Shown in pieces: positions 1 through 64,000 of a stretch of 64,000 nt of DNA. Below the pieces are notes generated by a model. It had not been told where the DNA came from, did not search any database, and worked only from the letters and a program-made list of their open reading frames with translations. The translations under genes and the position numbers were made by a program. Source of the DNA: Planctomycetota bacterium (GTDB lineage: Bacteria; Planctomycetota; UBA8108; SXIK01); contig CBDCXR010000004.1 in assembly GCA_965223845.1 (NCBI GenBank), positions 1,088,001 through 1,152,000 on the forward strand, written 5' to 3'. How positions within the stretch are numbered: the first letter of the stretch is position 1; each line of letters opens with the position of its first letter.

Positions 1-1518
1 GAGCTTCTCGGCGTCCGGCGCGTTCCTAGGAACGAGGAGTCGCTCGGCCGCCCGCCGCGTGCCTCGGTCCTCGGTACGGACGCCCGTGACGAGTCGCGAC
101 AGCAGACCGACGGCCACCATGTTGATCCCGCCGCGATTCGCGTCCGGACCTCGATTGGCGTAGATGCCGATGCCGTCGGGAGTGAGCGCGTGCGCGAGAT
201 AGCGGCGGAGGCGCTGGCGGAGGTTGTCGGGGACGGGCACTCCCGCCCGCTCGCTAGCGGCGAACGCCATCGCCTGCCAGCCGGTGATCGAGAGATCGTT
301 ACGTCCGCTCGCGGCATCGGTGTAGTCCCAGCCTCCGCCCTGTTGCGTGCTAGCGGAGTACGCGATCGCCCGGCGCAGCGCATCGCGGTAGCGGTCCGTC
401 CCGGTGAGCTCGTACGCCTCCGCGAGCGCCAAGGTCGCGATCGCGTGGTTGTAGAGATAGGTCGAGCCGCGCAGCCCGATTCCGCCCGACGATCTTTGGT
501 CCGCGAGGAGAAACTCGAGGGCGCGCTCGACCACGTCCGCGTAGCGGCTCTCCGCGGAGTTGCTCGTCGGAGTGTGACCGGCACCGAGGAACGCGAGAAC
601 GGCCAGCGCAGTGACGCCGCAGTCGTAGTCCGCGCTTCCGACTCCGCCGCACGGTACGCTGTCGCCGCAGTGACGCGTGAAGCTGCGCGCGCTCCACCGG
701 CCGTCTCGATCCTGATGGTCCGCGAGCCAGCGGAGACCGCGGTGGACCGCGTTCTCGGTGCCGAGAGAGCCGCCGTAGCGCCGAAGTGCATCGCCCTTCC
801 CCCGTCCCCGTCGGTGGGCCGTCCCCTCGAGTCGAGAGCCGACCGGCGGAGTGGTGATTCGCCCGGGCAGCGGCGGCGGTGCCCCGCCGAACCCGAGCAC
901 GGACGGCGCGCGGACGGCCGGAGGCGCCTCGGCGACCGCGGTGGCCGGCGGGATCGGCTTCGCCGGGGCGACGAGTGGCGCGGCCGGAGGGGGATCCGAC
1001 GGCTCGGATCGCTCCTCGGCTTCGCCTTCGACCGGTCGCTTCTCGGGGCGCGGCGTGGGTTCGGGCGCCGGCGGACGAGCGCGTTCGCGCCAGCGGACGG
1101 TGATGGGAAAGTCGGTCCCGTTCGGCCGGGGGGCGCGCTCCGGGATGATGATCGAGAGGAGGACGAGGAGAATCGCGGCGTGGAGACCGACCGAGATGCC
1201 CCAAGCGACGATGCCTCTCCGGCGACCGCGGGGACGCGCACGGCGCGTCGCCGACTCTCGCTCCCGCCGGCTCCGTCCTCGCTTCGGCGGGGGACGCCGC
1301 CGGGTTGTCCGCCGTCGCCTCGGCCAGAGGCCGCGCCGGGGCGCGCCTCGGCGCGGCGGACCTCGCTTCTCGCCCCCGGCCATCGCGCGGACCACCTTCC
1401 GAACGCCGTCGGCTTCACGCCCGAGCAGGAGATCCAGCGTTCGTTTGAGGCTTCGCATGCGCGCTCCATCGAGTTCGCGCGAGGGGCGGGGAATCGAGCG
1501 TTCGGTCGCGGAGGCCAT
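1..1518 (-). CDS. Membrane-anchored prenyltransferase/squalene-oxidase-repeat (alpha/alpha-toroid) protein; 3' end runs off the window
   Basis: Absent from the ORF track because it has no stop in the window. Manual translation: ATG at 1518 after a GGGAG RBS; TM segment GISVGLHAAILLVLLSIIIP; Pro-rich linker; then TENAVHRGLRWLADHQDRDGRW, YLYNHAIATLALAEAY and QQGGGWDY...NDLSITGWQAMA repeat motifs. Confidence 0.85.
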   Translation of the reverse strand, partial: MASATERSIPRPSRELDGARMRSLKRTLDLLLGREADGVRKVVRAMAGGEKRGPPRRGAPRRGLWPRRRRTTRRRPPPKRGRSRRERESATRRARPRGRRRGIVAWGISVGLHAAILLVLLSIIIPERAPRPNGTDFPITVRWRERARPPAPEPTPRPEKRPVEGEAEERSEPSDPPPAAPLVAPAKPIPPATAVAEAPPAVRAPSVLGFGGAPPPLPGRITTPPVGSRLEGTAHRRGRGKGDALRRYGGSLGTENAVHRGLRWLADHQDRDGRWSARSFTRHCGDSVPCGGVGSADYDCGVTALAVLAFLGAGHTPTSNSAESRYADVVERALEFLLADQRSSGGIGLRGSTYLYNHAIATLALAEAYELTGTDRYRDALRRAIAYSASTQQGGGWDYTDAASGRNDLSITGWQAMAFAASERAGVPVPDNLRQRLRRYLAHALTPDGIGIYANRGPDANRGGINMVAVGLLSRLVTGVRTEDRGTRRAAERLLVPRNAPDAEKL

Positions 1519-2292
1519 TGTCTCCCTTTTGGGGGACGATCGCCCTCTTCTCGATCTTCACGCCTCAGCTCGGATTTGGCCCCCAATTTGGCGGGAAGTT
1601 CAGGCGGGGATTCTACCCGCTTCGAGCGGCCGGACCGACTTCCAGACCCCAAACGAGCCCGATCGCGCAGCCCCGGGATCCCGCGGGAGGTCCGGCCGGA
1701 GCCCCGCGGGCGAGCTATCGAGAGCGGCGGCGGGAACCGTCTGGAGGAGGCTCGACGTTCTCTCCCTATTCAGCGCCTCGAGGGGCGTTACAATGGGAGC
1801 TTCACCCGGTGTGGACCGGGTTAGATTTTTGCTTCCGATGCATCTACCCGAGGGGTAAGATCTCGAAAGACTCCAGAATGTCCTTTCTCGTGGAACGGCT
1901 CCAGCTTACGGTTTCGACGAGAACGGACAGGACGACTGAAAACTTCTCCGACTCCCGAAAAGCGCAAGGCCGCGGTCCGCGCTTCCTTCATGTTGCTTCC
2001 CCGTTTCGCTGTCGACGCGGACACCATCCGACGTCTGACTTCGGCGAGGCAAGTGAACTAGGAGCTGCATCGCGATGAAGCTCTGTCGTTTTTCGTGCTC
2101 CCGCCTTTCTGTTCTCTCGCGTCGATCTCGTGCCGTCTCCCGGTCGCACCGCCGTAGGTGTCGCCTCGTGCGTACTACGACGGCGATCGCCGGGAGTCCT
2201 ATGAACGAGTTCCGTGGCGAGGGTACGTGCGGTGACGCGCAGCGACTTCAGTTCGGGGGAATCGGGTTCTCAATAAGGAGGATGGGTTTCCG

Positions 2293-5200
2293 ATGCGCAT
2301 AAGATGCCTGACGCTCTGGTGCGTTCTCAGCTTGATCGTGTCGCTCGGCTGCGAGTTCGACAGCAGCAACAGCGGCTCGGGCGGCGGCTCGGTAGGTCCC
2401 GGTCCGGGCACGACCGGCGCGGGCGCCGGACCCGGCACGGGGGGGCCGGCGATCACCGCTCCCATCCTCCTCGACATGGTGTTCCAGGGTGATGGAATCT
2501 GCCCTGGCGACGAGGTCACACTGATCGGGCTCAACTTCTCGTCGGACCTCGCGGAGAACGTCGTGACGTTCGCCGCGGGCGTCACGCGGATTCGCGGGCT
2601 TCCCCTCCGCGTCGTCTTTCCGACGGACGACGAGGCGTCGAACGGCCTCGAGTCGCGGCTCACGGTCATCGTCCCCTCGGGCGTCGTGAGCGGAAACGTT
2701 GAGCTGAACGTAGGTGGAATTCCGGCGGGTGCTCGCGGTTTCACGGCGTGCCCCCAGATCATGGCCGTCACGATCGGACGGAACCGCGACGTCGAGGCGA
2801 TGCCGTTCCTCGGTCCGCTCGGATTCGATGCCCAGCGTTCGTTCCTCGAGCTCCACGGGATCAACTTCGGCGAGATCCAGCGCGTGCGGCTCTTCGACTC
2901 GCAGGGAAACGAGGCGAACATCCCGACGAACACGATCCAGCGCGGCGTCAATCAGGGCGGAAACCCCTTCGACCCCGACGCGCCGCCCCCGACCGGGTAC
3001 AGCGTCATCGGGTTCAATCTGAAGGACGATCGGAACGACGTCCCCCTCAGCTTCCCCAATTCCCGGGACAACATGCAGGTGCAGATCGTCGGTCCGGGAG
3101 GGTCGTCGAATATCGTCGAAGTCCCGATCTTCGACGAATCGACCGGTCAGACCGTCGATACGAATCCCGACAACCTCGGCCTCGTCATCAACGGCGTGAA
3201 AGTCCCGACCGGAGTTCGTTCGGGACCCGTTCGAATCCGTTACTCGGTCTACGACGGTCAGGTGAACGCCGCCTGGCGCCTGAACTTCGAGTGGAAGCTC
3301 CTCGAAGATCCCGCCGACGCCTGGCGCATCGCTCGACCGCTCGAAGAGGACGTTCTCCACGACGGCGTCGAGGGCATCCTCGGTGGCACCATTCGCCATC
3401 CGAGCGGTCACCGTCTCTTTCCTGGCGGCGGTACCGTGCGCACGTTCACTTGGGACGCGCAACACGACATCGTCCTCTGTCTACTTGCGGAGGATCAGCC
3501 GATCGAGGACACGCGGCGCGATTTCGCGATCCAGTTCCGCATTCGTCCGGAGATCGACATCGCGGATGCGACGAGAAACATCCGTCTCGACCACACCTGG
3601 GAAACTCCGACGATCGTCTACTACTACATGGAGGATCTCAACGGCGCCGAGTTGGCCGCCAGCGATCTCGACAAAGTCGTCACCGAGGGTTTCCAAGACG
3701 ACGTGCTCGAGGACGCGGAGACGACCGCGCGCTGGGGACCCCCGTCGAACATCGGAGCGCTGATCGGAAGTCTCCCGCAGACCTTGCCGGCGACGTTCGG
3801 TGAGGGACAGGAAGACATCTTCCTCGCCAACCAGCCGCTCGATCCGGCGCTGATTCAGTGGTGGTCGATCGACACCACTCGAATGACGATCTCGTTCAAC
3901 ATCCTCGATGACCAGGGCACGCCGGCCGATCCAAACGACGACATTCAGCAAATCGAGCCGCTCGATCACTTCAACCCTGGTCGAGATGACTTCGAGTTTC
4001 ATTTTCGATCCCTCACGATCGATCCGGATGTCATCGTGCTCGTTTTCGGTGAAAACCCGCTCGTCATTCGTCTCTCCGGTACGGGGAACGATGACGACAT
4101 CGTCTTCCAGTGCGATGGCATCCTGGATTGCGATGGGGTCGACGGCGAATCGACTCCGCGTTCGCTGAGTGCGAACGCCTCCCACATCGGCGGCCGCGGA
4201 GGGATCGGCGGTCCGGGAGGAGGACCCGGCGGCCAGGGCGGTACGCTCGTTCTCGCGAACTCGTCGTTCAACGCGCGCGTCCTGGAGATTATTCTCGCCG
4301 GGGCCGGCGGAAACGACGGGGGCTCGGGCGGGGAGACCACCGCCGCGGTCGAGTTCACGCCGGATGCGGTTTCGCAGTTTTGGGGGGCTCCGGGAGGCGG
4401 TGGTGGCCACCGGCGCCCCGGGGGTGATGGCGATACCCAGTTCCCGAAGCCCGTCGAATACCAGCCGGCTCGCGCCGGTCTCGGTGGTCCGGCTCGCGGC
4501 GAGCCCGCGCAGCTCGAGCAGACGGCTGGATCGGGAGGCGGCGGTGGCGGTGCGTCGATCGGCCGAGTTGGTGTCAACGGGATTCCGACCGGGCTCGTCA
4601 CCGGAGGGGCCGGCGGCGGCGGCGGCGGCGGCGCCGTGCGAATCGTCGCGAGCGGTTCCGTTCGCGTGGGGGGCACCGGACTCGTGAGCGCTGCCGGAGG
4701 CGACGGTGGGATCAGTGGAGGAGATCGGCTCGAGATCCCCGGCGGTGGACAATCTCCGCCCGTGACCGCGGGTGGCCCCGGAGGGGGCGGCAGCGGCGGG
4801 AGCATCGTGATTCGGGCGACCGGATTCGTTGACGCCGGCTGCGAAAGCCTGAACGTCGACGGCGGCGCCGGCGGGATCGCCGGTCGCGTGCAGAACGGAG
4901 TCATCCGCCGGAGCGATGTGAACTTGATCGCTGGATCCGGCTCTGGTTCCCCCGGTTGGATCCGAGTGGAAACGCTGAACGGCGGGTCGCCGAGTTGCGC
5001 CGCGTTCTACGCTGCAACGACCTCGACCGACTGTATCGCCGCGGACGATTCTGTTCTCCCCGTCGCCTCGGTGGAGGGCTTCCCCCCGTCCGGGACGATC
5101 CTCGTCAGCGGCGAGGTCGCGACGACGAGCAACTCTGGCGCGTGCCGTGACACGGGTACGGGCGAATTCGCGACGGAGGAAATGTTCTACGTCGCCGTCG

Positions 5201-7110
5201 ACCCAGTCGCGACGACGCTCACGGTTCAGCGGGGACTGAATGGCACGACGGCGCGTCCGTTCATCGGCGGCGCGAGCATCACATTCAAGGGCGCGATCGT
5301 TCCTCAGGATACGGCCGTCCTCGCGGGCGGTGGGGTCGTCCCGTCGCCGGATGACGTGACCCCCGGGGCCGGACGCGATGGCGAGCTCCACGTCCGGTTC
5401 ATCCCGAGCACGGATCCCGACACCGGCCTGCCGCTCGAGGACCCCGATACCGGCGAGACGATTTCGCTGTGGGTCTTCGACACCGACGTCGGTGCGCTCA
5501 CCGATCCGAACGGCGATGTCGTGCTCGAGGTACGCACGGCGCAGACGAACCCGGGATTCATGGATCTCACCCGTCTCGTCATCGATCAGAATGCGACGCT
5601 TCGCGCGCAAGGGACGCGCCCGTTGATCATCTCGGTCGCCGGCGACGCAGAAATCTCCGGGGCGATCGATGTCTCGGGCTTCGCCGGTGGGGCGCTGCGG
5701 TTCTCGACGGCGGATCCGACCCGACCCCAGCCCGGATTGGGCGGCGGGGGAGGACCCGGCGGCGGAACCGGAGGTGCGGGCGGCCACATCGTCTACCGCA
5801 ACGGCGACGCGAGTGACAAGGATCCCGCGAACACGATTCCCGTGAGCGGCGAGGCTGGTGCCCTTCCCGCCGGAGTTCCCGAAGAGTGGGACATGACGCC
5901 GGTTCCGTACGGAAACGGCGGTGGCGAGAACCAGGCGGTCGTCTTCCCGGCGACCACTCGCGCGATCCCGGGTGCGAGTGTTCGCGGACAGAACTGTCTC
6001 CCCTGCGAGGAAACCGCGGGCGGTGGCGCCGGGGGCGGAAACAACGGTCGCGGAGCCGACGGCGGAGCGGCCGCGGCATTCCCGTCTCAGCTCGCCCCGG
6101 TCGACGCGGCCCTTCACGGAAGTGGAGGCGGTGTGTTCGGCTCGCAGCTCATGCGCTACGAAGGTGGGCTCTTCCTCTTCGGCGCGCCCGGAGGTTCGGG
6201 CGGAGGCGCGACCCCGCACACGTCGTCGTTCTACAACAACGGAATCGCGGCGCCCGGAAGCGTGCTCTTCGGCGGGCGCGGCGTGAGCGTACCGCGCGCC
6301 AAGGAGGCACCTGGGACCGGAGGCGGAGGAGGAGGAGGTTGTCTCTACATCCTCGCTCAAGACTTCTTCCTTCGGCCGGGCGGGCGCATCCTCGCTCGCG
6401 GTGGCGACGCATTCCAGAGCATCGACCTCGGCGGGAACGGCGGCGGCGGGGGAGGCGGAAACGTCCTGATCCGCGTCGCGAACTCGCTCACGCTCTCGCC
6501 GTCGGCGTCCGTCGACGTCAGCGGCGGACGCGCGAACCTCGCCGTGCCGATCGACCCGGGTCAGCAGCTTCCGCTCTACGAGGGCAACCTCCACGGGGCG
6601 AACAACGATCCGGCGCAGTTCGGCTTCTACGGTGGTGTCGGCGGAAACGGCGCGATCGGACGCGTTCGCATCGAAGCGGACCGCGCGTCGCTTGCGATTT
6701 CGTCGGGGCTCAATCCCTATCTTTCGACCGGTCCGTTCCTCCTCGACACGTTCGGCTCGGTCGGAGTCTCGAAGGCCATCGAGCTCGGAGTCGGGCCCGG
6801 AAACGCCGTGTTCGCGACGAATATTTCGCTCTCGGCCAGCTCGGTTCGCTACCACGACTTCGGCCAACCGCTGGGAACGGATTCAGTCGTCGTTTGGGAA
6901 GGAGCCGACGAGAGCCTCGATCGTCACGGCCTCGCGGGTCCGTTCATGCAGCGGATCGATGATCCGCGGCAGCTCGAGTTCAATCAGTTCACGCGGTTCC
7001 GCGTGAATCTGATCTCGAGCTCGTCGGCACAGGAGAGTCAGTCGGTGCGCCAGATTCAGCTCCGCTACTCGTACGCTCCTCGTCCCGACACGGATTGTCT
7101 CTTCCGCTGA
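2293..7110 (+). CDS. Large (1605 aa) secreted glycine-rich lipoprotein, putative surface/adhesin protein with an N-terminal IPT/TIG-like domain
   Basis: Signal peptide with lipobox (LIVSLG-C) and upstream AGGAGG RBS. IPT-like segment PGDEVTLIGLNFS...VTF...LTVIVPSGVVSGNVELNVGG. Two long polyglycine-rich modules. Confidence 0.85.
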   Translation: MRIRCLTLWCVLSLIVSLGCEFDSSNSGSGGGSVGPGPGTTGAGAGPGTGGPAITAPILLDMVFQGDGICPGDEVTLIGLNFSSDLAENVVTFAAGVTRIRGLPLRVVFPTDDEASNGLESRLTVIVPSGVVSGNVELNVGGIPAGARGFTACPQIMAVTIGRNRDVEAMPFLGPLGFDAQRSFLELHGINFGEIQRVRLFDSQGNEANIPTNTIQRGVNQGGNPFDPDAPPPTGYSVIGFNLKDDRNDVPLSFPNSRDNMQVQIVGPGGSSNIVEVPIFDESTGQTVDTNPDNLGLVINGVKVPTGVRSGPVRIRYSVYDGQVNAAWRLNFEWKLLEDPADAWRIARPLEEDVLHDGVEGILGGTIRHPSGHRLFPGGGTVRTFTWDAQHDIVLCLLAEDQPIEDTRRDFAIQFRIRPEIDIADATRNIRLDHTWETPTIVYYYMEDLNGAELAASDLDKVVTEGFQDDVLEDAETTARWGPPSNIGALIGSLPQTLPATFGEGQEDIFLANQPLDPALIQWWSIDTTRMTISFNILDDQGTPADPNDDIQQIEPLDHFNPGRDDFEFHFRSLTIDPDVIVLVFGENPLVIRLSGTGNDDDIVFQCDGILDCDGVDGESTPRSLSANASHIGGRGGIGGPGGGPGGQGGTLVLANSSFNARVLEIILAGAGGNDGGSGGETTAAVEFTPDAVSQFWGAPGGGGGHRRPGGDGDTQFPKPVEYQPARAGLGGPARGEPAQLEQTAGSGGGGGGASIGRVGVNGIPTGLVTGGAGGGGGGGAVRIVASGSVRVGGTGLVSAAGGDGGISGGDRLEIPGGGQSPPVTAGGPGGGGSGGSIVIRATGFVDAGCESLNVDGGAGGIAGRVQNGVIRRSDVNLIAGSGSGSPGWIRVETLNGGSPSCAAFYAATTSTDCIAADDSVLPVASVEGFPPSGTILVSGEVATTSNSGACRDTGTGEFATEEMFYVAVDPVATTLTVQRGLNGTTARPFIGGASITFKGAIVPQDTAVLAGGGVVPSPDDVTPGAGRDGELHVRFIPSTDPDTGLPLEDPDTGETISLWVFDTDVGALTDPNGDVVLEVRTAQTNPGFMDLTRLVIDQNATLRAQGTRPLIISVAGDAEISGAIDVSGFAGGALRFSTADPTRPQPGLGGGGGPGGGTGGAGGHIVYRNGDASDKDPANTIPVSGEAGALPAGVPEEWDMTPVPYGNGGGENQAVVFPATTRAIPGASVRGQNCLPCEETAGGGAGGGNNGRGADGGAAAAFPSQLAPVDAALHGSGGGVFGSQLMRYEGGLFLFGAPGGSGGGATPHTSSFYNNGIAAPGSVLFGGRGVSVPRAKEAPGTGGGGGGGCLYILAQDFFLRPGGRILARGGDAFQSIDLGGNGGGGGGGNVLIRVANSLTLSPSASVDVSGGRANLAVPIDPGQQLPLYEGNLHGANNDPAQFGFYGGVGGNGAIGRVRIEADRASLAISSGLNPYLSTGPFLLDTFGSVGVSKAIELGVGPGNAVFATNISLSASSVRYHDFGQPLGTDSVVVWEGADESLDRHGLAGPFMQRIDDPRQLEFNQFTRFRVNLISSSSAQESQSVRQIQLRYSYAPRPDTDCLFR

Positions 7111-7140
7111 TCGACGAACGTCCGTAGGGGTGGAAACCGA

Positions 7141-7182
7141 AACCGGTGGCGAGCTCGACCTGAGCTCGCCACCGGTTTTTTT
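7141..7182 (+). terminator. Rho-independent terminator, possibly bidirectional
   Basis: Perfect 16-bp stem AACCGGTGGCGAGCTC / GAGCTCGCCACCGGTT with a 5-nt loop, followed by a T run, 30 nt after the stop of the 1605-aa gene. The upstream flank is A-rich (GGAAACCGAAA). Confidence 0.9.
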
Positions 7183-7232
7183 CGTTCCCTGAGCGGGTGA
7201 CCGAATCTGCTGCGCGATGCGACGGGCGCAGG

Positions 7233-7241
7233 TGGTACAAT
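7233..7241 (+). promoter_or_regulatory. Putative extended -10 sigma70 promoter for nusB-ftsY
   Basis: TGgTACAAT, 70 nt upstream of the nusB ATG and just downstream of a terminator. Confidence 0.5.
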
Positions 7242-7302
7242 CTCGGCCTTCCGGCCGGCGGGCCGCTTGCCGAGCGGACCTGCGTCCCCGGCCGAGCGAG
7301 AC

Positions 7303-7311
7303 GGCGGAGCG
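7303..7311. repeat. 9-bp inverted repeat, left copy (GGCGGAGCG; also contains the nusB RBS)
   Basis: Exact reverse complement of 9082-9090 (CGCTCCGCC); immediately precedes the nusB ATG. Confidence 0.6.
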
Positions 7312-7761
7312 ATGCGCAAACGATCACTCTCCCGAGAAATCGGGCTTCAGACCCTCTACCAGTACGATCTCCAGAGTCAGGCCGACCCGGACCTCCGTCT
7401 CACGGTCGACGACTTCGAGGAGTTCATCACCGAGTCGACGGACGACCCCGAAGTCCGCGTTTTCACGCGGCATCTCGTCGACGGCGTGCTGGGTCGACTC
7501 GAATCGCTCGACGCCCGCATCGCCGAGGTCTCCGAGAACTGGCGACTTCACCGAACGGCGGCAGTGGATCGATGCGCGATCCGAATCGGCCTCTACGAGC
7601 TTCTCCACTCGCCCGAAATCCCGCCGAAGGTCGCGATCAACGAGGCGATCGATCTCGCGAAGAAATACTCCGGGGAACAGTCGGGCGCGTTCGTGAACGG
7701 GATTCTCGATCGCATCTACGATCTCGAGGGAAAGGTGACGGCGTCGAAGACCGCTCCCTGA
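7312..7761 (+). CDS. nusB: Transcription antitermination factor NusB
   Basis: [17 protein letters not shown]; NWRLHR...[12 protein letters not shown]; [30 protein letters not shown]. Confidence 0.95.
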
Positions 7762-7889
7762 TCGCAGGTCTCGCGGGCGCGACTCGTCGGTGGGCCGGCG
7801 TGCGCGACGGGAGACACGCAGGTGTGATGCGCGGCGCGTTCGCCGTCGTCGAGCGCCACGTTCGGGCGGAGTGAGAGACGGACAATCTC

Positions 7890-9080
7890 ATGTTCAAGAA
7901 GTGGTTCGGAAAAGAGAAACGTTCCGAGGCGGCGCCGGCGAGTGAGGCCTCGAGCGGAGCCGACCGGGACGCGGGCGGCGCCGTCGTCGACGAGGCGCCT
8001 CCGCCTCCCGAGTCGGAAGCCGACGAGCACGCGTCGCCCGGCGTCCCGGAGGAGTCGAGCTCGGCGACGGCCACGGACGGCGACCCGGCGAGCCCACCTG
8101 AAGACTCGACCTCGACGACGACGGACGCCCCCCCGCCTTCCGTCGAAGAGGAAACGCCGAAGAAGAAGTCCCGCTGGGCTCGCTTCGCGGCCGGGCTAGC
8201 GAAGACGAAGAAGAATCTGACCACGCTCTTCAGTCTCCGCCGAGCGCTCGACGACGACTACCTCGACGAGCTCGAGTCGGAGCTCTACGGCGCCGACTTC
8301 GGGCCCGCGGTCGTCGCCCAGCTCATGGACGGAGAAGACGGAGTTCGTCCGGCTTGGAAGAGGAAGGAGATCGCGAACCCGGAAGACGTTCGTGGATACC
8401 TGAAGACTCAGCTCCGCGCGCAGCTCGAGCGTCGGGACGGCGGCATCGCGCGGGCGACGACCGGACCGACGGTGATCCTCGTCTGCGGCGTGAACGGAGC
8501 CGGAAAGACCACCTCGATCGCGAAGCTCGCGCACCGCCTTCGCGCCGAGGGGCACTCGGTCGTTCTGGCCGCGGCGGACACGTTCCGGGCGGCGGCCGTC
8601 GAGCAGCTCACGATCTGGAGCGAGCGGATCGGCGCGGACATCGTCACCGGAGACTCGGGCGCAGATCCAGCGTCGGTCGCCTTCCGTGGCGCTCAGAGGG
8701 CCGTCGAGACGGACGCGGACTATCTCATCGTCGACACCGCGGGTCGACTTCACACGCAGAAGAACTTGATGCGCGAGCTCGGCAAGATCCGATCGGTGCT
8801 CGGAAAGCAGATCGCGGAGGCTCCCCACGAGGCGCTTCTCGTTCTCGACGCGACCACCGGACAGAACGCGCTCAATCAGGCGCGCCTCTTCGGCGCCGAG
8901 GTCGACGTCTCCGGCCTCATCATCGCGAAGCTCGACGGGACGGCGAAGGGCGGGATCGTCGTGGCGATCAACAACGAGCTCGACGTGCCGGTCAAGTTCG
9001 TCGGGCTCGGGGAGAAGGTCGAAGACTTCGCCACCTTCGACTGCGAGCGCTTCGTCGAGGCTCTCTTCGACTCGGAGTGA
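7890..9080 (+). CDS. ftsY: Signal recognition particle receptor FtsY
   Basis: Acidic N-terminal region; GVNGAGKTTSIAKLA, DTFRAAAVEQL, DTAGRLHT and KLDGTAKGG motifs. Confidence 0.97.
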   Translation: MFKKWFGKEKRSEAAPASEASSGADRDAGGAVVDEAPPPPESEADEHASPGVPEESSSATATDGDPASPPEDSTSTTTDAPPPSVEEETPKKKSRWARFAAGLAKTKKNLTTLFSLRRALDDDYLDELESELYGADFGPAVVAQLMDGEDGVRPAWKRKEIANPEDVRGYLKTQLRAQLERRDGGIARATTGPTVILVCGVNGAGKTTSIAKLAHRLRAEGHSVVLAAADTFRAAAVEQLTIWSERIGADIVTGDSGADPASVAFRGAQRAVETDADYLIVDTAGRLHTQKNLMRELGKIRSVLGKQIAEAPHEALLVLDATTGQNALNQARLFGAEVDVSGLIIAKLDGTAKGGIVVAINNELDVPVKFVGLGEKVEDFATFDCERFVEALFDSE

Positions 9081-9081
9081 G

Positions 9082-9090
9082 CGCTCCGCC
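9082..9090. repeat. 9-bp inverted repeat, right copy (CGCTCCGCC)
   Basis: Starts 2 nt after the ftsY stop; exact reverse complement of 7303-7311. Confidence 0.6.
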
Positions 9091-9102
9091 CCAGGGTTCG
9101 AC

Positions 9103-9582
9103 TCAGTCCGGATCGCCCGCATCCATCGCGCGGTAGAGATTCGCCATCTGAGCCGCCGCGGCCGCCGCATCGGAGCCCTTGTTCCCCGCCTTCGTTCCCG
9201 CTCGCTCGATCGCCTGCTCGATCGTGTCGGTGGTGAGGATCCCGTAGATCACCGGGACGGGTGCTCCCCGTGCGACTGCGGCTACGCCCTTCGCGGACTC
9301 GCCGGCCACGTAATCGAAGTGCGGCGTCCCCCCGCGGATCACCGCCCCGAGGCAGATCACGGCGTCGTAGCGGTTCGCGGCCGCCACCCGCTCGGCGACC
9401 GGCGGGATTTCAAACGCCCCGGGCACCCAGAAGGTGTCGATCGCGTCCACGTCCGCGCCGAGCTTCGAGAGCGTTCCCTTCGCCCCGCGGACGAGGTGCT
9501 CGACGATGAAATCGTTGAATCGCGACGCAACGATCGCGAACGTGCGGCCGGATGCGTTGAGTGTGCCTTCGTATTCGGTCAT
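9103..9582 (-). CDS. ribH: 6,7-dimethyl-8-ribityllumazine synthase
   Basis: [48 protein letters not shown]. Confidence 0.97.
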
Positions 9583-9819
9583 GTCGTGCTCGTGGGAGAA
9601 GCGCGAGAATCCAAGATCATAGCGTGAAACGAGCGTGCGGTTCTACGCTACGCCCGCTATCCGCGGCCGGGGCGGGAGGCTCGGGCTCTCGCCGTCCCGC
9701 GCGCCACCGTTTCCATCGTCGGCGAAGGCGCGACGGAATGTTGCCGGTCGGTGCGCTGAGAGGCCCGCGGTCGCGAGCAGGAGCGGGTTATCGGCTCTAC
9801 GAGCGTTCGCGACGGAGAG

Positions 9820-11364
9820 TCATTCCCACTCGATCGTCGCGGGCGGCTTCGAGCAGAGATCGAGCACGACGCGGTTTACGCCGCGAACTTCATTGCAGAT
9901 GCGAGTCGAAATCCGGGCCAGAATCTCGCGCGGGAGATAGACCCAGTTCGCCGTCATGCCGTCGGTCGACTCGACGACTCGGAGCGCGACCACGTGCTCG
10001 TAGGTCCTCCGATCGCCCATGACTCCGACGGTCTGCACCGGGAGGAGGACGGCGAACGACTGCCAGATGCGATGGTAATTGTCGTAGGTCTGGACTTCCT
10101 CTTGGACGATGCGGTCCGCCGCGCGGAGCGTGTCCAGCCGCTCGTGGGTGACTTCGCCGAGAATGCGAACCGCGAGACCGGGCCCCGGGAACGGCTGCCG
10201 TTCGATCAAAGGTTCCGGGAGGCCGAGCTCGCGCCCGAGGCGGCGAACTTCGTCCTTGAAAAGGAACCGGAGGGGTTCGACGAGCTCGAACCCGAGCTCC
10301 GCGGGCAGGCCACCGACGTTGTGGTGGCTCTTGATCGTCGCCGACGGACCGCCGGTCGGCGACACACTCTCGATGATGTCCGGGTAGAGCGTCCCCTGAG
10401 CGAGAAACGCAACGTCCGCCAGCTCGGCGGCCTTGGCCCGGAAGACGTCGATGAACGTGTGGCCGATGCTCTTTCGCTTCGCCTCCGGGTCGACGATGCC
10501 GGCTAGGTTCGAGACGAATTGCTCGACCGCATCGACGACGTGGAGATTGAGGTGGAAGCTCTCGCGGAACGTGTTCGCCACGTCTGCTCGCTCACCGCTG
10601 CGAAGAAGGCCGTTGTCGACGAAGATGCAGTGAAGCTGCTCGCCGAGCGCGCGGTGGAGAAGCAGCGCCGCGACGGATGAGTCGACGCCCCCGGAGAGTC
10701 CGAGGACGACGTTTCGCGCCCCGACTTGCGCGCGGATCGCGTCCACTTGCTCGGTGATGAAGCTGCTGAGGGTCCAGTCACCGCGGCAGCCGCAAATCGA
10801 CGCGAGGAAGTTCTTGATGAGCGTCGTTCCTTGAGGGGTGTGAGTGACCTCGGGATGGAACTGAAGCCCGATGAATCCGCTCGGACGGTGTCTCACGGCG
10901 GCTAGAGGACAAGTACTCGTCTTGCCGAGGATTTCGAAGTCGCCGGTGAGCGAGCCGTTCTGGCTCACCTGATCGCCGTGGCTCATCCAAACGGTCGTTT
11001 CGCGATCGAGCCCGGCGAAGAGCGGATCGTCGGTGAGGGTGATCGTCGCTTCGCCGTACTCGCGGCGCTCCGACGGGATCACTTCGGCGCCGAGAAGACG
11101 ACATGCGAGCTGCATGCCGTAGCAGATGCCGAGGACGGGCACGTCGAGCTGAAGAAGCTCGGGATTGAGCTGGGGAGCCCCGTCTTCGTAGACGCTCGCC
11201 GGACCACCGGAGAGGATCACCCCGCGGAGGCCTTCCGAACGGAGCTGGGCGGGCGGCGTGTCGAACGGAAGGATCTCGCAGTACACGTTCTGCTCTCGGA
11301 CGCGCCGTGCGATGAGCTGAGTGTACTGGGAACCGAAATCGAGAATGGCGATGGTCTCTGCCAT
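9820..11364 (-). CDS. guaA: GMP synthase (glutamine-hydrolysing)
   Basis: LDFGSQYTQLIARRVRE, GICYGMQ, QFHPEV, SGGVDS, IKSHHNVGGLP, KPPATIEWE. Confidence 0.98.
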   Translation of the reverse strand: MAETIAILDFGSQYTQLIARRVREQNVYCEILPFDTPPAQLRSEGLRGVILSGGPASVYEDGAPQLNPELLQLDVPVLGICYGMQLACRLLGAEVIPSERREYGEATITLTDDPLFAGLDRETTVWMSHGDQVSQNGSLTGDFEILGKTSTCPLAAVRHRPSGFIGLQFHPEVTHTPQGTTLIKNFLASICGCRGDWTLSSFITEQVDAIRAQVGARNVVLGLSGGVDSSVAALLLHRALGEQLHCIFVDNGLLRSGERADVANTFRESFHLNLHVVDAVEQFVSNLAGIVDPEAKRKSIGHTFIDVFRAKAAELADVAFLAQGTLYPDIIESVSPTGGPSATIKSHHNVGGLPAELGFELVEPLRFLFKDEVRRLGRELGLPEPLIERQPFPGPGLAVRILGEVTHERLDTLRAADRIVQEEVQTYDNYHRIWQSFAVLLPVQTVGVMGDRRTYEHVVALRVVESTDGMTANWVYLPREILARISTRICNEVRGVNRVVLDLCSKPPATIEWE

Positions 11365-11460
11365 GAACTGTCTCTCTCGGAGTCAGCGCGTCCGCGAAGG
11401 CGGCTGCCGCTTCACTCGCCGAATCGGGTGAGAGCTGCGGGAGAGCTCCCAACCCATCAC

Positions 11461-12969
11461 CTAGGGGTTGTTCTTCACGCCGAGCACGGGCTCTTCGTAC
11501 GACTGGAGGCTGTGTACGAAACCTTCGCGCTGCGCGGACGGACTGCGCCGCTCGTAGCGGAGGGTCCCGCTCGCGAGCGCTTCGTGGAGCGCGTCGATCG
11601 ATCGGCAGCCGAGATCCTGGAGCGCCTGGCGGAGGCTCTGCACGATGTAGGCGATCAGATCGACGACGGAGCCTTTGTCGACGACGACGCCCGAGACGCC
11701 CTGAGCGACCTTGATCGCGTTGTCGTCGTACAGGTAGCGCTTGCCGCCGCCCTTCTGAATCGCTTCGGCCGAAGCCATGCCGCGGTACTTCTTGACGCGC
11801 ACGCCGTCCTGATAGAAGTACTCGCCCGGCGACTCTTGAGTGCCCGCCAGCATCGATCCCATCATGCCGGCGCTCGCGCCGCACGCGAGAGCCTTCGCGA
11901 GTCCGCCGGTCGTGGCGATGCCGCCGTCCGCGACGACCGGAACGCCGGCCTCGCGGCAGTACTTCGAGCAATAGTAAACCGCCGTCGCCTGCGCACGACC
12001 GCAAGCCATCGTTTCCTGCGTCGTACAGATCGAGCCGGGTCCCATCCCGACACGAATTCCGTCGGCGCCCGCGCGAATGAGGTTCTCGCACTGCTGCGTG
12101 GTGACGACGTTTCCCGCGATGACGTCGATGTCGGGACACTCCGTCTTCACGAAGCGGATCATTTCCTCTTGAAAGATCGAATCGCCCTGCGCGGAGTCCA
12201 CCACGATGGCGTCGACACCCGCGGCGGCGAGACCGAGGATACGATCGCGGTCCTCGGGGCGCGTCGACACCGCGGCGCCGACGCGGAGCTGCTTCCGCTC
12301 GTCCTTGCACGCCCACGGAAAGTCGCGGTTCTTCTTGAGGTCGGTGCGCGAGACGAGCGAGACGAGGAGCCCCGCGCTGTTCACGATCGGAAGCTTTCCC
12401 TTCTTCGATTCGCGGAGGAGCTCGTTGGCGCGAGGAAGGGAGACTCCTTCGGGCGCGGTGATGAGATCCGTCACCATCATCTCACGGAGAGGGCGGTCGC
12501 GGTTGCTCTCGAAATCGATGTCGCGACTCGTCACGATGCCGACGAGGCGGGTTTCGAGAGTGCCGTCCTCCGTGATCGGGATGCCGGAGAAGCCATCGCG
12601 CTCGCGGATCGCATCGATGTCGCGGATGCGGTGGTCGGGGCTGAGGACGATCGGGTCGGTGATGAAGCCGTTCTCGAACCGCTTGACCTTTCGGACCTCG
12701 CGGATCTGATCGTCGGGCGTCGCGTTGTAGTGGATGATGCCGATGCCGCCCTGGAGCGCCACGCCGATCGCCATCTTCGACTCGGTCACCGTGTCCATGG
12801 GCGAGCTCACGATGGGAGCCTTGAGGCTGATGCGGCGCGTGATGCGGGTCGACAGGTCGACGTCGTGGGCCCCGAAGTCGATGTGACCGGGTAGCAGAAT
12901 GAAGTCGTTGTAGGTCAGACCGTGCCGGCTCTCGAAGAGCTCGCGGGCGCTTTCGCCGTCTCGCTGCAT
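11461..12969 (-). CDS. guaB: IMP dehydrogenase with CBS pair, eukaryote-like sequence type
   Basis: Start placed at ATG 12969 (GAGGTG RBS; 502 aa). Motifs [20 protein letters not shown] (catalytic Cys), [20 protein letters not shown]. Confidence 0.96.
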
Positions 12970-13285
12970 CGTCACCTCTCCATGAGTCGCCGTCTCGCCT
13001 CCGGCGCCCGGCCGCGTCGGAACGGCGACCGCGGAGGCCGGACGAGGCGAGCTCGCGTTCCGGTGGCCTGAATCGGCCGGGCGAAACCCCGCGCGGCGAA
13101 CGCGCGATCGGCAAGTGCGACCCGACTCGGGTCGGGGGGTTCCCCGTTCGAGCGCCGTCGTCTCGGCGCAGCTTCGCGCACTGCCCAGCGGCTTCCCGAC
13201 CGCCGACAGGCGGTTTCGATCGAGCTCAGGAAATCCGTCCGCCGGCTTCGGCCGGCGCCGCGAGGGGTGCCTTCCACCGAAGTTG

Positions 13286-13338
13286 GAGCCTGCTTGCCGA
13301 GGGGGCTTCGTCGCTGGACGGGCCCGCTTGCCGAAGGG
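13286..13338. repeat. Imperfect 19-bp direct repeat in the guaB/moxR divergent intergenic region
   Basis: GAGCCTGCTTGCCGAGGGG (13286-13304) vs GGGCCCGCTTGCCGAAGGG (13320-13338): 16 of 19 identical. Confidence 0.45.
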
Positions 13339-13724
13339 AATGAGCCACCACGGCGGCGTCGGCGGTGGAGGCCGAGCACGCCGATGGGCGGTCAAAGGAA
13401 GGATAAGAGAATAAGTACGCGGTTCCGGAAATCAAGGAAATAGCCGTGCTTCGCGGCTCGCGCGCCGTGACTCCTGTTTGCGATTAGATCCCGATCGCGC
13501 GAAAGCGGGCCGGGTGCTTCCCGACTCCAAATCAGCACCCGCTCGAGTCGGGTGAGATTGAAATGGGACCATCCCACGCCTATCATAGGCCACGTGCTCA
13601 AACCGTTTCTAAACAAACGCTTAAGAGAGTTTTCGGACGGCCGAACCGGCCGTGCACGGACCGGATTCTTCGATCGCGGTCCGCGCGCTCCGGCGCCGAA
13701 CGAGAACGACCAGGAGACCTCTGA

Positions 13725-14801
13725 ATGAGTGAGCCTGCCGCTTCGCCCGCCCCGTCGGGCGGCTCGCCCGATGATCTCGCCGCCGTCGAACTTCTTCAGA
13801 ATAAGCACCAGCAGATCCGCGATGAGCTAGCGAAGGTCATCGTCGGTCAGGACGAAGTGATCGAGCAGATCCTGATCTCGATCTTCGCTCGCGGACATTG
13901 CCTCCTCGTGGGTGTGCCGGGACTCGCGAAGACGCTGCTCATCAGTACGCTCGCGCGCTGTCTCTCGCTCTCGTTCTCTCGGATTCAGTTCACCCCCGAT
14001 CTCATGCCCTCCGATATCACCGGAACCGAGGTGATTCAGGAGGATCGAAGCACGGGCGAGCGCGAGTTTCGATTCCTCAAGGGGCCGGTGTTCGCCAATG
14101 TCATCCTCGCGGACGAGATCAACCGGACGCCGCCCAAGACGCAGGCCGCTCTGCTCGAGGCGATGCAGGAGCGCCAGGTGACGGCGGGGGGAAAGAAGCA
14201 CGAGCTCGAGGAGCCGTTCTTCGTTCTCGCGACTCAGAACCCGATCGAGCAGGAGGGTACGTATCCGCTGCCGGAGGCGCAGCTCGACCGGTTCATGTTC
14301 AATATCAGCGTCGACTATCCGAGTGAGGAGGAGGAGGTCGAGATCATGCGGCGGACGACGGTGACGCAAGACGCCGACGTCCAGGCGATCGTCTCCGGCG
14401 AAGAGATCCTCCAGCTGCAGGAGCTCGTCCGTCGCGTACCGGTGACCGACGAGATGATCCGCTACGTCCTCCGGCTCACGCGCGCGACGCGGATTTCGAA
14501 GGATGAGGCGCCCGACTACCTGAAGGAGTGGCTCCAGTGGGGCGCGGGGCCGCGCGCTTCGCAGTTTCTCATCCTCGGCGGCAAGGCCCGGGCGATTCTC
14601 CACGGTCGCACGTACGTCTCGCCCGAGGACATTCAAGCGGTTGCGTACCCCGTTCTCCGCCATCGGCTGCTCACGAATTTCAGCGCCGAGGCCGACGGGA
14701 TAACGTCGCAGACGATCATCGAGCGTCTCGTCAAGGAGACGCCGGTAAACGAGACGAGATCGCTCAAGGGATCGGGTACGCCGCGCGTGCTCGGCTCCTA
14801 G
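13725..14801 (+). CDS. moxR: MoxR-family AAA+ ATPase
   Basis: Walker A GVPGLAKT; [15 protein letters not shown]; [22 protein letters not shown]; [22 protein letters not shown]. Confidence 0.96.
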
Positions 14802-14897
14802 GGGAAGCCCAACGTCGACGACTCACGACCTACGGCGTCTCGCCGCTATGCTCACCGAATCGGCTGAGAATGCGGATTAGAGAGAGGAGACCCCGCG

Positions 14898-15869
14898 ATG
14901 GGGGCTGAACGCTACCTCGATCCGAAGGTGCTGGCGAAGATCGCTCGACTCGAGCTCAAGGCTCGGTTGATCGTCGAGGGGTACATCTCCGGCCTTCACC
15001 GAAGCCCCTACCACGGGTTCAGCATCGAGTTTGCGGAGCACCGCGAGTACGTCCCCGGGGACGATATCCGTCACATCGACTGGAAGGTGTACGGGCGTTC
15101 CGATCGCTACTACATCAAACAGTACGAGGAGGAGACGAACCTCGGCGCGCACCTCCTCCTCGACGCGTCGGAGTCGATGGCTTACCCGTACGCGCGCGGC
15201 GACAAGGCGGCCGTCGAGCGCGCGTCGTCCGCGCCGACCGAAGCGAAGAGCGGCCCACTGGGCTCCGCCCGAATCTCGAAGTACGAGTACGGCACCTACA
15301 TCGCGGCGTCCCTCGGGTACCTGATTCTCAAGCAGCAGGACGCGGCGGGAATTACGCTCTTCGACGACCGCGTGCGCCACTCTGTGTCGCCGAGCTCGAA
15401 TTTGCGGCAGATCGAGACCATCTGCGAAACCGCGCTGAAGGGGGAGCTCAAGCAGACGACGAATGTCGGGGCGATGCTTCAGGAGTTCGCCGATCGGGTG
15501 AAGAAGAAGAGCCTCGTCGTCATCATTTCGGATCTGCTCGACGGGATCGAGAACGTGCAGCGCGGTCTCCGCCAGCTCCGCCAGCGCGGTCACGAGGTGA
15601 TCGTGTTCCACGTCCTCGACCGAGAGGAGCTGCGCTTTCCGTTTCAGAGGATGACCCTGTTCGAGGGGTTGGAGGGTCTCCCCGAGCTGGTCGCCGACCC
15701 GCGCGCCCTTCGCAAAGGGTATCTCGAGGAGCTCGAAGCGTATCTCGAGGAGGTGCGGCGCACCTGCCGCGACCATCTGATCGACTACGTTCTCCTCGAC
15801 ACCGAGGAGAAGCTCCACGTCGCCCTCACATCGTACCTGGCGAAGCGTTCGGGGGCACAGCGCGCGTGA
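14898..15869 (+). CDS. DUF58 / vWA-like protein (MoxR partner)
   Basis: GLHRSPYHGFSIEFAEHREYVPGDDIRHIDWKVYGRSDRYYIKQYEEETNL; MIDAS-like LDASESM. Confidence 0.93.
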   Translation: MGAERYLDPKVLAKIARLELKARLIVEGYISGLHRSPYHGFSIEFAEHREYVPGDDIRHIDWKVYGRSDRYYIKQYEEETNLGAHLLLDASESMAYPYARGDKAAVERASSAPTEAKSGPLGSARISKYEYGTYIAASLGYLILKQQDAAGITLFDDRVRHSVSPSSNLRQIETICETALKGELKQTTNVGAMLQEFADRVKKKSLVVIISDLLDGIENVQRGLRQLRQRGHEVIVFHVLDREELRFPFQRMTLFEGLEGLPELVADPRALRKGYLEELEAYLEEVRRTCRDHLIDYVLLDTEEKLHVALTSYLAKRSGAQRA

Positions 15870-15921
15870 ACGAACTAGCGACGCGCACACGGGCGACGAA
15901 CCGGAGGAGAGCCCCGCGGCG

Positions 15922-18330
15922 ATGGGATTCCTGACGAACTTCTTCCTTCAGCCCTGGATGCTCGCCGGTACGGCGCTCGTCTCCGTGCCGATCATCATCT
16001 ATCTCATCCAGCGGCACCGCTACCGCCGGCGTCCGTGGGCGGCGATGGAGTTCCTGCTTCGCGCGGTGAAGCGCCACCAGCGGCGCATTCAGCTGCAGAA
16101 CCTTCTTCTCCTCGTGGTGCGCTGTCTCATCATCGCATTCCTCGCGCTCGCGATGGCGCGGCCGGTGCTCCGGCAAGCCGGGTTCGTGGCGGGGTCGAGC
16201 GAGAATCAGAACTGGCTGCTCGCGCTCGATACGTCCTTCAGCATGGACTATCGCGTCGAGGGAACGAGTCGCTTCGATGCTGCACGCGAGTCGATTCTCG
16301 CGATGTACGGGACACTCATCCATCCGGGGGATCGGGTGGCCCTCGTGACGTTCGAGGCGCAGCCGCGTGTCGTCATGCCGCCGACCTTCGTCGACGAGGA
16401 CGCGTATCCGCTCCAGCTGAGACGGGAACTCGAGGATCTCCGACTCTCGGCCGAATCGGTCGACCTCGGGAGCAGCTTCGCGCAGCTCGTCGAGACCTCC
16501 GGCGAATTCGCCGCGACCGTGGGCGGCGGTGGGGCGGTCGGCGCGGTGCCGAAGCACGTCGTCGTCTTCAGTGACCTCCAGCGTAAGGACTGGATCACCG
16601 AGGACGGGCCGCGCCACCCTGCGCTCGGACGTCTCGCGGAGCAGGTGAACGAGCAGGGCGGCCAGTTTTTCCTCGCCGAGTTCGGCGTGGACGAAGAGCC
16701 GGTGAACGTCGCCGTGACCGATCTATCGATTCACCCGCCGCAACTCGGCGAGGACGTATGGGCCGAGATCCGTGTTACCGTGCGCAACTTCAGCGCCAAG
16801 GATCTCGAGAACCTCGACCTGACGATCGAGGTCGATGCCGATCCCGACGCGGAGGACGCCGAACCTCAGCTCGGAGGCGTCGTCCGCGTCCCGGCGGGCG
16901 GGACGGTCTCGCGCTCCATGCGCTACCGCTTCGCGACTCCCGGCGATCACACGATCGTCGCGCGACTTCGATCCGACGGGCTCGAGCTCGACAACGAGCG
17001 TTATCTCATCGCGCCGGTGAAGAAGGAGCTGAGCGTCCTTCTCGTCGACGGTGAGCCGACGGCCGATCCGACCGAACGCGAAACCTTTCATCTCGAAGTC
17101 GCGCTACTTCCGGAAGACGATTCGCTCTCGAACGTAGAAGGACGGTGGACGCCGTTCGTGCCGCGCTACGTCCTTCCCGAGCAGCTCGACGAGGTCGCGT
17201 GGGAGGATCACATCCTCGTCATTCTCGCGAACGTGAGTGCGCTCGGAGAGGGCTCGATCGCGTCTCTCAAGGAGTACGTGCGCGACGGCGGAGCGCTCGC
17301 GGTCTTTCTCGGTCCGAACGTCGATCCCCAGCTCTACGCGCAGCTCTTTTCTGAAGACGATGCGCCCGGGCTGCTCCCCTTCCGCCTCGGCGAGGTGCGC
17401 GGCGACCGGCGCTTCCCGGTTCACCTCGCAGCTTCCGATCTTTCGCATCCCGTCGTTCGCTACTTCGAGGAGCGGCGCGAGGCGACGATGCTCCACCGCC
17501 CGCTGATCTCGTTCTACAAGTACTTCTCTCTCGCGGAGCCGCCGCGAGAGGATTCGGGCGCGCGGACCCTCTTTCGCTACACCGATATCGATCAGACTCC
17601 CGCCGTCCTCGACGTCCCCTACGGGCGCGGTCGCGTCTTTTGGTTCAACTCGACGGCGGATCAGGCGTGGAACGATCTCTCGGACTGGCCGGACTTCGTC
17701 GTCCTCTTGTACGAGTCCGCTTCGTACCTCGTCCGCTTCGGCGCGGAGGCGACGAATCTCGGGGTCGGCGACTACTACCGCCGGGCGTACACCGCCGAGA
17801 ACTACGCGTCCGAGGTGACCCTCACGATGCCCGAGTGGGACGGGATCGCAGGGGCCGAGCGAGCACGAACGATCAACAAGGTCATGCGCCGGGACTCGAT
17901 CGAATCGGACGAATCCAACGAGTCTGCGCCCGATGCCGGCGGAGGCGACTCCGGCGGTGACGGGCGCGGCGTCGACGGGGAAGCGGCCGAAGGGTTCGAA
18001 ATCGTCCACGACGACACGTCCGTGCCGGGAGTCTACCGCGTCGACCTTCGCCGACCGCACACCCCGATCGAGGATTCGGTCGAGTACTTCTGCGTGAACG
18101 TCTCGACCGAGGAGAGCGATCTCTCCCCCCTCCGCGACGGGGACATCGCGACGCACGTTCCGGACTTCGAGTACAAGGTCCTCGACATCTCTCGGCGCGC
18201 CGACGAGATCGCGTCGGAGGAGAACGCGATGCGCGGGCGTGAATACTGGAAGTGGTTTCTCGCCATCGTGCTCGCGCTCCTCGTGACCGAATCGGTCCTC
18301 GCGTGGCTCTTCGGGAGGAGGTCGGTATGA
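15922..18330 (+). CDS. BatA-like N-terminal double-TM domain + vWA + Ig-like + GATase-like membrane protein
   Basis: PIIIYLIQRHRYRRRPWAAMEFL...LLLLVVRCLIIAFLALAMARP (BatA-type N-terminus); MIDAS LDTSFSM and FSDLQ; C-terminal TM (EYWKWFLAIVLALLVTESVLAW). Confidence 0.88.
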   Translation: MGFLTNFFLQPWMLAGTALVSVPIIIYLIQRHRYRRRPWAAMEFLLRAVKRHQRRIQLQNLLLLVVRCLIIAFLALAMARPVLRQAGFVAGSSENQNWLLALDTSFSMDYRVEGTSRFDAARESILAMYGTLIHPGDRVALVTFEAQPRVVMPPTFVDEDAYPLQLRRELEDLRLSAESVDLGSSFAQLVETSGEFAATVGGGGAVGAVPKHVVVFSDLQRKDWITEDGPRHPALGRLAEQVNEQGGQFFLAEFGVDEEPVNVAVTDLSIHPPQLGEDVWAEIRVTVRNFSAKDLENLDLTIEVDADPDAEDAEPQLGGVVRVPAGGTVSRSMRYRFATPGDHTIVARLRSDGLELDNERYLIAPVKKELSVLLVDGEPTADPTERETFHLEVALLPEDDSLSNVEGRWTPFVPRYVLPEQLDEVAWEDHILVILANVSALGEGSIASLKEYVRDGGALAVFLGPNVDPQLYAQLFSEDDAPGLLPFRLGEVRGDRRFPVHLAASDLSHPVVRYFEERREATMLHRPLISFYKYFSLAEPPREDSGARTLFRYTDIDQTPAVLDVPYGRGRVFWFNSTADQAWNDLSDWPDFVVLLYESASYLVRFGAEATNLGVGDYYRRAYTAENYASEVTLTMPEWDGIAGAERARTINKVMRRDSIESDESNESAPDAGGGDSGGDGRGVDGEAAEGFEIVHDDTSVPGVYRVDLRRPHTPIEDSVEYFCVNVSTEESDLSPLRDGDIATHVPDFEYKVLDISRRADEIASEENAMRGREYWKWFLAIVLALLVTESVLAWLFGRRSV

Positions 18331-20831
18331 GCTGGATCGTCGGGCGGCTCCATCTTCTCCAGGCGACGGAGACGACGGTCGAGGAGTTTCGGTGGCTCAG
18401 CGCGTTCCCCGCCTGGGTGTTCTTCCTCGTCGTCGCGCCCCTCGCTATCCTCTTCGCGCACTGGGTCTACCGCCGCGAGCGACTGAGCGGCGGGCCCGCG
18501 ACGCGATGGACCCTCACCGGACTCAGGACGCTCGTCCTTCTTTTCATCGTCGTTCTCCTCGCGGAGCCTGTCCTGCGAACGACGAAGTTTCTGCGGCAGG
18601 ACGCGGTGATCCTCGTCCTGGTCGACGATTCGCTCAGCATGGAGATCGCGGACAAGTACGGCCGCCGCGATCTTGCGGGCAACCTCGCCGAGTTTTTCGG
18701 TTCGACGGAAGACGTCATCGAAGCCACGTCGCGATACGGCCTCGTACGCCGCTTGCTCCGGAGTGATGACGTAAAGCTTATCGAGCGCCTGCGCGAAAAA
18801 GGTCGCGTGGTCGTCTCGACCTTCGCCGGCAGCCTCCAGCGTCTCCGGGAGTTCCCGCGGCGCACCGGGGACGAGCCCGACGCGCCGCCCGCGCACGAGG
18901 TGGAGATCCTTCCTGACTACGATTCGGTCCGCGCGAGTCTGCGCGTCCAGCAAACGCGGATCGCGGACGGGATCCTCGACGCGGTGAGCAGCGTCTCGGG
19001 GAGTCGCCTCGGCTCTTCGGAGCAGCGAGTCGCGGCCGTCGTCCTCTTCACCGACGGTCAAGAGACGGGGGGCAGTCGAGCGATCGACGACGTCGCCCGT
19101 CGCCTCGGCCAGCGCGGAGTTCCGGTCTACACGGTCGGTGTGGGGGACCCGGACGATCCGAAAGACATCCGCATGGTCAACCTCGAAGTGAACGACGTCG
19201 TTCTCGCCGGCGACGACGTGCCGTTCGACGCGTCGATCGTCGCCGACGGCTACGAAGGCGAGCGCGTGGAGGTGGAGCTCCAGTTCGATGGCCGGGTCGT
19301 CGACCGCCGCACCGAAGCTCTGGGGGCGAACGGCGAGGTGAAGAGCCTTCGTTTCGAGTACCGGCCGCCCGAGCCGGGCGAGTTCACCGTGACCGTCGCG
19401 GTGGAGACGCGCGGCGGCGAGCTCTTCAAGGACAACAACGCGATTTCGAAGACCATTCGCGTCCTCGATCAGAAGATCAAGGTGCTCTACGCCGACGGGC
19501 TCCCGCGGTGGGAGTACCGCTATCTCGAGAGCATTCTCACGCGCGATCCGACGATGGAGACGCAGGTGTTTCTCCACTCGGCGGATCCGAACTTCCTCCA
19601 GGAGTCCTCGGACGGGATCCCGCCGCTCCGCCGCTTTCCGGAGACGCGCGAGGAGCTCTTTGCGTATCACGTGATCGTCATCGGTGACGTTCCCGTCGAG
19701 GCCGGTGTCTCCGATCGCTTTCTTCGCCCCGAGCAGCTTCAGCTCGTGCGGGACTTCGTGTTCGAAGCCGGCGGCGGGGTGATCTTCGTCGGCGGGCCGA
19801 ACTCGAATCCGCTGCGCTACCGCGACACGTCGCTCTACAGCATTCTGCCCGTCGTCGTTCCGGAGGGTGCTCGACTCCGCTGGACGGAATCACAGCAGCC
19901 GATCACCGAGTCGTTCAATATGGAGCTCACGCCCGCGGGCCGCGAGCACACCGTCATGCGGCTCGACAACGACCGCGAGCGCAACATCACGCTATGGGAG
20001 AATCCTCAGCGCCGTCCGTTCGAGAATCTGCCGGGCATGTACTGGTTCGCGAAGGTCGGGGCGGCGAAGAAGGGGGCGGTCGTGCTCGCGCAGCACCCGA
20101 GCGCCGCCGTTCCGGGCGAAGAGGACGAAGGGATCCCGCTGCTCGCGTTCATGAACTACGGGAAGGGCCGAACCTTCTACAGCGGGGTCGACGAAACGTG
20201 GCGATGGCGCGCCGGGGAAGACACACGCCTCTTCGGCCGCTTCTGGGGGCAGGTGGTTCGCTTCGTCGCGTCGGGTCGTCTCCTCGGGAAGACGCCGCGG
20301 TTCTCGATTACGACGGACAAAGTGTCGTACACGCTCGGCGAAACGGTGAATATCGAAGCGCGCGTCTTCGACGCGAACATGAAACCAGTCACCGACCCGC
20401 AAGTGAAGGCGTACCAGGCGGCGGGAGCTGCAGCGCCGACGGAGCTCGAGCTCGATCTCGACGCGGTACGCGGCCAAGGTGTCTACCGCGGCTCCGTCCT
20501 CGCGAATCAGCTGGGGCCGCACGAAATCTGGTTGGGGACGACCGCCGAAAAGCTCGCGTTTCGCTCGTATTCGGTCGCGGTGCCGGCGATCGAGCTGCGC
20601 GATCCACGACGCAACTCGCCGCTCCTCGAGGAGCTCGCGGTCTCGAGCGAGGGAAAGTCGTACGAGCTGTACGAAGTGGGCGAGCTCATCGACTCGATCG
20701 AGGGGCAGAGTCGTTCGCGTCGCGGGCGCTACGAAGACGACGCGATTTGGGATGAAACGTGGATTCTCCTTTCGTTTACCGGGCTGATCGCGCTCGAGTG
20801 GATCCTGCGGAAGATGGCCCGACTCCTGTGA
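18327..20831 (+). CDS. vWA + class-I-GATase-like membrane protein
   Basis: ATGA overlap with the previous gene; two N-terminal TM segments; MIDAS VDDSLSM and FTDG; PRWEYRYL; YGKGR...DETWRWR...FWGQVVR; C-terminal TM ending LEWILRK. Confidence 0.85.
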   Translation: MSWIVGRLHLLQATETTVEEFRWLSAFPAWVFFLVVAPLAILFAHWVYRRERLSGGPATRWTLTGLRTLVLLFIVVLLAEPVLRTTKFLRQDAVILVLVDDSLSMEIADKYGRRDLAGNLAEFFGSTEDVIEATSRYGLVRRLLRSDDVKLIERLREKGRVVVSTFAGSLQRLREFPRRTGDEPDAPPAHEVEILPDYDSVRASLRVQQTRIADGILDAVSSVSGSRLGSSEQRVAAVVLFTDGQETGGSRAIDDVARRLGQRGVPVYTVGVGDPDDPKDIRMVNLEVNDVVLAGDDVPFDASIVADGYEGERVEVELQFDGRVVDRRTEALGANGEVKSLRFEYRPPEPGEFTVTVAVETRGGELFKDNNAISKTIRVLDQKIKVLYADGLPRWEYRYLESILTRDPTMETQVFLHSADPNFLQESSDGIPPLRRFPETREELFAYHVIVIGDVPVEAGVSDRFLRPEQLQLVRDFVFEAGGGVIFVGGPNSNPLRYRDTSLYSILPVVVPEGARLRWTESQQPITESFNMELTPAGREHTVMRLDNDRERNITLWENPQRRPFENLPGMYWFAKVGAAKKGAVVLAQHPSAAVPGEEDEGIPLLAFMNYGKGRTFYSGVDETWRWRAGEDTRLFGRFWGQVVRFVASGRLLGKTPRFSITTDKVSYTLGETVNIEARVFDANMKPVTDPQVKAYQAAGAAAPTELELDLDAVRGQGVYRGSVLANQLGPHEIWLGTTAEKLAFRSYSVAVPAIELRDPRRNSPLLEELAVSSEGKSYELYEVGELIDSIEGQSRSRRGRYEDDAIWDETWILLSFTGLIALEWILRKMARLL

Positions 20832-20849
20832 TTCGATCTCGCGCCGGAA

Positions 20850-23486
20850 ATGTCGGTGCGGTTGTCGACTCTTCTCGTACAGACGAGCTTCGTGTTTCTA
20901 AGCGGCTTTAGGAATGGTTTCGCACCGAGGCCCGAGCGAGGACTCGGTCGCCGGCGCGGTTTCGCGTCCACGGGTGCCATCGCCCTGATGGTTCTCGTCG
21001 GTGCCGCGCTCGTCATTCCGCGCGCCCATGCGAACGACACCGTCCTCGTCGCCGCCGCGGATGAGCTTTGGCGGCAAGATCTCCGCGCCGCGCTCGAAGA
21101 GCTGCGCGAGGGTCGCACCGGGCGAGGGATCGAGCTGCTCCAGCGACTGCTCGTCCGGGGAGACGGCGCGCTGCTCGAGATTCGCTCGGAGGCTGTGCTC
21201 GAGAGCCCCCTCACCGCGGAGATCGATGCAACGATTCTCGTCACGGAGAAGCGGGTCGACCCCGCTCCCCGAGTCCGCCCGCGCAGTCGATTCGCGGTGC
21301 GAAGTCCCGTGAGAGTGAAGCGGACGTCGACCTCGAAGCCGCGCCGATTCCTCTCCGTTCCCGCGGTGGTCCGGACGGTGCTCCGCGCGCTGCCGGCAGA
21401 GCACCGGGAGTTGTATCGCGCACGCTACGACACCCGCGCCGATGCCCTCCTCGCGTCCTTCCGCTCGAGTGGCTCGTCCGCGCCGCTCGAACGGCTCGTC
21501 GGGACGTATCCGATCGCGAGCTCCTTCGCCGTCGCGGCGGAAGCCTTGGGCGACGTTCGCTGGGAAGAGGGGCGGACGCTCGGCGCCGCACGGAATTGGC
21601 GGAGCGCGATCGAGTCGCTCACAGACGATGCCGCGAGCGGCGGAGACGCACCGGAACGCGCGACCCGTCGGGCGCGACTTCGCGGCAAGTTGGCGCGCGC
21701 GCTCGTCGCGCTCGGCTACACCCGCGCGGCCGAGGAGGCCGTCGCCGAGCTCGAAGAGACCGGGTGGCCGGGCGCCGGCGTGATCGCCGCCTCGCCGCGA
21801 ACCGAGGCGCTCGGGGTAGAGATCGGTGCGGCGGACCCGACCCCCGGCGCGGCGTCGGTGCCGGCGGACACGGATTGGTCGGGCGCACTCGCGCAGCTCT
21901 TCGTTGGCGTCGGAGCGGGACGCGGCGCGCCCTCACTTCCGTCGATCGAAAAAGGAACGTTCGAGCTCTCCTGGGCGAGCGCGCGCGCACTGCGCCTTCG
22001 GGGCGGCGAGTTCGCGGGGCTCGTCCCACCCGTGCCCTTCCTTCCGCTCGTCGAAGGCGGCGAGCTCTTCCTCGCAACGCCGCGCTGGATCCACCGCTTC
22101 GAGGCTTCGCCCGGTCGCGGGCGCGTGACCGCGCGCTACCGAAAGCCGGATCGTCCTCTCATCTTCGAGCTCGACAACGAGACGCGCCGACTCACGGTAA
22201 AGCGCTGGCGGGAACGCGATGGCGGACCGTACGCGAACGAGCTTCCGCGCAGCATCATCGTCTCGAGTTTCGTCGACGACGTCGTCGAGTACGCCGAGTA
22301 CCAGCACTACCAGATTCGCGCCGAAATTCCGATTCGCGGACTGATCGCGTTCGACGGAGAGACCGGCGAGGAGCTCTGGCGCACCCGGGAGCGAGCGGAT
22401 CGCGACCGTGCGGTTCATCGGCGCTCGGCGGCGAGTGTGCTCGCGGCGCGGGATGAACGGCGCGGTGGACGCGGTGCTGGAGAGAAGGGCTTCAGCTACA
22501 CGTCGCCCGTTCTGATTCGACACGGTCTCGTCGTCGTCGGCGGTTGGGTGCAGCGCGGCTACGTGAACGCGGCGCTCCGCGGACTCGACCTTCGCGACGG
22601 TTCGGTCGTCTGGGAGACTCTCCTCAGCAGCTCTCAGCTAGAGCAGACGATGTTCGGCGAGATCGCGCGGGAGCCGTTTCCCGGGTCGATCGCCGAGCGC
22701 GAAGGGATCGTGTACTTTGCCACGCAGCTCGGCTCCGTCGCGGCCGTCGAGCTCGCGACCGGTGACCCTCTCTGGCTGACGACGTACCCGACGATTCCCG
22801 TCGAAAGTACGCTCGGACCGCTGCCTCGACTTCGCGCAGTGCGGTGGGGCGACGCGCCGCTCGTCTTCGTCGACCATCTTCTTCTCGTCGCACCCCGCGA
22901 CGGCACTCGCCTCTATGCGATCGACACCGGGAGCGGCGCCGACGGCGTCGCGGCGGCGGGCACGATCCGTTGGGAGTTCAGCGGAGCGGACTTCGGCAGT
23001 CGACTCGATCACTTCGTCGGTTACCGGGATGGATACGCTTACATTTCGAGCGAGGAAGGAGCCGCTCCGATCGTGCGTCTCGATATTCGCGAGCGCGATG
23101 CCCGGGGGCGGCTCGTCGCCGAGGGCGGCGGGGTCCGGCGCGAGCCGGCCGCCGAGCAGACCATGGCGATCCTCGGCATCCATCCGACGACTCACGCAGT
23201 CCTCACCGACCGCGGTCTTCTGGTCGTCAGCGAGTCGCGCCTTCGACTCGTCAGCTTCGATCTGCGCTCGGTCGTGGATCTCTCCGCGGAGCTCCCGCTC
23301 TTCGCGGTCGACGAGGGGCGCGGGCGGCTCGACGTCGAGAGCGGGTCGATCTACTTCACGAATTGGCGCGGCGTGACGGCGTTTGCGAGTCGGCTGGCGT
23401 CGGCAGGCGATCGCTCGATCGAGCGCCGCGATTCCGAGGCCGCCGGAGAAGACGAATTCGAGCCGCGAGAGACCGAGAGCGACTGA
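20850..23486 (+). CDS. Exported helical/TPR-like + PQQ-type beta-propeller repeat protein
   Basis: Signal peptide ending AHA; propeller blades IAFDGETGEELW, GLDLRDGSVVWE, AVELATGDPLW, YAIDTGSG...IRWE. Confidence 0.75.
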   Translation: MSVRLSTLLVQTSFVFLSGFRNGFAPRPERGLGRRRGFASTGAIALMVLVGAALVIPRAHANDTVLVAAADELWRQDLRAALEELREGRTGRGIELLQRLLVRGDGALLEIRSEAVLESPLTAEIDATILVTEKRVDPAPRVRPRSRFAVRSPVRVKRTSTSKPRRFLSVPAVVRTVLRALPAEHRELYRARYDTRADALLASFRSSGSSAPLERLVGTYPIASSFAVAAEALGDVRWEEGRTLGAARNWRSAIESLTDDAASGGDAPERATRRARLRGKLARALVALGYTRAAEEAVAELEETGWPGAGVIAASPRTEALGVEIGAADPTPGAASVPADTDWSGALAQLFVGVGAGRGAPSLPSIEKGTFELSWASARALRLRGGEFAGLVPPVPFLPLVEGGELFLATPRWIHRFEASPGRGRVTARYRKPDRPLIFELDNETRRLTVKRWRERDGGPYANELPRSIIVSSFVDDVVEYAEYQHYQIRAEIPIRGLIAFDGETGEELWRTRERADRDRAVHRRSAASVLAARDERRGGRGAGEKGFSYTSPVLIRHGLVVVGGWVQRGYVNAALRGLDLRDGSVVWETLLSSSQLEQTMFGEIAREPFPGSIAEREGIVYFATQLGSVAAVELATGDPLWLTTYPTIPVESTLGPLPRLRAVRWGDAPLVFVDHLLLVAPRDGTRLYAIDTGSGADGVAAAGTIRWEFSGADFGSRLDHFVGYRDGYAYISSEEGAAPIVRLDIRERDARGRLVAEGGGVRREPAAEQTMAILGIHPTTHAVLTDRGLLVVSESRLRLVSFDLRSVVDLSAELPLFAVDEGRGRLDVESGSIYFTNWRGVTAFASRLASAGDRSIERRDSEAAGEDEFEPRETESD

Positions 23487-23631
23487 CCAGCGGTTCGGGA
23501 AGGAGCTTTTTCTGTCCGCGAGAACGGGGCGTCGAACGTACGATGAAGAGTGAGAATCCCACGGTGAGCGGGGTCTGCCCGGCCGCCGGACATCAGGCGA
23601 ATCTTCCGAGGCGATATCGGGTGAACCTCCC

Positions 23632-24804
23632 ATGAGACCTTGCGCTGAACGTCACTCACGGCGCCGTCGGCGCTTCCGGATGCGGTCGGTGGCCGCCCTG
23701 CTCGCGCTCGTCGCCGTCGTCGCCGGCTTGCCCGTCCGAGGGACGCCGCCGGGAGGTCTCGCCGAGAATGCTCGCACCTCGAACCCGAGGCGCGAACCGC
23801 CGCGTCGCTTCGGGATCGACGCGTCGGTACGCGAGCGAATCGACCGCGGGCTCGAGTTCCTGCGGCGGAGCCAGAACCCAGACGGATCGTGGTCGGACTA
23901 CGTGGGCCGGAAGGTCCACATGCGCTACGAGTGTCACTTCGCGCGCCATGTCGGTGCGACGGCACTCGCCGGAATGGCCTTCCTATCGGCCGGCGTCCTG
24001 CCGGGACGTGGCCCCGACGCCAGGTACTGCGAGGTGCTGCGGAAGGCGACGGATTTCTTGATCCGCCAGCAAGACAGCACGGGATACATCTCCGCCTACG
24101 GCTCGCGCATGTACGCCCACGCCTTCGCGACCCTGTTCCTCGCCGAGGCCTACGGAACGGCCGTCGAGCCGGACGCCGACCGCGTCCGAAGAGCGCTTCG
24201 AGGTGCGGTGCGACTCATCGTTCGCGCGCAGAACGAATCGGGGGGATGGCGCTACACTCCTCAGGCCAAAGATTCCGATATGTCGGTGACGGTGTGCCAA
24301 GTCATGGCGCTCCGCGCCGCGCGAAACGCGGGGATCGAAGTCCCGAAGGCGACCATCGACTCCGCCGTGAAGTACGTCCGTCGGAGCTTCGACAACATCG
24401 AGCGCGGCTTTCGCTACCAGATCTACCCCGAGTACGGCCGGAGTCGAGTCTCGTTCGCGCTCACGGCGTGCGGGGTCACGACGTTCTTCGCCGCCGGGGA
24501 GTACAACGCGATCGAGATCCGTGACGGCCTCAATTACCTCTGGCGCCATCGCTTCGAGAACGGTGCGGGGCGCGAGCGGGAGAACTTCGAGTGGTTCTAC
24601 GGTCACTACTACGCCGTACAGGCGGCGTTCCAGGCGGGCGGGGAGTATTGGCGGCGCTGGTACGAATTCATCAGCGAACAACTGGTGACTCTCCAGCGCG
24701 TGGACGGGAGCTGGGAAGATCTCGTGGGGCCGAACTACGCCACCGCGATGGCGCTCATCATTCTGCAGTTGCCGAACCAGTATCTTCCGATTACGGAGAG
24801 TTGA
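23632..24804 (+). CDS. Exported prenyltransferase/squalene-oxidase-repeat (alpha/alpha-toroid) protein
   Basis: RGLEFLRRSQNPDGSW, MYAHAFATLFLAEAYG, AQNESGGWRY...DSDMSVTVCQVMALRAARNAG, FYGHYYAVQA, QRVDGSW. The start may instead be ATG 23680. Confidence 0.88.
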   Translation: MRPCAERHSRRRRRFRMRSVAALLALVAVVAGLPVRGTPPGGLAENARTSNPRREPPRRFGIDASVRERIDRGLEFLRRSQNPDGSWSDYVGRKVHMRYECHFARHVGATALAGMAFLSAGVLPGRGPDARYCEVLRKATDFLIRQQDSTGYISAYGSRMYAHAFATLFLAEAYGTAVEPDADRVRRALRGAVRLIVRAQNESGGWRYTPQAKDSDMSVTVCQVMALRAARNAGIEVPKATIDSAVKYVRRSFDNIERGFRYQIYPEYGRSRVSFALTACGVTTFFAAGEYNAIEIRDGLNYLWRHRFENGAGRERENFEWFYGHYYAVQAAFQAGGEYWRRWYEFISEQLVTLQRVDGSWEDLVGPNYATAMALIILQLPNQYLPITES

Positions 24805-24805
24805 A

Positions 24806-27058
24806 GTGAAGGCGGATCCTCCGATCGCGGGCGCCGGCGTTCCGCGCTTGACGCGCACGCTCGGGCGACTTCGTGCGCTCCTCCGGCGGGCGTTTCTCGC
24901 CGACGGTGTCGCGTCCATCGGGATCCTCCTCGCGGTGGGGATCGCGACCTCGTTTGCGCTCGATTATTTTCTTCACCTCCCGCGCGGGGTGCGCGGGGTG
25001 CTGCTCTTCGCGTCGATTGCGATCGCGGGGGCGGCGGTCTGGCGGCGACTCTTGAAGCCGGGGACCCTCTCTCTCCCGGACGAGGATCTCGCCGTTCTTC
25101 TCGAGCGCGCGCATCCGGAGCTTGAAGGTCGTCTCCTCACCGCGGTCGAGTTGTCGCAGCCCGGTCGCGAAACCGCGGCCCACGTCTCCCCCGTGCTGAT
25201 TCACCGAGTCGTCGAGGAGGCCGAGTCTCGCGTCGGTTCGCTTCAGCTCGGACGAGTCTTCGACCTCCGGCGACTTCGAGCGAAGGGGATCGTTGCCGCC
25301 GTCGGAGTGGTCGCTCTGATCACGTTCTTCGCGGCCAACGCGTCGCTCGCTTCGACGTGGCTCTCTCGAAACGTCCTCCTCTCGAGCTCGCTCTGGCCGC
25401 GGCGGGTCGAGCTGGCGTTCGAGCCCGCTCTCTCCTCCCCGGTCGTCGTCGCCGTCGGCGATGATCTTCAGGTCGCCGTGCGCGTCCTCAAGGGCTCGCC
25501 GGAAATGCTCGTCTCTCGCGCCCTTTCCGGGTCGGGAATGGAGCGCGTCGACAGCCTGACAGAGTCGACGAGCGGGATCTACCGGAAGACGTTTACGAAC
25601 GTCGCTCAACCGTTTTCCTTCAGCGTCGAAGGCGGGGATCACCGCATCGGTCCGGTCGCCGTCGAGGTGCGCGTTCGCCCGCGCATCGACATGCAGTCCG
25701 TTCGGCTCTGGTGCGAGTATCCGGACTATCTCGGAATCGCTTCGACCCCGCTCGAGGAGCCGATCCGCTTCGGAAACCTCAAGGTTCCGGTCGCGACTCG
25801 CGTTCGCTTCGAGATGGCGACGAACGTGCCGGTGGCAGCGGCGTACCTCGTCCTCGATCTTCGTTCAGAAGGCGACACGGGCGCGGCGGCCGAGGGCGAT
25901 GACCGGCGCTCGCCATCGGAGTCGGAGTGGCCGAGCGCGGGGGCGATACCCGTCGACGTGCGCGACGAACGCAATCTCGCCGGAGAATTCACCGTCACGG
26001 GAAGCGGCCATTACTACCTTCAGCTCGAAACCGCCGAGCGCTTCCGAAACGCCCGCCCGGGCCGGTTCCGCGTGCAGGCGATTCCCGATCGAGCCCCTCT
26101 CGTCAAGGTGATCCGGCCCGAGCGACTCACGGAGGAGGTCACGCCCGTCGCGACGCTCTCGATCCGTGTCGATGCTACAGACGACTACGGCGTTCGGGCG
26201 GCGGCGGTCGAAGGCAGCTACTTCCCGCCGGAGAGCGACGAGGGCTCGCCGCGGACGCTCGCCGTTCCTCCCGTCGAAGGCTCGGAAGATCGAGCCGAAA
26301 ACGATGCGAGCGCGGGGCGGCGTTGGAGCGGGGCGCTCGCCGTCGACGTCCGGACCCTCGCGGATGAGACTCTCCCCCCGCCCGCGCCCGGAGCGCGGTT
26401 TCAGTTCTTCGTTACCGCGGTCGACCACGGCGAGAACAGCGGCGAGTCGCCGGTCTACTACGTTCGCGTCGTCGAGCCGGATGAGCTCATGCAGGCCCTC
26501 AACAATCGCTTGATGGTCGTTCGCGATCGACTCGAGGAGCTGCGGCGCCAGCAGATGTCCGCGCGCCGGGACCTGACGACGTTCCAGGACGAGGCGGCTC
26601 TCGCGGGCGGCGTGACGAGGAAAAGCGCCAAAAAGCTCGTTCGCTACGAACGGGACGCCGGGCGGATTCGACGCGGCCTCGACGCCGAAACGGAGTCGAT
26701 CGGACAGGTGCTCGAGCGGGCAATCGACAACCGCGTCGGCGACTCGAAGTGGCGAAACTGGGTCCGCGGGATTCAGAATGAGATGGCCGGGCTGTCCGCC
26801 CGCGACGCGGCGGCGATCGTCGAGCAACTCCAGTCGTTGAAGGCGCGGGTCGAGGCGGCCGACGCCGACGCGTCGAGCCTCCAGGCGATCACGGATCGCC
26901 AGCGGGCGATCGAGAACGCGCTCGATCTTCTCGTGATGCGTCTCACCGAGTTCAACGATCTGAACGCGCTCGTGCGCCAGCTCCGAGCGATTCAGCGACG
27001 TCAAACCGAGATCCGCGACCAGACGAAAGCCCTATACGACGAGGATCAGGAACGATGA
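24806..27058 (+). CDS. Multi-TM membrane protein with Ig-like domains and C-terminal coiled coil (DUF4175-like)
   Basis: Three N-terminal hydrophobic segments, ERAHPELEGRLLTAVEL, PDRAPLV...ATDDYGV, helical C-terminus. GTG start 1 nt after the previous stop. Confidence 0.75.
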   Translation: MKADPPIAGAGVPRLTRTLGRLRALLRRAFLADGVASIGILLAVGIATSFALDYFLHLPRGVRGVLLFASIAIAGAAVWRRLLKPGTLSLPDEDLAVLLERAHPELEGRLLTAVELSQPGRETAAHVSPVLIHRVVEEAESRVGSLQLGRVFDLRRLRAKGIVAAVGVVALITFFAANASLASTWLSRNVLLSSSLWPRRVELAFEPALSSPVVVAVGDDLQVAVRVLKGSPEMLVSRALSGSGMERVDSLTESTSGIYRKTFTNVAQPFSFSVEGGDHRIGPVAVEVRVRPRIDMQSVRLWCEYPDYLGIASTPLEEPIRFGNLKVPVATRVRFEMATNVPVAAAYLVLDLRSEGDTGAAAEGDDRRSPSESEWPSAGAIPVDVRDERNLAGEFTVTGSGHYYLQLETAERFRNARPGRFRVQAIPDRAPLVKVIRPERLTEEVTPVATLSIRVDATDDYGVRAAAVEGSYFPPESDEGSPRTLAVPPVEGSEDRAENDASAGRRWSGALAVDVRTLADETLPPPAPGARFQFFVTAVDHGENSGESPVYYVRVVEPDELMQALNNRLMVVRDRLEELRRQQMSARRDLTTFQDEAALAGGVTRKSAKKLVRYERDAGRIRRGLDAETESIGQVLERAIDNRVGDSKWRNWVRGIQNEMAGLSARDAAAIVEQLQSLKARVEAADADASSLQAITDRQRAIENALDLLVMRLTEFNDLNALVRQLRAIQRRQTEIRDQTKALYDEDQER

Positions 27059-30000
27059 TGCGTACGGCGCGCTTTCGCGCGAACGATTCCTTTCGCCGCT
27101 CGTGTCCCACGCCACCGCGTCTCGCTGCGGGCGGCTTCGTCGGCCTCGCGGTGTCCGCTTGCCTCCTCGCGGGCTCGGTCTTTGCGCAGGAGGACGCTCG
27201 CGCGGTCGATTCACGAAGTCGAGCGCTCGCGCAGGACCAGAAGAGCGTGCGGAGTCTCATCACCGATCTCCGGGCTCGCATGTCCACCCTAGCCGAGAGA
27301 GCAAAGCTAGGCGAGGCGAGTGGCGCGGCCGACGCGAACCGACTCGCGAGTGCGAGCGAGCTCCTCAGGAAGGAAGGAGTCGAGGATCTACTCCTCGAGG
27401 CGGAGACTCTCCTCCAGAATCGAGATCTGCTGCCCGCAGTGCTCCAGCAGGAGGACGCGCTCGAAAAACTGAATCGCGTCATCGAGTTTCTCGAGGCACG
27501 AGCGGTGGACGACCGCGATCTCGATCGGAAGCTCGAGGCGGTGCGCCAGACGCGTGAACGCGCGGCGCAACTCGCACGCCAGCAGTCGAAGCTGCTCGAA
27601 AAGACCCGCGAGCAGCTCGGTGATAGCTCGGCGAAGCAGCTTCTCGAGCAGCTCAAAGCGGGGCTCGAGCGGCTCTTCCGCCGGCAGCAGGAGCTCTCGT
27701 CCGGGAAGAGCTCGAGTGAGATCGATCCGGACGGCCAGCAAAACAGCCTCCAGTCGCTCAACCGGGCGCGCGACGCCGCGGCGAAGCTCGCCGAGGCGCA
27801 GAAGCGCTGGAATGAGCAGCTCCGCGAGCTTCCCCCCGAACCGAAAGAGCTCGGCGAAGCACGTACGCTTCTCGGGAAGCTGGACGCGGCGATCGAGAAG
27901 GCGGAAACGCTGCGCGAGCGCGCGCTCGGCGAGACCGCGCGGGAACGCACCGGGCAACCGTCGAGCCGAGATTCGAAGCCGCGCGCCGGCGAGGGAAACA
28001 CGAGCTCTACGCCGCGAACGGATGACGATGCCGCGTCTCGTGAAGAGGCCGCGAACGAGGGCCGAAAGACCGATGCGTCGTCGACGTCGTCCACCGAGAA
28101 CAGTGGCGCCGCGGACTCGTCCTCCGAAGCGAACGATCCCAGCGAGCGCGCGACGACGGATTCTGCGAGCGCGAACGACGAATCGGCGTCGGATGCTAAA
28201 TCGTCGGCGGAGTCGAACGAGGACGCAGCGAACGACGCCCGGAAAGATGCGGCTGACGGTGGGGGCGAGCGGTCGAACGCGAGCGAGCAAGACGAGAGCG
28301 GAGAGTCGGGCGGCATCGGCAAGCCCGAGGCGAATCCGCGCGAAGCTGCGCGCGCAGACGCGACGTCGAGCGAATCCGGCCAGGAGTCCGAAGCTGCCGC
28401 ATCGACCGATGATGAACGGGTCGACGACGCGGACGAAGCGTCGGCGGACGAGACGTCGAGCTCCACCCAGGCCGCGAGTGGAAAGTCCGCGACGGGAGCC
28501 TTCGAAAAGCGAGACGCTGAGGCGGGGAAGCCTGAAGCCGGAAACTCTGACGACGCGAGTCGTGACGGCGATTCGAGTGGTCGGTCTGAGGCGGCACAGA
28601 GCTCGCGCTCACCGTCCGGAGAGAACCGCGCGAATTCCTCGCCGCGGGGAGAATCGCGAACGGGGAAGCCGAGCGCCGAGCGGAGGGCTCCGGCGAGCGT
28701 CGAGGACGCCGCCCGCGAATTCGCCGAGGCGCTCGAGGACGTCGATGCGGAGGCGAAGGCTCAGGCTGAAGTGCTGACGCCCGAGGCGAAACGCCATCTG
28801 AACACCGCGAAGAGCGCGGGCCGCTCGTCCGAACGAGCCGCCGCGAGCGGAAACCGTCCACAGGTCGCTGACGACGCGAACCGGGCGCGCGAGGCACTCG
28901 AGTCGGCGCGGAGGGAGGTGGCGCAGCGCGTTGCGCAGCTCGAAGAGCGATCGGCGCTCGAGTCGGCCGGACTGACCCAGGAAGAGGGGATCCTCAGCCA
29001 GGAGGCCCAGCGGGCCGCGACCACCGCACAGCAGAGCGCGAACGAGGCCGGAAGTCGGAGCGCGCGCTCGGCCCTCGAGGAGGCCTCCTCGAGTCTCTCG
29101 AAAGCGGCGCAGCAGATGGAAGAGGCGGCGGAGGCCCTCGCGCGCGGCGATCGATCCCAGGCCGCGGAGGCCGGCGCGCGCGCGCAGGAAGAGCTCGAAC
29201 GGAACGCGCAGAATCTAGCGGGCGCGAGCGAGCGCGAAGCGGGACGCAGCGCGGCCGAGCGAGATCAAGAGTTTCAGCAGCAGCTAGCGGAAGACGCCGA
29301 GGAACTTCGCCGGAAGACGAAGGAAGGTCTCGAGCGGAAACTCCGGCGGAAGGAAGATCCCGGTCGCCTCGCGGACGCCGAGTCGAGTCTCGGCGCCGCG
29401 AAAGACGCGATGGAGAGCGCCGCCGACGCTCAGCGGCGCGGGGACGAGGGGCTCGCGAAAAAGAAGCAGGAGGAGGCGGTCGAGCATCTCGATCGCGCGC
29501 GCGAAGCCGTCGAGGACGCGGAGCGCGACGAGCTGCAGCGACTCGAGCGCCGCCGTCCGCGCGACGACGCGGACGCGCAGCAGGCGCTGGCGCGCGAGGC
29601 GCGGCAAGCGGCTTCGGCCGCGCGATCGAATCCCTCGGGCGGGGAGTCGAGCCCGTCGGGTGAGCAGAGTGAGCAGCTCGATCAAGCGGCCGAGCGAATG
29701 GAGGAGGCGAGCGAGCATCTGGACGAGGACGACGCCGAGAGCGCCGTCGAGGATCAGGAGAAGGCGCTCGAGAACCTAGAGGAAGTCGCCGAGGAGCTCC
29801 AGCGCGAGGAAGAGCGACTCGAGAGGCTTCGGCGCGAGCAGGAGATGGTGAACCTCATCGATTCTCTGCGGGAGTTGAAGACCGGCGAGGAGGAGATTCT
29901 CGCCGAGACGGTTCGCGTGGAAGAGAAGCAAAAAAAAGCCGGCCGGCGGCGTTCGGCCAGGCGCGAGATCCGTTCTCTGCTCGCAGATCTCGTAACGAAG

Positions 30001-30684
30001 CAGACGGAGCTCGCGACGAGCGCGAATTCCCTCCGCGAACGGCTCAAGCGCGAGAACGCGCACGTCTTCTCCTTCGTGCTCGAAAGCGTCGAGGCGGACA
30101 TGAAGCTCGTCGCGACCAATCTCGAGGAGCGCGACGCGGGTCAGTACACGCAGTTTCTCGAGCGAGAGATCGTCCGCGAGGTCGAGCGACTCATCGCGGC
30201 GCTCGAGCGCGAACTCGAGCGCGCGCGCGAGCAACAGGAGCAGCAGCCACAGAACAACTCGCAGCAACAGCAACAGTCGAGCGCATCGCAGGAGTCGCTC
30301 GTTTCGATGGTGGGTGAGCTCTTGATGCTGCAGGACCTCCAATCCGAGGTGAATCGAAAGACGCGAGATCTCGAAGACTTGCGGGAGGCCTCCGACGACG
30401 GTCCGACCGACGCTTGGCAGCGTGCTCTCCAGCGGCTCGCTCAGAAGCAAGGAAGCGTATCGCTGATGCTCGATGCGGTGGAGCGAGAGTTCGAGGAAGC
30501 GGCGGGGGAGGAGGAGGCAGACTCCGACGGGGCCGCTGGCGACGGGGACGACGCGGGCGAACCGTCCGAGAATGGTGAGGCCGACGCGCTCGAACCGGTG
30601 GGAGGGTTCCGAAAACCGCCGGAACGCGGCGCCGGTCGGGGCCGCACGCGGAACTCGTTTTCGCGCGTGAACACGATACGTTAG
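27055..30684 (+). CDS. Exported long coiled-coil protein with an acidic low-complexity insert
   Basis: ATGA overlap with the previous gene; signal peptide ending VFA-Q; E/Q/A/R-rich heptad-like helices with repeated A..M..A...L...D...A...Q..A.E.L units. Confidence 0.8.
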   Translation: MMRTARFRANDSFRRSCPTPPRLAAGGFVGLAVSACLLAGSVFAQEDARAVDSRSRALAQDQKSVRSLITDLRARMSTLAERAKLGEASGAADANRLASASELLRKEGVEDLLLEAETLLQNRDLLPAVLQQEDALEKLNRVIEFLEARAVDDRDLDRKLEAVRQTRERAAQLARQQSKLLEKTREQLGDSSAKQLLEQLKAGLERLFRRQQELSSGKSSSEIDPDGQQNSLQSLNRARDAAAKLAEAQKRWNEQLRELPPEPKELGEARTLLGKLDAAIEKAETLRERALGETARERTGQPSSRDSKPRAGEGNTSSTPRTDDDAASREEAANEGRKTDASSTSSTENSGAADSSSEANDPSERATTDSASANDESASDAKSSAESNEDAANDARKDAADGGGERSNASEQDESGESGGIGKPEANPREAARADATSSESGQESEAAASTDDERVDDADEASADETSSSTQAASGKSATGAFEKRDAEAGKPEAGNSDDASRDGDSSGRSEAAQSSRSPSGENRANSSPRGESRTGKPSAERRAPASVEDAAREFAEALEDVDAEAKAQAEVLTPEAKRHLNTAKSAGRSSERAAASGNRPQVADDANRAREALESARREVAQRVAQLEERSALESAGLTQEEGILSQEAQRAATTAQQSANEAGSRSARSALEEASSSLSKAAQQMEEAAEALARGDRSQAAEAGARAQEELERNAQNLAGASEREAGRSAAERDQEFQQQLAEDAEELRRKTKEGLERKLRRKEDPGRLADAESSLGAAKDAMESAADAQRRGDEGLAKKKQEEAVEHLDRAREAVEDAERDELQRLERRRPRDDADAQQALAREARQAASAARSNPSGGESSPSGEQSEQLDQAAERMEEASEHLDEDDAESAVEDQEKALENLEEVAEELQREEERLERLRREQEMVNLIDSLRELKTGEEEILAETVRVEEKQKKAGRRRSARREIRSLLADLVTKQTELATSANSLRERLKRENAHVFSFVLESVEADMKLVATNLEERDAGQYTQFLEREIVREVERLIAALERELERAREQQEQQPQNNSQQQQQSSASQESLVSMVGELLMLQDLQSEVNRKTRDLEDLREASDDGPTDAWQRALQRLAQKQGSVSLMLDAVEREFEEAAGEEEADSDGAAGDGDDAGEPSENGEADALEPVGGFRKPPERGAGRGRTRNSFSRVNTIR

Positions 30685-30805
30685 ACTTCATCTGAACGAC
30701 GGGGCTCGCGCATCGCCGCGTCGGCGGCGAGTTCCCGGGTTTCCGTCGGACAGATCGAGTTGGGCGGCGTCGCGGTAAGTCCGGGCAGAACTACTGGCTG
30801 GGAGA

Positions 30806-31978
30806 ATGGACGAAGATTCCGAGCGACCGAAGCCTCCGGATCCCCGCGGTGCAGCGGGAACCGGTAGGAACCACGTGCGGCGAGCCGGGGCGGTGGTCGC
30901 ACTGGCGTGCTGTTCGCTCGTCGTCCCCTGCGCACGCCCGCACCTCTACGCGCAGGCGACGGAGTCCTCGTCGACCGAAAGCGGCGTGCGCTCGGAGGTG
31001 ACCACCGAGCGCCGCTCCTCGGGTCGCGAGCGCGCGGAGCTGCAGTCGGCGCTCGATCGAGGAATCGCGTTCCTCATGTCTCGGCAGCAGACCGGTGCGG
31101 TCGGCGGGCAGTACAAGGTGGCGGTGACGAGTTTGAGCGGACTCGCGGTCCTCGGTGCGGGCTACCTGCCGCGACAGGAACCGTACGGAGAGTTCCTGCG
31201 CGCTTCGGTTGCCTACCTCGAGAGCGCGGCGCAGCCGTCGGGGTACATCACCGAAGCGGCGTCGGGCCGAGTGAACAGCCGCATGCACGGGCACTGCTAC
31301 GCGATCCTCTTTCTGACGCAGCTTCTCGGCAACCTCGACGCGGACGACGAGCGTCGCGTCCGCGGGTTGATCCGCCGGGGGATACGAGTGATCGAGGACG
31401 CGCAGAGCAGCCAGGGGGGCTGGTACTACGACGAAGTGAACCGGGAAGACCAGGACGAAGCCTCCGTCACGGTGTGCGCGCTCCAGGCGCTGCGGGCCGC
31501 GCGCGAGGTCGGTTTCGTCGTCGAGGGATTCAAGATCAAACAGGCGCTTGCGTATGTCCGACGCTGCCAGCGTCCCGACGGCGCTGTTGCGTACTCGCTC
31601 GCGGAGCCGGGCCGCACGTCTTACGCGCTCACCGTCGCTGCGCTCTCCACGCTAAACGCGGCTGGAGTCTACGAGTCGCCGGAGCTCCGCCGAGCGCTCG
31701 ACTACTCACGACGTGAGCTCTCGCGCACGCCGCGCGCACCGTGGCAGGCCGGCGGAGAAGAGTATCCGTACTACGCGAACTACTACGCCGCGCAGGCTTT
31801 CTACCAGGACGGCGGCGCGACGTGGGACGATTGGTGGCCGCTCGTGCGGCGCTCTCTTCTCGGACGGCAGCAGCCGAACGGGTCGTGGGAAGGCAGCTTG
31901 GGACCGGAGTACTCGACGGCGTTCTCGCTGCTGATTCTCGAGGTCGCGCTCGGCCATCTGCCCGTGTTCGAGCGATGA
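30806..31978 (+). CDS. Exported prenyltransferase/squalene-oxidase-repeat protein (second paralog in the operon)
   Basis: LDRGIAFLMSRQ, SRMHGHCYAILFLTQ, AQSSQGGWYY...DEASVTVCALQALRAAREVG, YYANYYAAQAFYQ, QQPNGSW. Confidence 0.88.
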   Translation: MDEDSERPKPPDPRGAAGTGRNHVRRAGAVVALACCSLVVPCARPHLYAQATESSSTESGVRSEVTTERRSSGRERAELQSALDRGIAFLMSRQQTGAVGGQYKVAVTSLSGLAVLGAGYLPRQEPYGEFLRASVAYLESAAQPSGYITEAASGRVNSRMHGHCYAILFLTQLLGNLDADDERRVRGLIRRGIRVIEDAQSSQGGWYYDEVNREDQDEASVTVCALQALRAAREVGFVVEGFKIKQALAYVRRCQRPDGAVAYSLAEPGRTSYALTVAALSTLNAAGVYESPELRRALDYSRRELSRTPRAPWQAGGEEYPYYANYYAAQAFYQDGGATWDDWWPLVRRSLLGRQQPNGSWEGSLGPEYSTAFSLLILEVALGHLPVFER

Positions 31979-33345
31979 GTTTCATTCTCTCCAGCTTCGT
32001 TGGGGTGGCTTCCTTCGCGGGGTACGATCTCCGCTGGCTCGCGATCGCCGTCGCTTTGCTCGCGGTCGCGGTCTACACGTCGCTGTGCCGGCGGGTCCTC
32101 GACGTGTTCTCGCGTCGGCGCCTCTACGAGCTCGCACCGAAGGAGCGGCACGACGAGCTGAAGCGGTACCTCGATTCCGAAGACGACTATCTTTCGAGCC
32201 TGCGCTCGCTCGATCTCCTCCTTCGCCTAGCGCTCGTGCTCACGTTCGCGTTCGGGCGATTCTCGGCTTCGCGGGCTGACTGGATTCCGGCGTCTCCGGA
32301 CGACGTGGTGCCGTTTTGGGGATCTCTCGGCGGGGGACTACGCCTCGCCGTCGAGATCCTGCTCGTGTTCATCGTGTTTCTCGAGATCGTTCCCTGGGTT
32401 CTCGCTCGCGTCCGGACGGAAGTCGCGCTCCTTCGCATGCTCCGGAGCGTGGACGCCGTGCACCGGATCCTCCAGCCGTTTCGGAGGGTGTTCGGCGCCG
32501 TGGTGACGGGAGCGGTGAGGCTCGTCGGCGGGACGATCGAGCAGCCGAGTGTGGACGCACTCGAGGAGGAGATCAGCACCGTCGCCGAGGAGGGCGAGCG
32601 CGAGGGTCTACTCGCGTCACGCGATATCGACATGCTGCGGTCCATCGTCACGTTCGGTGGGAAGCGCGTCGCGGAGGTTCTCACGCCGCGGACCGAGATG
32701 ACGAGCCTCGACGTCGAGGCCGACTTCGGCGAGAGTCTCGCGATCGCGATCGACTGCGGCCACTCGCGCATCCCGGTCTTCGAGGGGAGTAAGGATCAGA
32801 TCATCGGGATCCTCTACGTGAAGGATCTTCTTCGCACCGAGGGGCCGATCGAAGAGACCGATCTTCGCCGCGTGGTTCGCGAGCCGCATTTCGTGAGCGT
32901 CGACAAGAAGATCGGCGAGCTCCTCCAGGAGTTTAAATCGCAGCGATTTCACATCGCGATGGTGCGCGATGAGCACGGCGGTATCGCCGGCCTCGTGACG
33001 ATCGAGGACATTATCGAAGAGATCGTCGGCGAGATCACCGATGAGTTCGATCCAGACGCGCAGAGCTTTGTCCGTCGTCTCGGGCCGGGCGTCGTCGAGA
33101 TCGACGCACGCGTGCCGGTAGACGAGCTGAACAGCGAGCTCGGGACGCAGATCCCGGAGGACGACGCGTACGAGACCGTGGGCGGGTTCCTGTACACTCA
33201 GTGGGGACGCATTCCTCGAATCGGCGAAGAATCGGAGTTCGATGGTCTCCGATTTCGAGTCGTCAGCGCGGACGATCGGCGCATTCGGCGGCTCGTTCTC
33301 CACTATGCCGAGGGTCGAGCCGCCGCACCGAGCGCGGTGAAGTAG
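31975..33345 (+). CDS. HlyC/CorC family (CNNM + CBS pair + CorC_HlyC) magnesium/cobalt transport protein
   Basis: ATG 31975 overlaps the previous stop; N-terminal TMs; VLTPRTEM, GHSRIPVF, GILYVKDLL, DEHGGIAGLVTIEDIIEEIVGEITDEFD, YETVGGFL. Confidence 0.9.
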   Translation: MSFILSSFVGVASFAGYDLRWLAIAVALLAVAVYTSLCRRVLDVFSRRRLYELAPKERHDELKRYLDSEDDYLSSLRSLDLLLRLALVLTFAFGRFSASRADWIPASPDDVVPFWGSLGGGLRLAVEILLVFIVFLEIVPWVLARVRTEVALLRMLRSVDAVHRILQPFRRVFGAVVTGAVRLVGGTIEQPSVDALEEEISTVAEEGEREGLLASRDIDMLRSIVTFGGKRVAEVLTPRTEMTSLDVEADFGESLAIAIDCGHSRIPVFEGSKDQIIGILYVKDLLRTEGPIEETDLRRVVREPHFVSVDKKIGELLQEFKSQRFHIAMVRDEHGGIAGLVTIEDIIEEIVGEITDEFDPDAQSFVRRLGPGVVEIDARVPVDELNSELGTQIPEDDAYETVGGFLYTQWGRIPRIGEESEFDGLRFRVVSADDRRIRRLVLHYAEGRAAAPSAVK

Positions 33346-33409
33346 CGGTCGCCCAGTCGGCGCGAGTCCGAAACGCCGCGAGAGGAGACGCCGCACGGAC
33401 CGGTGAGCG

Positions 33410-34180
33410 ATGAAGAAAGAGACGATCGGCATCCCGATTCGGGTGACGGACTACAGCAACTCGAGTCAGGTCGTCTCTCTGTTCACGCCGGACCGGGGGC
33501 TGGTCGACGGGCTCGCGAAGGGGGCGCATCGCCTCAAGAATCCGTTTCAGGGTCCGTTCGATCTCGCGACGCTCTACGAGTTTCGGTACCTCGAACGAGC
33601 GAACGGACTCGCGATCCTCACCGACGCGACCGTCGTCGATGGGTTTCGCGCGCTCCGAAGGGCGAGTTGGCGCTACGTCGCGACGTGCCACGTGATCGAG
33701 CTTCTCCGAGTTACGGGCACCCACGCAGACGAAGCATTCTCACTCTTCGATCTCGTCGTCGCGACGCTCGAGCGGCTCGAGTCGACGAGCTCCGACGCGG
33801 TCGAAGTGGAGCTCGTACGATTCGATCTCCGCGCGCTGCGAACGCTCGGACTTCTTCCGCCCGTCGACGCCTGCGTCCTCTGCGGCCGCGCGTGGCCGGA
33901 GAGCGCACGGCGTGTGTTCTTCAGCGTCGAGAACGGTGGGCTCGTCTGCCGCTCGTGCCGCGCGCGGCAAGCAGGGATTCGCGGTCGCGACCTCCCCGGT
34001 GGCGCGGTGCGCGTGCTTCGCGATCTGTCGCAATCCGAGCTCGCACCGAAGATCGTAGAGATCCTGCGCGAGCCGTGGCGAGTCCATCGCGAGAGCGTGA
34101 CGCACACCGTGCGCTCGGTGCGCACGCGACTCCTCGAGCGCGAGCTGACCGCTCTCGCGTCCGCGCGCCGGCTGCGCTGA
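33410..34180 (+). CDS. recO: DNA repair protein RecO
   Basis: DYSNSSQVVSLFTPDRGLVDGLAKGA; zinc-finger CVLC...GGLVCRSC. Confidence 0.9.
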   Translation: MKKETIGIPIRVTDYSNSSQVVSLFTPDRGLVDGLAKGAHRLKNPFQGPFDLATLYEFRYLERANGLAILTDATVVDGFRALRRASWRYVATCHVIELLRVTGTHADEAFSLFDLVVATLERLESTSSDAVEVELVRFDLRALRTLGLLPPVDACVLCGRAWPESARRVFFSVENGGLVCRSCRARQAGIRGRDLPGGAVRVLRDLSQSELAPKIVEILREPWRVHRESVTHTVRSVRTRLLERELTALASARRLR

Positions 34181-34199
34181 CGGTCCGCGAGAGGCGGAG

Positions 34200-35165
34200 C
34201 TAACGGACGTGCTCGACCGCCCAGTCGGTGACCGCGCGAACGCGAGCCGCGGCCCGATCGCGGCCGAGGGCACGATACGCGGCCGAAAGGATCGACGCGG
34301 TGCGGCGGATGAACTGCCTCCCGCGGTCCCAATCGTCGTACCAGTACAAGTGGCGGAAATTGCGCGCCAAGACGAGCGCGGTTCCGGGTTCACCGTCTTC
34401 GAGGCGGCGCTCGGCTTCGTCGAGTCGGCTCGGATCCGGCGCGGAATCCGGCCAATCGAGATCCGCGAGATAGTCCGCATCGACGCCCGCCGCGGGAAGG
34501 ACGATTCCGAGACCGTCCTCGGTCGGCACCGTCCCCGCGCGGCACCTCTTCGCCCGATCGAGAGCTTCCTGCCGCCCGGCCGGGATCGCGACGCCCAGCC
34601 GGCGCTCGACGAGATTCGCGAGACGGTCGAGCTCGGGGGGCGGCGATTCACCCTCGGCGGCGTAGACCTCCCTTTCGGTGACGACCAAGTACCCGACGAA
34701 CTCGGCGAAGGTCGCACCGACGATCGTGATCTCCGAACGAGGGTACACCTCGACGATGGGATACTCTCCGCGAGTGGCGGTCTCGTCGTCGACCAGGAAT
34801 CCGAAATGTCCGCCGTCCGTTCCGCTCCGCCCGAAGACGACGAGCTCCGCCGGCGTTCCGACGTACCGGCCGTCGTCGCCCGGCCAGCGCGCGTCCTCAT
34901 CGTCTCCCGGCTCATCCCAAATGAAGCCGAGCGGCTCGAACGCGAGAGCGGGGTCGCCCGGCGAGAGCTCCCGCGCGAGAGTCACGAATTCGAAGTACGC
35001 GATCGGGACCCGGAGACCGTGGTGACGCGAGAGCGCTGCGTACGCCGGCCGGTTCGCCTCCGAAAGGTCGGCCTCCGTCCGCGGCGGTGGCCCGGCCCCA
35101 TCGCACGCGGCGACGATCGCGGAGGCGGCGAGGAGAGCGAACGGAAGGGTCCCCCGATGATCCAT
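34200..35165 (-). CDS. Putative lipoprotein resembling HPF1/DUF2228 (or a SUKH-like immunity fold)
   Basis: Start placed at ATG 35165 with lipobox IVAA-C. Motifs RYVGTPAELVVFGRSGTDGGHFGFLVDD, TEDGLGIVLP, EDGEPGTALVLARNF, ILSAAYRALGRD. The family call is from recalled sequences only. Confidence 0.65.
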   Translation of the reverse strand: MDHRGTLPFALLAASAIVAACDGAGPPPRTEADLSEANRPAYAALSRHHGLRVPIAYFEFVTLARELSPGDPALAFEPLGFIWDEPGDDEDARWPGDDGRYVGTPAELVVFGRSGTDGGHFGFLVDDETATRGEYPIVEVYPRSEITIVGATFAEFVGYLVVTEREVYAAEGESPPPELDRLANLVERRLGVAIPAGRQEALDRAKRCRAGTVPTEDGLGIVLPAAGVDADYLADLDWPDSAPDPSRLDEAERRLEDGEPGTALVLARNFRHLYWYDDWDRGRQFIRRTASILSAAYRALGRDRAAARVRAVTDWAVEHVR

Positions 35166-35291
35166 GGCGCAAGCGTATCTCGCGTACGCGAGCACGTCGA
35201 GGCGCGCGCCGGTCGAGTGGTGGAATCGGCGGTGAGGAGGAGGGTAGAATCCCGGGTTTACTGGTTCCACGGAAGTCGAGGAGAGCTCCGC

Positions 35292-36353
35292 ATGCGCATC
35301 CCCCCGTGCCGCGTGCCGCGACCGAACGGGATTCGGCGCGAGTTTCGGTCGCGCTGGCTCGCCGGGGCGGTCGCCGCCCTATTGACCGCCTGCGCCTCGC
35401 CGACGGTCGAGCGGAGCGACGACGATCCGCGGACCTACGTGCTCCCGGGGCGCGGAGACTACGAGTGGACCGCCGACCGTGGCTGGGTGAAGCCGGAGTC
35501 GGGAGACTGGGGATCCGTCGACGACATCCGCCGGAGCGCGAACGCGGCGTTCGCGGCGAACGAGTTCGCCGACGCCCTCCATGGCTTCTCGGTGCTCAAG
35601 GAGCGCGTCCCGACCGACGAGCACACTGAGCTCCACTTTCAAATCGCCGAGTGCTACTACCACCTCGGACTCTACGACGCGGCCGTCGAGTACTACCGGC
35701 GCGTCTACCGCGAAGGTAAGCCCGAGGAGTCCGTCGCCGATCAGGTGCGGCAGCGCATCTACGAGATCGCCCTCGATTTCCTGCACGGCCGAGCGGCGTG
35801 TACGGCGATCGGGATTCCCTACGAGTGCCCCCGGCACGGCGTCGACCTCCTCGTGGGCGAGGACGGGCTCATCACCGAGTATCCCTATCTCAGCTTCGCC
35901 GACGATGCGCTCATGGAAATCGCCGGGCACTACTTCGAGGAGCGGCAGTATCCGGAGGCGGTTCCGTTCTACGAGCGTGTCGTCCGCGACTACGCCACCG
36001 GTGAGTGGGCGGGGACGGCGCAGTTCCAGCTCGCTCTCGCTTGGTTCCGGCAGATTCGCGGGACGGACTACGACGAGAAGATCATCCAGCAAGCGGACAG
36101 CGAGCTCCGCGACTATCTGCGCCTCGATCCTCGCGGTCCGCACGCCAAGGAGGCGCGGGAAAAGCTGCTCGAGATCTCGGAGATGCTCGCGGCGAAGTAC
36201 CTCAAGGTAGCAAAGTTCTATCTGCGAGAGAGCGAGCCGCGATCGGCGCTCATTTATTTGAGCCTCGTCCTCGATCGGTACACGAACTCGCGTGCCGCGA
36301 GGGAAGCGCGAGAAATCCAGAAGGAGCTCGACCGCTTGGAGGTCGGCGGGTGA
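35292..36353 (+). CDS. bamD: Outer-membrane assembly lipoprotein BamD-like (TPR)
   Basis: Lipobox LTA-C; TPRs; DYDEKIIQQA...LAAKYLKVAKFYLR...SALIYL..VLDRYTNS..AREA, a typical BamD C-terminus; adjacent to lptE. Confidence 0.75.
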   Translation: MRIPPCRVPRPNGIRREFRSRWLAGAVAALLTACASPTVERSDDDPRTYVLPGRGDYEWTADRGWVKPESGDWGSVDDIRRSANAAFAANEFADALHGFSVLKERVPTDEHTELHFQIAECYYHLGLYDAAVEYYRRVYREGKPEESVADQVRQRIYEIALDFLHGRAACTAIGIPYECPRHGVDLLVGEDGLITEYPYLSFADDALMEIAGHYFEERQYPEAVPFYERVVRDYATGEWAGTAQFQLALAWFRQIRGTDYDEKIIQQADSELRDYLRLDPRGPHAKEAREKLLEISEMLAAKYLKVAKFYLRESEPRSALIYLSLVLDRYTNSRAAREAREIQKELDRLEVGG

Positions 36354-36922
36354 GTCGGCGCGTGAGACGTGAGCCCGTTCGTGCGCGTCGCGCGGTGGAG
36401 TACGCGGCGCTCTTCGCCGTCGCTGCGACGTTCTTCGTCACCGGCTGCGGCTACTCGCTCGGCTTTCGCGCTCCGGCGAACGTCGCCACGGTCGCGGTGC
36501 CGATCTTCGACAATCTGACCTTCCCGCTCCGCCGCGATGTCGAGTATGACCTGACTGCCGCCGTACGGCGGGAGTTGCTCGCTCGCACGGAGCTCGTCCT
36601 CGCCGATTCGGCAGTCGCCGACCTCGTCGTCCACGGCCGCATCCGGGATTTCGAGGATCGCGTGATCGCGGAGGGGCGGTTCGACGAGAAGATCGAAGCG
36701 AGTCTCCGCGTCGCGGTCGATCTCGTCGTCGAGGACCATCGCCGCGGAACACGGTGGGAGCAGTCCCTGCGGGCGACCGAGCCGTTTTCGGTCGAGCTCG
36801 GCGAGGCGCTCGACGACGCGCGCCGGCGCGTCGTCGCGATGCTCGCCGAGCGCATCGTGAACTCGCTCGACGGTTGGGACGGCGAGGACGACCCGGTGGA
36901 GGACGGCGGCGACGGTGTCTAA
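36350..36922 (+). CDS. lptE: LPS-assembly lipoprotein LptE-like
   Basis: GTG overlapping the bamD stop; TG-CGYSLG lipobox; TVAVPIFDNLT...VEYDLTAAVRREL; ADLVVHGRI. Confidence 0.8.
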   Translation: MSRRVRREPVRARRAVEYAALFAVAATFFVTGCGYSLGFRAPANVATVAVPIFDNLTFPLRRDVEYDLTAAVRRELLARTELVLADSAVADLVVHGRIRDFEDRVIAEGRFDEKIEASLRVAVDLVVEDHRRGTRWEQSLRATEPFSVELGEALDDARRRVVAMLAERIVNSLDGWDGEDDPVEDGGDGV

Positions 36923-37093
36923 ACCGGGGCCGAAAAACGCGCGCGCGAGCGCCGGGCAGGAGCTCGAGCAAGATGTTTCCGCCCCCTGCCGATTTCACAG
37001 TAGCTGCCGAATCGCCTCGTCGGATCAACGCAATCGCGGTTGACCGGGCCGAGGATTTCTCGCAGGGTACGCCGCGCCCTCGCGTCGGCCCCG

Positions 37094-37121
37094 TTGCAGG
37101 TGACCGAAAGATTCCCATAAT
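37094..37121 (+). promoter_or_regulatory. Putative sigma70 promoter upstream of the structured RNA and ftsH
   Basis: TTGCAG-16 nt-CATAAT. Confidence 0.45.
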
Positions 37122-37159
37122 AGGTACGTTCGGTGGGGGCGAGATCCTCCCCGGGCGAA

Positions 37160-37351
37160 CCGGCGTTAGCCCGAATGTCTCATCAGATTCTACTGCGCCA
37201 CCGTAAGTCGAGAACTGAGCATCGGATGTATCGCCGCCCTGATCCCCACTGTGCTAGGAGCACACCTCCGGTCAGCGCGGCGCCACCTCCTCGGCAGTTC
37301 CCGTCGTACGGCGGCTCGCCGATTCCGGTGAGACACCGAGCTGAGCGCCGG
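37160..37351 (+). ncRNA. 192-nt rod-shaped structured RNA, 6S RNA-like (alternatively an ftsH leader)
   Basis: Nested pairings: 37160-65/37346-51, 37166-73/37337-44, 37176-84/37327-35, 37197-205/37307-15, 37209-17/37295-303, 37232-44/37270-82, tip hairpin 37250-55/37259-64. Size and shape match 6S RNA. Strand inferred from the upstream promoter. Confidence 0.55.
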
Positions 37352-37386
37352 AACACCGGCAAACCGTGCCGCATTCAAGGTTGACT

Positions 37387-39552
37387 ATGTCCCCCCACCC
37401 GTCCGATTCGAACGATCCGGAGCCAACGCCGCGCCGAACCGCCCGCCCCGGTGGCGAAGACGGTTCCTCGAGTGGAGACGCCGACTCACCGGCGCGCGCG
37501 GACACGCGAAAGCCTCGCGCGTTTTTCCTCGTCTCGACACTGCTCGCCGTGCTCATCGGTGTCGCGCTTCTCTCCGATCCGAACGCGCTTCACAGCCGGA
37601 CGGAGACTCGCGAGCATGTCATCAAGCGCTACTTGAACGAAGGCGCGCTCGACACGGAGACGTTCGAGTTTCTGCGCGATACGCGCGTCTTTCGCGCGCG
37701 CGTGAAGCTCGACGAGAATAAGAAACCGATCGAGAAGGACGGGCAGGCGATCGTCGATAAGGGCGTCCGCGCGGTCGAGCTCCGATTCTCTACCGACGAG
37801 ACGATGGACACGTTCAAGCGTGAGTTCATCGACCCGCTCGAGAACGTGTCGGCACGAGTGCGTGAGTCTCCCGCCGCGATGTGGGAGATGCTGCTGCAAG
37901 TCGTCTTCTGGGTCGCGCTGATCTTTCTCTTCTACTTTCTTTTCTTCCGTCCGCTCCGCGGCCCCGGAGGGCCGGGAGGAGGCATCCTCTCCTTCAGCAA
38001 GAGCCGAGCGAAGCTCGTCCAAGAGAAGAGCGACGTTACGTTCGAAGACGTCGCGGGAATTGACGAGGCGAAGTCGCAGGTCTTCGAGATCGTCGAGTTC
38101 TTGCGCAACCCCGAGAAGTTCCAGCGCCTGGGCGGCCGTATCCCGAAGGGCGTGATGTTGATCGGCGCCCCCGGGACCGGAAAAACGCTGCTCGCGCGGG
38201 CGATCGCCGGTGAAGCTGGAGTGCCGTTCTTCAGCATCTGCGGCTCGGACTTCGTCGAAATGTTCGTCGGTGTGGGTGCTGCGCGCGTGCGCGATCTCTT
38301 CAAGCAGGCGCGCGAGCGCGCACCGTGTATCGTCTTCCTCGACGAGGTCGACGCGGTGGGGCGTCGGCGCGGCTCGGGTCTCGGAGGCGGACACGACGAG
38401 CGCGAGCAGACTCTCAACGCGATTCTTGTCGAGATGGACGGTTTCGAGTCGGACTCGGGGATCATTCTGGTTGCGGCGACCAACCGTCCTGACGTCCTCG
38501 ACCCCGCCCTCCTCCGTCCGGGTCGCTTCGACCGAGAGATCACGATGGACCTCCCGGATGTGGACGAGAGGAGGAAGATCCTCGAAGTCCACGTGGCGAA
38601 GGTGAAGATGGCGCCCGATGTCGATCTCGGTCGCATCGCGCGCGGCACGCCTACGTTTAGCGGCGCGGAGCTCGCGGCGCTCGTGAACGAGGCGGCGATC
38701 CTCGCCGCGATGCGCGACCAGGAGGCCATTCTCGAGAGTGATCTCGAGGAGGCGCGCGACCGAATTCGCTACGGAGTTCAGAAGAAGAGCCGCGTGATGG
38801 TCGATGAGGATCGGCGCATCACGGCGTACCACGAGGCCGGACACGCGATCGTGGCGCACTTGCTGCCCGAGGTCGAGCCGCTCCACAAGGTGACCATCAT
38901 TCCGCGCGGACCCGCACTCGGACTCACGATGCAGCTTCCTGAACGCGATCGGTATCACCTCTCGCGGAAGCAAGTCCTCGGCAATCTGAAGCTGCTCTAC
39001 GGCGGTCGCATCGCCGAGGAGCTCTTCTGCGGCGATGTCACCTCGGGAGCGTCGAGTGACATCCAGCGCGCCACGGACCTCGCCCGGCGGATGGTCTGCG
39101 AGTGGGGCATGTCGGACGCGCTGGGACCGATCCGTTACACGGAGAACGAGGAGACGCTCTTTCTCGGCCGGGAGGTCACACGCAGTCGCGACCACAGCGA
39201 CGAGGTCGCCCTCCGGATCGACGAGGAGGTGAGGCGCGTGGTCGACGATTGCTACGAGGCGACGCGCGAGCTCATCGTGTCGAACCGGGACGCGATCGAC
39301 CGCATCGCGCGGGCGCTTCTCGAGCGCGAGACGCTCACCGGCGACGATGTCGCGCGGCTCGTGCGGGGCGAGGAGCTCGACGATCCGAGCGATCCCGCCG
39401 ACGGCGCGCGAGGGGACTCGAGCGCCGTGTCGGCCGCGGCCGGATCCGGATCCATCGCGACTGCCGATGCCGAGGTCTCTCCGGACGGGTCGGCGAAGCG
39501 AAGTCCGGGCCCCGGCGGGATGGACTCTGGGGACGCGTCGCGGCTGCGATGA
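37387..39552 (+). CDS. ftsH: ATP-dependent zinc metalloprotease FtsH
   Basis: Two TMs; [42 protein letters not shown]. Start could be GTG 37366. Confidence 0.97.
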
Positions 39553-39603
39553 TCCGGATCGACATCACGGCCGACGCCGCCCCGAGTCCGGGATGGAGTT
39601 CGC

Positions 39604-40506
39604 ATGGTTACCGGTGACGCGGCGGAAGAGACGCCCCGTCGGTGGACGCTGTCGCTTCCCCGCGGTCGAGCGTGGTCGATCGGGCCGCGGGTTCAGGTGC
39701 TCGGCGTGATCAACGTCACACCGGATTCGTTCTCCGACGGGGGGCGCTACCGAGATTCGGACGAAGCCGTCGACGCGGGGCTCGAGCTCCTCGCGGAGGG
39801 CGCGGACGCCCTCGACATCGGCGGCGAATCGACTCGCCCGGGGTCGGATCGCGTGAGTGCCCGCGAGCAGCTCCGGCGCGTTCTGCCGGTCCTCGAGCGT
39901 CTTCGCGAGGCGACCGATGCGCCGCTCTCGGTGGACACGTCCGATCCGGTTGTCGGCGCCGAGGTGCTCGCCTGCGGGGCCGATATGATCAACGATGTCG
40001 AAGGATTGAGGCGGCCAGAGTGGGGCCCTCTGCTCGCGGGACGCCCAGACGTTCCGGTCATCCTCATGCACATGCAGGGCACGCCGAAGACCATGCAGGA
40101 CTCTCCGAGCTATCCGCGCGGGGTGGTGCCCGAGATCCGCGACTACTTCGAGCGCGCCCTCGGCGCAGCGGAGCGGGCCGGGATCGCGAGCGAGCGCGTC
40201 ATCCTCGATCCCGGGGTCGGATTCGGGAAGCGCCTTCAGCACAACCTTCTGATCATCCGAGGTTTACACAGACTCCGGGTCGCGTCGCGCCCTCTCCTCG
40301 TGGGTCTCTCGCGAAAGGGTTTTATCGGCAAGCTGCTCTCGCGGGAGGCGCCGGAGCGAGACGTCGGCACGCTCGCCGCGAACGCCGCGGCGATCTTCTC
40401 TGGAGCTGATCTCCTCCGCGTGCACAATGCGCGGTATACGCGCGATCTGGTGGACATGGTCGCGGCAGTTCGGGGCGTGGGGGAGCGGGAAGCCGACGAG
40501 GTGTGA
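39604..40506 (+). CDS. folP: Dihydropteroate synthase
   Basis: GVINVTPDSFSDGG, DIGGESTRPG, DPGVGFGK, SRKGFIG, RVHN. Confidence 0.96.
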   Translation: MVTGDAAEETPRRWTLSLPRGRAWSIGPRVQVLGVINVTPDSFSDGGRYRDSDEAVDAGLELLAEGADALDIGGESTRPGSDRVSAREQLRRVLPVLERLREATDAPLSVDTSDPVVGAEVLACGADMINDVEGLRRPEWGPLLAGRPDVPVILMHMQGTPKTMQDSPSYPRGVVPEIRDYFERALGAAERAGIASERVILDPGVGFGKRLQHNLLIIRGLHRLRVASRPLLVGLSRKGFIGKLLSREAPERDVGTLAANAAAIFSGADLLRVHNARYTRDLVDMVAAVRGVGEREADEV

Positions 40507-40510
40507 AGCG

Positions 40511-41371
40511 ATGGCCGAGCTGTTCGAGAGTCTGCGCTCGTTCTTCGGGCCGATCCATCTCGAATACGCACTCGAGATTCTGATCATCTATCTTCTCGTC
40601 TACACCTTCTTCCGCTTCATGGAAGGAACGCGCGGCGAGGGACTGCTGAAAGGAATCGCGCTGGTGATCCTCACGGTGCCGATTCTGCTCGCGATCGTTG
40701 CCGACCGGTTCGACGTCCTCGATCGCCTGCTCGTGATCATGAAGTTCTTCGGCGCGACGGCGATTCCCGTGATCGTCATCATCGTTCAGCCGGAGCTCCG
40801 GCGCGCACTCATCCGCCTCGGGCAGACGCGTATCTTCGGTCTCTTCCTCAAGGGAGAGACCGAGGGAATGGTGGAGGAGATCGTCAAGGCGACGTTTCGC
40901 ATGTCGCGGCGAAAGATCGGTGCCCTGATCGCCATCGAGCGCGAGGTCGGACTCAAGAACTACGTCGAGCGCGGCACACCGATCGACGGTGTCGTCTCGA
41001 ACGAGCTTCTCTCTACGATCTTTTTCCCCGGCTCCGATCTTCACGACGGTGCGGTCATCGTTCAGAAGGAGCGGATCGCCGCGGCGGGCTGTCTCTTCCC
41101 GTTGAGTGACAACCCGAGCCTCGGGAATATCCTCGGGACGCGGCATCGCGCGGCGCTCGGGATCACCGAAGAAACCGATGCGATCGTCGTCGTGGTTTCG
41201 GAGGAGACGGGAAGCGTCTCCTTCGCGCACGGCGGCCAGCTCGAGCGGTCCCTCGACGTCGAACAACTCCGTCAGCTTCTCCGGAGATACTACGCTCAGC
41301 TCGAGGAGGCCGAAGTGTTCGAGGCCGCCGTCGCCGAGACGCCGGAGACGGCGTCGGGAGGTCGCGTATGA
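40511..41371 (+). CDS. cdaA: Membrane diadenylate cyclase CdaA/DacA
   Basis: Three N-terminal TMs; QPELRRAL, LHDGAVI (DGA), GTRHRAALG (RHR), VSEETG. Confidence 0.93.
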   Translation: MAELFESLRSFFGPIHLEYALEILIIYLLVYTFFRFMEGTRGEGLLKGIALVILTVPILLAIVADRFDVLDRLLVIMKFFGATAIPVIVIIVQPELRRALIRLGQTRIFGLFLKGETEGMVEEIVKATFRMSRRKIGALIAIEREVGLKNYVERGTPIDGVVSNELLSTIFFPGSDLHDGAVIVQKERIAAAGCLFPLSDNPSLGNILGTRHRAALGITEETDAIVVVVSEETGSVSFAHGGQLERSLDVEQLRQLLRRYYAQLEEAEVFEAAVAETPETASGGRV

Positions 41372-42453
41372 GGTGGCTCCGCGGGGTCTTTCTCGAGAAC
41401 TGGCGAAACAAGGGGATCGCGCTCTTCTTCGCCGTCGCGATCTGGGTGGTCGCGTTTCAGTCGGAGCGCCAGAGCCTCAGTGACGAATTCCGCGTTGAAT
41501 TCGCTCCGGAAGATGCCAGCGCGCAGGTGATCACCGCTCTCCGCCGTCCGCCGCGTGCGGGCGAAGAGGGCGGCGAAAAGGCGTTTGAAGGGCGCGTGCA
41601 AATCGAACTCTCCGGCCCGCGGAAGCAGATCGAAGAGCTCGTCCAGCGCGTGCAGCTCTCCCGCGCTCCGTTTCGCATTCCCGTCCCTCCGGAATCGGAA
41701 GTGTACCACACGTTCTCGCGGAAGGACTTCGAGCTCGAGCGGACGGGAATCACCATCGAGTCGGTCTGGCCGAGCGGGATCCGCATCGCGCAGGATCGGC
41801 AATCCTCGATCACGATGTCCGACCTCGAGAGTCGCGTCTCGGTGACGGAGTTCCCACGCGGATACGAAGTCGTGTCGACGCGAGTCGAGCCGAGCACGGT
41901 GACAATTCGAGGACCGGAATCGATCCTCGCATCGGTCGGTCTCTCGATTCCGTACGCGGCCGGGAACCGACTCAACAGCGAGAGCGAAGTCGACGTCGAG
42001 GTCCACTCGACGGACGAATCGAACGCCGAACTCGTCGCGGAGTTCGTGAAGGTCGTTCCCCGCAAGGTCAAAGTGACCGTCGTTCTCCAGCGCCGGACCG
42101 CGACCTTCGCTCTCGACGCGGTGCCGGTCACGTTCATCGTTCCGCCGCCTCAGGTGCCCATCCGAATCCTGAGCGACGACTTGGGCGACGGCTCGATCCC
42201 GGTCGAGTTTCGCGGGCCGCAGGATCAGATCGAGCGACTCAAGACGGCGGCTCAGGATCCGGCGTTCTCGGTGAGCGTGCGCGTTCCGCGACTCCAGCCC
42301 GGCGAGGAAACCGTGCATACGTTCACCGAGGAGATCCTCGAGCTGTACGATTTCCCGGGTGTGCAGATGCGGCAGCACCCGACGCGCCGCGACGAGAAGA
42401 AGGGGCCCTGGACGTATCAGGTCGTTCCCGTGACGAGCGAGACCGGGAACTGA
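41368..42453 (+). CDS. cdaR: CdaR/YbbR-like regulator
   Basis: ENWRNKGIALFFAVAIW N-terminal anchor; repeated V.I.GP units (IELSGP, VTIRGP, VEFRGP); located between cdaA and glmM. Confidence 0.75.
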   Translation: MRWLRGVFLENWRNKGIALFFAVAIWVVAFQSERQSLSDEFRVEFAPEDASAQVITALRRPPRAGEEGGEKAFEGRVQIELSGPRKQIEELVQRVQLSRAPFRIPVPPESEVYHTFSRKDFELERTGITIESVWPSGIRIAQDRQSSITMSDLESRVSVTEFPRGYEVVSTRVEPSTVTIRGPESILASVGLSIPYAAGNRLNSESEVDVEVHSTDESNAELVAEFVKVVPRKVKVTVVLQRRTATFALDAVPVTFIVPPPQVPIRILSDDLGDGSIPVEFRGPQDQIERLKTAAQDPAFSVSVRVPRLQPGEETVHTFTEEILELYDFPGVQMRQHPTRRDEKKGPWTYQVVPVTSETGN

Positions 42454-42460
42454 GGCCGCG

Positions 42461-43852
42461 ATGAACGCCCCCTCCGAGCTGCCTCCGCGAGTCTTTGGAA
42501 CCGATGGTGTGCGCGCCCGCTTCGGCGAGGGCGCTCTCGCCGGAGACGCGGTCGCTCGCCTCCTCACCGCTACGGCGCGGGTGCTCGAGTCGCCGGAGCG
42601 GTTCTCCGAAGATTTTCCCGCGGGCGCCGGCGACTCGATCGTCGTCGGGCGCGACACCCGCGCCTCCGGCGGCGAGCTGCTCGCAGCGATGGGATCGGTC
42701 TTTCCCCTTCACGGCTACGATGTTCTCGATCTGGGCGTCTTGCCGACCCCGGGGGTCGCGCACGTCGCCAAAGCGTGGGATGGAGTCGCTCTCGGTGTCG
42801 TCCTCTCCGCGTCTCACAATCCCGCCGAGTACAACGGGATCAAGTTCTTCTCGCCCACCGGGGCCAAGATCTCACCCGAGTTCGAACGGGCGGTCGAGGC
42901 CGAGATCGCACGCCTCGAGCGCATGGATTCGGCCGACGCGCCCCAGCTCGTCGACCGCAGCGCCGAAGCCCGAGAGCTCTACGTCGCCCACCTCGTCGAG
43001 TTGTGCTGGCGACCGGAGCGGCTCGCGGGCCGGCGGATTTGCCTCGACGCCGCGCACGGCGCCACCTACGAGGTCGCGCCGGAGGTGTTCCGTCGGCTTG
43101 GAATGGACGTCACGGTCGTCGGGGACCAGCCCGACGGGAAGAACATCAACGACGGTGTGGGCGCGCTTCACCCCGAGGCGCTCGCCGAGCTCGCTGCGCG
43201 CCAAGGCGCTGCGCTCGGCCTCTGCTTCGACGGCGACGGCGACCGGATGATCCCAGTCGGCGGAAGAGGAACCGTCTTCGACGGCGACTTCGTGCTCGCC
43301 CTCGCCGGCCGGCGCTTCCGCGCGGACGGCCAGCTGCCGAACGCGGCGATCGTCGCAACGGTGATGTCGAACGTCGGGCTCGAGCTCTCGCTCCGGGAGG
43401 CGGGAATCGAGCTCCTCCGCACGGATGTCGGCGATCGGAATGTCTACCTGGAGATGCTCGCGGGGAACCACCCGATCGGCGGAGAACAGTCCGGCCACAC
43501 GATCTTCATCGCCGACGGACGAACGGGTGACGGGATCCTCTCGGGCATCCGTCTTCTCGATGTCCTCTCCGGTGGTGAACTCGACCTCGAGACCGAGGCG
43601 CAGATCATGACGCGCCTGCCGCAGACGCTCCAAAACGTCACGGTCGAGAAGAAGCGTCCGTTCGAGGAGCTCGCGGGCGTACTCGAGTCGGTCGCAGCGG
43701 TCGAATCCGAGCTGGGCGACTCGGGCCGCGTGCTTCTCCGTTACTCGGGCACCGAGCCGCTCGCACGCGTCATGGTGGAGGCGCCGACGCGAGCGCTCGC
43801 GGAGTCGAGCGCCGGATCGATCTGCGCGGCCATTCGGCGCGCGTTCGAGTAA
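42461..43852 (+). CDS. glmM: Phosphoglucosamine mutase
   Basis: FGTDGVR, GRDTRASG, SASHNP, DGDGDR, TVMSN, GGEQSGH, RYSGTEPLARVMVE. Confidence 0.95.
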   Translation: MNAPSELPPRVFGTDGVRARFGEGALAGDAVARLLTATARVLESPERFSEDFPAGAGDSIVVGRDTRASGGELLAAMGSVFPLHGYDVLDLGVLPTPGVAHVAKAWDGVALGVVLSASHNPAEYNGIKFFSPTGAKISPEFERAVEAEIARLERMDSADAPQLVDRSAEARELYVAHLVELCWRPERLAGRRICLDAAHGATYEVAPEVFRRLGMDVTVVGDQPDGKNINDGVGALHPEALAELAARQGAALGLCFDGDGDRMIPVGGRGTVFDGDFVLALAGRRFRADGQLPNAAIVATVMSNVGLELSLREAGIELLRTDVGDRNVYLEMLAGNHPIGGEQSGHTIFIADGRTGDGILSGIRLLDVLSGGELDLETEAQIMTRLPQTLQNVTVEKKRPFEELAGVLESVAAVESELGDSGRVLLRYSGTEPLARVMVEAPTRALAESSAGSICAAIRRAFE

Positions 43853-43861
43853 GGCGAACTC

Positions 43862-44728
43862 TCAGAGAAGGCCTTGCTCCGTGAGGAGATTGCGCAGCTT
43901 CTCTTCGTTCGCCTGGGCGAGCGGCGTGAGCGGAAGCCGAATCTCCTCCGACGTCAATCCGAGGAGTGCGGTGGCGCGCTTCACGGGGATCGGGCTCGTC
44001 TCCATGAAGAGTCCGGTGAAGAGGGGAAACAGCTTAAGATGCAGCTCGCGTGCGCCCAGAAAGTCGCCGGCGAGCGCCGCTCGCGTCATGTCTGAGACGG
44101 CGCGGGGAGCGACGTTCGCGGCGACGGAAATCACCCCCTTCGCTCCGAGCAGCATCAGCGGGAGGGTCAGTGAGTCGTCACCGGAGAGCACGGTGAGATC
44201 CGAGCCGAGCAGGATCTCCACGCTCTGATCGATGCTCCCGCTCGCCTCCTTGATCCCGACCACGCCCGGAAGGCTCGCACACTCGATCACCGTCTCGGGT
44301 CGCATGTCGACCTGCGTTCGCGACGGGACGTTGTAGAGCACGAGTGGGATCGACGTGCCCCCCGCGATCGCTTCGTAGTGGCGGACGAGGCCGTCCTGGG
44401 TGGGCTTGTTGTAGTACGGCGTGATGAGAAGCGCCCCGTCGGCCCCGACGTCCTGTGCGAAGCGCGTGAGCCGGATCGCTTCCGCGGTGTTGTTGGATCC
44501 CGTGCCCGCGAGAACTTTGATCCTTCCCTCTGCGCGCCGAACGACGGCTCCGATCACCTGCTCGTGCTCGTCATGGCTCATCGTCGCGGATTCGCCGGTC
44601 GTACCGCAGGGTACGATGCCGTCCGTTCCGTTCTCGACGTGGAACTCGACGAGTCGATCGAGCCGGTCGAAGTCGATCTTCCCGTCCCGAAACGGCGTGA
44701 CGAGTGCTACGTACGATCCGGTGAACAT
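43862..44728 (-). CDS. dapA: 4-hydroxy-tetrahydrodipicolinate synthase
   Basis: ALVTPF, CGTTGESAT, TPYYNKP, LYNVPSRT, GIKEASG, SGDD. Confidence 0.97.
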   Translation of the reverse strand: MFTGSYVALVTPFRDGKIDFDRLDRLVEFHVENGTDGIVPCGTTGESATMSHDEHEQVIGAVVRRAEGRIKVLAGTGSNNTAEAIRLTRFAQDVGADGALLITPYYNKPTQDGLVRHYEAIAGGTSIPLVLYNVPSRTQVDMRPETVIECASLPGVVGIKEASGSIDQSVEILLGSDLTVLSGDDSLTLPLMLLGAKGVISVAANVAPRAVSDMTRAALAGDFLGARELHLKLFPLFTGLFMETSPIPVKRATALLGLTSEEIRLPLTPLAQANEEKLRNLLTEQGLL

Positions 44729-44810
44729 CGTTTCCCCTCGGGTGTCCCTTCGACTCGCACCGCTCGAGCACCGCCAAACTCGAACCGAGGGGAGATCTTA
44801 TCCGACGCGG

Positions 44811-45821
44811 TCAACTCGGGAAGAAGAATCTCCGCCCGAGGCTCGGCTTGAATTCGCTCCAGCGCCCGCGCTCGCCGGTCGACTCCCCTCTCGACTCCGG
44901 CGCGTCGCTCAGCGAACGGCGCATGTCGCGAAGCGACGCGAGCTTGGCGTCGAGGTCGTCGAGGGCGTGAAACGCCGTCGCCTCCGGCGTCATCGGCTGC
45001 TTGAGCGCACCCCGCTCCGGCTCGCCGTGGTGACTCGCCACGATGTGTTCCACGTGAGCGTGAAGCTCGGCGGGAAAGCCCGAGACCGACGCGACCTTCT
45101 CCGCGATGATCCCGAGACCGATTCCGATGTGACCGACGAGCTGTCCGCGGTCGGTGTATCCGAACGCACCTCCCCACTGAAGCTCGCGCACCTTTCCGAT
45201 GTCGTGGAGAATCGACGCCGCGATCAAGACGTCCCGGTCGAGCTCGGGATAATTGGGCGCGAGACGGTCGACGGACCGTGCGATCGAGAGGACGTGTTCG
45301 AGGAGACCGCCGAGATAGGCGTGGTGGAGCGTCTTTCCGGCGGGCGCGCGGAGGAGACCCCGGCGGAGTTCCGAGTCGTCGAGGATCGCTTCGAGGAGAC
45401 CGCGGAGGTGCGGATTCTCGACGGACTCAACGAGCGCGACGAGCTCGCGCTCCATCTCGTCGATCGGACGCTCCGAGTGCGGGAGGAACTCCTCGAACGG
45501 AATCGAATCGTCTCCGACCGGCGCGATGGAGTCGACGACGACCTGCGGGTTTTGCTGAAACTCCTCGACGCGGCCGCTCACACGGACGAAGGCTCCGCCG
45601 GAAAGAGAGCGGTACAGCGCTTCGGTCGCTTCCCACCGCACCGCGCGAACGGAACCCGTACGATCGCGGAGGTACATTTGGAGGAAGTATTTGCCGTCGC
45701 GAGTCTGTTTGAAATTGAGCGACTCGAGGAGATAGATCGCGTCGCGGACTTTGCCCCCCTTGGCGAGGTCACGCAGGGGAGTCGGTGCCCGGTTCGGTTC
45801 GGCGGAGCGCTCTTCGATCAT
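44811..45821 (-). CDS. yhaM: YhaM/Cbf1-family 3'-5' exoribonuclease (OB-fold + HD domain)
   Basis: N-terminal OB fold (GKYFLQMYLRDRTG); APAGKTLHHAYLGGLLEH, LHDIGK, GQLVGHI, SHHG, LDDLDAK. Confidence 0.88.
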   Translation of the reverse strand: MIEERSAEPNRAPTPLRDLAKGGKVRDAIYLLESLNFKQTRDGKYFLQMYLRDRTGSVRAVRWEATEALYRSLSGGAFVRVSGRVEEFQQNPQVVVDSIAPVGDDSIPFEEFLPHSERPIDEMERELVALVESVENPHLRGLLEAILDDSELRRGLLRAPAGKTLHHAYLGGLLEHVLSIARSVDRLAPNYPELDRDVLIAASILHDIGKVRELQWGGAFGYTDRGQLVGHIGIGLGIIAEKVASVSGFPAELHAHVEHIVASHHGEPERGALKQPMTPEATAFHALDDLDAKLASLRDMRRSLSDAPESRGESTGERGRWSEFKPSLGRRFFFPS

Positions 45822-46183
45822 CGTGGTCTATCGCTGTCGCTTCGTCTCGGGTCGAGACGACGAGAGAATCTCGGCGCGTGGGAGATCCGCGCTCGGCGGG
45901 CGCCCACGGCGGGCCGGCCGTCGTCCCGTCTCGACTGCCCGCACGTCGCCTTACGGTGGGAGGCTCGCCACCCCGGCGCCTCCGGTGCGCGCGCGAACGG
46001 CGTTTGCCGCCGATCGACGGAGACGTTGTACCGAGCGCGGACGTCGGCGTAAAGGTCCGTCGGCGGGCGTGAGAGGGGGGAAGGACGCCGTCTGGAGGCG
46101 ATCGCGACCCAGTCGGGGGCCGGCGCGAAACTTGCACGGGACTCTCGCGGCCGTCCTCCGGGCTCTCTCAACTTCGATCGATG

Positions 46184-46212
46184 TTGGAGCGGTTCGCGGG
46201 ATGGTCTATAAT
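46184..46212 (+). promoter_or_regulatory. Putative sigma70 promoter
   Basis: TTGGAG-17 nt-TATAAT in the divergent intergenic region. Confidence 0.55.
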
Positions 46213-46542
46213 CGGAACTGATCGTCATCCGCCAGCGGCTGACTGAGAGAACCCACCCCCAGCCGATCGGAACGCCCTCCTCGGTCCGGTTCGTTGTTCC
46301 GCGTCGACCCGAAGGCGCGCACTCCCGATCGGCGATCCGTCCTACCGTCTTCGAACGCAACACGGCCTGCGCCGTCGAACGTCCGCTCGAGCGAGACGTG
46401 CGACGCGAGTCCTTCTGTCCGGATCCCGTACCCCGCGATCCGGATGGCGTCCATCCAGCGACCGACGCGCGTCGGTCGTTCGTGGACGGCCCAGGACGCG
46501 GCCACCTGCTCTGCCCAACCGAGACCTCAGTCGAGACCACCG

Positions 46543-48657
46543 ATGCCCACGCGATTCAGCTCTTCGTGGCTCACCGCCGTCCTCTCGTTCTGCCTCGCTG
46601 CGAACTCCGTCATCGCGGAAGAACCGGCGCAGACCTCGAAGCCGAAGCCGGCGCCGGAAACCGCCCACTTCGACCACCTCGAGCTCAAGGACGGAACCGA
46701 GGTGAAAGGAATCGTGCGCGAGTTCGGGGCGTGCCATCTCCAGCTCGAGATCGCGGGCGGATCCCGCATGATCCGCCGCCGCGATGTCTCCGGCATCCGG
46801 GTGGCGAAGGATCGGCCGGCGAGTTCGCTCGCTACGACGGACGCCGTGATCCGCGCCGACGGCCACCGCATCGAAGGTGAGATTCAGGCTCTGTCGGGCG
46901 GTCAGCTCGTCCGTGTGACGCTGAAGGGCGGCTCGCGGGTGACACTGCCGCGCTCTCAAGTCGCGAAGATCATCCGGAAGGGCGATGCGATCGAGACGGA
47001 CACGCACGTGTACACGAAAGAGCTCGGCGGGCGAATCGCGGAGGCGATCGAGCGCCTCTCGAGCTCGACCGAGCCGGCGGCGCGCCTTCCCGGGGCCGAC
47101 GAAAAGCTTCTCCTCGAATGCGGGATCTTCGCGATCGAGCCCGTTCGCGTCGCTCTGCAGAAGAAGAATGACGTGACGACCTCCGGACGCGATGCCTTCG
47201 CGCGAGTCGATCGCGTCTACCGCTACAAAGAGTTGACCGAACCCGCGATCGAGGATTACGACAAGGACGTGGCGGCGATCCTCACCTACGGCGACGCTTC
47301 CGCGAAGGAGAACCTCCTCTTCTTCCTATTCTCTCGCTTCGTCGGTGAATCGGTTCCCCTCGCGCTCGCGCTTGTCGAGGAACCCCGCGAATCCGTCGAG
47401 ATCCGTGCGTACGGAATCGACTTCCTCCGCCGGATGCAGCGGAACCGTGAGCTGCTCGATCTCTACTCCCGAACGACGGGACGAGTTCAGCTCGCCACTG
47501 CGATCGCCCTCGGTCGCAATCAGATTCTCCTCGGCATTCCGACTCTGATCGAAGCGCTCGAGCTCGACGACGAGGGCGTCCGTACGCTCGCGGTGCGGAG
47601 TCTGCGCGAGTTCAGCGCGAAGACCTTCCGCTTTCGCCCCGACGGAGCGCCGGAGGCGCGGCGAAAGGCGGTCGCGGCCTGGCGCGAGTGGTGGGAGTCT
47701 CGCCGCACCGACGTCGAAGCTCTCGCCCGCAAGGTGATCGAGGACGGCGCGCTCGAGACGCCGGAGCGCCGCCGGGCCCGCGAGCTCTGGCAGCGGGCCG
47801 AGCTCGCGCGAGGCAAGGGCGACGGCGCGTTCGCGCTCTCGCTGCTTCAAAAGTCGCTCACCTTCGATCCGAAGTTTTTCCGCGCCCAGATTTCGATCGC
47901 GGCGCTCCATCTGACCGATCTCGCCGACCCCGCGATGGCGAACGTGCTTCTCGAGAAGCTCGAACAGCAGAAGCGTCCGGATCTCGCGCCGGAGGATCGC
48001 TTTTGGATCTACTTCTACCTGGGCCACGCGCGGGCGACGCTCGGGGACGAGCACGGCGCGCTCGAAGCCTACGGAGAGTGTGTCCTCCAAGATCCGAACC
48101 GTCTCGACGGGCTCGATCGCCTCGCGGAGACCGCGTTCCGCGTCGCGACGACGGCTCCCGATCTCTCCCCTGGCGAACGCCGGAAATTGCTCGCGACGGC
48201 GCTCGAGACGTACGAGCAGCTCCGCGATGCCGCGGTTGCCGCCGAAGGTCGACTCGTGACGTTCGACATTTCGGATCTGCCGTCGGAGTCGACACTGCTC
48301 ATGGATCGCCGCCTCTACAATCGAACGGTGCTCGACTTTAGGCGGAAGTACCGACTCGATCGCTTCCGCTCGGTGCTCGCCATCGGTCGCATCCGTTCGC
48401 TTCGCGGTGAACAGGACCGAGCGATCGAGACGCTCGAAGCGTCGGTCGGAGCGCTCCGCGACTACCGCGACGTCGAGGAGCTCCGGCCCGTCGAGATCAA
48501 GATCCGCAATCTGCTCGGTACGCTCTACGAAGGAGCGGGAGACAACGCCGGTGCTCTGCGTCAGTACCGCTTCGTCCAGTCGCGCCTCGATCGTTCCGAC
48601 GCGCAGAGTCGCCAGGGACTCCGCCGGCTCGGCGCGGACGACAACGTCGGGAATTGA
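46543..48657 (+). CDS. Exported protein: two small beta-domain repeats + HEAT repeats + TPRs
   Basis: Signal peptide MPTRFSSSWLTAVLSFCLAANSVIA; DHLELKDGTEVKG and DAVIRADGHRIEG repeats; HEAT-like IPTLIEALELDDEGVRTLAVRSLRE...WREWW; TPR-like C-terminal half. Confidence 0.75.
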   Translation: MPTRFSSSWLTAVLSFCLAANSVIAEEPAQTSKPKPAPETAHFDHLELKDGTEVKGIVREFGACHLQLEIAGGSRMIRRRDVSGIRVAKDRPASSLATTDAVIRADGHRIEGEIQALSGGQLVRVTLKGGSRVTLPRSQVAKIIRKGDAIETDTHVYTKELGGRIAEAIERLSSSTEPAARLPGADEKLLLECGIFAIEPVRVALQKKNDVTTSGRDAFARVDRVYRYKELTEPAIEDYDKDVAAILTYGDASAKENLLFFLFSRFVGESVPLALALVEEPRESVEIRAYGIDFLRRMQRNRELLDLYSRTTGRVQLATAIALGRNQILLGIPTLIEALELDDEGVRTLAVRSLREFSAKTFRFRPDGAPEARRKAVAAWREWWESRRTDVEALARKVIEDGALETPERRRARELWQRAELARGKGDGAFALSLLQKSLTFDPKFFRAQISIAALHLTDLADPAMANVLLEKLEQQKRPDLAPEDRFWIYFYLGHARATLGDEHGALEAYGECVLQDPNRLDGLDRLAETAFRVATTAPDLSPGERRKLLATALETYEQLRDAAVAAEGRLVTFDISDLPSESTLLMDRRLYNRTVLDFRRKYRLDRFRSVLAIGRIRSLRGEQDRAIETLEASVGALRDYRDVEELRPVEIKIRNLLGTLYEGAGDNAGALRQYRFVQSRLDRSDAQSRQGLRRLGADDNVGN

Positions 48658-48776
48658 ATCTCGGCCGCGCGCGTCGCGTCCATGCGCTGAGTCGTTGAAC
48701 GATCGTTCGTGAGAACGCTGCCGAGGTGTTGCCCGTCGTCCCGTCTTCGGCCTAGGGCGAAACGCGGGATCGCCCG

Positions 48777-51308
48777 TCAGTTGCCCAGCGTTTCGCTTCG
48801 GTACGCGAAATCGGAGAGAACCACCGTCGAAACGTCGACGTTGTCGAGCTTTACCTCGCGGCGGATTTCGCCGATGTCCGGGGCGAGATAGACGGTGTAG
48901 ACGAGAAACGACGTGGTGCCGCGTTCCGGGTTCGAGCGCCGTCGCCAGAGCTTCACCTTGAGTACGTCGCTGACTTCCTTCCCGTTCGCGAGGGCGATGG
49001 TTTCGCCGAACGAGAGCACCTCGGTTCGGTAGAGGAACTCGACGTCTCCGTCCTTCCGCGAGTATTCGGTCTGAGGGTATTCGTCCGCGGCGGGGTTCAA
49101 GTTGACGGGAACGCGCCAGACGTCTCGCGCGATCTTCTTGACGAGGAATGCGCCCTCGCGGTGCCACGTCTCGGTCGAGACGGTGCGCTCTTCGCGCCGC
49201 TCGACGGTGTAGGCGTCGCCAGTTTTCTCCCCGACGACGACTCGATAGGTCTTGCTCTTCGCGCGGTCGACGTAGTCCCAGTGGTGGATGCGTTCGAGCG
49301 GGGCGAAATCTGCGTACGCTGCGACGAGACGGGAGCGCCGTCGGGTCAGCGCCTCGTCCGTGATCTTTCCGCCGAGGCGCTCGTAAGCGATGAAATCCCG
49401 GTAGGCAAGCTCCGGCGCCTGCTCGCGAAGATGAATCTGGGCGCGATAGCGATAGAGGTCGCGACAGGCTTTCGTCTCGGCGCGAGACAACTCCGAGTTG
49501 CTGAGGTCGGAGTAGACCTCCTTCGCGCGCTGGAAGTCCTTCGTGTAGAAGAGGCAATTCCCGAGTCGGAGGTACACTTCGACGGCGCGTTCGTCGAGGC
49601 CCGACTCGAGCAGTCGGCGCGCGTCCCGGTAGTGGCTGAGGGCGCGCTTCCAGGCGCCGCTCGCGTAGAGTCGGTCGGCGATCGCTCGGTGCGCGAGGAA
49701 CTGAGCGCTCCGGTCGCGCTTGGTCGGACTCGCGATCTTCGCGTACTGAGCGAGCGCGTCCTCCGGGCGGCCGTTTTCCGCGTAGTGGGAGCCGATCACA
49801 CGGTGCACGTCGGGGTTCTTGGTGGAATCCGCCAGTCCGCGCAGAAGACGGATCCCCGCGTCGGATCGGCCGCTCCGAACGAGCGCGAGGCCGAGGTATT
49901 CCGACTGGTTCTGGAAGCGACGGTGCTCGATGCTCTCGAGCGCTTTCGCTGCCGTCCGCCATTCCCCGAGATGGAAGCTCGCGACACCGCGTAAGTAGTG
50001 AAAGAGGTCCTTGTCGTTGTCGGTGAGCGCGGGGATCGACACGGAGGACAGCCGCGAGAGGACGCGGCGGTACTCCTTCTCGCCGAGGAGCTCGTAGGAC
50101 TCGGCGAGCGTCTTCGAGGTCTCTCGTCGCTTGAGGGCGATCTGGACGGCGTTGATGCGTTGCTGCAGGGTGGCGAGACGGTCGACCGCTCGGGTGAGCG
50201 TTTGCGCCTTTAGGTAGTGCTCAAGCGCGCGCTCGAGTCGTTCGACGTCGTCGGACGCGGAGAGAGTCACGGCGACGCCTTCGAGATGGCGGGACCAATG
50301 CTCATGAGCGTCGCTGAGCGCGCGGCGGAGCTCCGGCGTCTCGCCCTCGACGCGCGTCGTCTTCGCGATGAGCTTGCTTGCGCCCTCGTATTGACGGAGT
50401 GTGACGAGCTCGCGACTCTTCGCGATGGCGGCTCGAATGCGATTCTTTCGGTCTTCGGCCGCGATGCGCGCGCGCGCTTCCTCGAGGAAAGTCGCGATCG
50501 CCTCGGGGGGATTCGGGTGACGGTGCGCGAACGCCTCGATGAGCTCCACCGCCCGACGCTGCGACGTGCTCTCGATGCGGTCGAAGACCGCGACTAGGTG
50601 GAGATAGAGCGGGGCGAGCTCGGGGCCGTCGTGCCGCGTCGCGATGTCGAGCATGAGCTGGACGCTTTCGGCGTTGATGCCGTAGATCCCTTCTAGCGCG
50701 AGCGCCTTGAAGTGCCGATGCTCCCAGCGATTTGGGTCGGTGCGCTCGCACTCTGCGATCCACTCGAGACTCTGCTGGAAGTTCTCGATCTTCAAGTACC
50801 CGTACGCCCGCCACAGACGAGCGTCGTAGTCGTCGGGTGCCATCGCGAGAGCTGAGGAAACGAATGCGTTTCCGCGGACGAACTGCGTCCGTGCCTCGCG
50901 TTGAAGCCGGAGGTCCTCGGGTGTCCCCTGATTGCTCATCCGCTGCTCGATGCTTTCGCCGAAGCCGAAGTGTGCGCGACCCGAGAACAGCCAGGCGATC
51001 CGCTGCTCTTCTGGGGCGAGCTCCTCGGTCCCTTCAGCGGCCGCGAAATCGGCGATCGCGGGCTCGAACTTTCCCAACCCGAATCGTGCGCGGCCGCGAT
51101 GGAGAAGCGCCGAGGCGAGACTCGGGTGCGTTTCGAGGACGGCCGTAAACGCACTGTCCGCCGAGGCCCAGTCGCCGGATTCGAGCGCCGTGAGTCCGCG
51201 ATCGAACGTGGCTTGCTCGTCGACGCTGAGCCCGCCGCATCCGGCGTGCAGGATGGCGGCGGCGACGAGAGGAATCGTTTTGGAGAGGCGAGAGAACGAT
51301 CGAGTCAT
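48777..51308 (-). CDS. TPR-repeat lipoprotein with a C-terminal beta-rich (DUF3108/TapB-like) domain
   Basis: Lipobox HAG-C; many TPR units; C-terminus ETIALANGKEVSDVLKV...YLAPDIGEIRRE. Confidence 0.75.
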   Translation of the reverse strand: MTRSFSRLSKTIPLVAAAILHAGCGGLSVDEQATFDRGLTALESGDWASADSAFTAVLETHPSLASALLHRGRARFGLGKFEPAIADFAAAEGTEELAPEEQRIAWLFSGRAHFGFGESIEQRMSNQGTPEDLRLQREARTQFVRGNAFVSSALAMAPDDYDARLWRAYGYLKIENFQQSLEWIAECERTDPNRWEHRHFKALALEGIYGINAESVQLMLDIATRHDGPELAPLYLHLVAVFDRIESTSQRRAVELIEAFAHRHPNPPEAIATFLEEARARIAAEDRKNRIRAAIAKSRELVTLRQYEGASKLIAKTTRVEGETPELRRALSDAHEHWSRHLEGVAVTLSASDDVERLERALEHYLKAQTLTRAVDRLATLQQRINAVQIALKRRETSKTLAESYELLGEKEYRRVLSRLSSVSIPALTDNDKDLFHYLRGVASFHLGEWRTAAKALESIEHRRFQNQSEYLGLALVRSGRSDAGIRLLRGLADSTKNPDVHRVIGSHYAENGRPEDALAQYAKIASPTKRDRSAQFLAHRAIADRLYASGAWKRALSHYRDARRLLESGLDERAVEVYLRLGNCLFYTKDFQRAKEVYSDLSNSELSRAETKACRDLYRYRAQIHLREQAPELAYRDFIAYERLGGKITDEALTRRRSRLVAAYADFAPLERIHHWDYVDRAKSKTYRVVVGEKTGDAYTVERREERTVSTETWHREGAFLVKKIARDVWRVPVNLNPAADEYPQTEYSRKDGDVEFLYRTEVLSFGETIALANGKEVSDVLKVKLWRRRSNPERGTTSFLVYTVYLAPDIGEIRREVKLDNVDVSTVVLSDFAYRSETLGN

Positions 51309-51342
51309 GGGTACGGTGGTCCTTTGCCGGCTGGCGTGAAGT

Positions 51343-52008
51343 TCAGTCGCCGAAGTGGACGGGAAGATCGAACACGCGATCGAGGCTCCCCGTCGAGTCT
51401 CGCTTGTAGACGCGGACCTCGATGAACGCGTCCTCGGTGGTAAACCCGTCGACTCGCTCCTCGGGGATGCGGAAGAAGATCGCTCCCCGGTGGCTCGTGA
51501 CGTTCGGGCTCATGCGAATCGCCTCGAAACCTTTGTCCTTGTAGTCGTAGCGGAGCGCCTCGTTGGCGTCGTTGACGGACGACGCAACGAAGAAGCCGGG
51601 AAGGATCATGAAGAAAAACCCGGCGGCGGACCGCCAGTGGGAAAACCGGACTTCCTCGGAGATCTCCTCCGGAGCCGCGGTCTCTAAGCGCGTTCCGTCG
51701 CGAAGGACGAGGCGCATGTCGTGCCGGTTGATGTCGAACGTGTCGCGCGAGTCCTGGCTCGTTTCGAGGAGCATCAGGATCGGCGCGTAGCCGTGAGCGA
51801 CGAGATCGCGCGCGAAGTACTGGACGGAGTCGCGCGCGGTCGTGAGGTCCTCGGCCGCGACGTACAGTCCGCCGGCTTCCCTCTGTTGTGCCATCGCGGA
51901 TGCCGCGCGCTGCGAGTCGAGCGCCGTCGCAGAATAGTGGGCGCAGCCGGAAGTAGCCCCGAGCGCGAGCGAGAGAGAAACGAGGATGAACGCGCGTTCT
52001 CGGACCAT
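51343..52008 (-). CDS. Hypothetical lipoprotein
   Basis: GGAG RBS; signal peptide ending TSG-C; internal hydrophobic stretch AAGFFFMILPGFFVA; co-oriented with the TPR lipoprotein. Confidence 0.75.
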   Translation of the reverse strand: MVRERAFILVSLSLALGATSGCAHYSATALDSQRAASAMAQQREAGGLYVAAEDLTTARDSVQYFARDLVAHGYAPILMLLETSQDSRDTFDINRHDMRLVLRDGTRLETAAPEEISEEVRFSHWRSAAGFFFMILPGFFVASSVNDANEALRYDYKDKGFEAIRMSPNVTSHRGAIFFRIPEERVDGFTTEDAFIEVRVYKRDSTGSLDRVFDLPVHFGD

Positions 52009-52670
52009 GGTGGTCTCCGGAAAATGGTGATGACTTCGTTGAATGCGACTGATCCTGCGCTAACCGAACGAGCCGCGACGACACGATCCCGCTCTTTACG
52101 CCGGCGGGGCCGAGCTCCGACTCGGCCGGCGAGTCGAGGCGCTCGCACCGCCGATGGCGGGCCCACGGCAAGGCTCGAGCGATGGCTGTCGAAGGATTGC
52201 GGCGTCGCGATGGCGTGGCGTTCGGGAGACGATGCCCGCGGCGCGGGAGAGCGTCCTTTTCCCTTGCCGTGTGTATCGACTTTTAATAGGGTTCTCTTTC
52301 GCTGCGTCGGGTCCTTTCCGGTCCTTCAGCGGTGCGACCTCGCCGCGTTCACGCGTGCGCCGCCGTGTCGTTTGGGGTCCCTCCGAATCGGCGATCCGTC
52401 GCGGCCGCGGCGATTCTCGGCGAGGCGCTCTTCGCGCGGAGGTGTGCGAGGCGTCGTTCGCGCGAGCGTCCACAGCGCGGAATCCGCCGAGCCTCGTGCG
52501 AGAGGGTTGGCGAATCGAGCGGTCGAGCTCGGAGCGAGCCACACCGCGAGCCGCTTCCGTCCGGCCGGATCCCCCCGCGCCGCGGTTCCGCGAATCCCTC
52601 CTACCAACGATTACGAGTTTTGCCGGCGCGCCCAGCGAGCGCCGAGCGACGCGCGAACGGGAGACGTCGG

Positions 52671-53840
52671 TTGAAGGTTCACGAATTTCAAGCGAAGGAA
52701 GTCCTCGCCCGGTTCGGTGTGCCCGTCCTGAAAGGCGGCGTTGCCGAAACGGTCGACGAGGCCGTCTCGGCCGCCGAGCGACTCGGCGGCGAGGTGTGGG
52801 TCGTCAAGGCGCAGATCCACGCCGGCGGACGCGGGAAGGGCGGCGGTGTCAAGCTCTGCCGCAGCGTCGACGAGGTCCGCTCGGCGGCCGAGCAGATTCT
52901 CGGAATGACCCTCGTTACGCCGCAAACGGGACCCGCTGGCCAGCTCGTGCGGCGGGTTCTCGTCGAGACCGGATGCCGCATCGCGAACGAGTTCTACGTC
53001 GGGATCGTGCTCGACCGTGAGGTCGGGAAGCCGGTTCTGCTCGCGAGCTCGGAGGGCGGCATGGAGATCGAGGAGGTCGCCGCGAAGACTCCCGAGAAGA
53101 TTTTTCGGGAGATCATCGACCCGGTCGCCGGCCTCCAGGCGTTTCAGGGACGAAAGATCGCCCAGCGCCTAGGGCTTCGCGGTCCGTTGATTTCGAGCGG
53201 TGGACGTCTCCTCGAGGGGCTCGCTCGCGCGTACCTCGCAACGGACGCGTCGCTCGCCGAAATCAATCCCCTCGTTCAAACCGAAGACGATCAGCTCCTC
53301 GCGCTCGACGCGAAGATCAACTTCGACGACAACGGGCTCTTTCGCCATCCGGAGATCCGTGAGTATCGCGACCCCGGGGAGGAGGATCCGCAAGAGACGC
53401 GGGCGAGCGAGTTCCACCTGAGCTACATCAAGCTCGACGGCACGATCGGCTGCATGGTGAACGGTGCCGGGTTGGCGATGGCGACGCTCGACATCATTCA
53501 GCACGCCGGCGGTCAGCCCGCAAATTTCCTCGACGTCGGGGGCGGCGCGTCGACCGAGAAAGTGACGGAGGCGTTCAAAATCATCCTCGACGATCCGTCG
53601 GTGAAGGCGATTTTGGTGAACATCTTCGGCGGGATCATGAAATGCGACGTGATCGCCGCCGGAATCCTCGCCGCAGCCGAAGCGGTCGGCCTCAGCGTCC
53701 CTCTCGTCGTCCGCCTCGAAGGAACGAACGTGAAGGAAGGTATGAAGCTCCTCGAAGAGTCCGATCTCGCGACCATCCTCGCCGATTCGCTCTCCGATGC
53801 GGCTGAAAAGGCCGTCCGCGCGGCGGGAGGTGCAGCATGA
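52671..53840 (+). CDS. sucC: Succinyl-CoA synthetase beta subunit
   Basis: TTG start after GGGAG ([10 protein letters not shown]); [46 protein letters not shown]. Confidence 0.96.
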
Positions 53841-54709
53841 GCGTCCTCGTCGACAAGAATACGCGCCTCCTCGTCCAGGGACTCACCGGTCGCACGGGAA
53901 CCTTTCACACTCGGCAGGCCGTCGAGTACGGAACGAACGTCGTCGCCGGCGTGACCCCGGGCCGCGGCGGCGCCGACGTGGACGGAATTCCGGTGTTCGA
54001 CACCGTCGCGGAGGCGGTGGCGGAGACGGGCGCGAACGCGTCGGTGATCTACGTCCCGCCGGCGTTCGCCGCCGACGCGATTCTGGAGTCCGCGGCGGAG
54101 GAGCTCCCGCTCGTCGTCTGTATCACCGAAGGGATTCCGGCGCTCGACATGTCCCGCGTCGCCGGAGCACTGCGCGGCGGGCCGACGCGTCTCATCGGTC
54201 CGAACTGCCCGGGGATCATCACTCCGGGGGAGTGCAAGATCGGGATCATGCCGGGTTACATTCATCGGCCCGGACGCATCGGGGTGATCTCGCGGAGCGG
54301 CACTCTCACCTACGAAGCGGTCTTTCAGCTCAGCGCGCTCGATCTCGGACAATCGACCTGCATCGGCATCGGCGGCGATCCTATCGTCGGAACGACGTTC
54401 GTCGACGCTCTTCGACTCTTCGAAGCCGATTCCGCCACCGCCGGCGTCGTCATGATCGGAGAGATCGGTGGGACGGCGGAGGAGGAGGCGGCGGAGTACA
54501 TCCGCGGAGAGATGTCGACTCCCGTTGCGGCGTTCATCGCCGGAAAGAGCGCTCCTCCCGGAAAGCGCATGGGCCACGCGGGCGCGATCATCGCGGGTGG
54601 CAAGGGAACGGCGGACGAGAAGATCCGTGCACTCGAAGCCGCGGGGTGCGCGGTCGCCGAGACTCCCGACCGCATGGGTGCGTGCATGGTCGAGATGCTC
54701 GGCGACTAA
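53837..54709 (+). CDS. sucD: Succinyl-CoA synthetase alpha subunit
   Basis: [36 protein letters not shown] (phospho-His). Confidence 0.97.
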
Positions 54710-54796
54710 CCGGAGCTCGTCCGACGAGCGAAGGTCCGGGTTCCCCAGCCGATCGACAACGCGTGAGTGAGCGGTCGAGACGTCGAGCTGACGAAT

Positions 54797-55450
54797 CTAA
54801 CGACGGCGAGTCGACGAGGGTCTCGCCCGAGTGCCCGTCGTTCGTCGGCTCGTTCGTTTCGCCGGAGCCTTTTTCTTCTTGGCCGGCTTTTTCTTCTTCG
54901 CCGCGCGAGACGGTTTCTTCTTCGCCGGCGGATCGGAGAGATTCGCGGCCGCGATCGGGTCGCGGTGCCGTATCGCGTCCGGTCCCGTGAGCAGTGATTC
55001 GAAATCGCGGAAGAACCGGCGATTCGGATTCTTGACTCGGGCGTGGTGGAGAAGGAAGTGGATCATCCGGATCGTCTCGAGCGACGCGTGAGGGATCGAG
55101 TAGGCGATCTCCACCGCGACGCGCTGCGATTCGCGGAGAGCTTCGAGGTACGCTTTCTCCTCGCGCGTCACGCGCATCTGGACGTCGCCCTCGGGATCCC
55201 CGCTCTCGCGGAGGATGCGGCGGCGATGCTCGTGCCCCTGGTACGGATACGGGAGCGACTCGTCGAGAAGGTACTCGACGCTGACGCCGAGCTCGCCCGC
55301 GATGTTCCAAAGGACGTTCGCACGAGGCGAGTTGATTCCCGCCTCGATCTTTGAGAGCGCACTCGCGGTGATGTCGCAGAGCTGCGCGAGTCGCTGCTGC
55401 GTGAGGCCGCGATCGCGGCGCAGATTGAGGATCTTTCGTCCGAGCTCCAT
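54797..55450 (-). CDS. XRE/Cro-family HTH transcriptional regulator with a Lys/Ala/Pro-rich basic C-terminal tail
   Basis: LGRKILNLRRDRGLTQQRLAQLCDITASALSKIEAG...LGVSVEYLL; tail PAKKKPSRAAKKKKPAKKKKAPAKRTSRR. Confidence 0.88.
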   Translation of the reverse strand: MELGRKILNLRRDRGLTQQRLAQLCDITASALSKIEAGINSPRANVLWNIAGELGVSVEYLLDESLPYPYQGHEHRRRILRESGDPEGDVQMRVTREEKAYLEALRESQRVAVEIAYSIPHASLETIRMIHFLLHHARVKNPNRRFFRDFESLLTGPDAIRHRDPIAAANLSDPPAKKKPSRAAKKKKPAKKKKAPAKRTSRRTTGTRARPSSTRRR

Positions 55451-55743
55451 CACGTACTCTTCCGGCGCTGACTCTTCTGGCCCGTTCCCTTCTTCTCGAC
55501 GGTCTCGCCCCTACGTCCGGGCACCCACCCAGCCGGTGATCCCCGTAGCTCGCGCTGCGGGATCACCCTGCTCGTCTACCCCGCTCTTCTACCCCGCCCC
55601 GGTGCCATCGATCGACCGTCTCCTCTCTTCAATTCGCCGGCCGTTTACGTCATGCTCTCTCGACCGTCCGCGACCCCGGAGCAACGGACTCGCAACCGGA
55701 ATCCCGGACGAACGCGGCCCGGAGCAGGCGGCGAAACCGATGC

Positions 55744-55781
55744 CCCTTACGTTCCCGGACGAGCCCTTACGTTTCCGGACG
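55744..55781. repeat. Tandem 18-bp direct repeat with 20-bp period (candidate operator)
   Basis: CCCTTACGTTCCCGGACG (55744-61) and CCCTTACGTTTCCGGACG (55764-81): 17 of 18 identical. Confidence 0.7.
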
Positions 55782-56028
55782 CGACCGCGGCCCATGATCG
55801 GCTCCGCGACAGTCTCCGGCGCGGGTCGGTCCCACGGCTCGGGCATGACCAAACTCGACTCAGGCGAAAGGTTTTTCCTATTCTCAAGTGGACCACGATC
55901 GACGCAAGCAAAAACGACGCCTACGGCTCGGGGGCGTTTCGTGCGGATCCGACGCGTCGCCGAGCGAGCGTGAAGAACTCCGCGACTCGATCGAAACTAG
56001 AGTGTCCCAGCGTCGAAGCCGGTGAGAG

Positions 56029-57072
56029 GTGAGGCTTAGAGTGAGCGATCCCTTGAATTCCGTGGTGACCGCCGCCGGAGAGCCGGCGCGCGATGCCGTG
56101 CGGGCGGTCGCGAACGAGCTCGCCGCCGTCTCGAAGCTCGCCGTCGCGGCACACCTCTCCCCCGACGGGGATGCGCTCGGCTCGATGGCCGCGCTCGTCC
56201 TCGGGTTGCGTGCTCTCGGGAAGGACGCGCGGGCTTTCACGGCCGATGCCGTCTCGTCGCGCTACGCCGAACTGCTTCCGGACGGCGTCGTCGAGTCTTG
56301 CCTTCCCCGTGACGCGCGTCGCGGGTTAAAGGACCGAGACCTGTTCGTTGTCCTCGACACGAGCGAGCCCGAGCGGCTCGGGCACTACACGGAGTCCTTC
56401 TACGGGTCGAGCGCGCGTCGCGTGTGTATCGATCATCATCGCGTGCACTCGCTCGGCCGGCACGATCTCGAGCTCATCGTCCCCGACTCCCCGTCGACGG
56501 GGTCGCTCGTCCTCGCCGTGCTCGACGAGCTCGGCGTCGAGATCGACAGCGCGATCGCGCGCTCACTCTGGCTCGCGATCTCGACCGACACGGGGTGGTT
56601 TCGCTTCTCGAACACCGGTCCGTGGGCATTCTCCGACGCGGCGCGGCTCGTTCCGCTCATCGGTTCGGTCGAAGAGGCCTACGACTCGCTCTACTGCTGC
56701 CTCAGCCGGGATCAGGCGCGGGTGTTCGGTCAGGTGCTGGCGGGCGTCGAAACGGATTTCGAGGGTACATTCGCCTGGTCGATTCTCTCTCCCGCGGTTC
56801 GGGGCAGCGTGTCGCTCGCGGAGCTCGACGGCGTGATCGACACGCTCAAGTCCGTCCAGGGGGCGGACTACATCGCCCTCATCACGGAGACCGCACCGGA
56901 GAGCTACAAGGTTAGTCTACGTGCCCGCGGCGAGGCGGAAGTCGAGAGCATCGCGCGTCGATTCGGCGGCGGCGGGCACGCGAAGGCGGCCGGGTGCCGG
57001 TTGGCCGGCTCGCTCGAATCGGTGATCGAGCGCATCCGCGCCGCCATCGGCGAGCAGATCGGGCCGCGGTGA
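56029..57072 (+). CDS. nrnA: DHH/DHHA1 phosphoesterase (NrnA-like nanoRNase/pAp phosphatase)
   Basis: HLSPDGDALGS, VLDT, IDHH, STDTGWFRF, SLR, FGGGGHAKAAG. Confidence 0.88.
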   Translation: MRLRVSDPLNSVVTAAGEPARDAVRAVANELAAVSKLAVAAHLSPDGDALGSMAALVLGLRALGKDARAFTADAVSSRYAELLPDGVVESCLPRDARRGLKDRDLFVVLDTSEPERLGHYTESFYGSSARRVCIDHHRVHSLGRHDLELIVPDSPSTGSLVLAVLDELGVEIDSAIARSLWLAISTDTGWFRFSNTGPWAFSDAARLVPLIGSVEEAYDSLYCCLSRDQARVFGQVLAGVETDFEGTFAWSILSPAVRGSVSLAELDGVIDTLKSVQGADYIALITETAPESYKVSLRARGEAEVESIARRFGGGGHAKAAGCRLAGSLESVIERIRAAIGEQIGPR

Positions 57073-57275
57073 TTCGCCACGGGACGAGTTCGCACTTCGC
57101 ACGGCGATAGTCTCTGGCGGATCCCTCGGGTTGCGATAGACTTCTCGTTTGCGTTCGGTGGCGGGCGACGATTCGGTGCACTTCGTCGACCGAGCCGAGC
57201 GACGGGAGAGCGCTCTCTGCTCTCGAGCCACTAGCTGCCGCCGAACCATCACCCGAACTGACTCCGATCCTCTCG

Positions 57276-58748
57276 ATGCGTCCCCTCAAGGTCCTTCCTT
57301 CCACCGCTCCGAGCTCCGCCCCGGCCGCGCGTCCGCGCCTCCCGGCCGCCGGCGCCTATCTGGGTTCGTTTCTCGACGCGGAGCTCGAGGCGGAAGCGCT
57401 CGCGGCCGCGCCCGATCGACGGGTCTACTTCGAGGTGTTCGGATGCCAGATGAACAAGCTCGACGCCGAGCTGATGATGAGCATCCTCTACGACGAGGGG
57501 TACCGGCTCACGAATCGTCTCGAGGACGCCGGAGTCGTTCTCTACAACACCTGCGCAATCCGCGAGCAGGCGGAGAACCGCGTCTTCTCGAAGGTCGGCT
57601 CGCTGCGCGCGCTCAAGCGGCGAAAGCCGGAGCTCGTCATCGGCGTGCTGGGCTGCAGCGCGCAGAATCACCGCGAGGCGATCCTCTCGCGCTACCCGCA
57701 AGTCGGCATCGTCTGCGGACCCGGTGAGTTCTTGCGCCTGCCGGAGTTGATCGATTCCGCCCGGCGCGGCGAGCGCGTCGCCGCGCTCGACCTCGACACC
57801 GAAGTGTCGTTCCAGCGGACGCGCAACCACGGACCGAATCCGTTCCAGGCCTACGTATCCGTGATGCGAGGCTGCGATCAGGCCTGCACGTTTTGTGTCG
57901 TCCCGTCGACGCGCGGGAAGGAGGTCAGCCGGCCCGTGCGTGAGATCGTCGACGAAGCCCGCGCCCTCGTCGATGACGGTGTGCGCGAGATCGTCCTTCT
58001 CGGGCAAACCGTCAACTCGTACGGAAAACGACTCGCGAAGCAGCGCCAGATCGGACTCCACCATGTCCTTCACGAGCTGAACCGAATCTCCGGACTCGAG
58101 CGGATCAATTTCATCACGTCGCACCCGCGCTTCATGTTCCCCGAGCTGATCGCGGCGATGGCCGATTTGGAGAAGGTGACCGAGTATCTCCACTTGCCCG
58201 TGCAGTCCGGTTCGGACGCCTGCCTCAAGCGGATGCTGCGAACGTACACCGTCGACGAGTACCGCCGCGTCGTCGATGCGTGTCGCGAGCGGATCCCCGA
58301 CCTCGGACTGGCGACGGACGTGATCGTCGGATTCTGCGGGGAGACCGACGACGAGTTCGCGGCGACGCTGCGACTCGTCGAGGAGACGCGGTACCAGGGG
58401 GCGTTCGTGTTCAAGTACTCGGAGCGAAGCGGTACGCGCGCAGCGAACGTCTACGCGGACGACGTTCCGGAGGACGTGAAGCGCGAGCGCAATCAACGAG
58501 TTCTCGAGACGGTCGAGCGCATCGCGCGCGAGATGTACGCCGAGCGAGTGGGGCGGGTCGAGAATGTCCTCGTCGAGGGAGTGAGCAAGCTCGACGCCTC
58601 GCGCCTCACGGGACGGAATCGCCGCCACCAGATCGTCGTCTTTCCGGGTTCCGAGGCCGACGGTCTCGTCGGCAAGATCGTCCCGGTCCGCATCAGCGAC
58701 TCGACCCACGTCGTTCTCGTCGGAGAGCGCGCGGGCGAGGCGCGCTGA
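57276..58748 (+). CDS. miaB: tRNA-2-methylthio-N6-dimethylallyladenosine synthase
   Basis: FGCQMN, NTCAIREQAE, radical-SAM motif CDQACTFC, HLPVQSGSD, TDVIVGFCGET, FKYSERSGT, C-terminal TRAM. Confidence 0.95.
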   Translation: MRPLKVLPSTAPSSAPAARPRLPAAGAYLGSFLDAELEAEALAAAPDRRVYFEVFGCQMNKLDAELMMSILYDEGYRLTNRLEDAGVVLYNTCAIREQAENRVFSKVGSLRALKRRKPELVIGVLGCSAQNHREAILSRYPQVGIVCGPGEFLRLPELIDSARRGERVAALDLDTEVSFQRTRNHGPNPFQAYVSVMRGCDQACTFCVVPSTRGKEVSRPVREIVDEARALVDDGVREIVLLGQTVNSYGKRLAKQRQIGLHHVLHELNRISGLERINFITSHPRFMFPELIAAMADLEKVTEYLHLPVQSGSDACLKRMLRTYTVDEYRRVVDACRERIPDLGLATDVIVGFCGETDDEFAATLRLVEETRYQGAFVFKYSERSGTRAANVYADDVPEDVKRERNQRVLETVERIAREMYAERVGRVENVLVEGVSKLDASRLTGRNRRHQIVVFPGSEADGLVGKIVPVRISDSTHVVLVGERAGEAR

Positions 58749-58756
58749 GGCCTACG

Positions 58757-59869
58757 GTGGCTCGGCTGCCGGCGCCGAAGTCGGAGTTCATGCACCGAGC
58801 GCTCGTGCTCGCGCAGCGAGGCCGCGACGCCGTTTCGCCGAATCCCATGGTGGGAGCGGTGATCGTTCGCGGCGGACGGATCGTCGGCGAGGGGTATCAC
58901 CGGCGGTGCGGCGGCGCCCACGCAGAGGCGAACGCGCTCCGGGCGGCGGGGAGCGCTCGCGGGGCGGATGTGTACGTATCGCTCGAGCCGTGCGCTCACC
59001 ACGGCCGCACGCCGCCGTGTGCCGAAGCACTCGCGCGCGCGAAGGTCCGGCGGGTCATCTACGCGGTCGGGGACCCGAATCCGAAGACGCGGGGGCGAGG
59101 GGCGCGAGTCCTCCGGGCCGCCGGGATCGCGGTCGAATCGGGCCTTCTTCGCGAAGAGGCGGCCGCGCTCAACCGGCCGTTCTTCCATTGGATTCGAACG
59201 GGAAGACCGTGGGTGATTCTCAAGTGGGCGATGACGCTCGACGGAAAGACCGCGACCGCGGGCGGTGAATCTCAGTGGATCACGGGACCGGCGGCTCGCA
59301 CTGCCGCACACGCGCTTCGGCGGCGAGCCGACGCGGTGGTGGTCGGAACGCAGACGGCGCTCGCGGACGACCCACGCCTCGATCCGAGACCCGCCCGGGG
59401 GCGTCCGCCGGTGCGGATCATTCTCGACCGGCGAGGGCGTCTTCCGTACCGGCTTCGCCTCCTCGGACCGGCGGGAGAGCGAGCCGGCGACGGAGAGCGG
59501 GTCTACGCGACGACCTCGCGCGTCGCGGCGCGGCGGCGCGCGCGCCTCGAGAAGAACGGCGTCGAAGTCCTCGTCGTCCCCGAGCGGGGCGGACTCCTCC
59601 GTCTCGACGTCCTTCTCGATCGCCTCGGCGAGCGGGGGATCGCGCAGCTCCTCGTCGAGGGGGGGAGCGAGCTCCTCGGCGAGTGCCTCGCGAGCGGCGT
59701 CGCCAACGAAGTCGCCGCGTTTGTCGCACCGAGACTCGCGGGGGGCGCGACGGCGCCGGGAGCGCTGGCGGGACCGGGGATTCTCAAGCTCGCCGAAACT
59801 CCGCGCCTCGAGTCGCCGAAGGTGCGGCGTCTCGGCGAGGACGTGCTGATCACGGGAGTGATCGCCTAG
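58757..59869 (+). CDS. ribD: Bifunctional riboflavin biosynthesis deaminase/reductase
   Basis: SPNPMVGAVI, HAE, LEPCAHHGRTPPC, KWAMTLDGK, SQWIT, LVEGG. Start GTG 58757 or ATG 58790. Confidence 0.95.
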   Translation: MARLPAPKSEFMHRALVLAQRGRDAVSPNPMVGAVIVRGGRIVGEGYHRRCGGAHAEANALRAAGSARGADVYVSLEPCAHHGRTPPCAEALARAKVRRVIYAVGDPNPKTRGRGARVLRAAGIAVESGLLREEAAALNRPFFHWIRTGRPWVILKWAMTLDGKTATAGGESQWITGPAARTAAHALRRRADAVVVGTQTALADDPRLDPRPARGRPPVRIILDRRGRLPYRLRLLGPAGERAGDGERVYATTSRVAARRRARLEKNGVEVLVVPERGGLLRLDVLLDRLGERGIAQLLVEGGSELLGECLASGVANEVAAFVAPRLAGGATAPGALAGPGILKLAETPRLESPKVRRLGEDVLITGVIA

Positions 59870-60080
59870 TCCGCCCGATTCTCGGGATCCCCGTCCACGG
59901 TCCGCGGACCGGGTCCCCCGATAACCCGACTCGGCCCCCTCGCACGGGGTCGAAGCACGTCCCCGATGCTACTCTTCTCGAGGACGGCACCCTCGCCGCG
60001 AGCGCGGGTCTTCGAGTTGCGTCCCCGTTTCCGCGTTCGTCCCACCGCGCACCGCACTCGAACCTCCGTCTCTTTGCCGG

Positions 60081-62084
60081 ATGCCCGCCGCTCTTCCCCC
60101 TAGCGTCTCCCGTCTTTCCACCGCCATCGTGGGGGCACTCGCGCTCCTCACCTCGGCCGGTTGCGCGGGACGGGCGGAGTTCGCGCGCGGGCTGGCGTTC
60201 TTCGATCGCGGAGAGTACCGCTCGGCGTACCGCGAGTTTTGGGAGGCCTACCGCCTCCGCCCGGTGGACCACCACTACGACGCGTGCCGCCGCGCAGCGG
60301 CGCGAGTGGCCGCAGAGCTCGTCTTGGACGCGCGTGAGTTCGAGGCTCGCGGGAAGATCGACGCGGCCGTTCGCAGTTACGCGCTCGCGTTCGAGTACGA
60401 CGATCGCTCCGGCATCATCCGCGATGGCCTCGCGCGCGTTCGCTGGCAGGCGGAAGAGCTCGCGCGGCTCCGCTGGGATGCGGAATCGGCACCGCGCGGA
60501 ACGTGGGGAGAGTTCGATCGCTGCCTGAGGCTCATGGAATCACCCTTCGCCGACGAGACGACTCGTTCGCGCGCGGCGACCCGCGCGCGAGAGATCGCCC
60601 ACGAACTCGCTCGGAAGCTGAGGGATGTCAGGATTCCTGCGGACGCGGCGCCAGCGGAGATCGCTCGGGGACGCCTCGCCTGGACGGCGTTCGCGCACGA
60701 ATGTCGCCTCCGCGTCTGGGCCGCTCCGGACCGGCGAGCCGAACACGAACCCTGGTTCGAGCTCGTTCGGCGCGAAGAAGAGATTCACTCGATTCTGTCG
60801 CCCCTCATCGACGAGGCGGACGGAGAGGTGAAGAGACTCGATCGGATGCTGGCTGCGCGCGCGTGCCTCGCCGAATCAGAGAGATCGTTCGGCGACGGAG
60901 AGTACGTCGCGGCTCTTCGCGAGTCTCGTCGTGCGCGCTTGCTCTGTCCGGCAGTTCCCGGCGGCACGGATCTCGAGAAGCGCTGCCGCGAGGCGATGCG
61001 ACGCCCCGATGAGTCGACGACTGTCGAGGGCACCATTCCGTCGAGCGTCTCCAACGCCGGCGCATTCGACCTCGCGGACGCGGAGCAACCGGAGTGGCTT
61101 TCGCTCTCGCGGCGCACGGCTCTTCGGGTGCTCGAGCTGCGGCGGTCGAGCGCCGAATCGTCGCGAGTCGCGGAGTCTCTTCTCGCGGAGCTCCACGCGT
61201 GGGTCGAGCCGCGGTTCCGAGTCGAGCTTCCGCGTCTCTCTCGGGCCGCGAGAGATCTCCAGCGCGATCTCTGGGGACTGGACGAGTGGACGTTCACGAG
61301 GGTTCGGAGCGTGCTCGCCGCCGCCACCGAGACCTGGGACGACACCGCAACGAGCGATCGTCTCCGCCTCGAGGACCTCGAGTTCAGCGTCGTCGTCCGT
61401 CCGCCGGCGCCCGGTCTAGAGATCGCTCGATTCGTCGACGAGCTCAAGCTGGTGACGAACCCTGAATTCCAGGCGATCGCCGCCGATCTCGAGGCGGCGC
61501 GGGCCGAGTTGGCCGACGCGCGCGAGTCTCTCGGCGGGGCCGCGGCTCCGGGCGTGGAGCTCGCGGTGGAGGTCGCGAAGCTCGCCGAGTGGCGCGTGAG
61601 TCAGCTCGAGAAGGTCGCGGCGGGTCTCAAGGAGGCCGTCGCCGACGTTCGCTGGGAGGAGAGCTCCTACGAGACGAGCGACGTCGAGCTCCTCGCGGTT
61701 CTCGCGGGACGACTCGTCGGCGACGACGACGCGACGGGAGGCGAGTGGATCTCGGTCGAATCGACCTTCGTCGACCGCGAAAGCGCAGCGACGAGCGAGT
61801 TCGGGATTCCGGGGGACGCGCGCGAGCTTCCCACACGCGGCGAGATGGCGCTAGGACTGGCGTCGGCCCTCCGCCGAAAGATCTCCCGCCGCCTCGGCGA
61901 GATGCGGCGGGAGCGGCTCGAAGCGCTGCTCGCGCGCGGAGAGGAGTGCCTCGAGACGGGAAGGAGCGACGCCGCGGCGGAGGCGTTCGCGCGCGTCTAC
62001 CTCGGATCGCGGGCCGCGGACTCGCGCGCGGAGCGGCTTCGGAGACGGGCTGGGGCGAGGCTCTTCGAGATTCTCGACGACTGA
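60081..62084 (+). CDS. Hypothetical helical/TPR-like lipoprotein
   Basis: Signal peptide ending SAG-C; TPR-like helices; long open frame filling the gap between ribD and the ABC genes. Confidence 0.65.
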   Translation: MPAALPPSVSRLSTAIVGALALLTSAGCAGRAEFARGLAFFDRGEYRSAYREFWEAYRLRPVDHHYDACRRAAARVAAELVLDAREFEARGKIDAAVRSYALAFEYDDRSGIIRDGLARVRWQAEELARLRWDAESAPRGTWGEFDRCLRLMESPFADETTRSRAATRAREIAHELARKLRDVRIPADAAPAEIARGRLAWTAFAHECRLRVWAAPDRRAEHEPWFELVRREEEIHSILSPLIDEADGEVKRLDRMLAARACLAESERSFGDGEYVAALRESRRARLLCPAVPGGTDLEKRCREAMRRPDESTTVEGTIPSSVSNAGAFDLADAEQPEWLSLSRRTALRVLELRRSSAESSRVAESLLAELHAWVEPRFRVELPRLSRAARDLQRDLWGLDEWTFTRVRSVLAAATETWDDTATSDRLRLEDLEFSVVVRPPAPGLEIARFVDELKLVTNPEFQAIAADLEAARAELADARESLGGAAAPGVELAVEVAKLAEWRVSQLEKVAAGLKEAVADVRWEESSYETSDVELLAVLAGRLVGDDDATGGEWISVESTFVDRESAATSEFGIPGDARELPTRGEMALGLASALRRKISRRLGEMRRERLEALLARGEECLETGRSDAAAEAFARVYLGSRAADSRAERLRRRAGARLFEILDD

Positions 62085-62420
62085 GGCACCTCGGGCGGCC
62101 ACCCGAGAGCGGCGCCTAGCGGGGCCTCCCGGCGCTGGTCCCGCTCGAGCTCCGCGAATCGCCGGGGCGGGCGACGGCGATTCGCCCGCCCGGGGGGATT
62201 CGCTCTTTTTTCGCGAATCCGGCGCGACCCGCGCATCCTCCCCTGAAGTCGCCGTTCTCCCGATCCCGGGACGAGCCGCGTTCGTCCCCCCGGGGAGCGG
62301 GCGCCAACGCGACCGGAGCCTAGATACCGAACGGCGCGAGCGTCCCGATCGTCGGGCCGCGGCGCGCGCCCCAGCCGCGCGGCTCTGAGGGACTTCCGCC
62401 GGCTTCCGTGGAGGATTCGC

Positions 62421-63371
62421 ATGATCGAAGTCGAGAGTATCGTCAAGCGCTACGGGGCGACCGTGGCGGTCAACAATGTCTCCTTCAGCGTGAAGGAGGG
62501 GGAAATCCTCGGATTCCTCGGGCCGAACGGCGCCGGGAAGTCGACGACGATCAAGATCCTCACGTGCTTTATCGTCGCGGATTCGGGGCGGGTGACGGTG
62601 GCCGGGCACGACGTCCTCGAGGACTCGTTTGCCGTTCGCCGCAGCGTCGGCTACTTGCCCGAGAGCACGGCGGTGTATTCCGACATGCGCGTGCTCGAAT
62701 ACCTGAAGTTCGTCGCCCGAGCGCGACAGATTCCCGCGGGGCAGGTTCAGTCGTCGATCGACCGCGTCGTCGCTCAGCTCGAGATCGAGCGGATGCTGAA
62801 GAAGAACATCAGCCATCTCTCGAAGGGATACCGCCAGCGCGTCGGTCTCGCCCAGGCGATGATCCACGATCCGCCGATCCTCATCCTCGACGAGCCGACG
62901 AGCGGACTCGACCCGCACCAGATTGTCGAGATTCGCGAGCTGCTCCGAAAACTCGGACGATCGAAGGTCATTCTCTTCAGCTCCCACATCCTCCAAGAGA
63001 TCTCGGCGATCTGCTCGCGGATCATGGTGATCAAGGACGGAACCCTGGTCGCGGACGGTTCACCGGATGAGCTCCAGGCGCAGTCGACCGGAGAAGTCGT
63101 GCGGGTGAAGATCGCCGGACCGGAGGACGCGGTCGTCGGCACGCTCAAAGACCTCGCGGGTGTCGACTCGGTCGAGGTGCTCGGACACGTTGGCGACGTG
63201 CTCGATGTGCGCGTGCGAGCGGGAGCGGGCGCGGGGGCGGCGGCCGCGATCTCGGATGCCGCTACGGGAAAGAACTGGCCCCTGTCGGCGCTCGTCCCGG
63301 AGATGCGGAGCCTCGAGGAGGTCTATCTTCAGCTGACGGCTAGCGATGGAGCGCAGCGTGGCGCAGCGTGA
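62421..63371 (+). CDS. ABC transporter ATP-binding protein (GldA-like)
   Basis: GGAGG RBS; GPNGAGKST, LSKGYRQRVGLAQA, ILDEPTSGLDP, SSHIL. Confidence 0.93.
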   Translation: MIEVESIVKRYGATVAVNNVSFSVKEGEILGFLGPNGAGKSTTIKILTCFIVADSGRVTVAGHDVLEDSFAVRRSVGYLPESTAVYSDMRVLEYLKFVARARQIPAGQVQSSIDRVVAQLEIERMLKKNISHLSKGYRQRVGLAQAMIHDPPILILDEPTSGLDPHQIVEIRELLRKLGRSKVILFSSHILQEISAICSRIMVIKDGTLVADGSPDELQAQSTGEVVRVKIAGPEDAVVGTLKDLAGVDSVEVLGHVGDVLDVRVRAGAGAGAAAAISDAATGKNWPLSALVPEMRSLEEVYLQLTASDGAQRGAA

Positions 63372-63457
63372 ACGCGCGCGAGCGGTCGCTCATCCTGAAT
63401 TGAACCGATCTTGCCTTCTGCTCCGCTGTAGGAGGGCGAAGGCCAAGGAGATACTCA

Positions 63458-64000
63458 ATGGGTAACGTGCTCACGATCTTCCGACGCGAGCTGTCCGCGT
63501 ACTTCACGTCGCCGATCGCGTACATCTTCGTGTTGGTGTTTCTCATCTTTTCATCCGCCCTGTTCTTCGTTTTCTTCTCGTACTTTCAGTCGCAAGACCC
63601 TTCACTTCGCCCCTACTTCTTGATCTTTCTCGGGACGTATCTGCTCCTCATCCCGCCGATCTCGATGCGACTCTGGAGTGAAGAAAAGAAGTCCGGCTCG
63701 ATCGAGCTGTTGATGACTCTGCCGTTTCGATCGGTCGAGGTCGTGATCGGAAAGTACTTGGGCGCCTTCTGCGTGATCTTGTTCACGCTCCTCCTGACGC
63801 TGGCCGTCCCATTGAGCGTGTCGACGGTGGTGTCCGGTCTGGACTGGGGCGTCATCTTTACGAGCTACTTCGGCGCCGTGCTGCTCGCGGCGGTGTATCT
63901 CGCCGTGGGAGCTTGTGCCTCAGCGTTTACGCAGAACCAAATCGTCGCGATGCTCGTTTCGTTCGTCTTTCTCGCGATTCTCGCGATTCTCGGTGCGCCG
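63458..64000 (+). CDS. ABC-2 type permease (GldF-like), truncated by the window end
   Basis: Absent from the ORF track. AGGAG RBS; MGNVLTIFRRELSAYFTSPIAYIF; PPISMRLWSEEKKSGSIELLMTLP...VIGKYLGA; SAFTQNQIVA. Confidence 0.9.
   Translation, partial: MGNVLTIFRRELSAYFTSPIAYIFVLVFLIFSSALFFVFFSYFQSQDPSLRPYFLIFLGTYLLLIPPISMRLWSEEKKSGSIELLMTLPFRSVEVVIGKYLGAFCVILFTLLLTLAVPLSVSTVVSGLDWGVIFTSYFGAVLLAAVYLAVGACASAFTQNQIVAMLVSFVFLAILAILGAP

What the first reader, a model, noticed from the sequence alone, without database searches (positions are those of the whole stretch)
11461..12969. Eukaryote-type IMP dehydrogenase in a bacterial guaB-guaA operon
Seen: [85 protein letters not shown], and C-terminal [19 protein letters not shown]. 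From recalled human IMPDH2 ([60 protein letters not shown]), these match the eukaryotic type. Typical bacterial GuaB instead has DTAHGHS, VKVGIG and PEGIEG. The residues equivalent to human Arg322 and Gln441, linked to mycophenolic-acid sensitivity, look eukaryote-like. The Tyr12/Arg356 filament interface looks absent (shorter N-terminus; YCREAG for YARRFG). The neighbouring guaA is bacterial-type. Inference: either transfer from a eukaryote or a bacterial clade sister to eukaryotic IMPDH.
Basis: partly seen in the sequence, partly recalled or inferred. Interest (0 to 1): 0.7.

Follow-up and report, generated by a model that had tools for sequence, protein, structure and literature searches.

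The report
Eukaryote-type IMP dehydrogenase in a bacterium
This planctomycete's only IMP dehydrogenase resembles the human and fungal enzyme, down to a GTP-sensing pocket so far described only in eukaryotes, and it belongs to an old clade shared by several bacterial phyla.

Summary
Window 11461-12969 (-) encodes a 502-aa IMP dehydrogenase. It scores 615 bits against human IMPDH1 and about 353-384 bits against bacterial structures. It is 55-59% identical to named eukaryotic IMPDHs and 37-47% identical to ordinary planctomycete GuaB. It is the only IMPDH-family gene in a 7.9-Mb Planctomycetota genome and lies 96 nt upstream of a bacterial-type guaA.

It is not a one-off. The same type occurs in:
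- 62 of 301 sampled Planctomycetota genomes
- 35 of 121 Spirochaetota (Leptospira among them)
- 12 of 81 Armatimonadota
- Vampirovibrionales

In a careful maximum-likelihood tree these bacteria (Vampirovibrionales apart) form one clade (100/98). No named eukaryote falls inside it. It is sister (92/90) to the group holding all named eukaryotes.

All 108 distinct bacterial sequences carry the eukaryotic KKGK motif and the key residues of the third GTP/GDP site. They also carry the Arg/Gln pair that I recall as linked to mycophenolic-acid sensitivity. The literature calls that third site exclusive to eukaryotes.

Function and regulation are inferred, not measured. The direction of the ancient link with eukaryotes is unresolved, because named eukaryote sampling was narrow.

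The parts
11461..12969 (-). guaB: 502-aa IMP dehydrogenase of the eukaryotic sequence type (P0001); the stop codon TAG is at 11463-11461
   Evidence: ORF and translation. PF00478 at 431 bits, PF00571 CBS. TIGR01302 at 621 bits, cut-off 481.5; human IMPDH1 at 615 bits.
12975..12981 (-). Shine-Dalgarno-like GGAGAGG, 5 nt before the ATG at 12969
   Evidence: Read directly. The start agrees with the N-termini of relatives.
12292..12672 (-). Bateman (CBS pair) regulatory region, residues about 100-226. It carries the eukaryote-type nucleotide-site residues Asn100, Gly101, Phe127, Arg149, Asp150, Asn182, Lys190-Gly191-Lys192 (KKGK), Arg208, Asp210, Leu211, Lys213, Lys222 and Lys226.
   Evidence: residue table in Ashbya numbering, checked against the 6rpu alignment. 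The residue list comes from PMC4660370. CBS domain at residues 162-213.
12025..12027 (-). Codon of the catalytic Cys315 (human Cys331) in GSICTT. Nearby lie Arg306 (human Arg322), Thr317, Asp348, Arg411-Tyr412 and Gln423 (human Gln441).
   Evidence: alignment columns.
11365..11460 (-). 96-nt guaB-guaA spacer
   Evidence: sequence. No terminator-like site was found in it.
9820..11364 (-). guaA: 514-aa glutamine-hydrolysing GMP synthase, bacterial type (P0002)
   Evidence: GATase, GMP_synt_C. NF000848 at 761 bits, cut-off 400.
12970..13724 (.). 755-nt region between guaB and the divergent moxR-like gene. It holds a pair of promoter-like sites (13558-13586 +, 13611-13582 -).
   Evidence: 2 promoter-like sites against 0.2 expected; no Rfam family (best malK-III at 20.5 bits, E 0.52).

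Best explanation
Window 11461-12969 (-) is the working, and only, guaB of a Planctomycetota genome, expressed together with guaA. The enzyme oxidises IMP to XMP with NAD+ through the usual Cys315 thioimidate chemistry.

Its sequence type is the one known from eukaryotes, not the common bacterial one. It belongs to an old bacterial clade that was inherited vertically within this organism's class and is scattered over Planctomycetota (including anammox lineages), Leptospirales and other Spirochaetota, and Armatimonadota. That clade is the sister of the eukaryotic IMPDHs.

I infer that regulation also follows the eukaryotic scheme. ATP would compete with GTP/GDP in a Bateman domain with two canonical sites plus the third, non-canonical guanine site, so that GTP compacts the octamer and inhibits it. 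The Mg-ATP/(p)ppGpp scheme of ordinary bacterial GuaB would not apply. I also infer that the NAD-site Arg306/Gln423 pair makes the enzyme mycophenolic-acid sensitive.

Shown here: identity, family, uniqueness in the genome, distribution, tree position and residue conservation. Inferred: catalysis, GTP regulation, drug sensitivity and co-transcription. Which way the ancient link with eukaryotes ran is open.
For: Family and integrity:
- TIGR01302 at 621 bits, over its cut-off.
- The catalytic Cys, Thr, Asp and Arg-Tyr are all conserved.
- It is the only PF00478 match in the 92%-complete genome.

Eukaryotic type:
- 615 bits to human IMPDH1 against at most 384 bits for non-eukaryote-type entries.
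- 55-59% identity to 8 named eukaryotic proteins and 2 representatives, against 37-47% to 11 canonical planctomycete GuaB.
- The mirror control behaves as expected.

Native gene:
- G+C is 0.65 against a window range of 0.63-0.70.
- The neighbours are ordinary bacterial genes: SRP-type GTPase, lumazine synthase, MoxR, DUF58, BatA.
- guaB-guaA adjacency is kept in 31 of 109 related loci, including all 12 loci from the same class.
- Sequences from the same class (families f1-f5) form a clade at 99/96, with the same-family and same-order rows branching closest to the window.

Distribution at E <= 1e-150:
- 62 of 301 Planctomycetota genomes, plus 2 contig-end fragments.
- 35 of 121 Spirochaetota.
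- 12 of 81 Armatimonadota.
- 1 of 121 Cyanobacteriota, the centre genome itself.
- Named records include Leptospira interrogans, Kuenenia, Scalindua and Vampirovibrio.
- It is the sole strong IMPDH hit in 5 of 5 such genomes examined.

Tree:
- The Planctomycetota + Spirochaetota + Armatimonadota clade has 100/98 support and is sister (92/90) to the group with all 9 named eukaryotes. Canonical GuaB is separated at 100/100 (careful IQ-TREE, 62 rows).
- The 92-row quick tree (SH-aLRT 99) and the 221-row FastTree (0.88) recover the same clade.

Regulation:
- In 108 distinct bacterial sequences of this type, 108 have Asn200, Gly209 (KKGK), Lys210, Arg226, Asp228, Lys240 and Phe145 (Ashbya numbering), and 104 have Lys245.
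- The 11 canonical sequences have K/E/Q/R/Y, Glu (RIEK), M/I/A, I/V/L and Gly at the discriminating positions.
- These are the residues PMC4660370 gives for the GDP1-3 sites, and its N200K mutant lost GTP inhibition.
Against: - No enzyme assay, ligand-bound structure or expression data exist for any member. GTP regulation and drug sensitivity rest on residue conservation alone.
- The link of Arg322/Gln441 to mycophenolic-acid selectivity is recalled (Hedstrom laboratory work) and was not seen in a paper here (one search found only docking papers).
- Named eukaryotes in the tree are few: 6 animals, 'Colp12', 'Opistho-2' and a 375-aa piece of a chimeric diatom transcript. Fungi are represented only by an unnamed representative, recognised by 763 bits to the structures 5mcp/5tc3/6rpu, two of which PMC9375230 uses for fungal ATP/GTP complexes.
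- Plants, amoebae, alveolates, excavates and archaea (Asgard above all) are not represented by name.
- Support for the eukaryote-containing group is moderate (88/83), and Vampirovibrionales fall inside it.
- The root is assumed to lie on canonical GuaB.
If they include eukaryotes, the picture could change.
- Whether the (p)ppGpp pocket is absent was not tested beyond the Glu-to-Gly change in the KKGK/RIEK motif.
Confidence: 0.72

Rival explanations
1. Ancient transfer from a stem or early eukaryote into one bacterium, followed by spread between bacterial phyla. The bacterial clade would then be a very old offshoot of the eukaryotic enzyme rather than its source or an independent sister.
For: The full three-site Bateman signature is shared only by the bacterial clade, Vampirovibrionales, the named eukaryotes and some representatives. 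The next unnamed outgroups lack Asn200, Lys245 and KKGK. The bacterial distribution is patchy: 62/301, 35/121, 12/81 and 1/121. Phyla are intermixed inside the clade, so transfer between bacteria did happen. Vampirovibrionales group with a diatom transcript.
Against: No named eukaryote branches inside or below the bacterial clade. Holding all 34 bacterial rows together costs only 2.0 lnL (p-AU 0.48), so even Vampirovibrionales need not come from eukaryotes. Divergence inside the bacterial clade (about 60-75% identity) is as deep as between the window protein and named eukaryotes. A second unnamed group further out (P0131, P0136, P0138, P0140...) also has Asn200 and Lys245, so parts of the site may predate eukaryotes.
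Confidence: 0.25
2. Recent horizontal acquisition of a eukaryotic IMPDH gene by this planctomycete lineage, for example from a host or prey.
For: High identity to animal and fungal enzymes.
Against: Identity to every named eukaryote is only 55-59%, against 63-79% to other Planctomycetota. G+C is native. The gene is the only guaB and is paired with bacterial guaA in all 12 loci from the same class. The clade spans three phyla at 100/98 with no eukaryote inside.
Confidence: 0.02
3. Contamination or misassembly: a eukaryotic fragment joined into a bacterial assembly.
For: None beyond the similarity itself.
Against: The exact protein sits on a 7.87-Mb contig. The window is continuous bacterial sequence with bacterial neighbours on both sides. 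There are no introns. An SD-like site precedes the start. More than 100 independent genomes and MAGs carry the same type.
Confidence: 0.01
4. Convergence: an ordinary bacterial GuaB that independently evolved eukaryote-like motifs.
For: None specific.
Against: The similarity runs along the whole length (residues 3-493 aligned), including the C-terminal segment. The tree separates it from canonical GuaB at 100/100.
Confidence: 0.01

Closest known systems
Human IMPDH1 / IMPDH2 (PDB 7rer, 1jcn, 1b3o, 6u8e)
   Same: About 57% identity over residues 3-493 and 604-615 bits. Same catalytic residues, the same Arg322/Gln441 pair, KKGK motif, Asn198, Arg224, Asp226 and Lys238, and the same C-terminal SAQ.EG..H.L.SYE segment.
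   Different: It lacks the N-terminal 12 or so residues with Tyr12, and has Glu at Arg356. No chordate-type filament interface is therefore expected. It is encoded in a bacterial operon with guaA.
Ashbya gossypii IMPDH (the model for GTP/GDP three-site regulation; PMC4660370; PDB 5mcp/5tc3/6rpu as used in PMC9375230)
   Same: About 560 bits. Conserved residues by site are: GDP1 (Arg167, Asp168, Lys208, Gly209), GDP2 (Phe145, Gly147, Lys210, Thr227, Asp228, Lys231) and GDP3 (Asn118, Gly119, Leu196, Asn200, Asp228, Leu229, Lys240, Lys245).
   Different: Thr184 is Val166 and Leu224 is Val206. Ala146 is Ser128, where the paper describes a backbone contact. The host is a bacterium. Nothing has been measured.
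Canonical bacterial GuaB (for example PDB 3tsb, 1zfj, 4dqw; the canonical planctomycete GuaB L126)
   Same: Same fold family and chemistry. Both pass TIGR01302. Same gene name and pathway role.
   Different: Only 37-47% identity. Canonical sequences have the RIEK Glu, Lys/Glu at the Arg322/Gln441 positions, and Gly at Lys245, and they lack Asn200. They are described as regulated by Mg-ATP with GTP at site 2, or by (p)ppGpp (PMC9462843).
Cryptosporidium parvum IMPDH (a bacterial-type enzyme in a eukaryote; recalled, only a search listing seen)
   Same: An IMPDH whose type does not match its host domain.
   Different: Opposite direction, and a single recent lineage-specific transfer. Here the mismatch concerns an old clade spanning several phyla.

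Membership tests
IMP dehydrogenase (EC 1.1.1.205; NCBIfam TIGR01302, Pfam PF00478 + CBS pair) | Whole-protein score above the curated equivalog cut-off | tested here: met
   TIGR01302 at 621.2 bits against a cut-off of 481.5. PF00478 at 431 bits.
IMP dehydrogenase (EC 1.1.1.205; NCBIfam TIGR01302, Pfam PF00478 + CBS pair) | Catalytic Cys in the GSIC(T/I)TQ loop, the Arg-Tyr dyad of the flap, and the IMP/NAD-binding Asp residues | tested here: met
   Cys315, Thr317, Arg411-Tyr412, Asp348 and Asp258 align with human Cys331, Thr333, Arg429-Tyr430, Asp364 and Asp274. The roles of these residues are recalled knowledge.
IMP dehydrogenase (EC 1.1.1.205; NCBIfam TIGR01302, Pfam PF00478 + CBS pair) | NAD-dependent oxidation of IMP to XMP | not testable with these tools
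   Indirect support only: it is the sole PF00478 gene in the genome and is adjacent to guaA.
Eukaryote-type, GTP/GDP-inhibited IMPDH (as defined by Buey et al. 2015, PMC4660370) | 'KKGK' motif with Gly in place of the prokaryotic 'RIEK' Glu | tested here: met
   Window Lys189-Lys190-Gly191-Lys192. Gly is present in 108 of 108 related bacterial sequences and Glu in 11 of 11 canonical ones.
Eukaryote-type, GTP/GDP-inhibited IMPDH (as defined by Buey et al. 2015, PMC4660370) | Third, non-canonical guanine site: Asn118, Gly119, Leu196, Asn200, Leu224, Asp228, Leu229, Lys240, Lys245 (Ashbya numbering) | tested here: met
   The window has N100, G101, L178, N182, V206 (conservative), D210, L211, K222 and K226. 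Asn200 is present in 108/108 and Lys245 in 104/108 related sequences.
Eukaryote-type, GTP/GDP-inhibited IMPDH (as defined by Buey et al. 2015, PMC4660370) | Allosteric inhibition by GTP/GDP, with octamer compaction | not testable with these tools
   Inferred from residue conservation only.
Eukaryote-type, GTP/GDP-inhibited IMPDH (as defined by Buey et al. 2015, PMC4660370) | Occurrence restricted to eukaryotes (stated in PMC4660370 and PMC9462843) | tested here: not met
   The gene lies in a bacterial genome, and the type occurs in four bacterial phyla. This is a statement about distribution rather than a structural criterion.
Canonical bacterial GuaB | RIEK Glu, Lys/Glu at human positions 322/441, and grouping with bacterial GuaB in a tree | tested here: not met
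   Gly191, Arg306 and Gln423. Separated from canonical GuaB by a 100/100 branch.
Chordate filament-forming IMPDH | N-terminal tail with Tyr12 contacting Arg356 (PMC7018514) | tested here: not met
   There are no residues opposite human 1-12, and Glu340 lies opposite Arg356.
GuaB1 / GMP reductase paralogues | Score above the NF005869, NF052358 or TIGR01303 cut-offs | tested here: not met
   250, 243 and 222 bits against cut-offs of 549, 675 and 563. A true GuaB1-type paralogue from another planctomycete scores 696 bits.

The most novel reading that the evidence does not exclude
The 'eukaryotic' IMPDH, with its three-site GTP switch, is a bacterial invention. On this reading the clade now found in Planctomycetota, Leptospirales and Armatimonadota, or its ancestor, was the donor of IMPDH to the eukaryotic stem. 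The allosteric site 3, described as exclusive to eukaryotes, would then have arisen and still operate in bacteria.
Probability: 0.3. Interest if true: 0.75.

Novelty: new member of a known kind. Interest (0 to 1): 0.58.

Why it matters
1. Regulation. Two papers read here state that the third guanine-nucleotide site of IMPDH is exclusive to eukaryotes and absent from bacteria (PMC4660370; PMC9462843). More than a hundred bacterial enzymes, this one included, carry its residues. If they bind GTP there, the accepted division between eukaryotic regulation (GTP, three sites) and bacterial regulation (ATP, GTP at site 2, or (p)ppGpp) needs a third bacterial category. Easily expressed bacterial models of the human-type switch would also become available.

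2. Evolution. A well-supported bacterial sister clade makes the origin of a core eukaryotic purine enzyme testable.

3. Pharmacology. Work on bacterial IMPDH inhibitors assumes a canonical bacterial NAD site. Leptospira and the other carriers have the human-like Arg/Gln pair instead, so selectivity assumptions may not hold for them.

Six literature searches found no report of this clade. Subscription journals and supplementary alignments were not visible.

Tried and rejected
PDB look-ups showed only that P0123 is fungal-like (763 bits to 5mcp/6rpu). P0124 is not kinetoplastid-like as I had guessed; its best hit is human at 568 bits. P0150 and P0131 are nearer to eukaryotic than to bacterial entries. 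Both ESM Atlas calls (33, 78) gave mixed taxa and were not used as evidence.

- Getting a diverse, named eukaryote sample. A profile of 12 representatives and the protist query P0295 both returned lists dominated by vertebrates. The only non-animal names obtained were 'Colp12', 'Opistho-2' and a Coscinodiscus transcript. That transcript (P0083, 806 aa) is a chimera of three partial copies, so only its last 375 residues were used.

- Rfam scan of 9000-14000 for a riboswitch or leader: nothing (best 20.5 bits, E 0.52).

- Mapping the (p)ppGpp pocket (Streptomyces numbering). 7pmz was not among the five alignments printed, so this was left untested.

- Looking for the primary paper on Arg322/Gln441 and mycophenolic acid: not found in the library.

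- Hypotheses rejected: recent eukaryotic transfer, contamination, convergence, and GuaB1/GMP-reductase identity. Reasons are given under the rival explanations and the membership tests.

- Structure prediction, fold search, read mapping and complex prediction were not run. At 57% identity to solved structures they would not have changed the reading.
Full report
**The gene.**
The ATG at 12969 follows GGAGAGG after a 5-nt gap, and orthologues start at the same point. The longer 644-aa reading from 13395 is an artefact of open frames in 65% G+C DNA. Pfam finds IMPDH (431 bits) and a CBS domain. NCBIfam TIGR01302 gives 621 bits against a cut-off of 481.5, while the GuaB1 and GMP-reductase models stay far below their cut-offs. 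After a 96-nt spacer on the same strand lies a 514-aa guaA of the bacterial kind (NF000848 at 761 bits). The neighbours are ordinary bacterial genes: an SRP-type GTPase, lumazine synthase, and a MoxR-DUF58-BatA set. G+C at the locus (0.65) lies within the window's range of 0.63-0.70.

**Is it really of the eukaryotic type?**
- Against all PDB sequences the protein scores 615 bits with human IMPDH1, 604 with IMPDH2, about 560 with 5mcp/6rpu/4af0 and about 500 with 6rfu/8c53. The best entry outside these is 384 bits, and 3tsb scores 353.
- A canonical planctomycete GuaB (L126) gives the mirror image: 606 bits to 3tsb and 359 to human IMPDH1. It shows the DSAHGHS / VKVGIGPGS / PEGVEGR motifs.
- By BLASTP the window protein is 55-59% identical to 8 named eukaryotic proteins and 2 representatives, and 37-47% identical to 11 canonical planctomycete GuaB.

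**Only copy.**
PF00478 finds one match in the window's genome (7.93 Mb, 4 contigs, 92% complete), namely this gene. There is no canonical guaB and no GMP reductase.

**Distribution.**
- The best 120 relatives in the large protein collection are 65-79% identical. Where named, all but one (a diatom transcript) are Planctomycetota MAGs.
- Searching 301 Planctomycetota genomes gave a bimodal result.
  - Sixty-two genomes have a match at E <= 1e-178 with 58-75% identity. They include all 15 full-length cases of the window's class.
  - Two more have contig-end fragments of the same type: G200, of the same order, and G079.
  - The remaining matches are canonical, at 41-48% identity and E about 1e-90 to 1e-113.
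- The scan of one genome per species returned 80 loci at 59-75% identity. Their titles include Leptospira interrogans and nine other Leptospira species, Turneriella, many Leptospirales and Spirochaetota MAGs, Kuenenia, Scalindua, Armatimonadota and Vampirovibrionales. Two titles (Proteobacteria, Thermodesulfobacteriota) fall inside planctomycete subclades in the FastTree and may be binning errors.
- Sampling around those genomes at E <= 1e-150 gave 35 of 121 Spirochaetota, 12 of 81 Armatimonadota and 1 of 121 Cyanobacteriota, the last being the centre genome itself.
- In 5 of 5 such genomes (L. interrogans, Turneriella, one Armatimonadota, two Vampirovibrionales) the eukaryote-type gene is the only strong PF00478 match. 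The others score 36 bits or less.
- Of five planctomycetes with two matches, four have an added paralogue, and the one I scanned (L119) is of the GuaB1 family (696 bits to NF005869). One genome (G104) holds both a canonical and a eukaryote-type IMPDH.

**Synteny.**
guaA follows guaB on the same strand, 53-247 nt away, in 31 of 109 related loci (L003-L111). These comprise all 12 loci from the same class and 19 further loci, 17 of them titled Planctomycetota. None comes from the Spirochaetota, Armatimonadota, Vampirovibrionales or anammox-type loci, most of which have 1.5-3 kb of downstream flank.

**Phylogeny.**
- A FastTree of 221 rows put all eukaryote-type sequences in one group (0.98). The rows were loci proteins plus the 430-600-aa representatives of the 50%-identity library. 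The group had two halves: 104 bacterial rows (0.88), and 42 rows of representatives plus Vampirovibrionales.
- I then chose 92 rows:
  - the window protein;
  - 33 of 114 eukaryote-type loci;
  - 5 of 11 canonical loci;
  - 9 of the roughly 170 named eukaryotic proteins obtained;
  - 44 of 150 representatives.
- The quick IQ-TREE (LG+C20+F+G4, PMSF) gave the Planctomycetota + Spirochaetota + Armatimonadota clade an SH-aLRT of 99.
- For a careful run I dropped 30 rows:
  - 21 partial or long-branched representatives (P0125, P0128, P0129, P0132, P0137, P0139, P0142, P0144, P0146, P0152, P0157, P0161, P0163, P0169, P0170, P0175, P0178, P0191, P0193, P0198, P0204);
  - 9 redundant loci (L040, L041, L052, L055, L060, L065, L078, L112, L116).
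- The careful tree has 62 rows and 511 columns.
  - The bacterial clade has 100/98 support.
  - Its sister is a group of 18 (88/83) holding all 9 named eukaryotes, 6 representatives and the 3 Vampirovibrionales.
  - The two together have 92/90.
  - Further out lie two sets of unnamed representatives (96/75 and 93/71), then P0154/P0162.
  - Canonical GuaB sits across a 100/100 branch.
- Inside the bacterial clade the phyla are mixed: Spirochaetota appear in three places. The window's class forms a clade (99/96), with the same-family and same-order rows nearest the window.
- An AU test did not reject holding all 34 bacterial rows, Vampirovibrionales included, together (delta lnL 2.0, p-AU 0.48). 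The position of Vampirovibrionales among eukaryotes is therefore not firm.

**Residues and likely mechanism.**
- PMC4660370 (passages read) lists the residues of the three GDP sites of the Ashbya enzyme. [quoted passage not shown] PMC9462843 repeats this.
- I transferred the numbering through the fungal-like representative P0123, whose printed alignment to 6rpu reproduces the paper's residues.
- The window protein has Asn100, Gly101, Phe127, Gly129, Arg149, Asp150, Leu178, Asn182, Lys190-Gly191-Lys192, Arg208, Thr209, Asp210, Leu211, Lys213, Lys222 and Lys226. It differs only conservatively at Thr184 (Val), Leu224 (Val) and Ala146 (Ser).
- Over 108 distinct bacterial sequences of this type, Asn200, Gly209, Lys210, Arg226, Asp228, Lys240 and Phe145 are present in all 108, and Lys245 in 104. 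The 11 canonical sequences have K/E/Q/R/Y, Glu, M/I/A, I/V/L and Gly at the discriminating positions.
- Human Arg322 and Gln441 are Arg and Gln in 108 of 108, and Lys and Glu in 11 of 11 canonical sequences. That this pair governs mycophenolic-acid selectivity is recalled, not read here.
- I therefore expect a eukaryote-style ATP/GTP switch and mycophenolic-acid sensitivity. This is inference.
- The unnamed representatives just outside the pair of clades lack Asn200, Lys245 and KKGK. A more distant unnamed set has Asn200 and Lys245 but no KKGK, which I cannot interpret without names.

**Filaments.**
The window protein begins opposite human residue 13-15 and has Glu340 opposite Arg356. PMC7018514 (passages) describes the Tyr12/Arg356 contact as carried by a vertebrate-specific N-terminus whose contact residues are conserved among chordates. 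Its absence here is therefore unremarkable.

**Regulatory DNA.**
The 755-nt region upstream holds two promoter-like sites (0.2 expected) facing guaB and the divergent moxR-like gene. No Rfam family matches.

**Literature.**
Six full-text searches combined IMPDH or IMP dehydrogenase with Planctomycetes, Leptospira, 'eukaryotic-like' or lateral transfer, and mycophenolic acid with Leptospira. None found a paper describing eukaryote-type IMPDH in these bacteria. Two candidate papers mention IMPDH only in other contexts. Supplementary alignments of PMC4660370 and PMC9462843, which could include such bacteria, were not visible. Subscription journals are not in the library.

**Verdict.**
The gene is a native, sole guaB of a bacterial clade that shares whole-length similarity and the complete regulatory signature with eukaryotic IMPDH. 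What remains open is the direction of the ancient connection and whether the predicted regulation is real.

Noticed in passing
L088, L101, L104, L107, L110 (Vampirovibrionales loci): Their eukaryote-type IMPDH does not join the Planctomycetota/Spirochaetota/Armatimonadota clade. It sits beside a diatom transcript (P0083) and the representative P0122 (84/49; 98 SH-aLRT). The type was found in no other of the 121 Cyanobacteriota genomes sampled. This may be a separate transfer involving a eukaryote, or the diatom transcript may be bacterial contamination. The AU test leaves a single bacterial clade possible.
   Followed up: partly
P0083 (eukprot, Coscinodiscus transcriptome, 806 aa): The transcript is a chimera of three overlapping partial IMPDH copies: residues 41-138, 190-418 and 432-806 against P0295.
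   Followed up: partly
L118-L121 (genomes G261, G021, G214, G145): Some planctomycetes with the eukaryote-type IMPDH also carry a paralogue that is 29-31% identical to it. The one scanned, L119, is of the GuaB1 family (GMP-reductase-like) at 696 bits to NF005869. The window's genome has none.
   Followed up: partly
L112 and L117 (genome G104, 12.3 Mb): This one planctomycete genome holds both a canonical IMPDH (466 bits to PF00478) and the eukaryote-type one (441 bits). It could be a natural case of coexistence or a contaminated bin (3% contamination is stated).
   Followed up: no
window 27055-30684 (+), within 28001-30000: There is a strong composition anomaly here (AT skew 0.38, GC skew 0.14) inside a 1209-aa ORF with no Pfam match.
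   Followed up: no
window 2293-7110 (+): A 1605-aa ORF with no Pfam match at E <= 1e-5.
   Followed up: no
window 13725-18330 (+): A MoxR AAA ATPase, DUF58 and BatA/VWA gene set lies divergent from guaB.
   Followed up: no
Representatives P0131, P0135, P0136, P0138, P0140, P0165, P0178: An unnamed IMPDH group branches outside the eukaryote-type pair of clades yet has Asn200, Arg226 and Lys245 without the KKGK motif. Parts of 'site 3' may be older than the eukaryote-type clade. The organisms are unknown.
   Followed up: no
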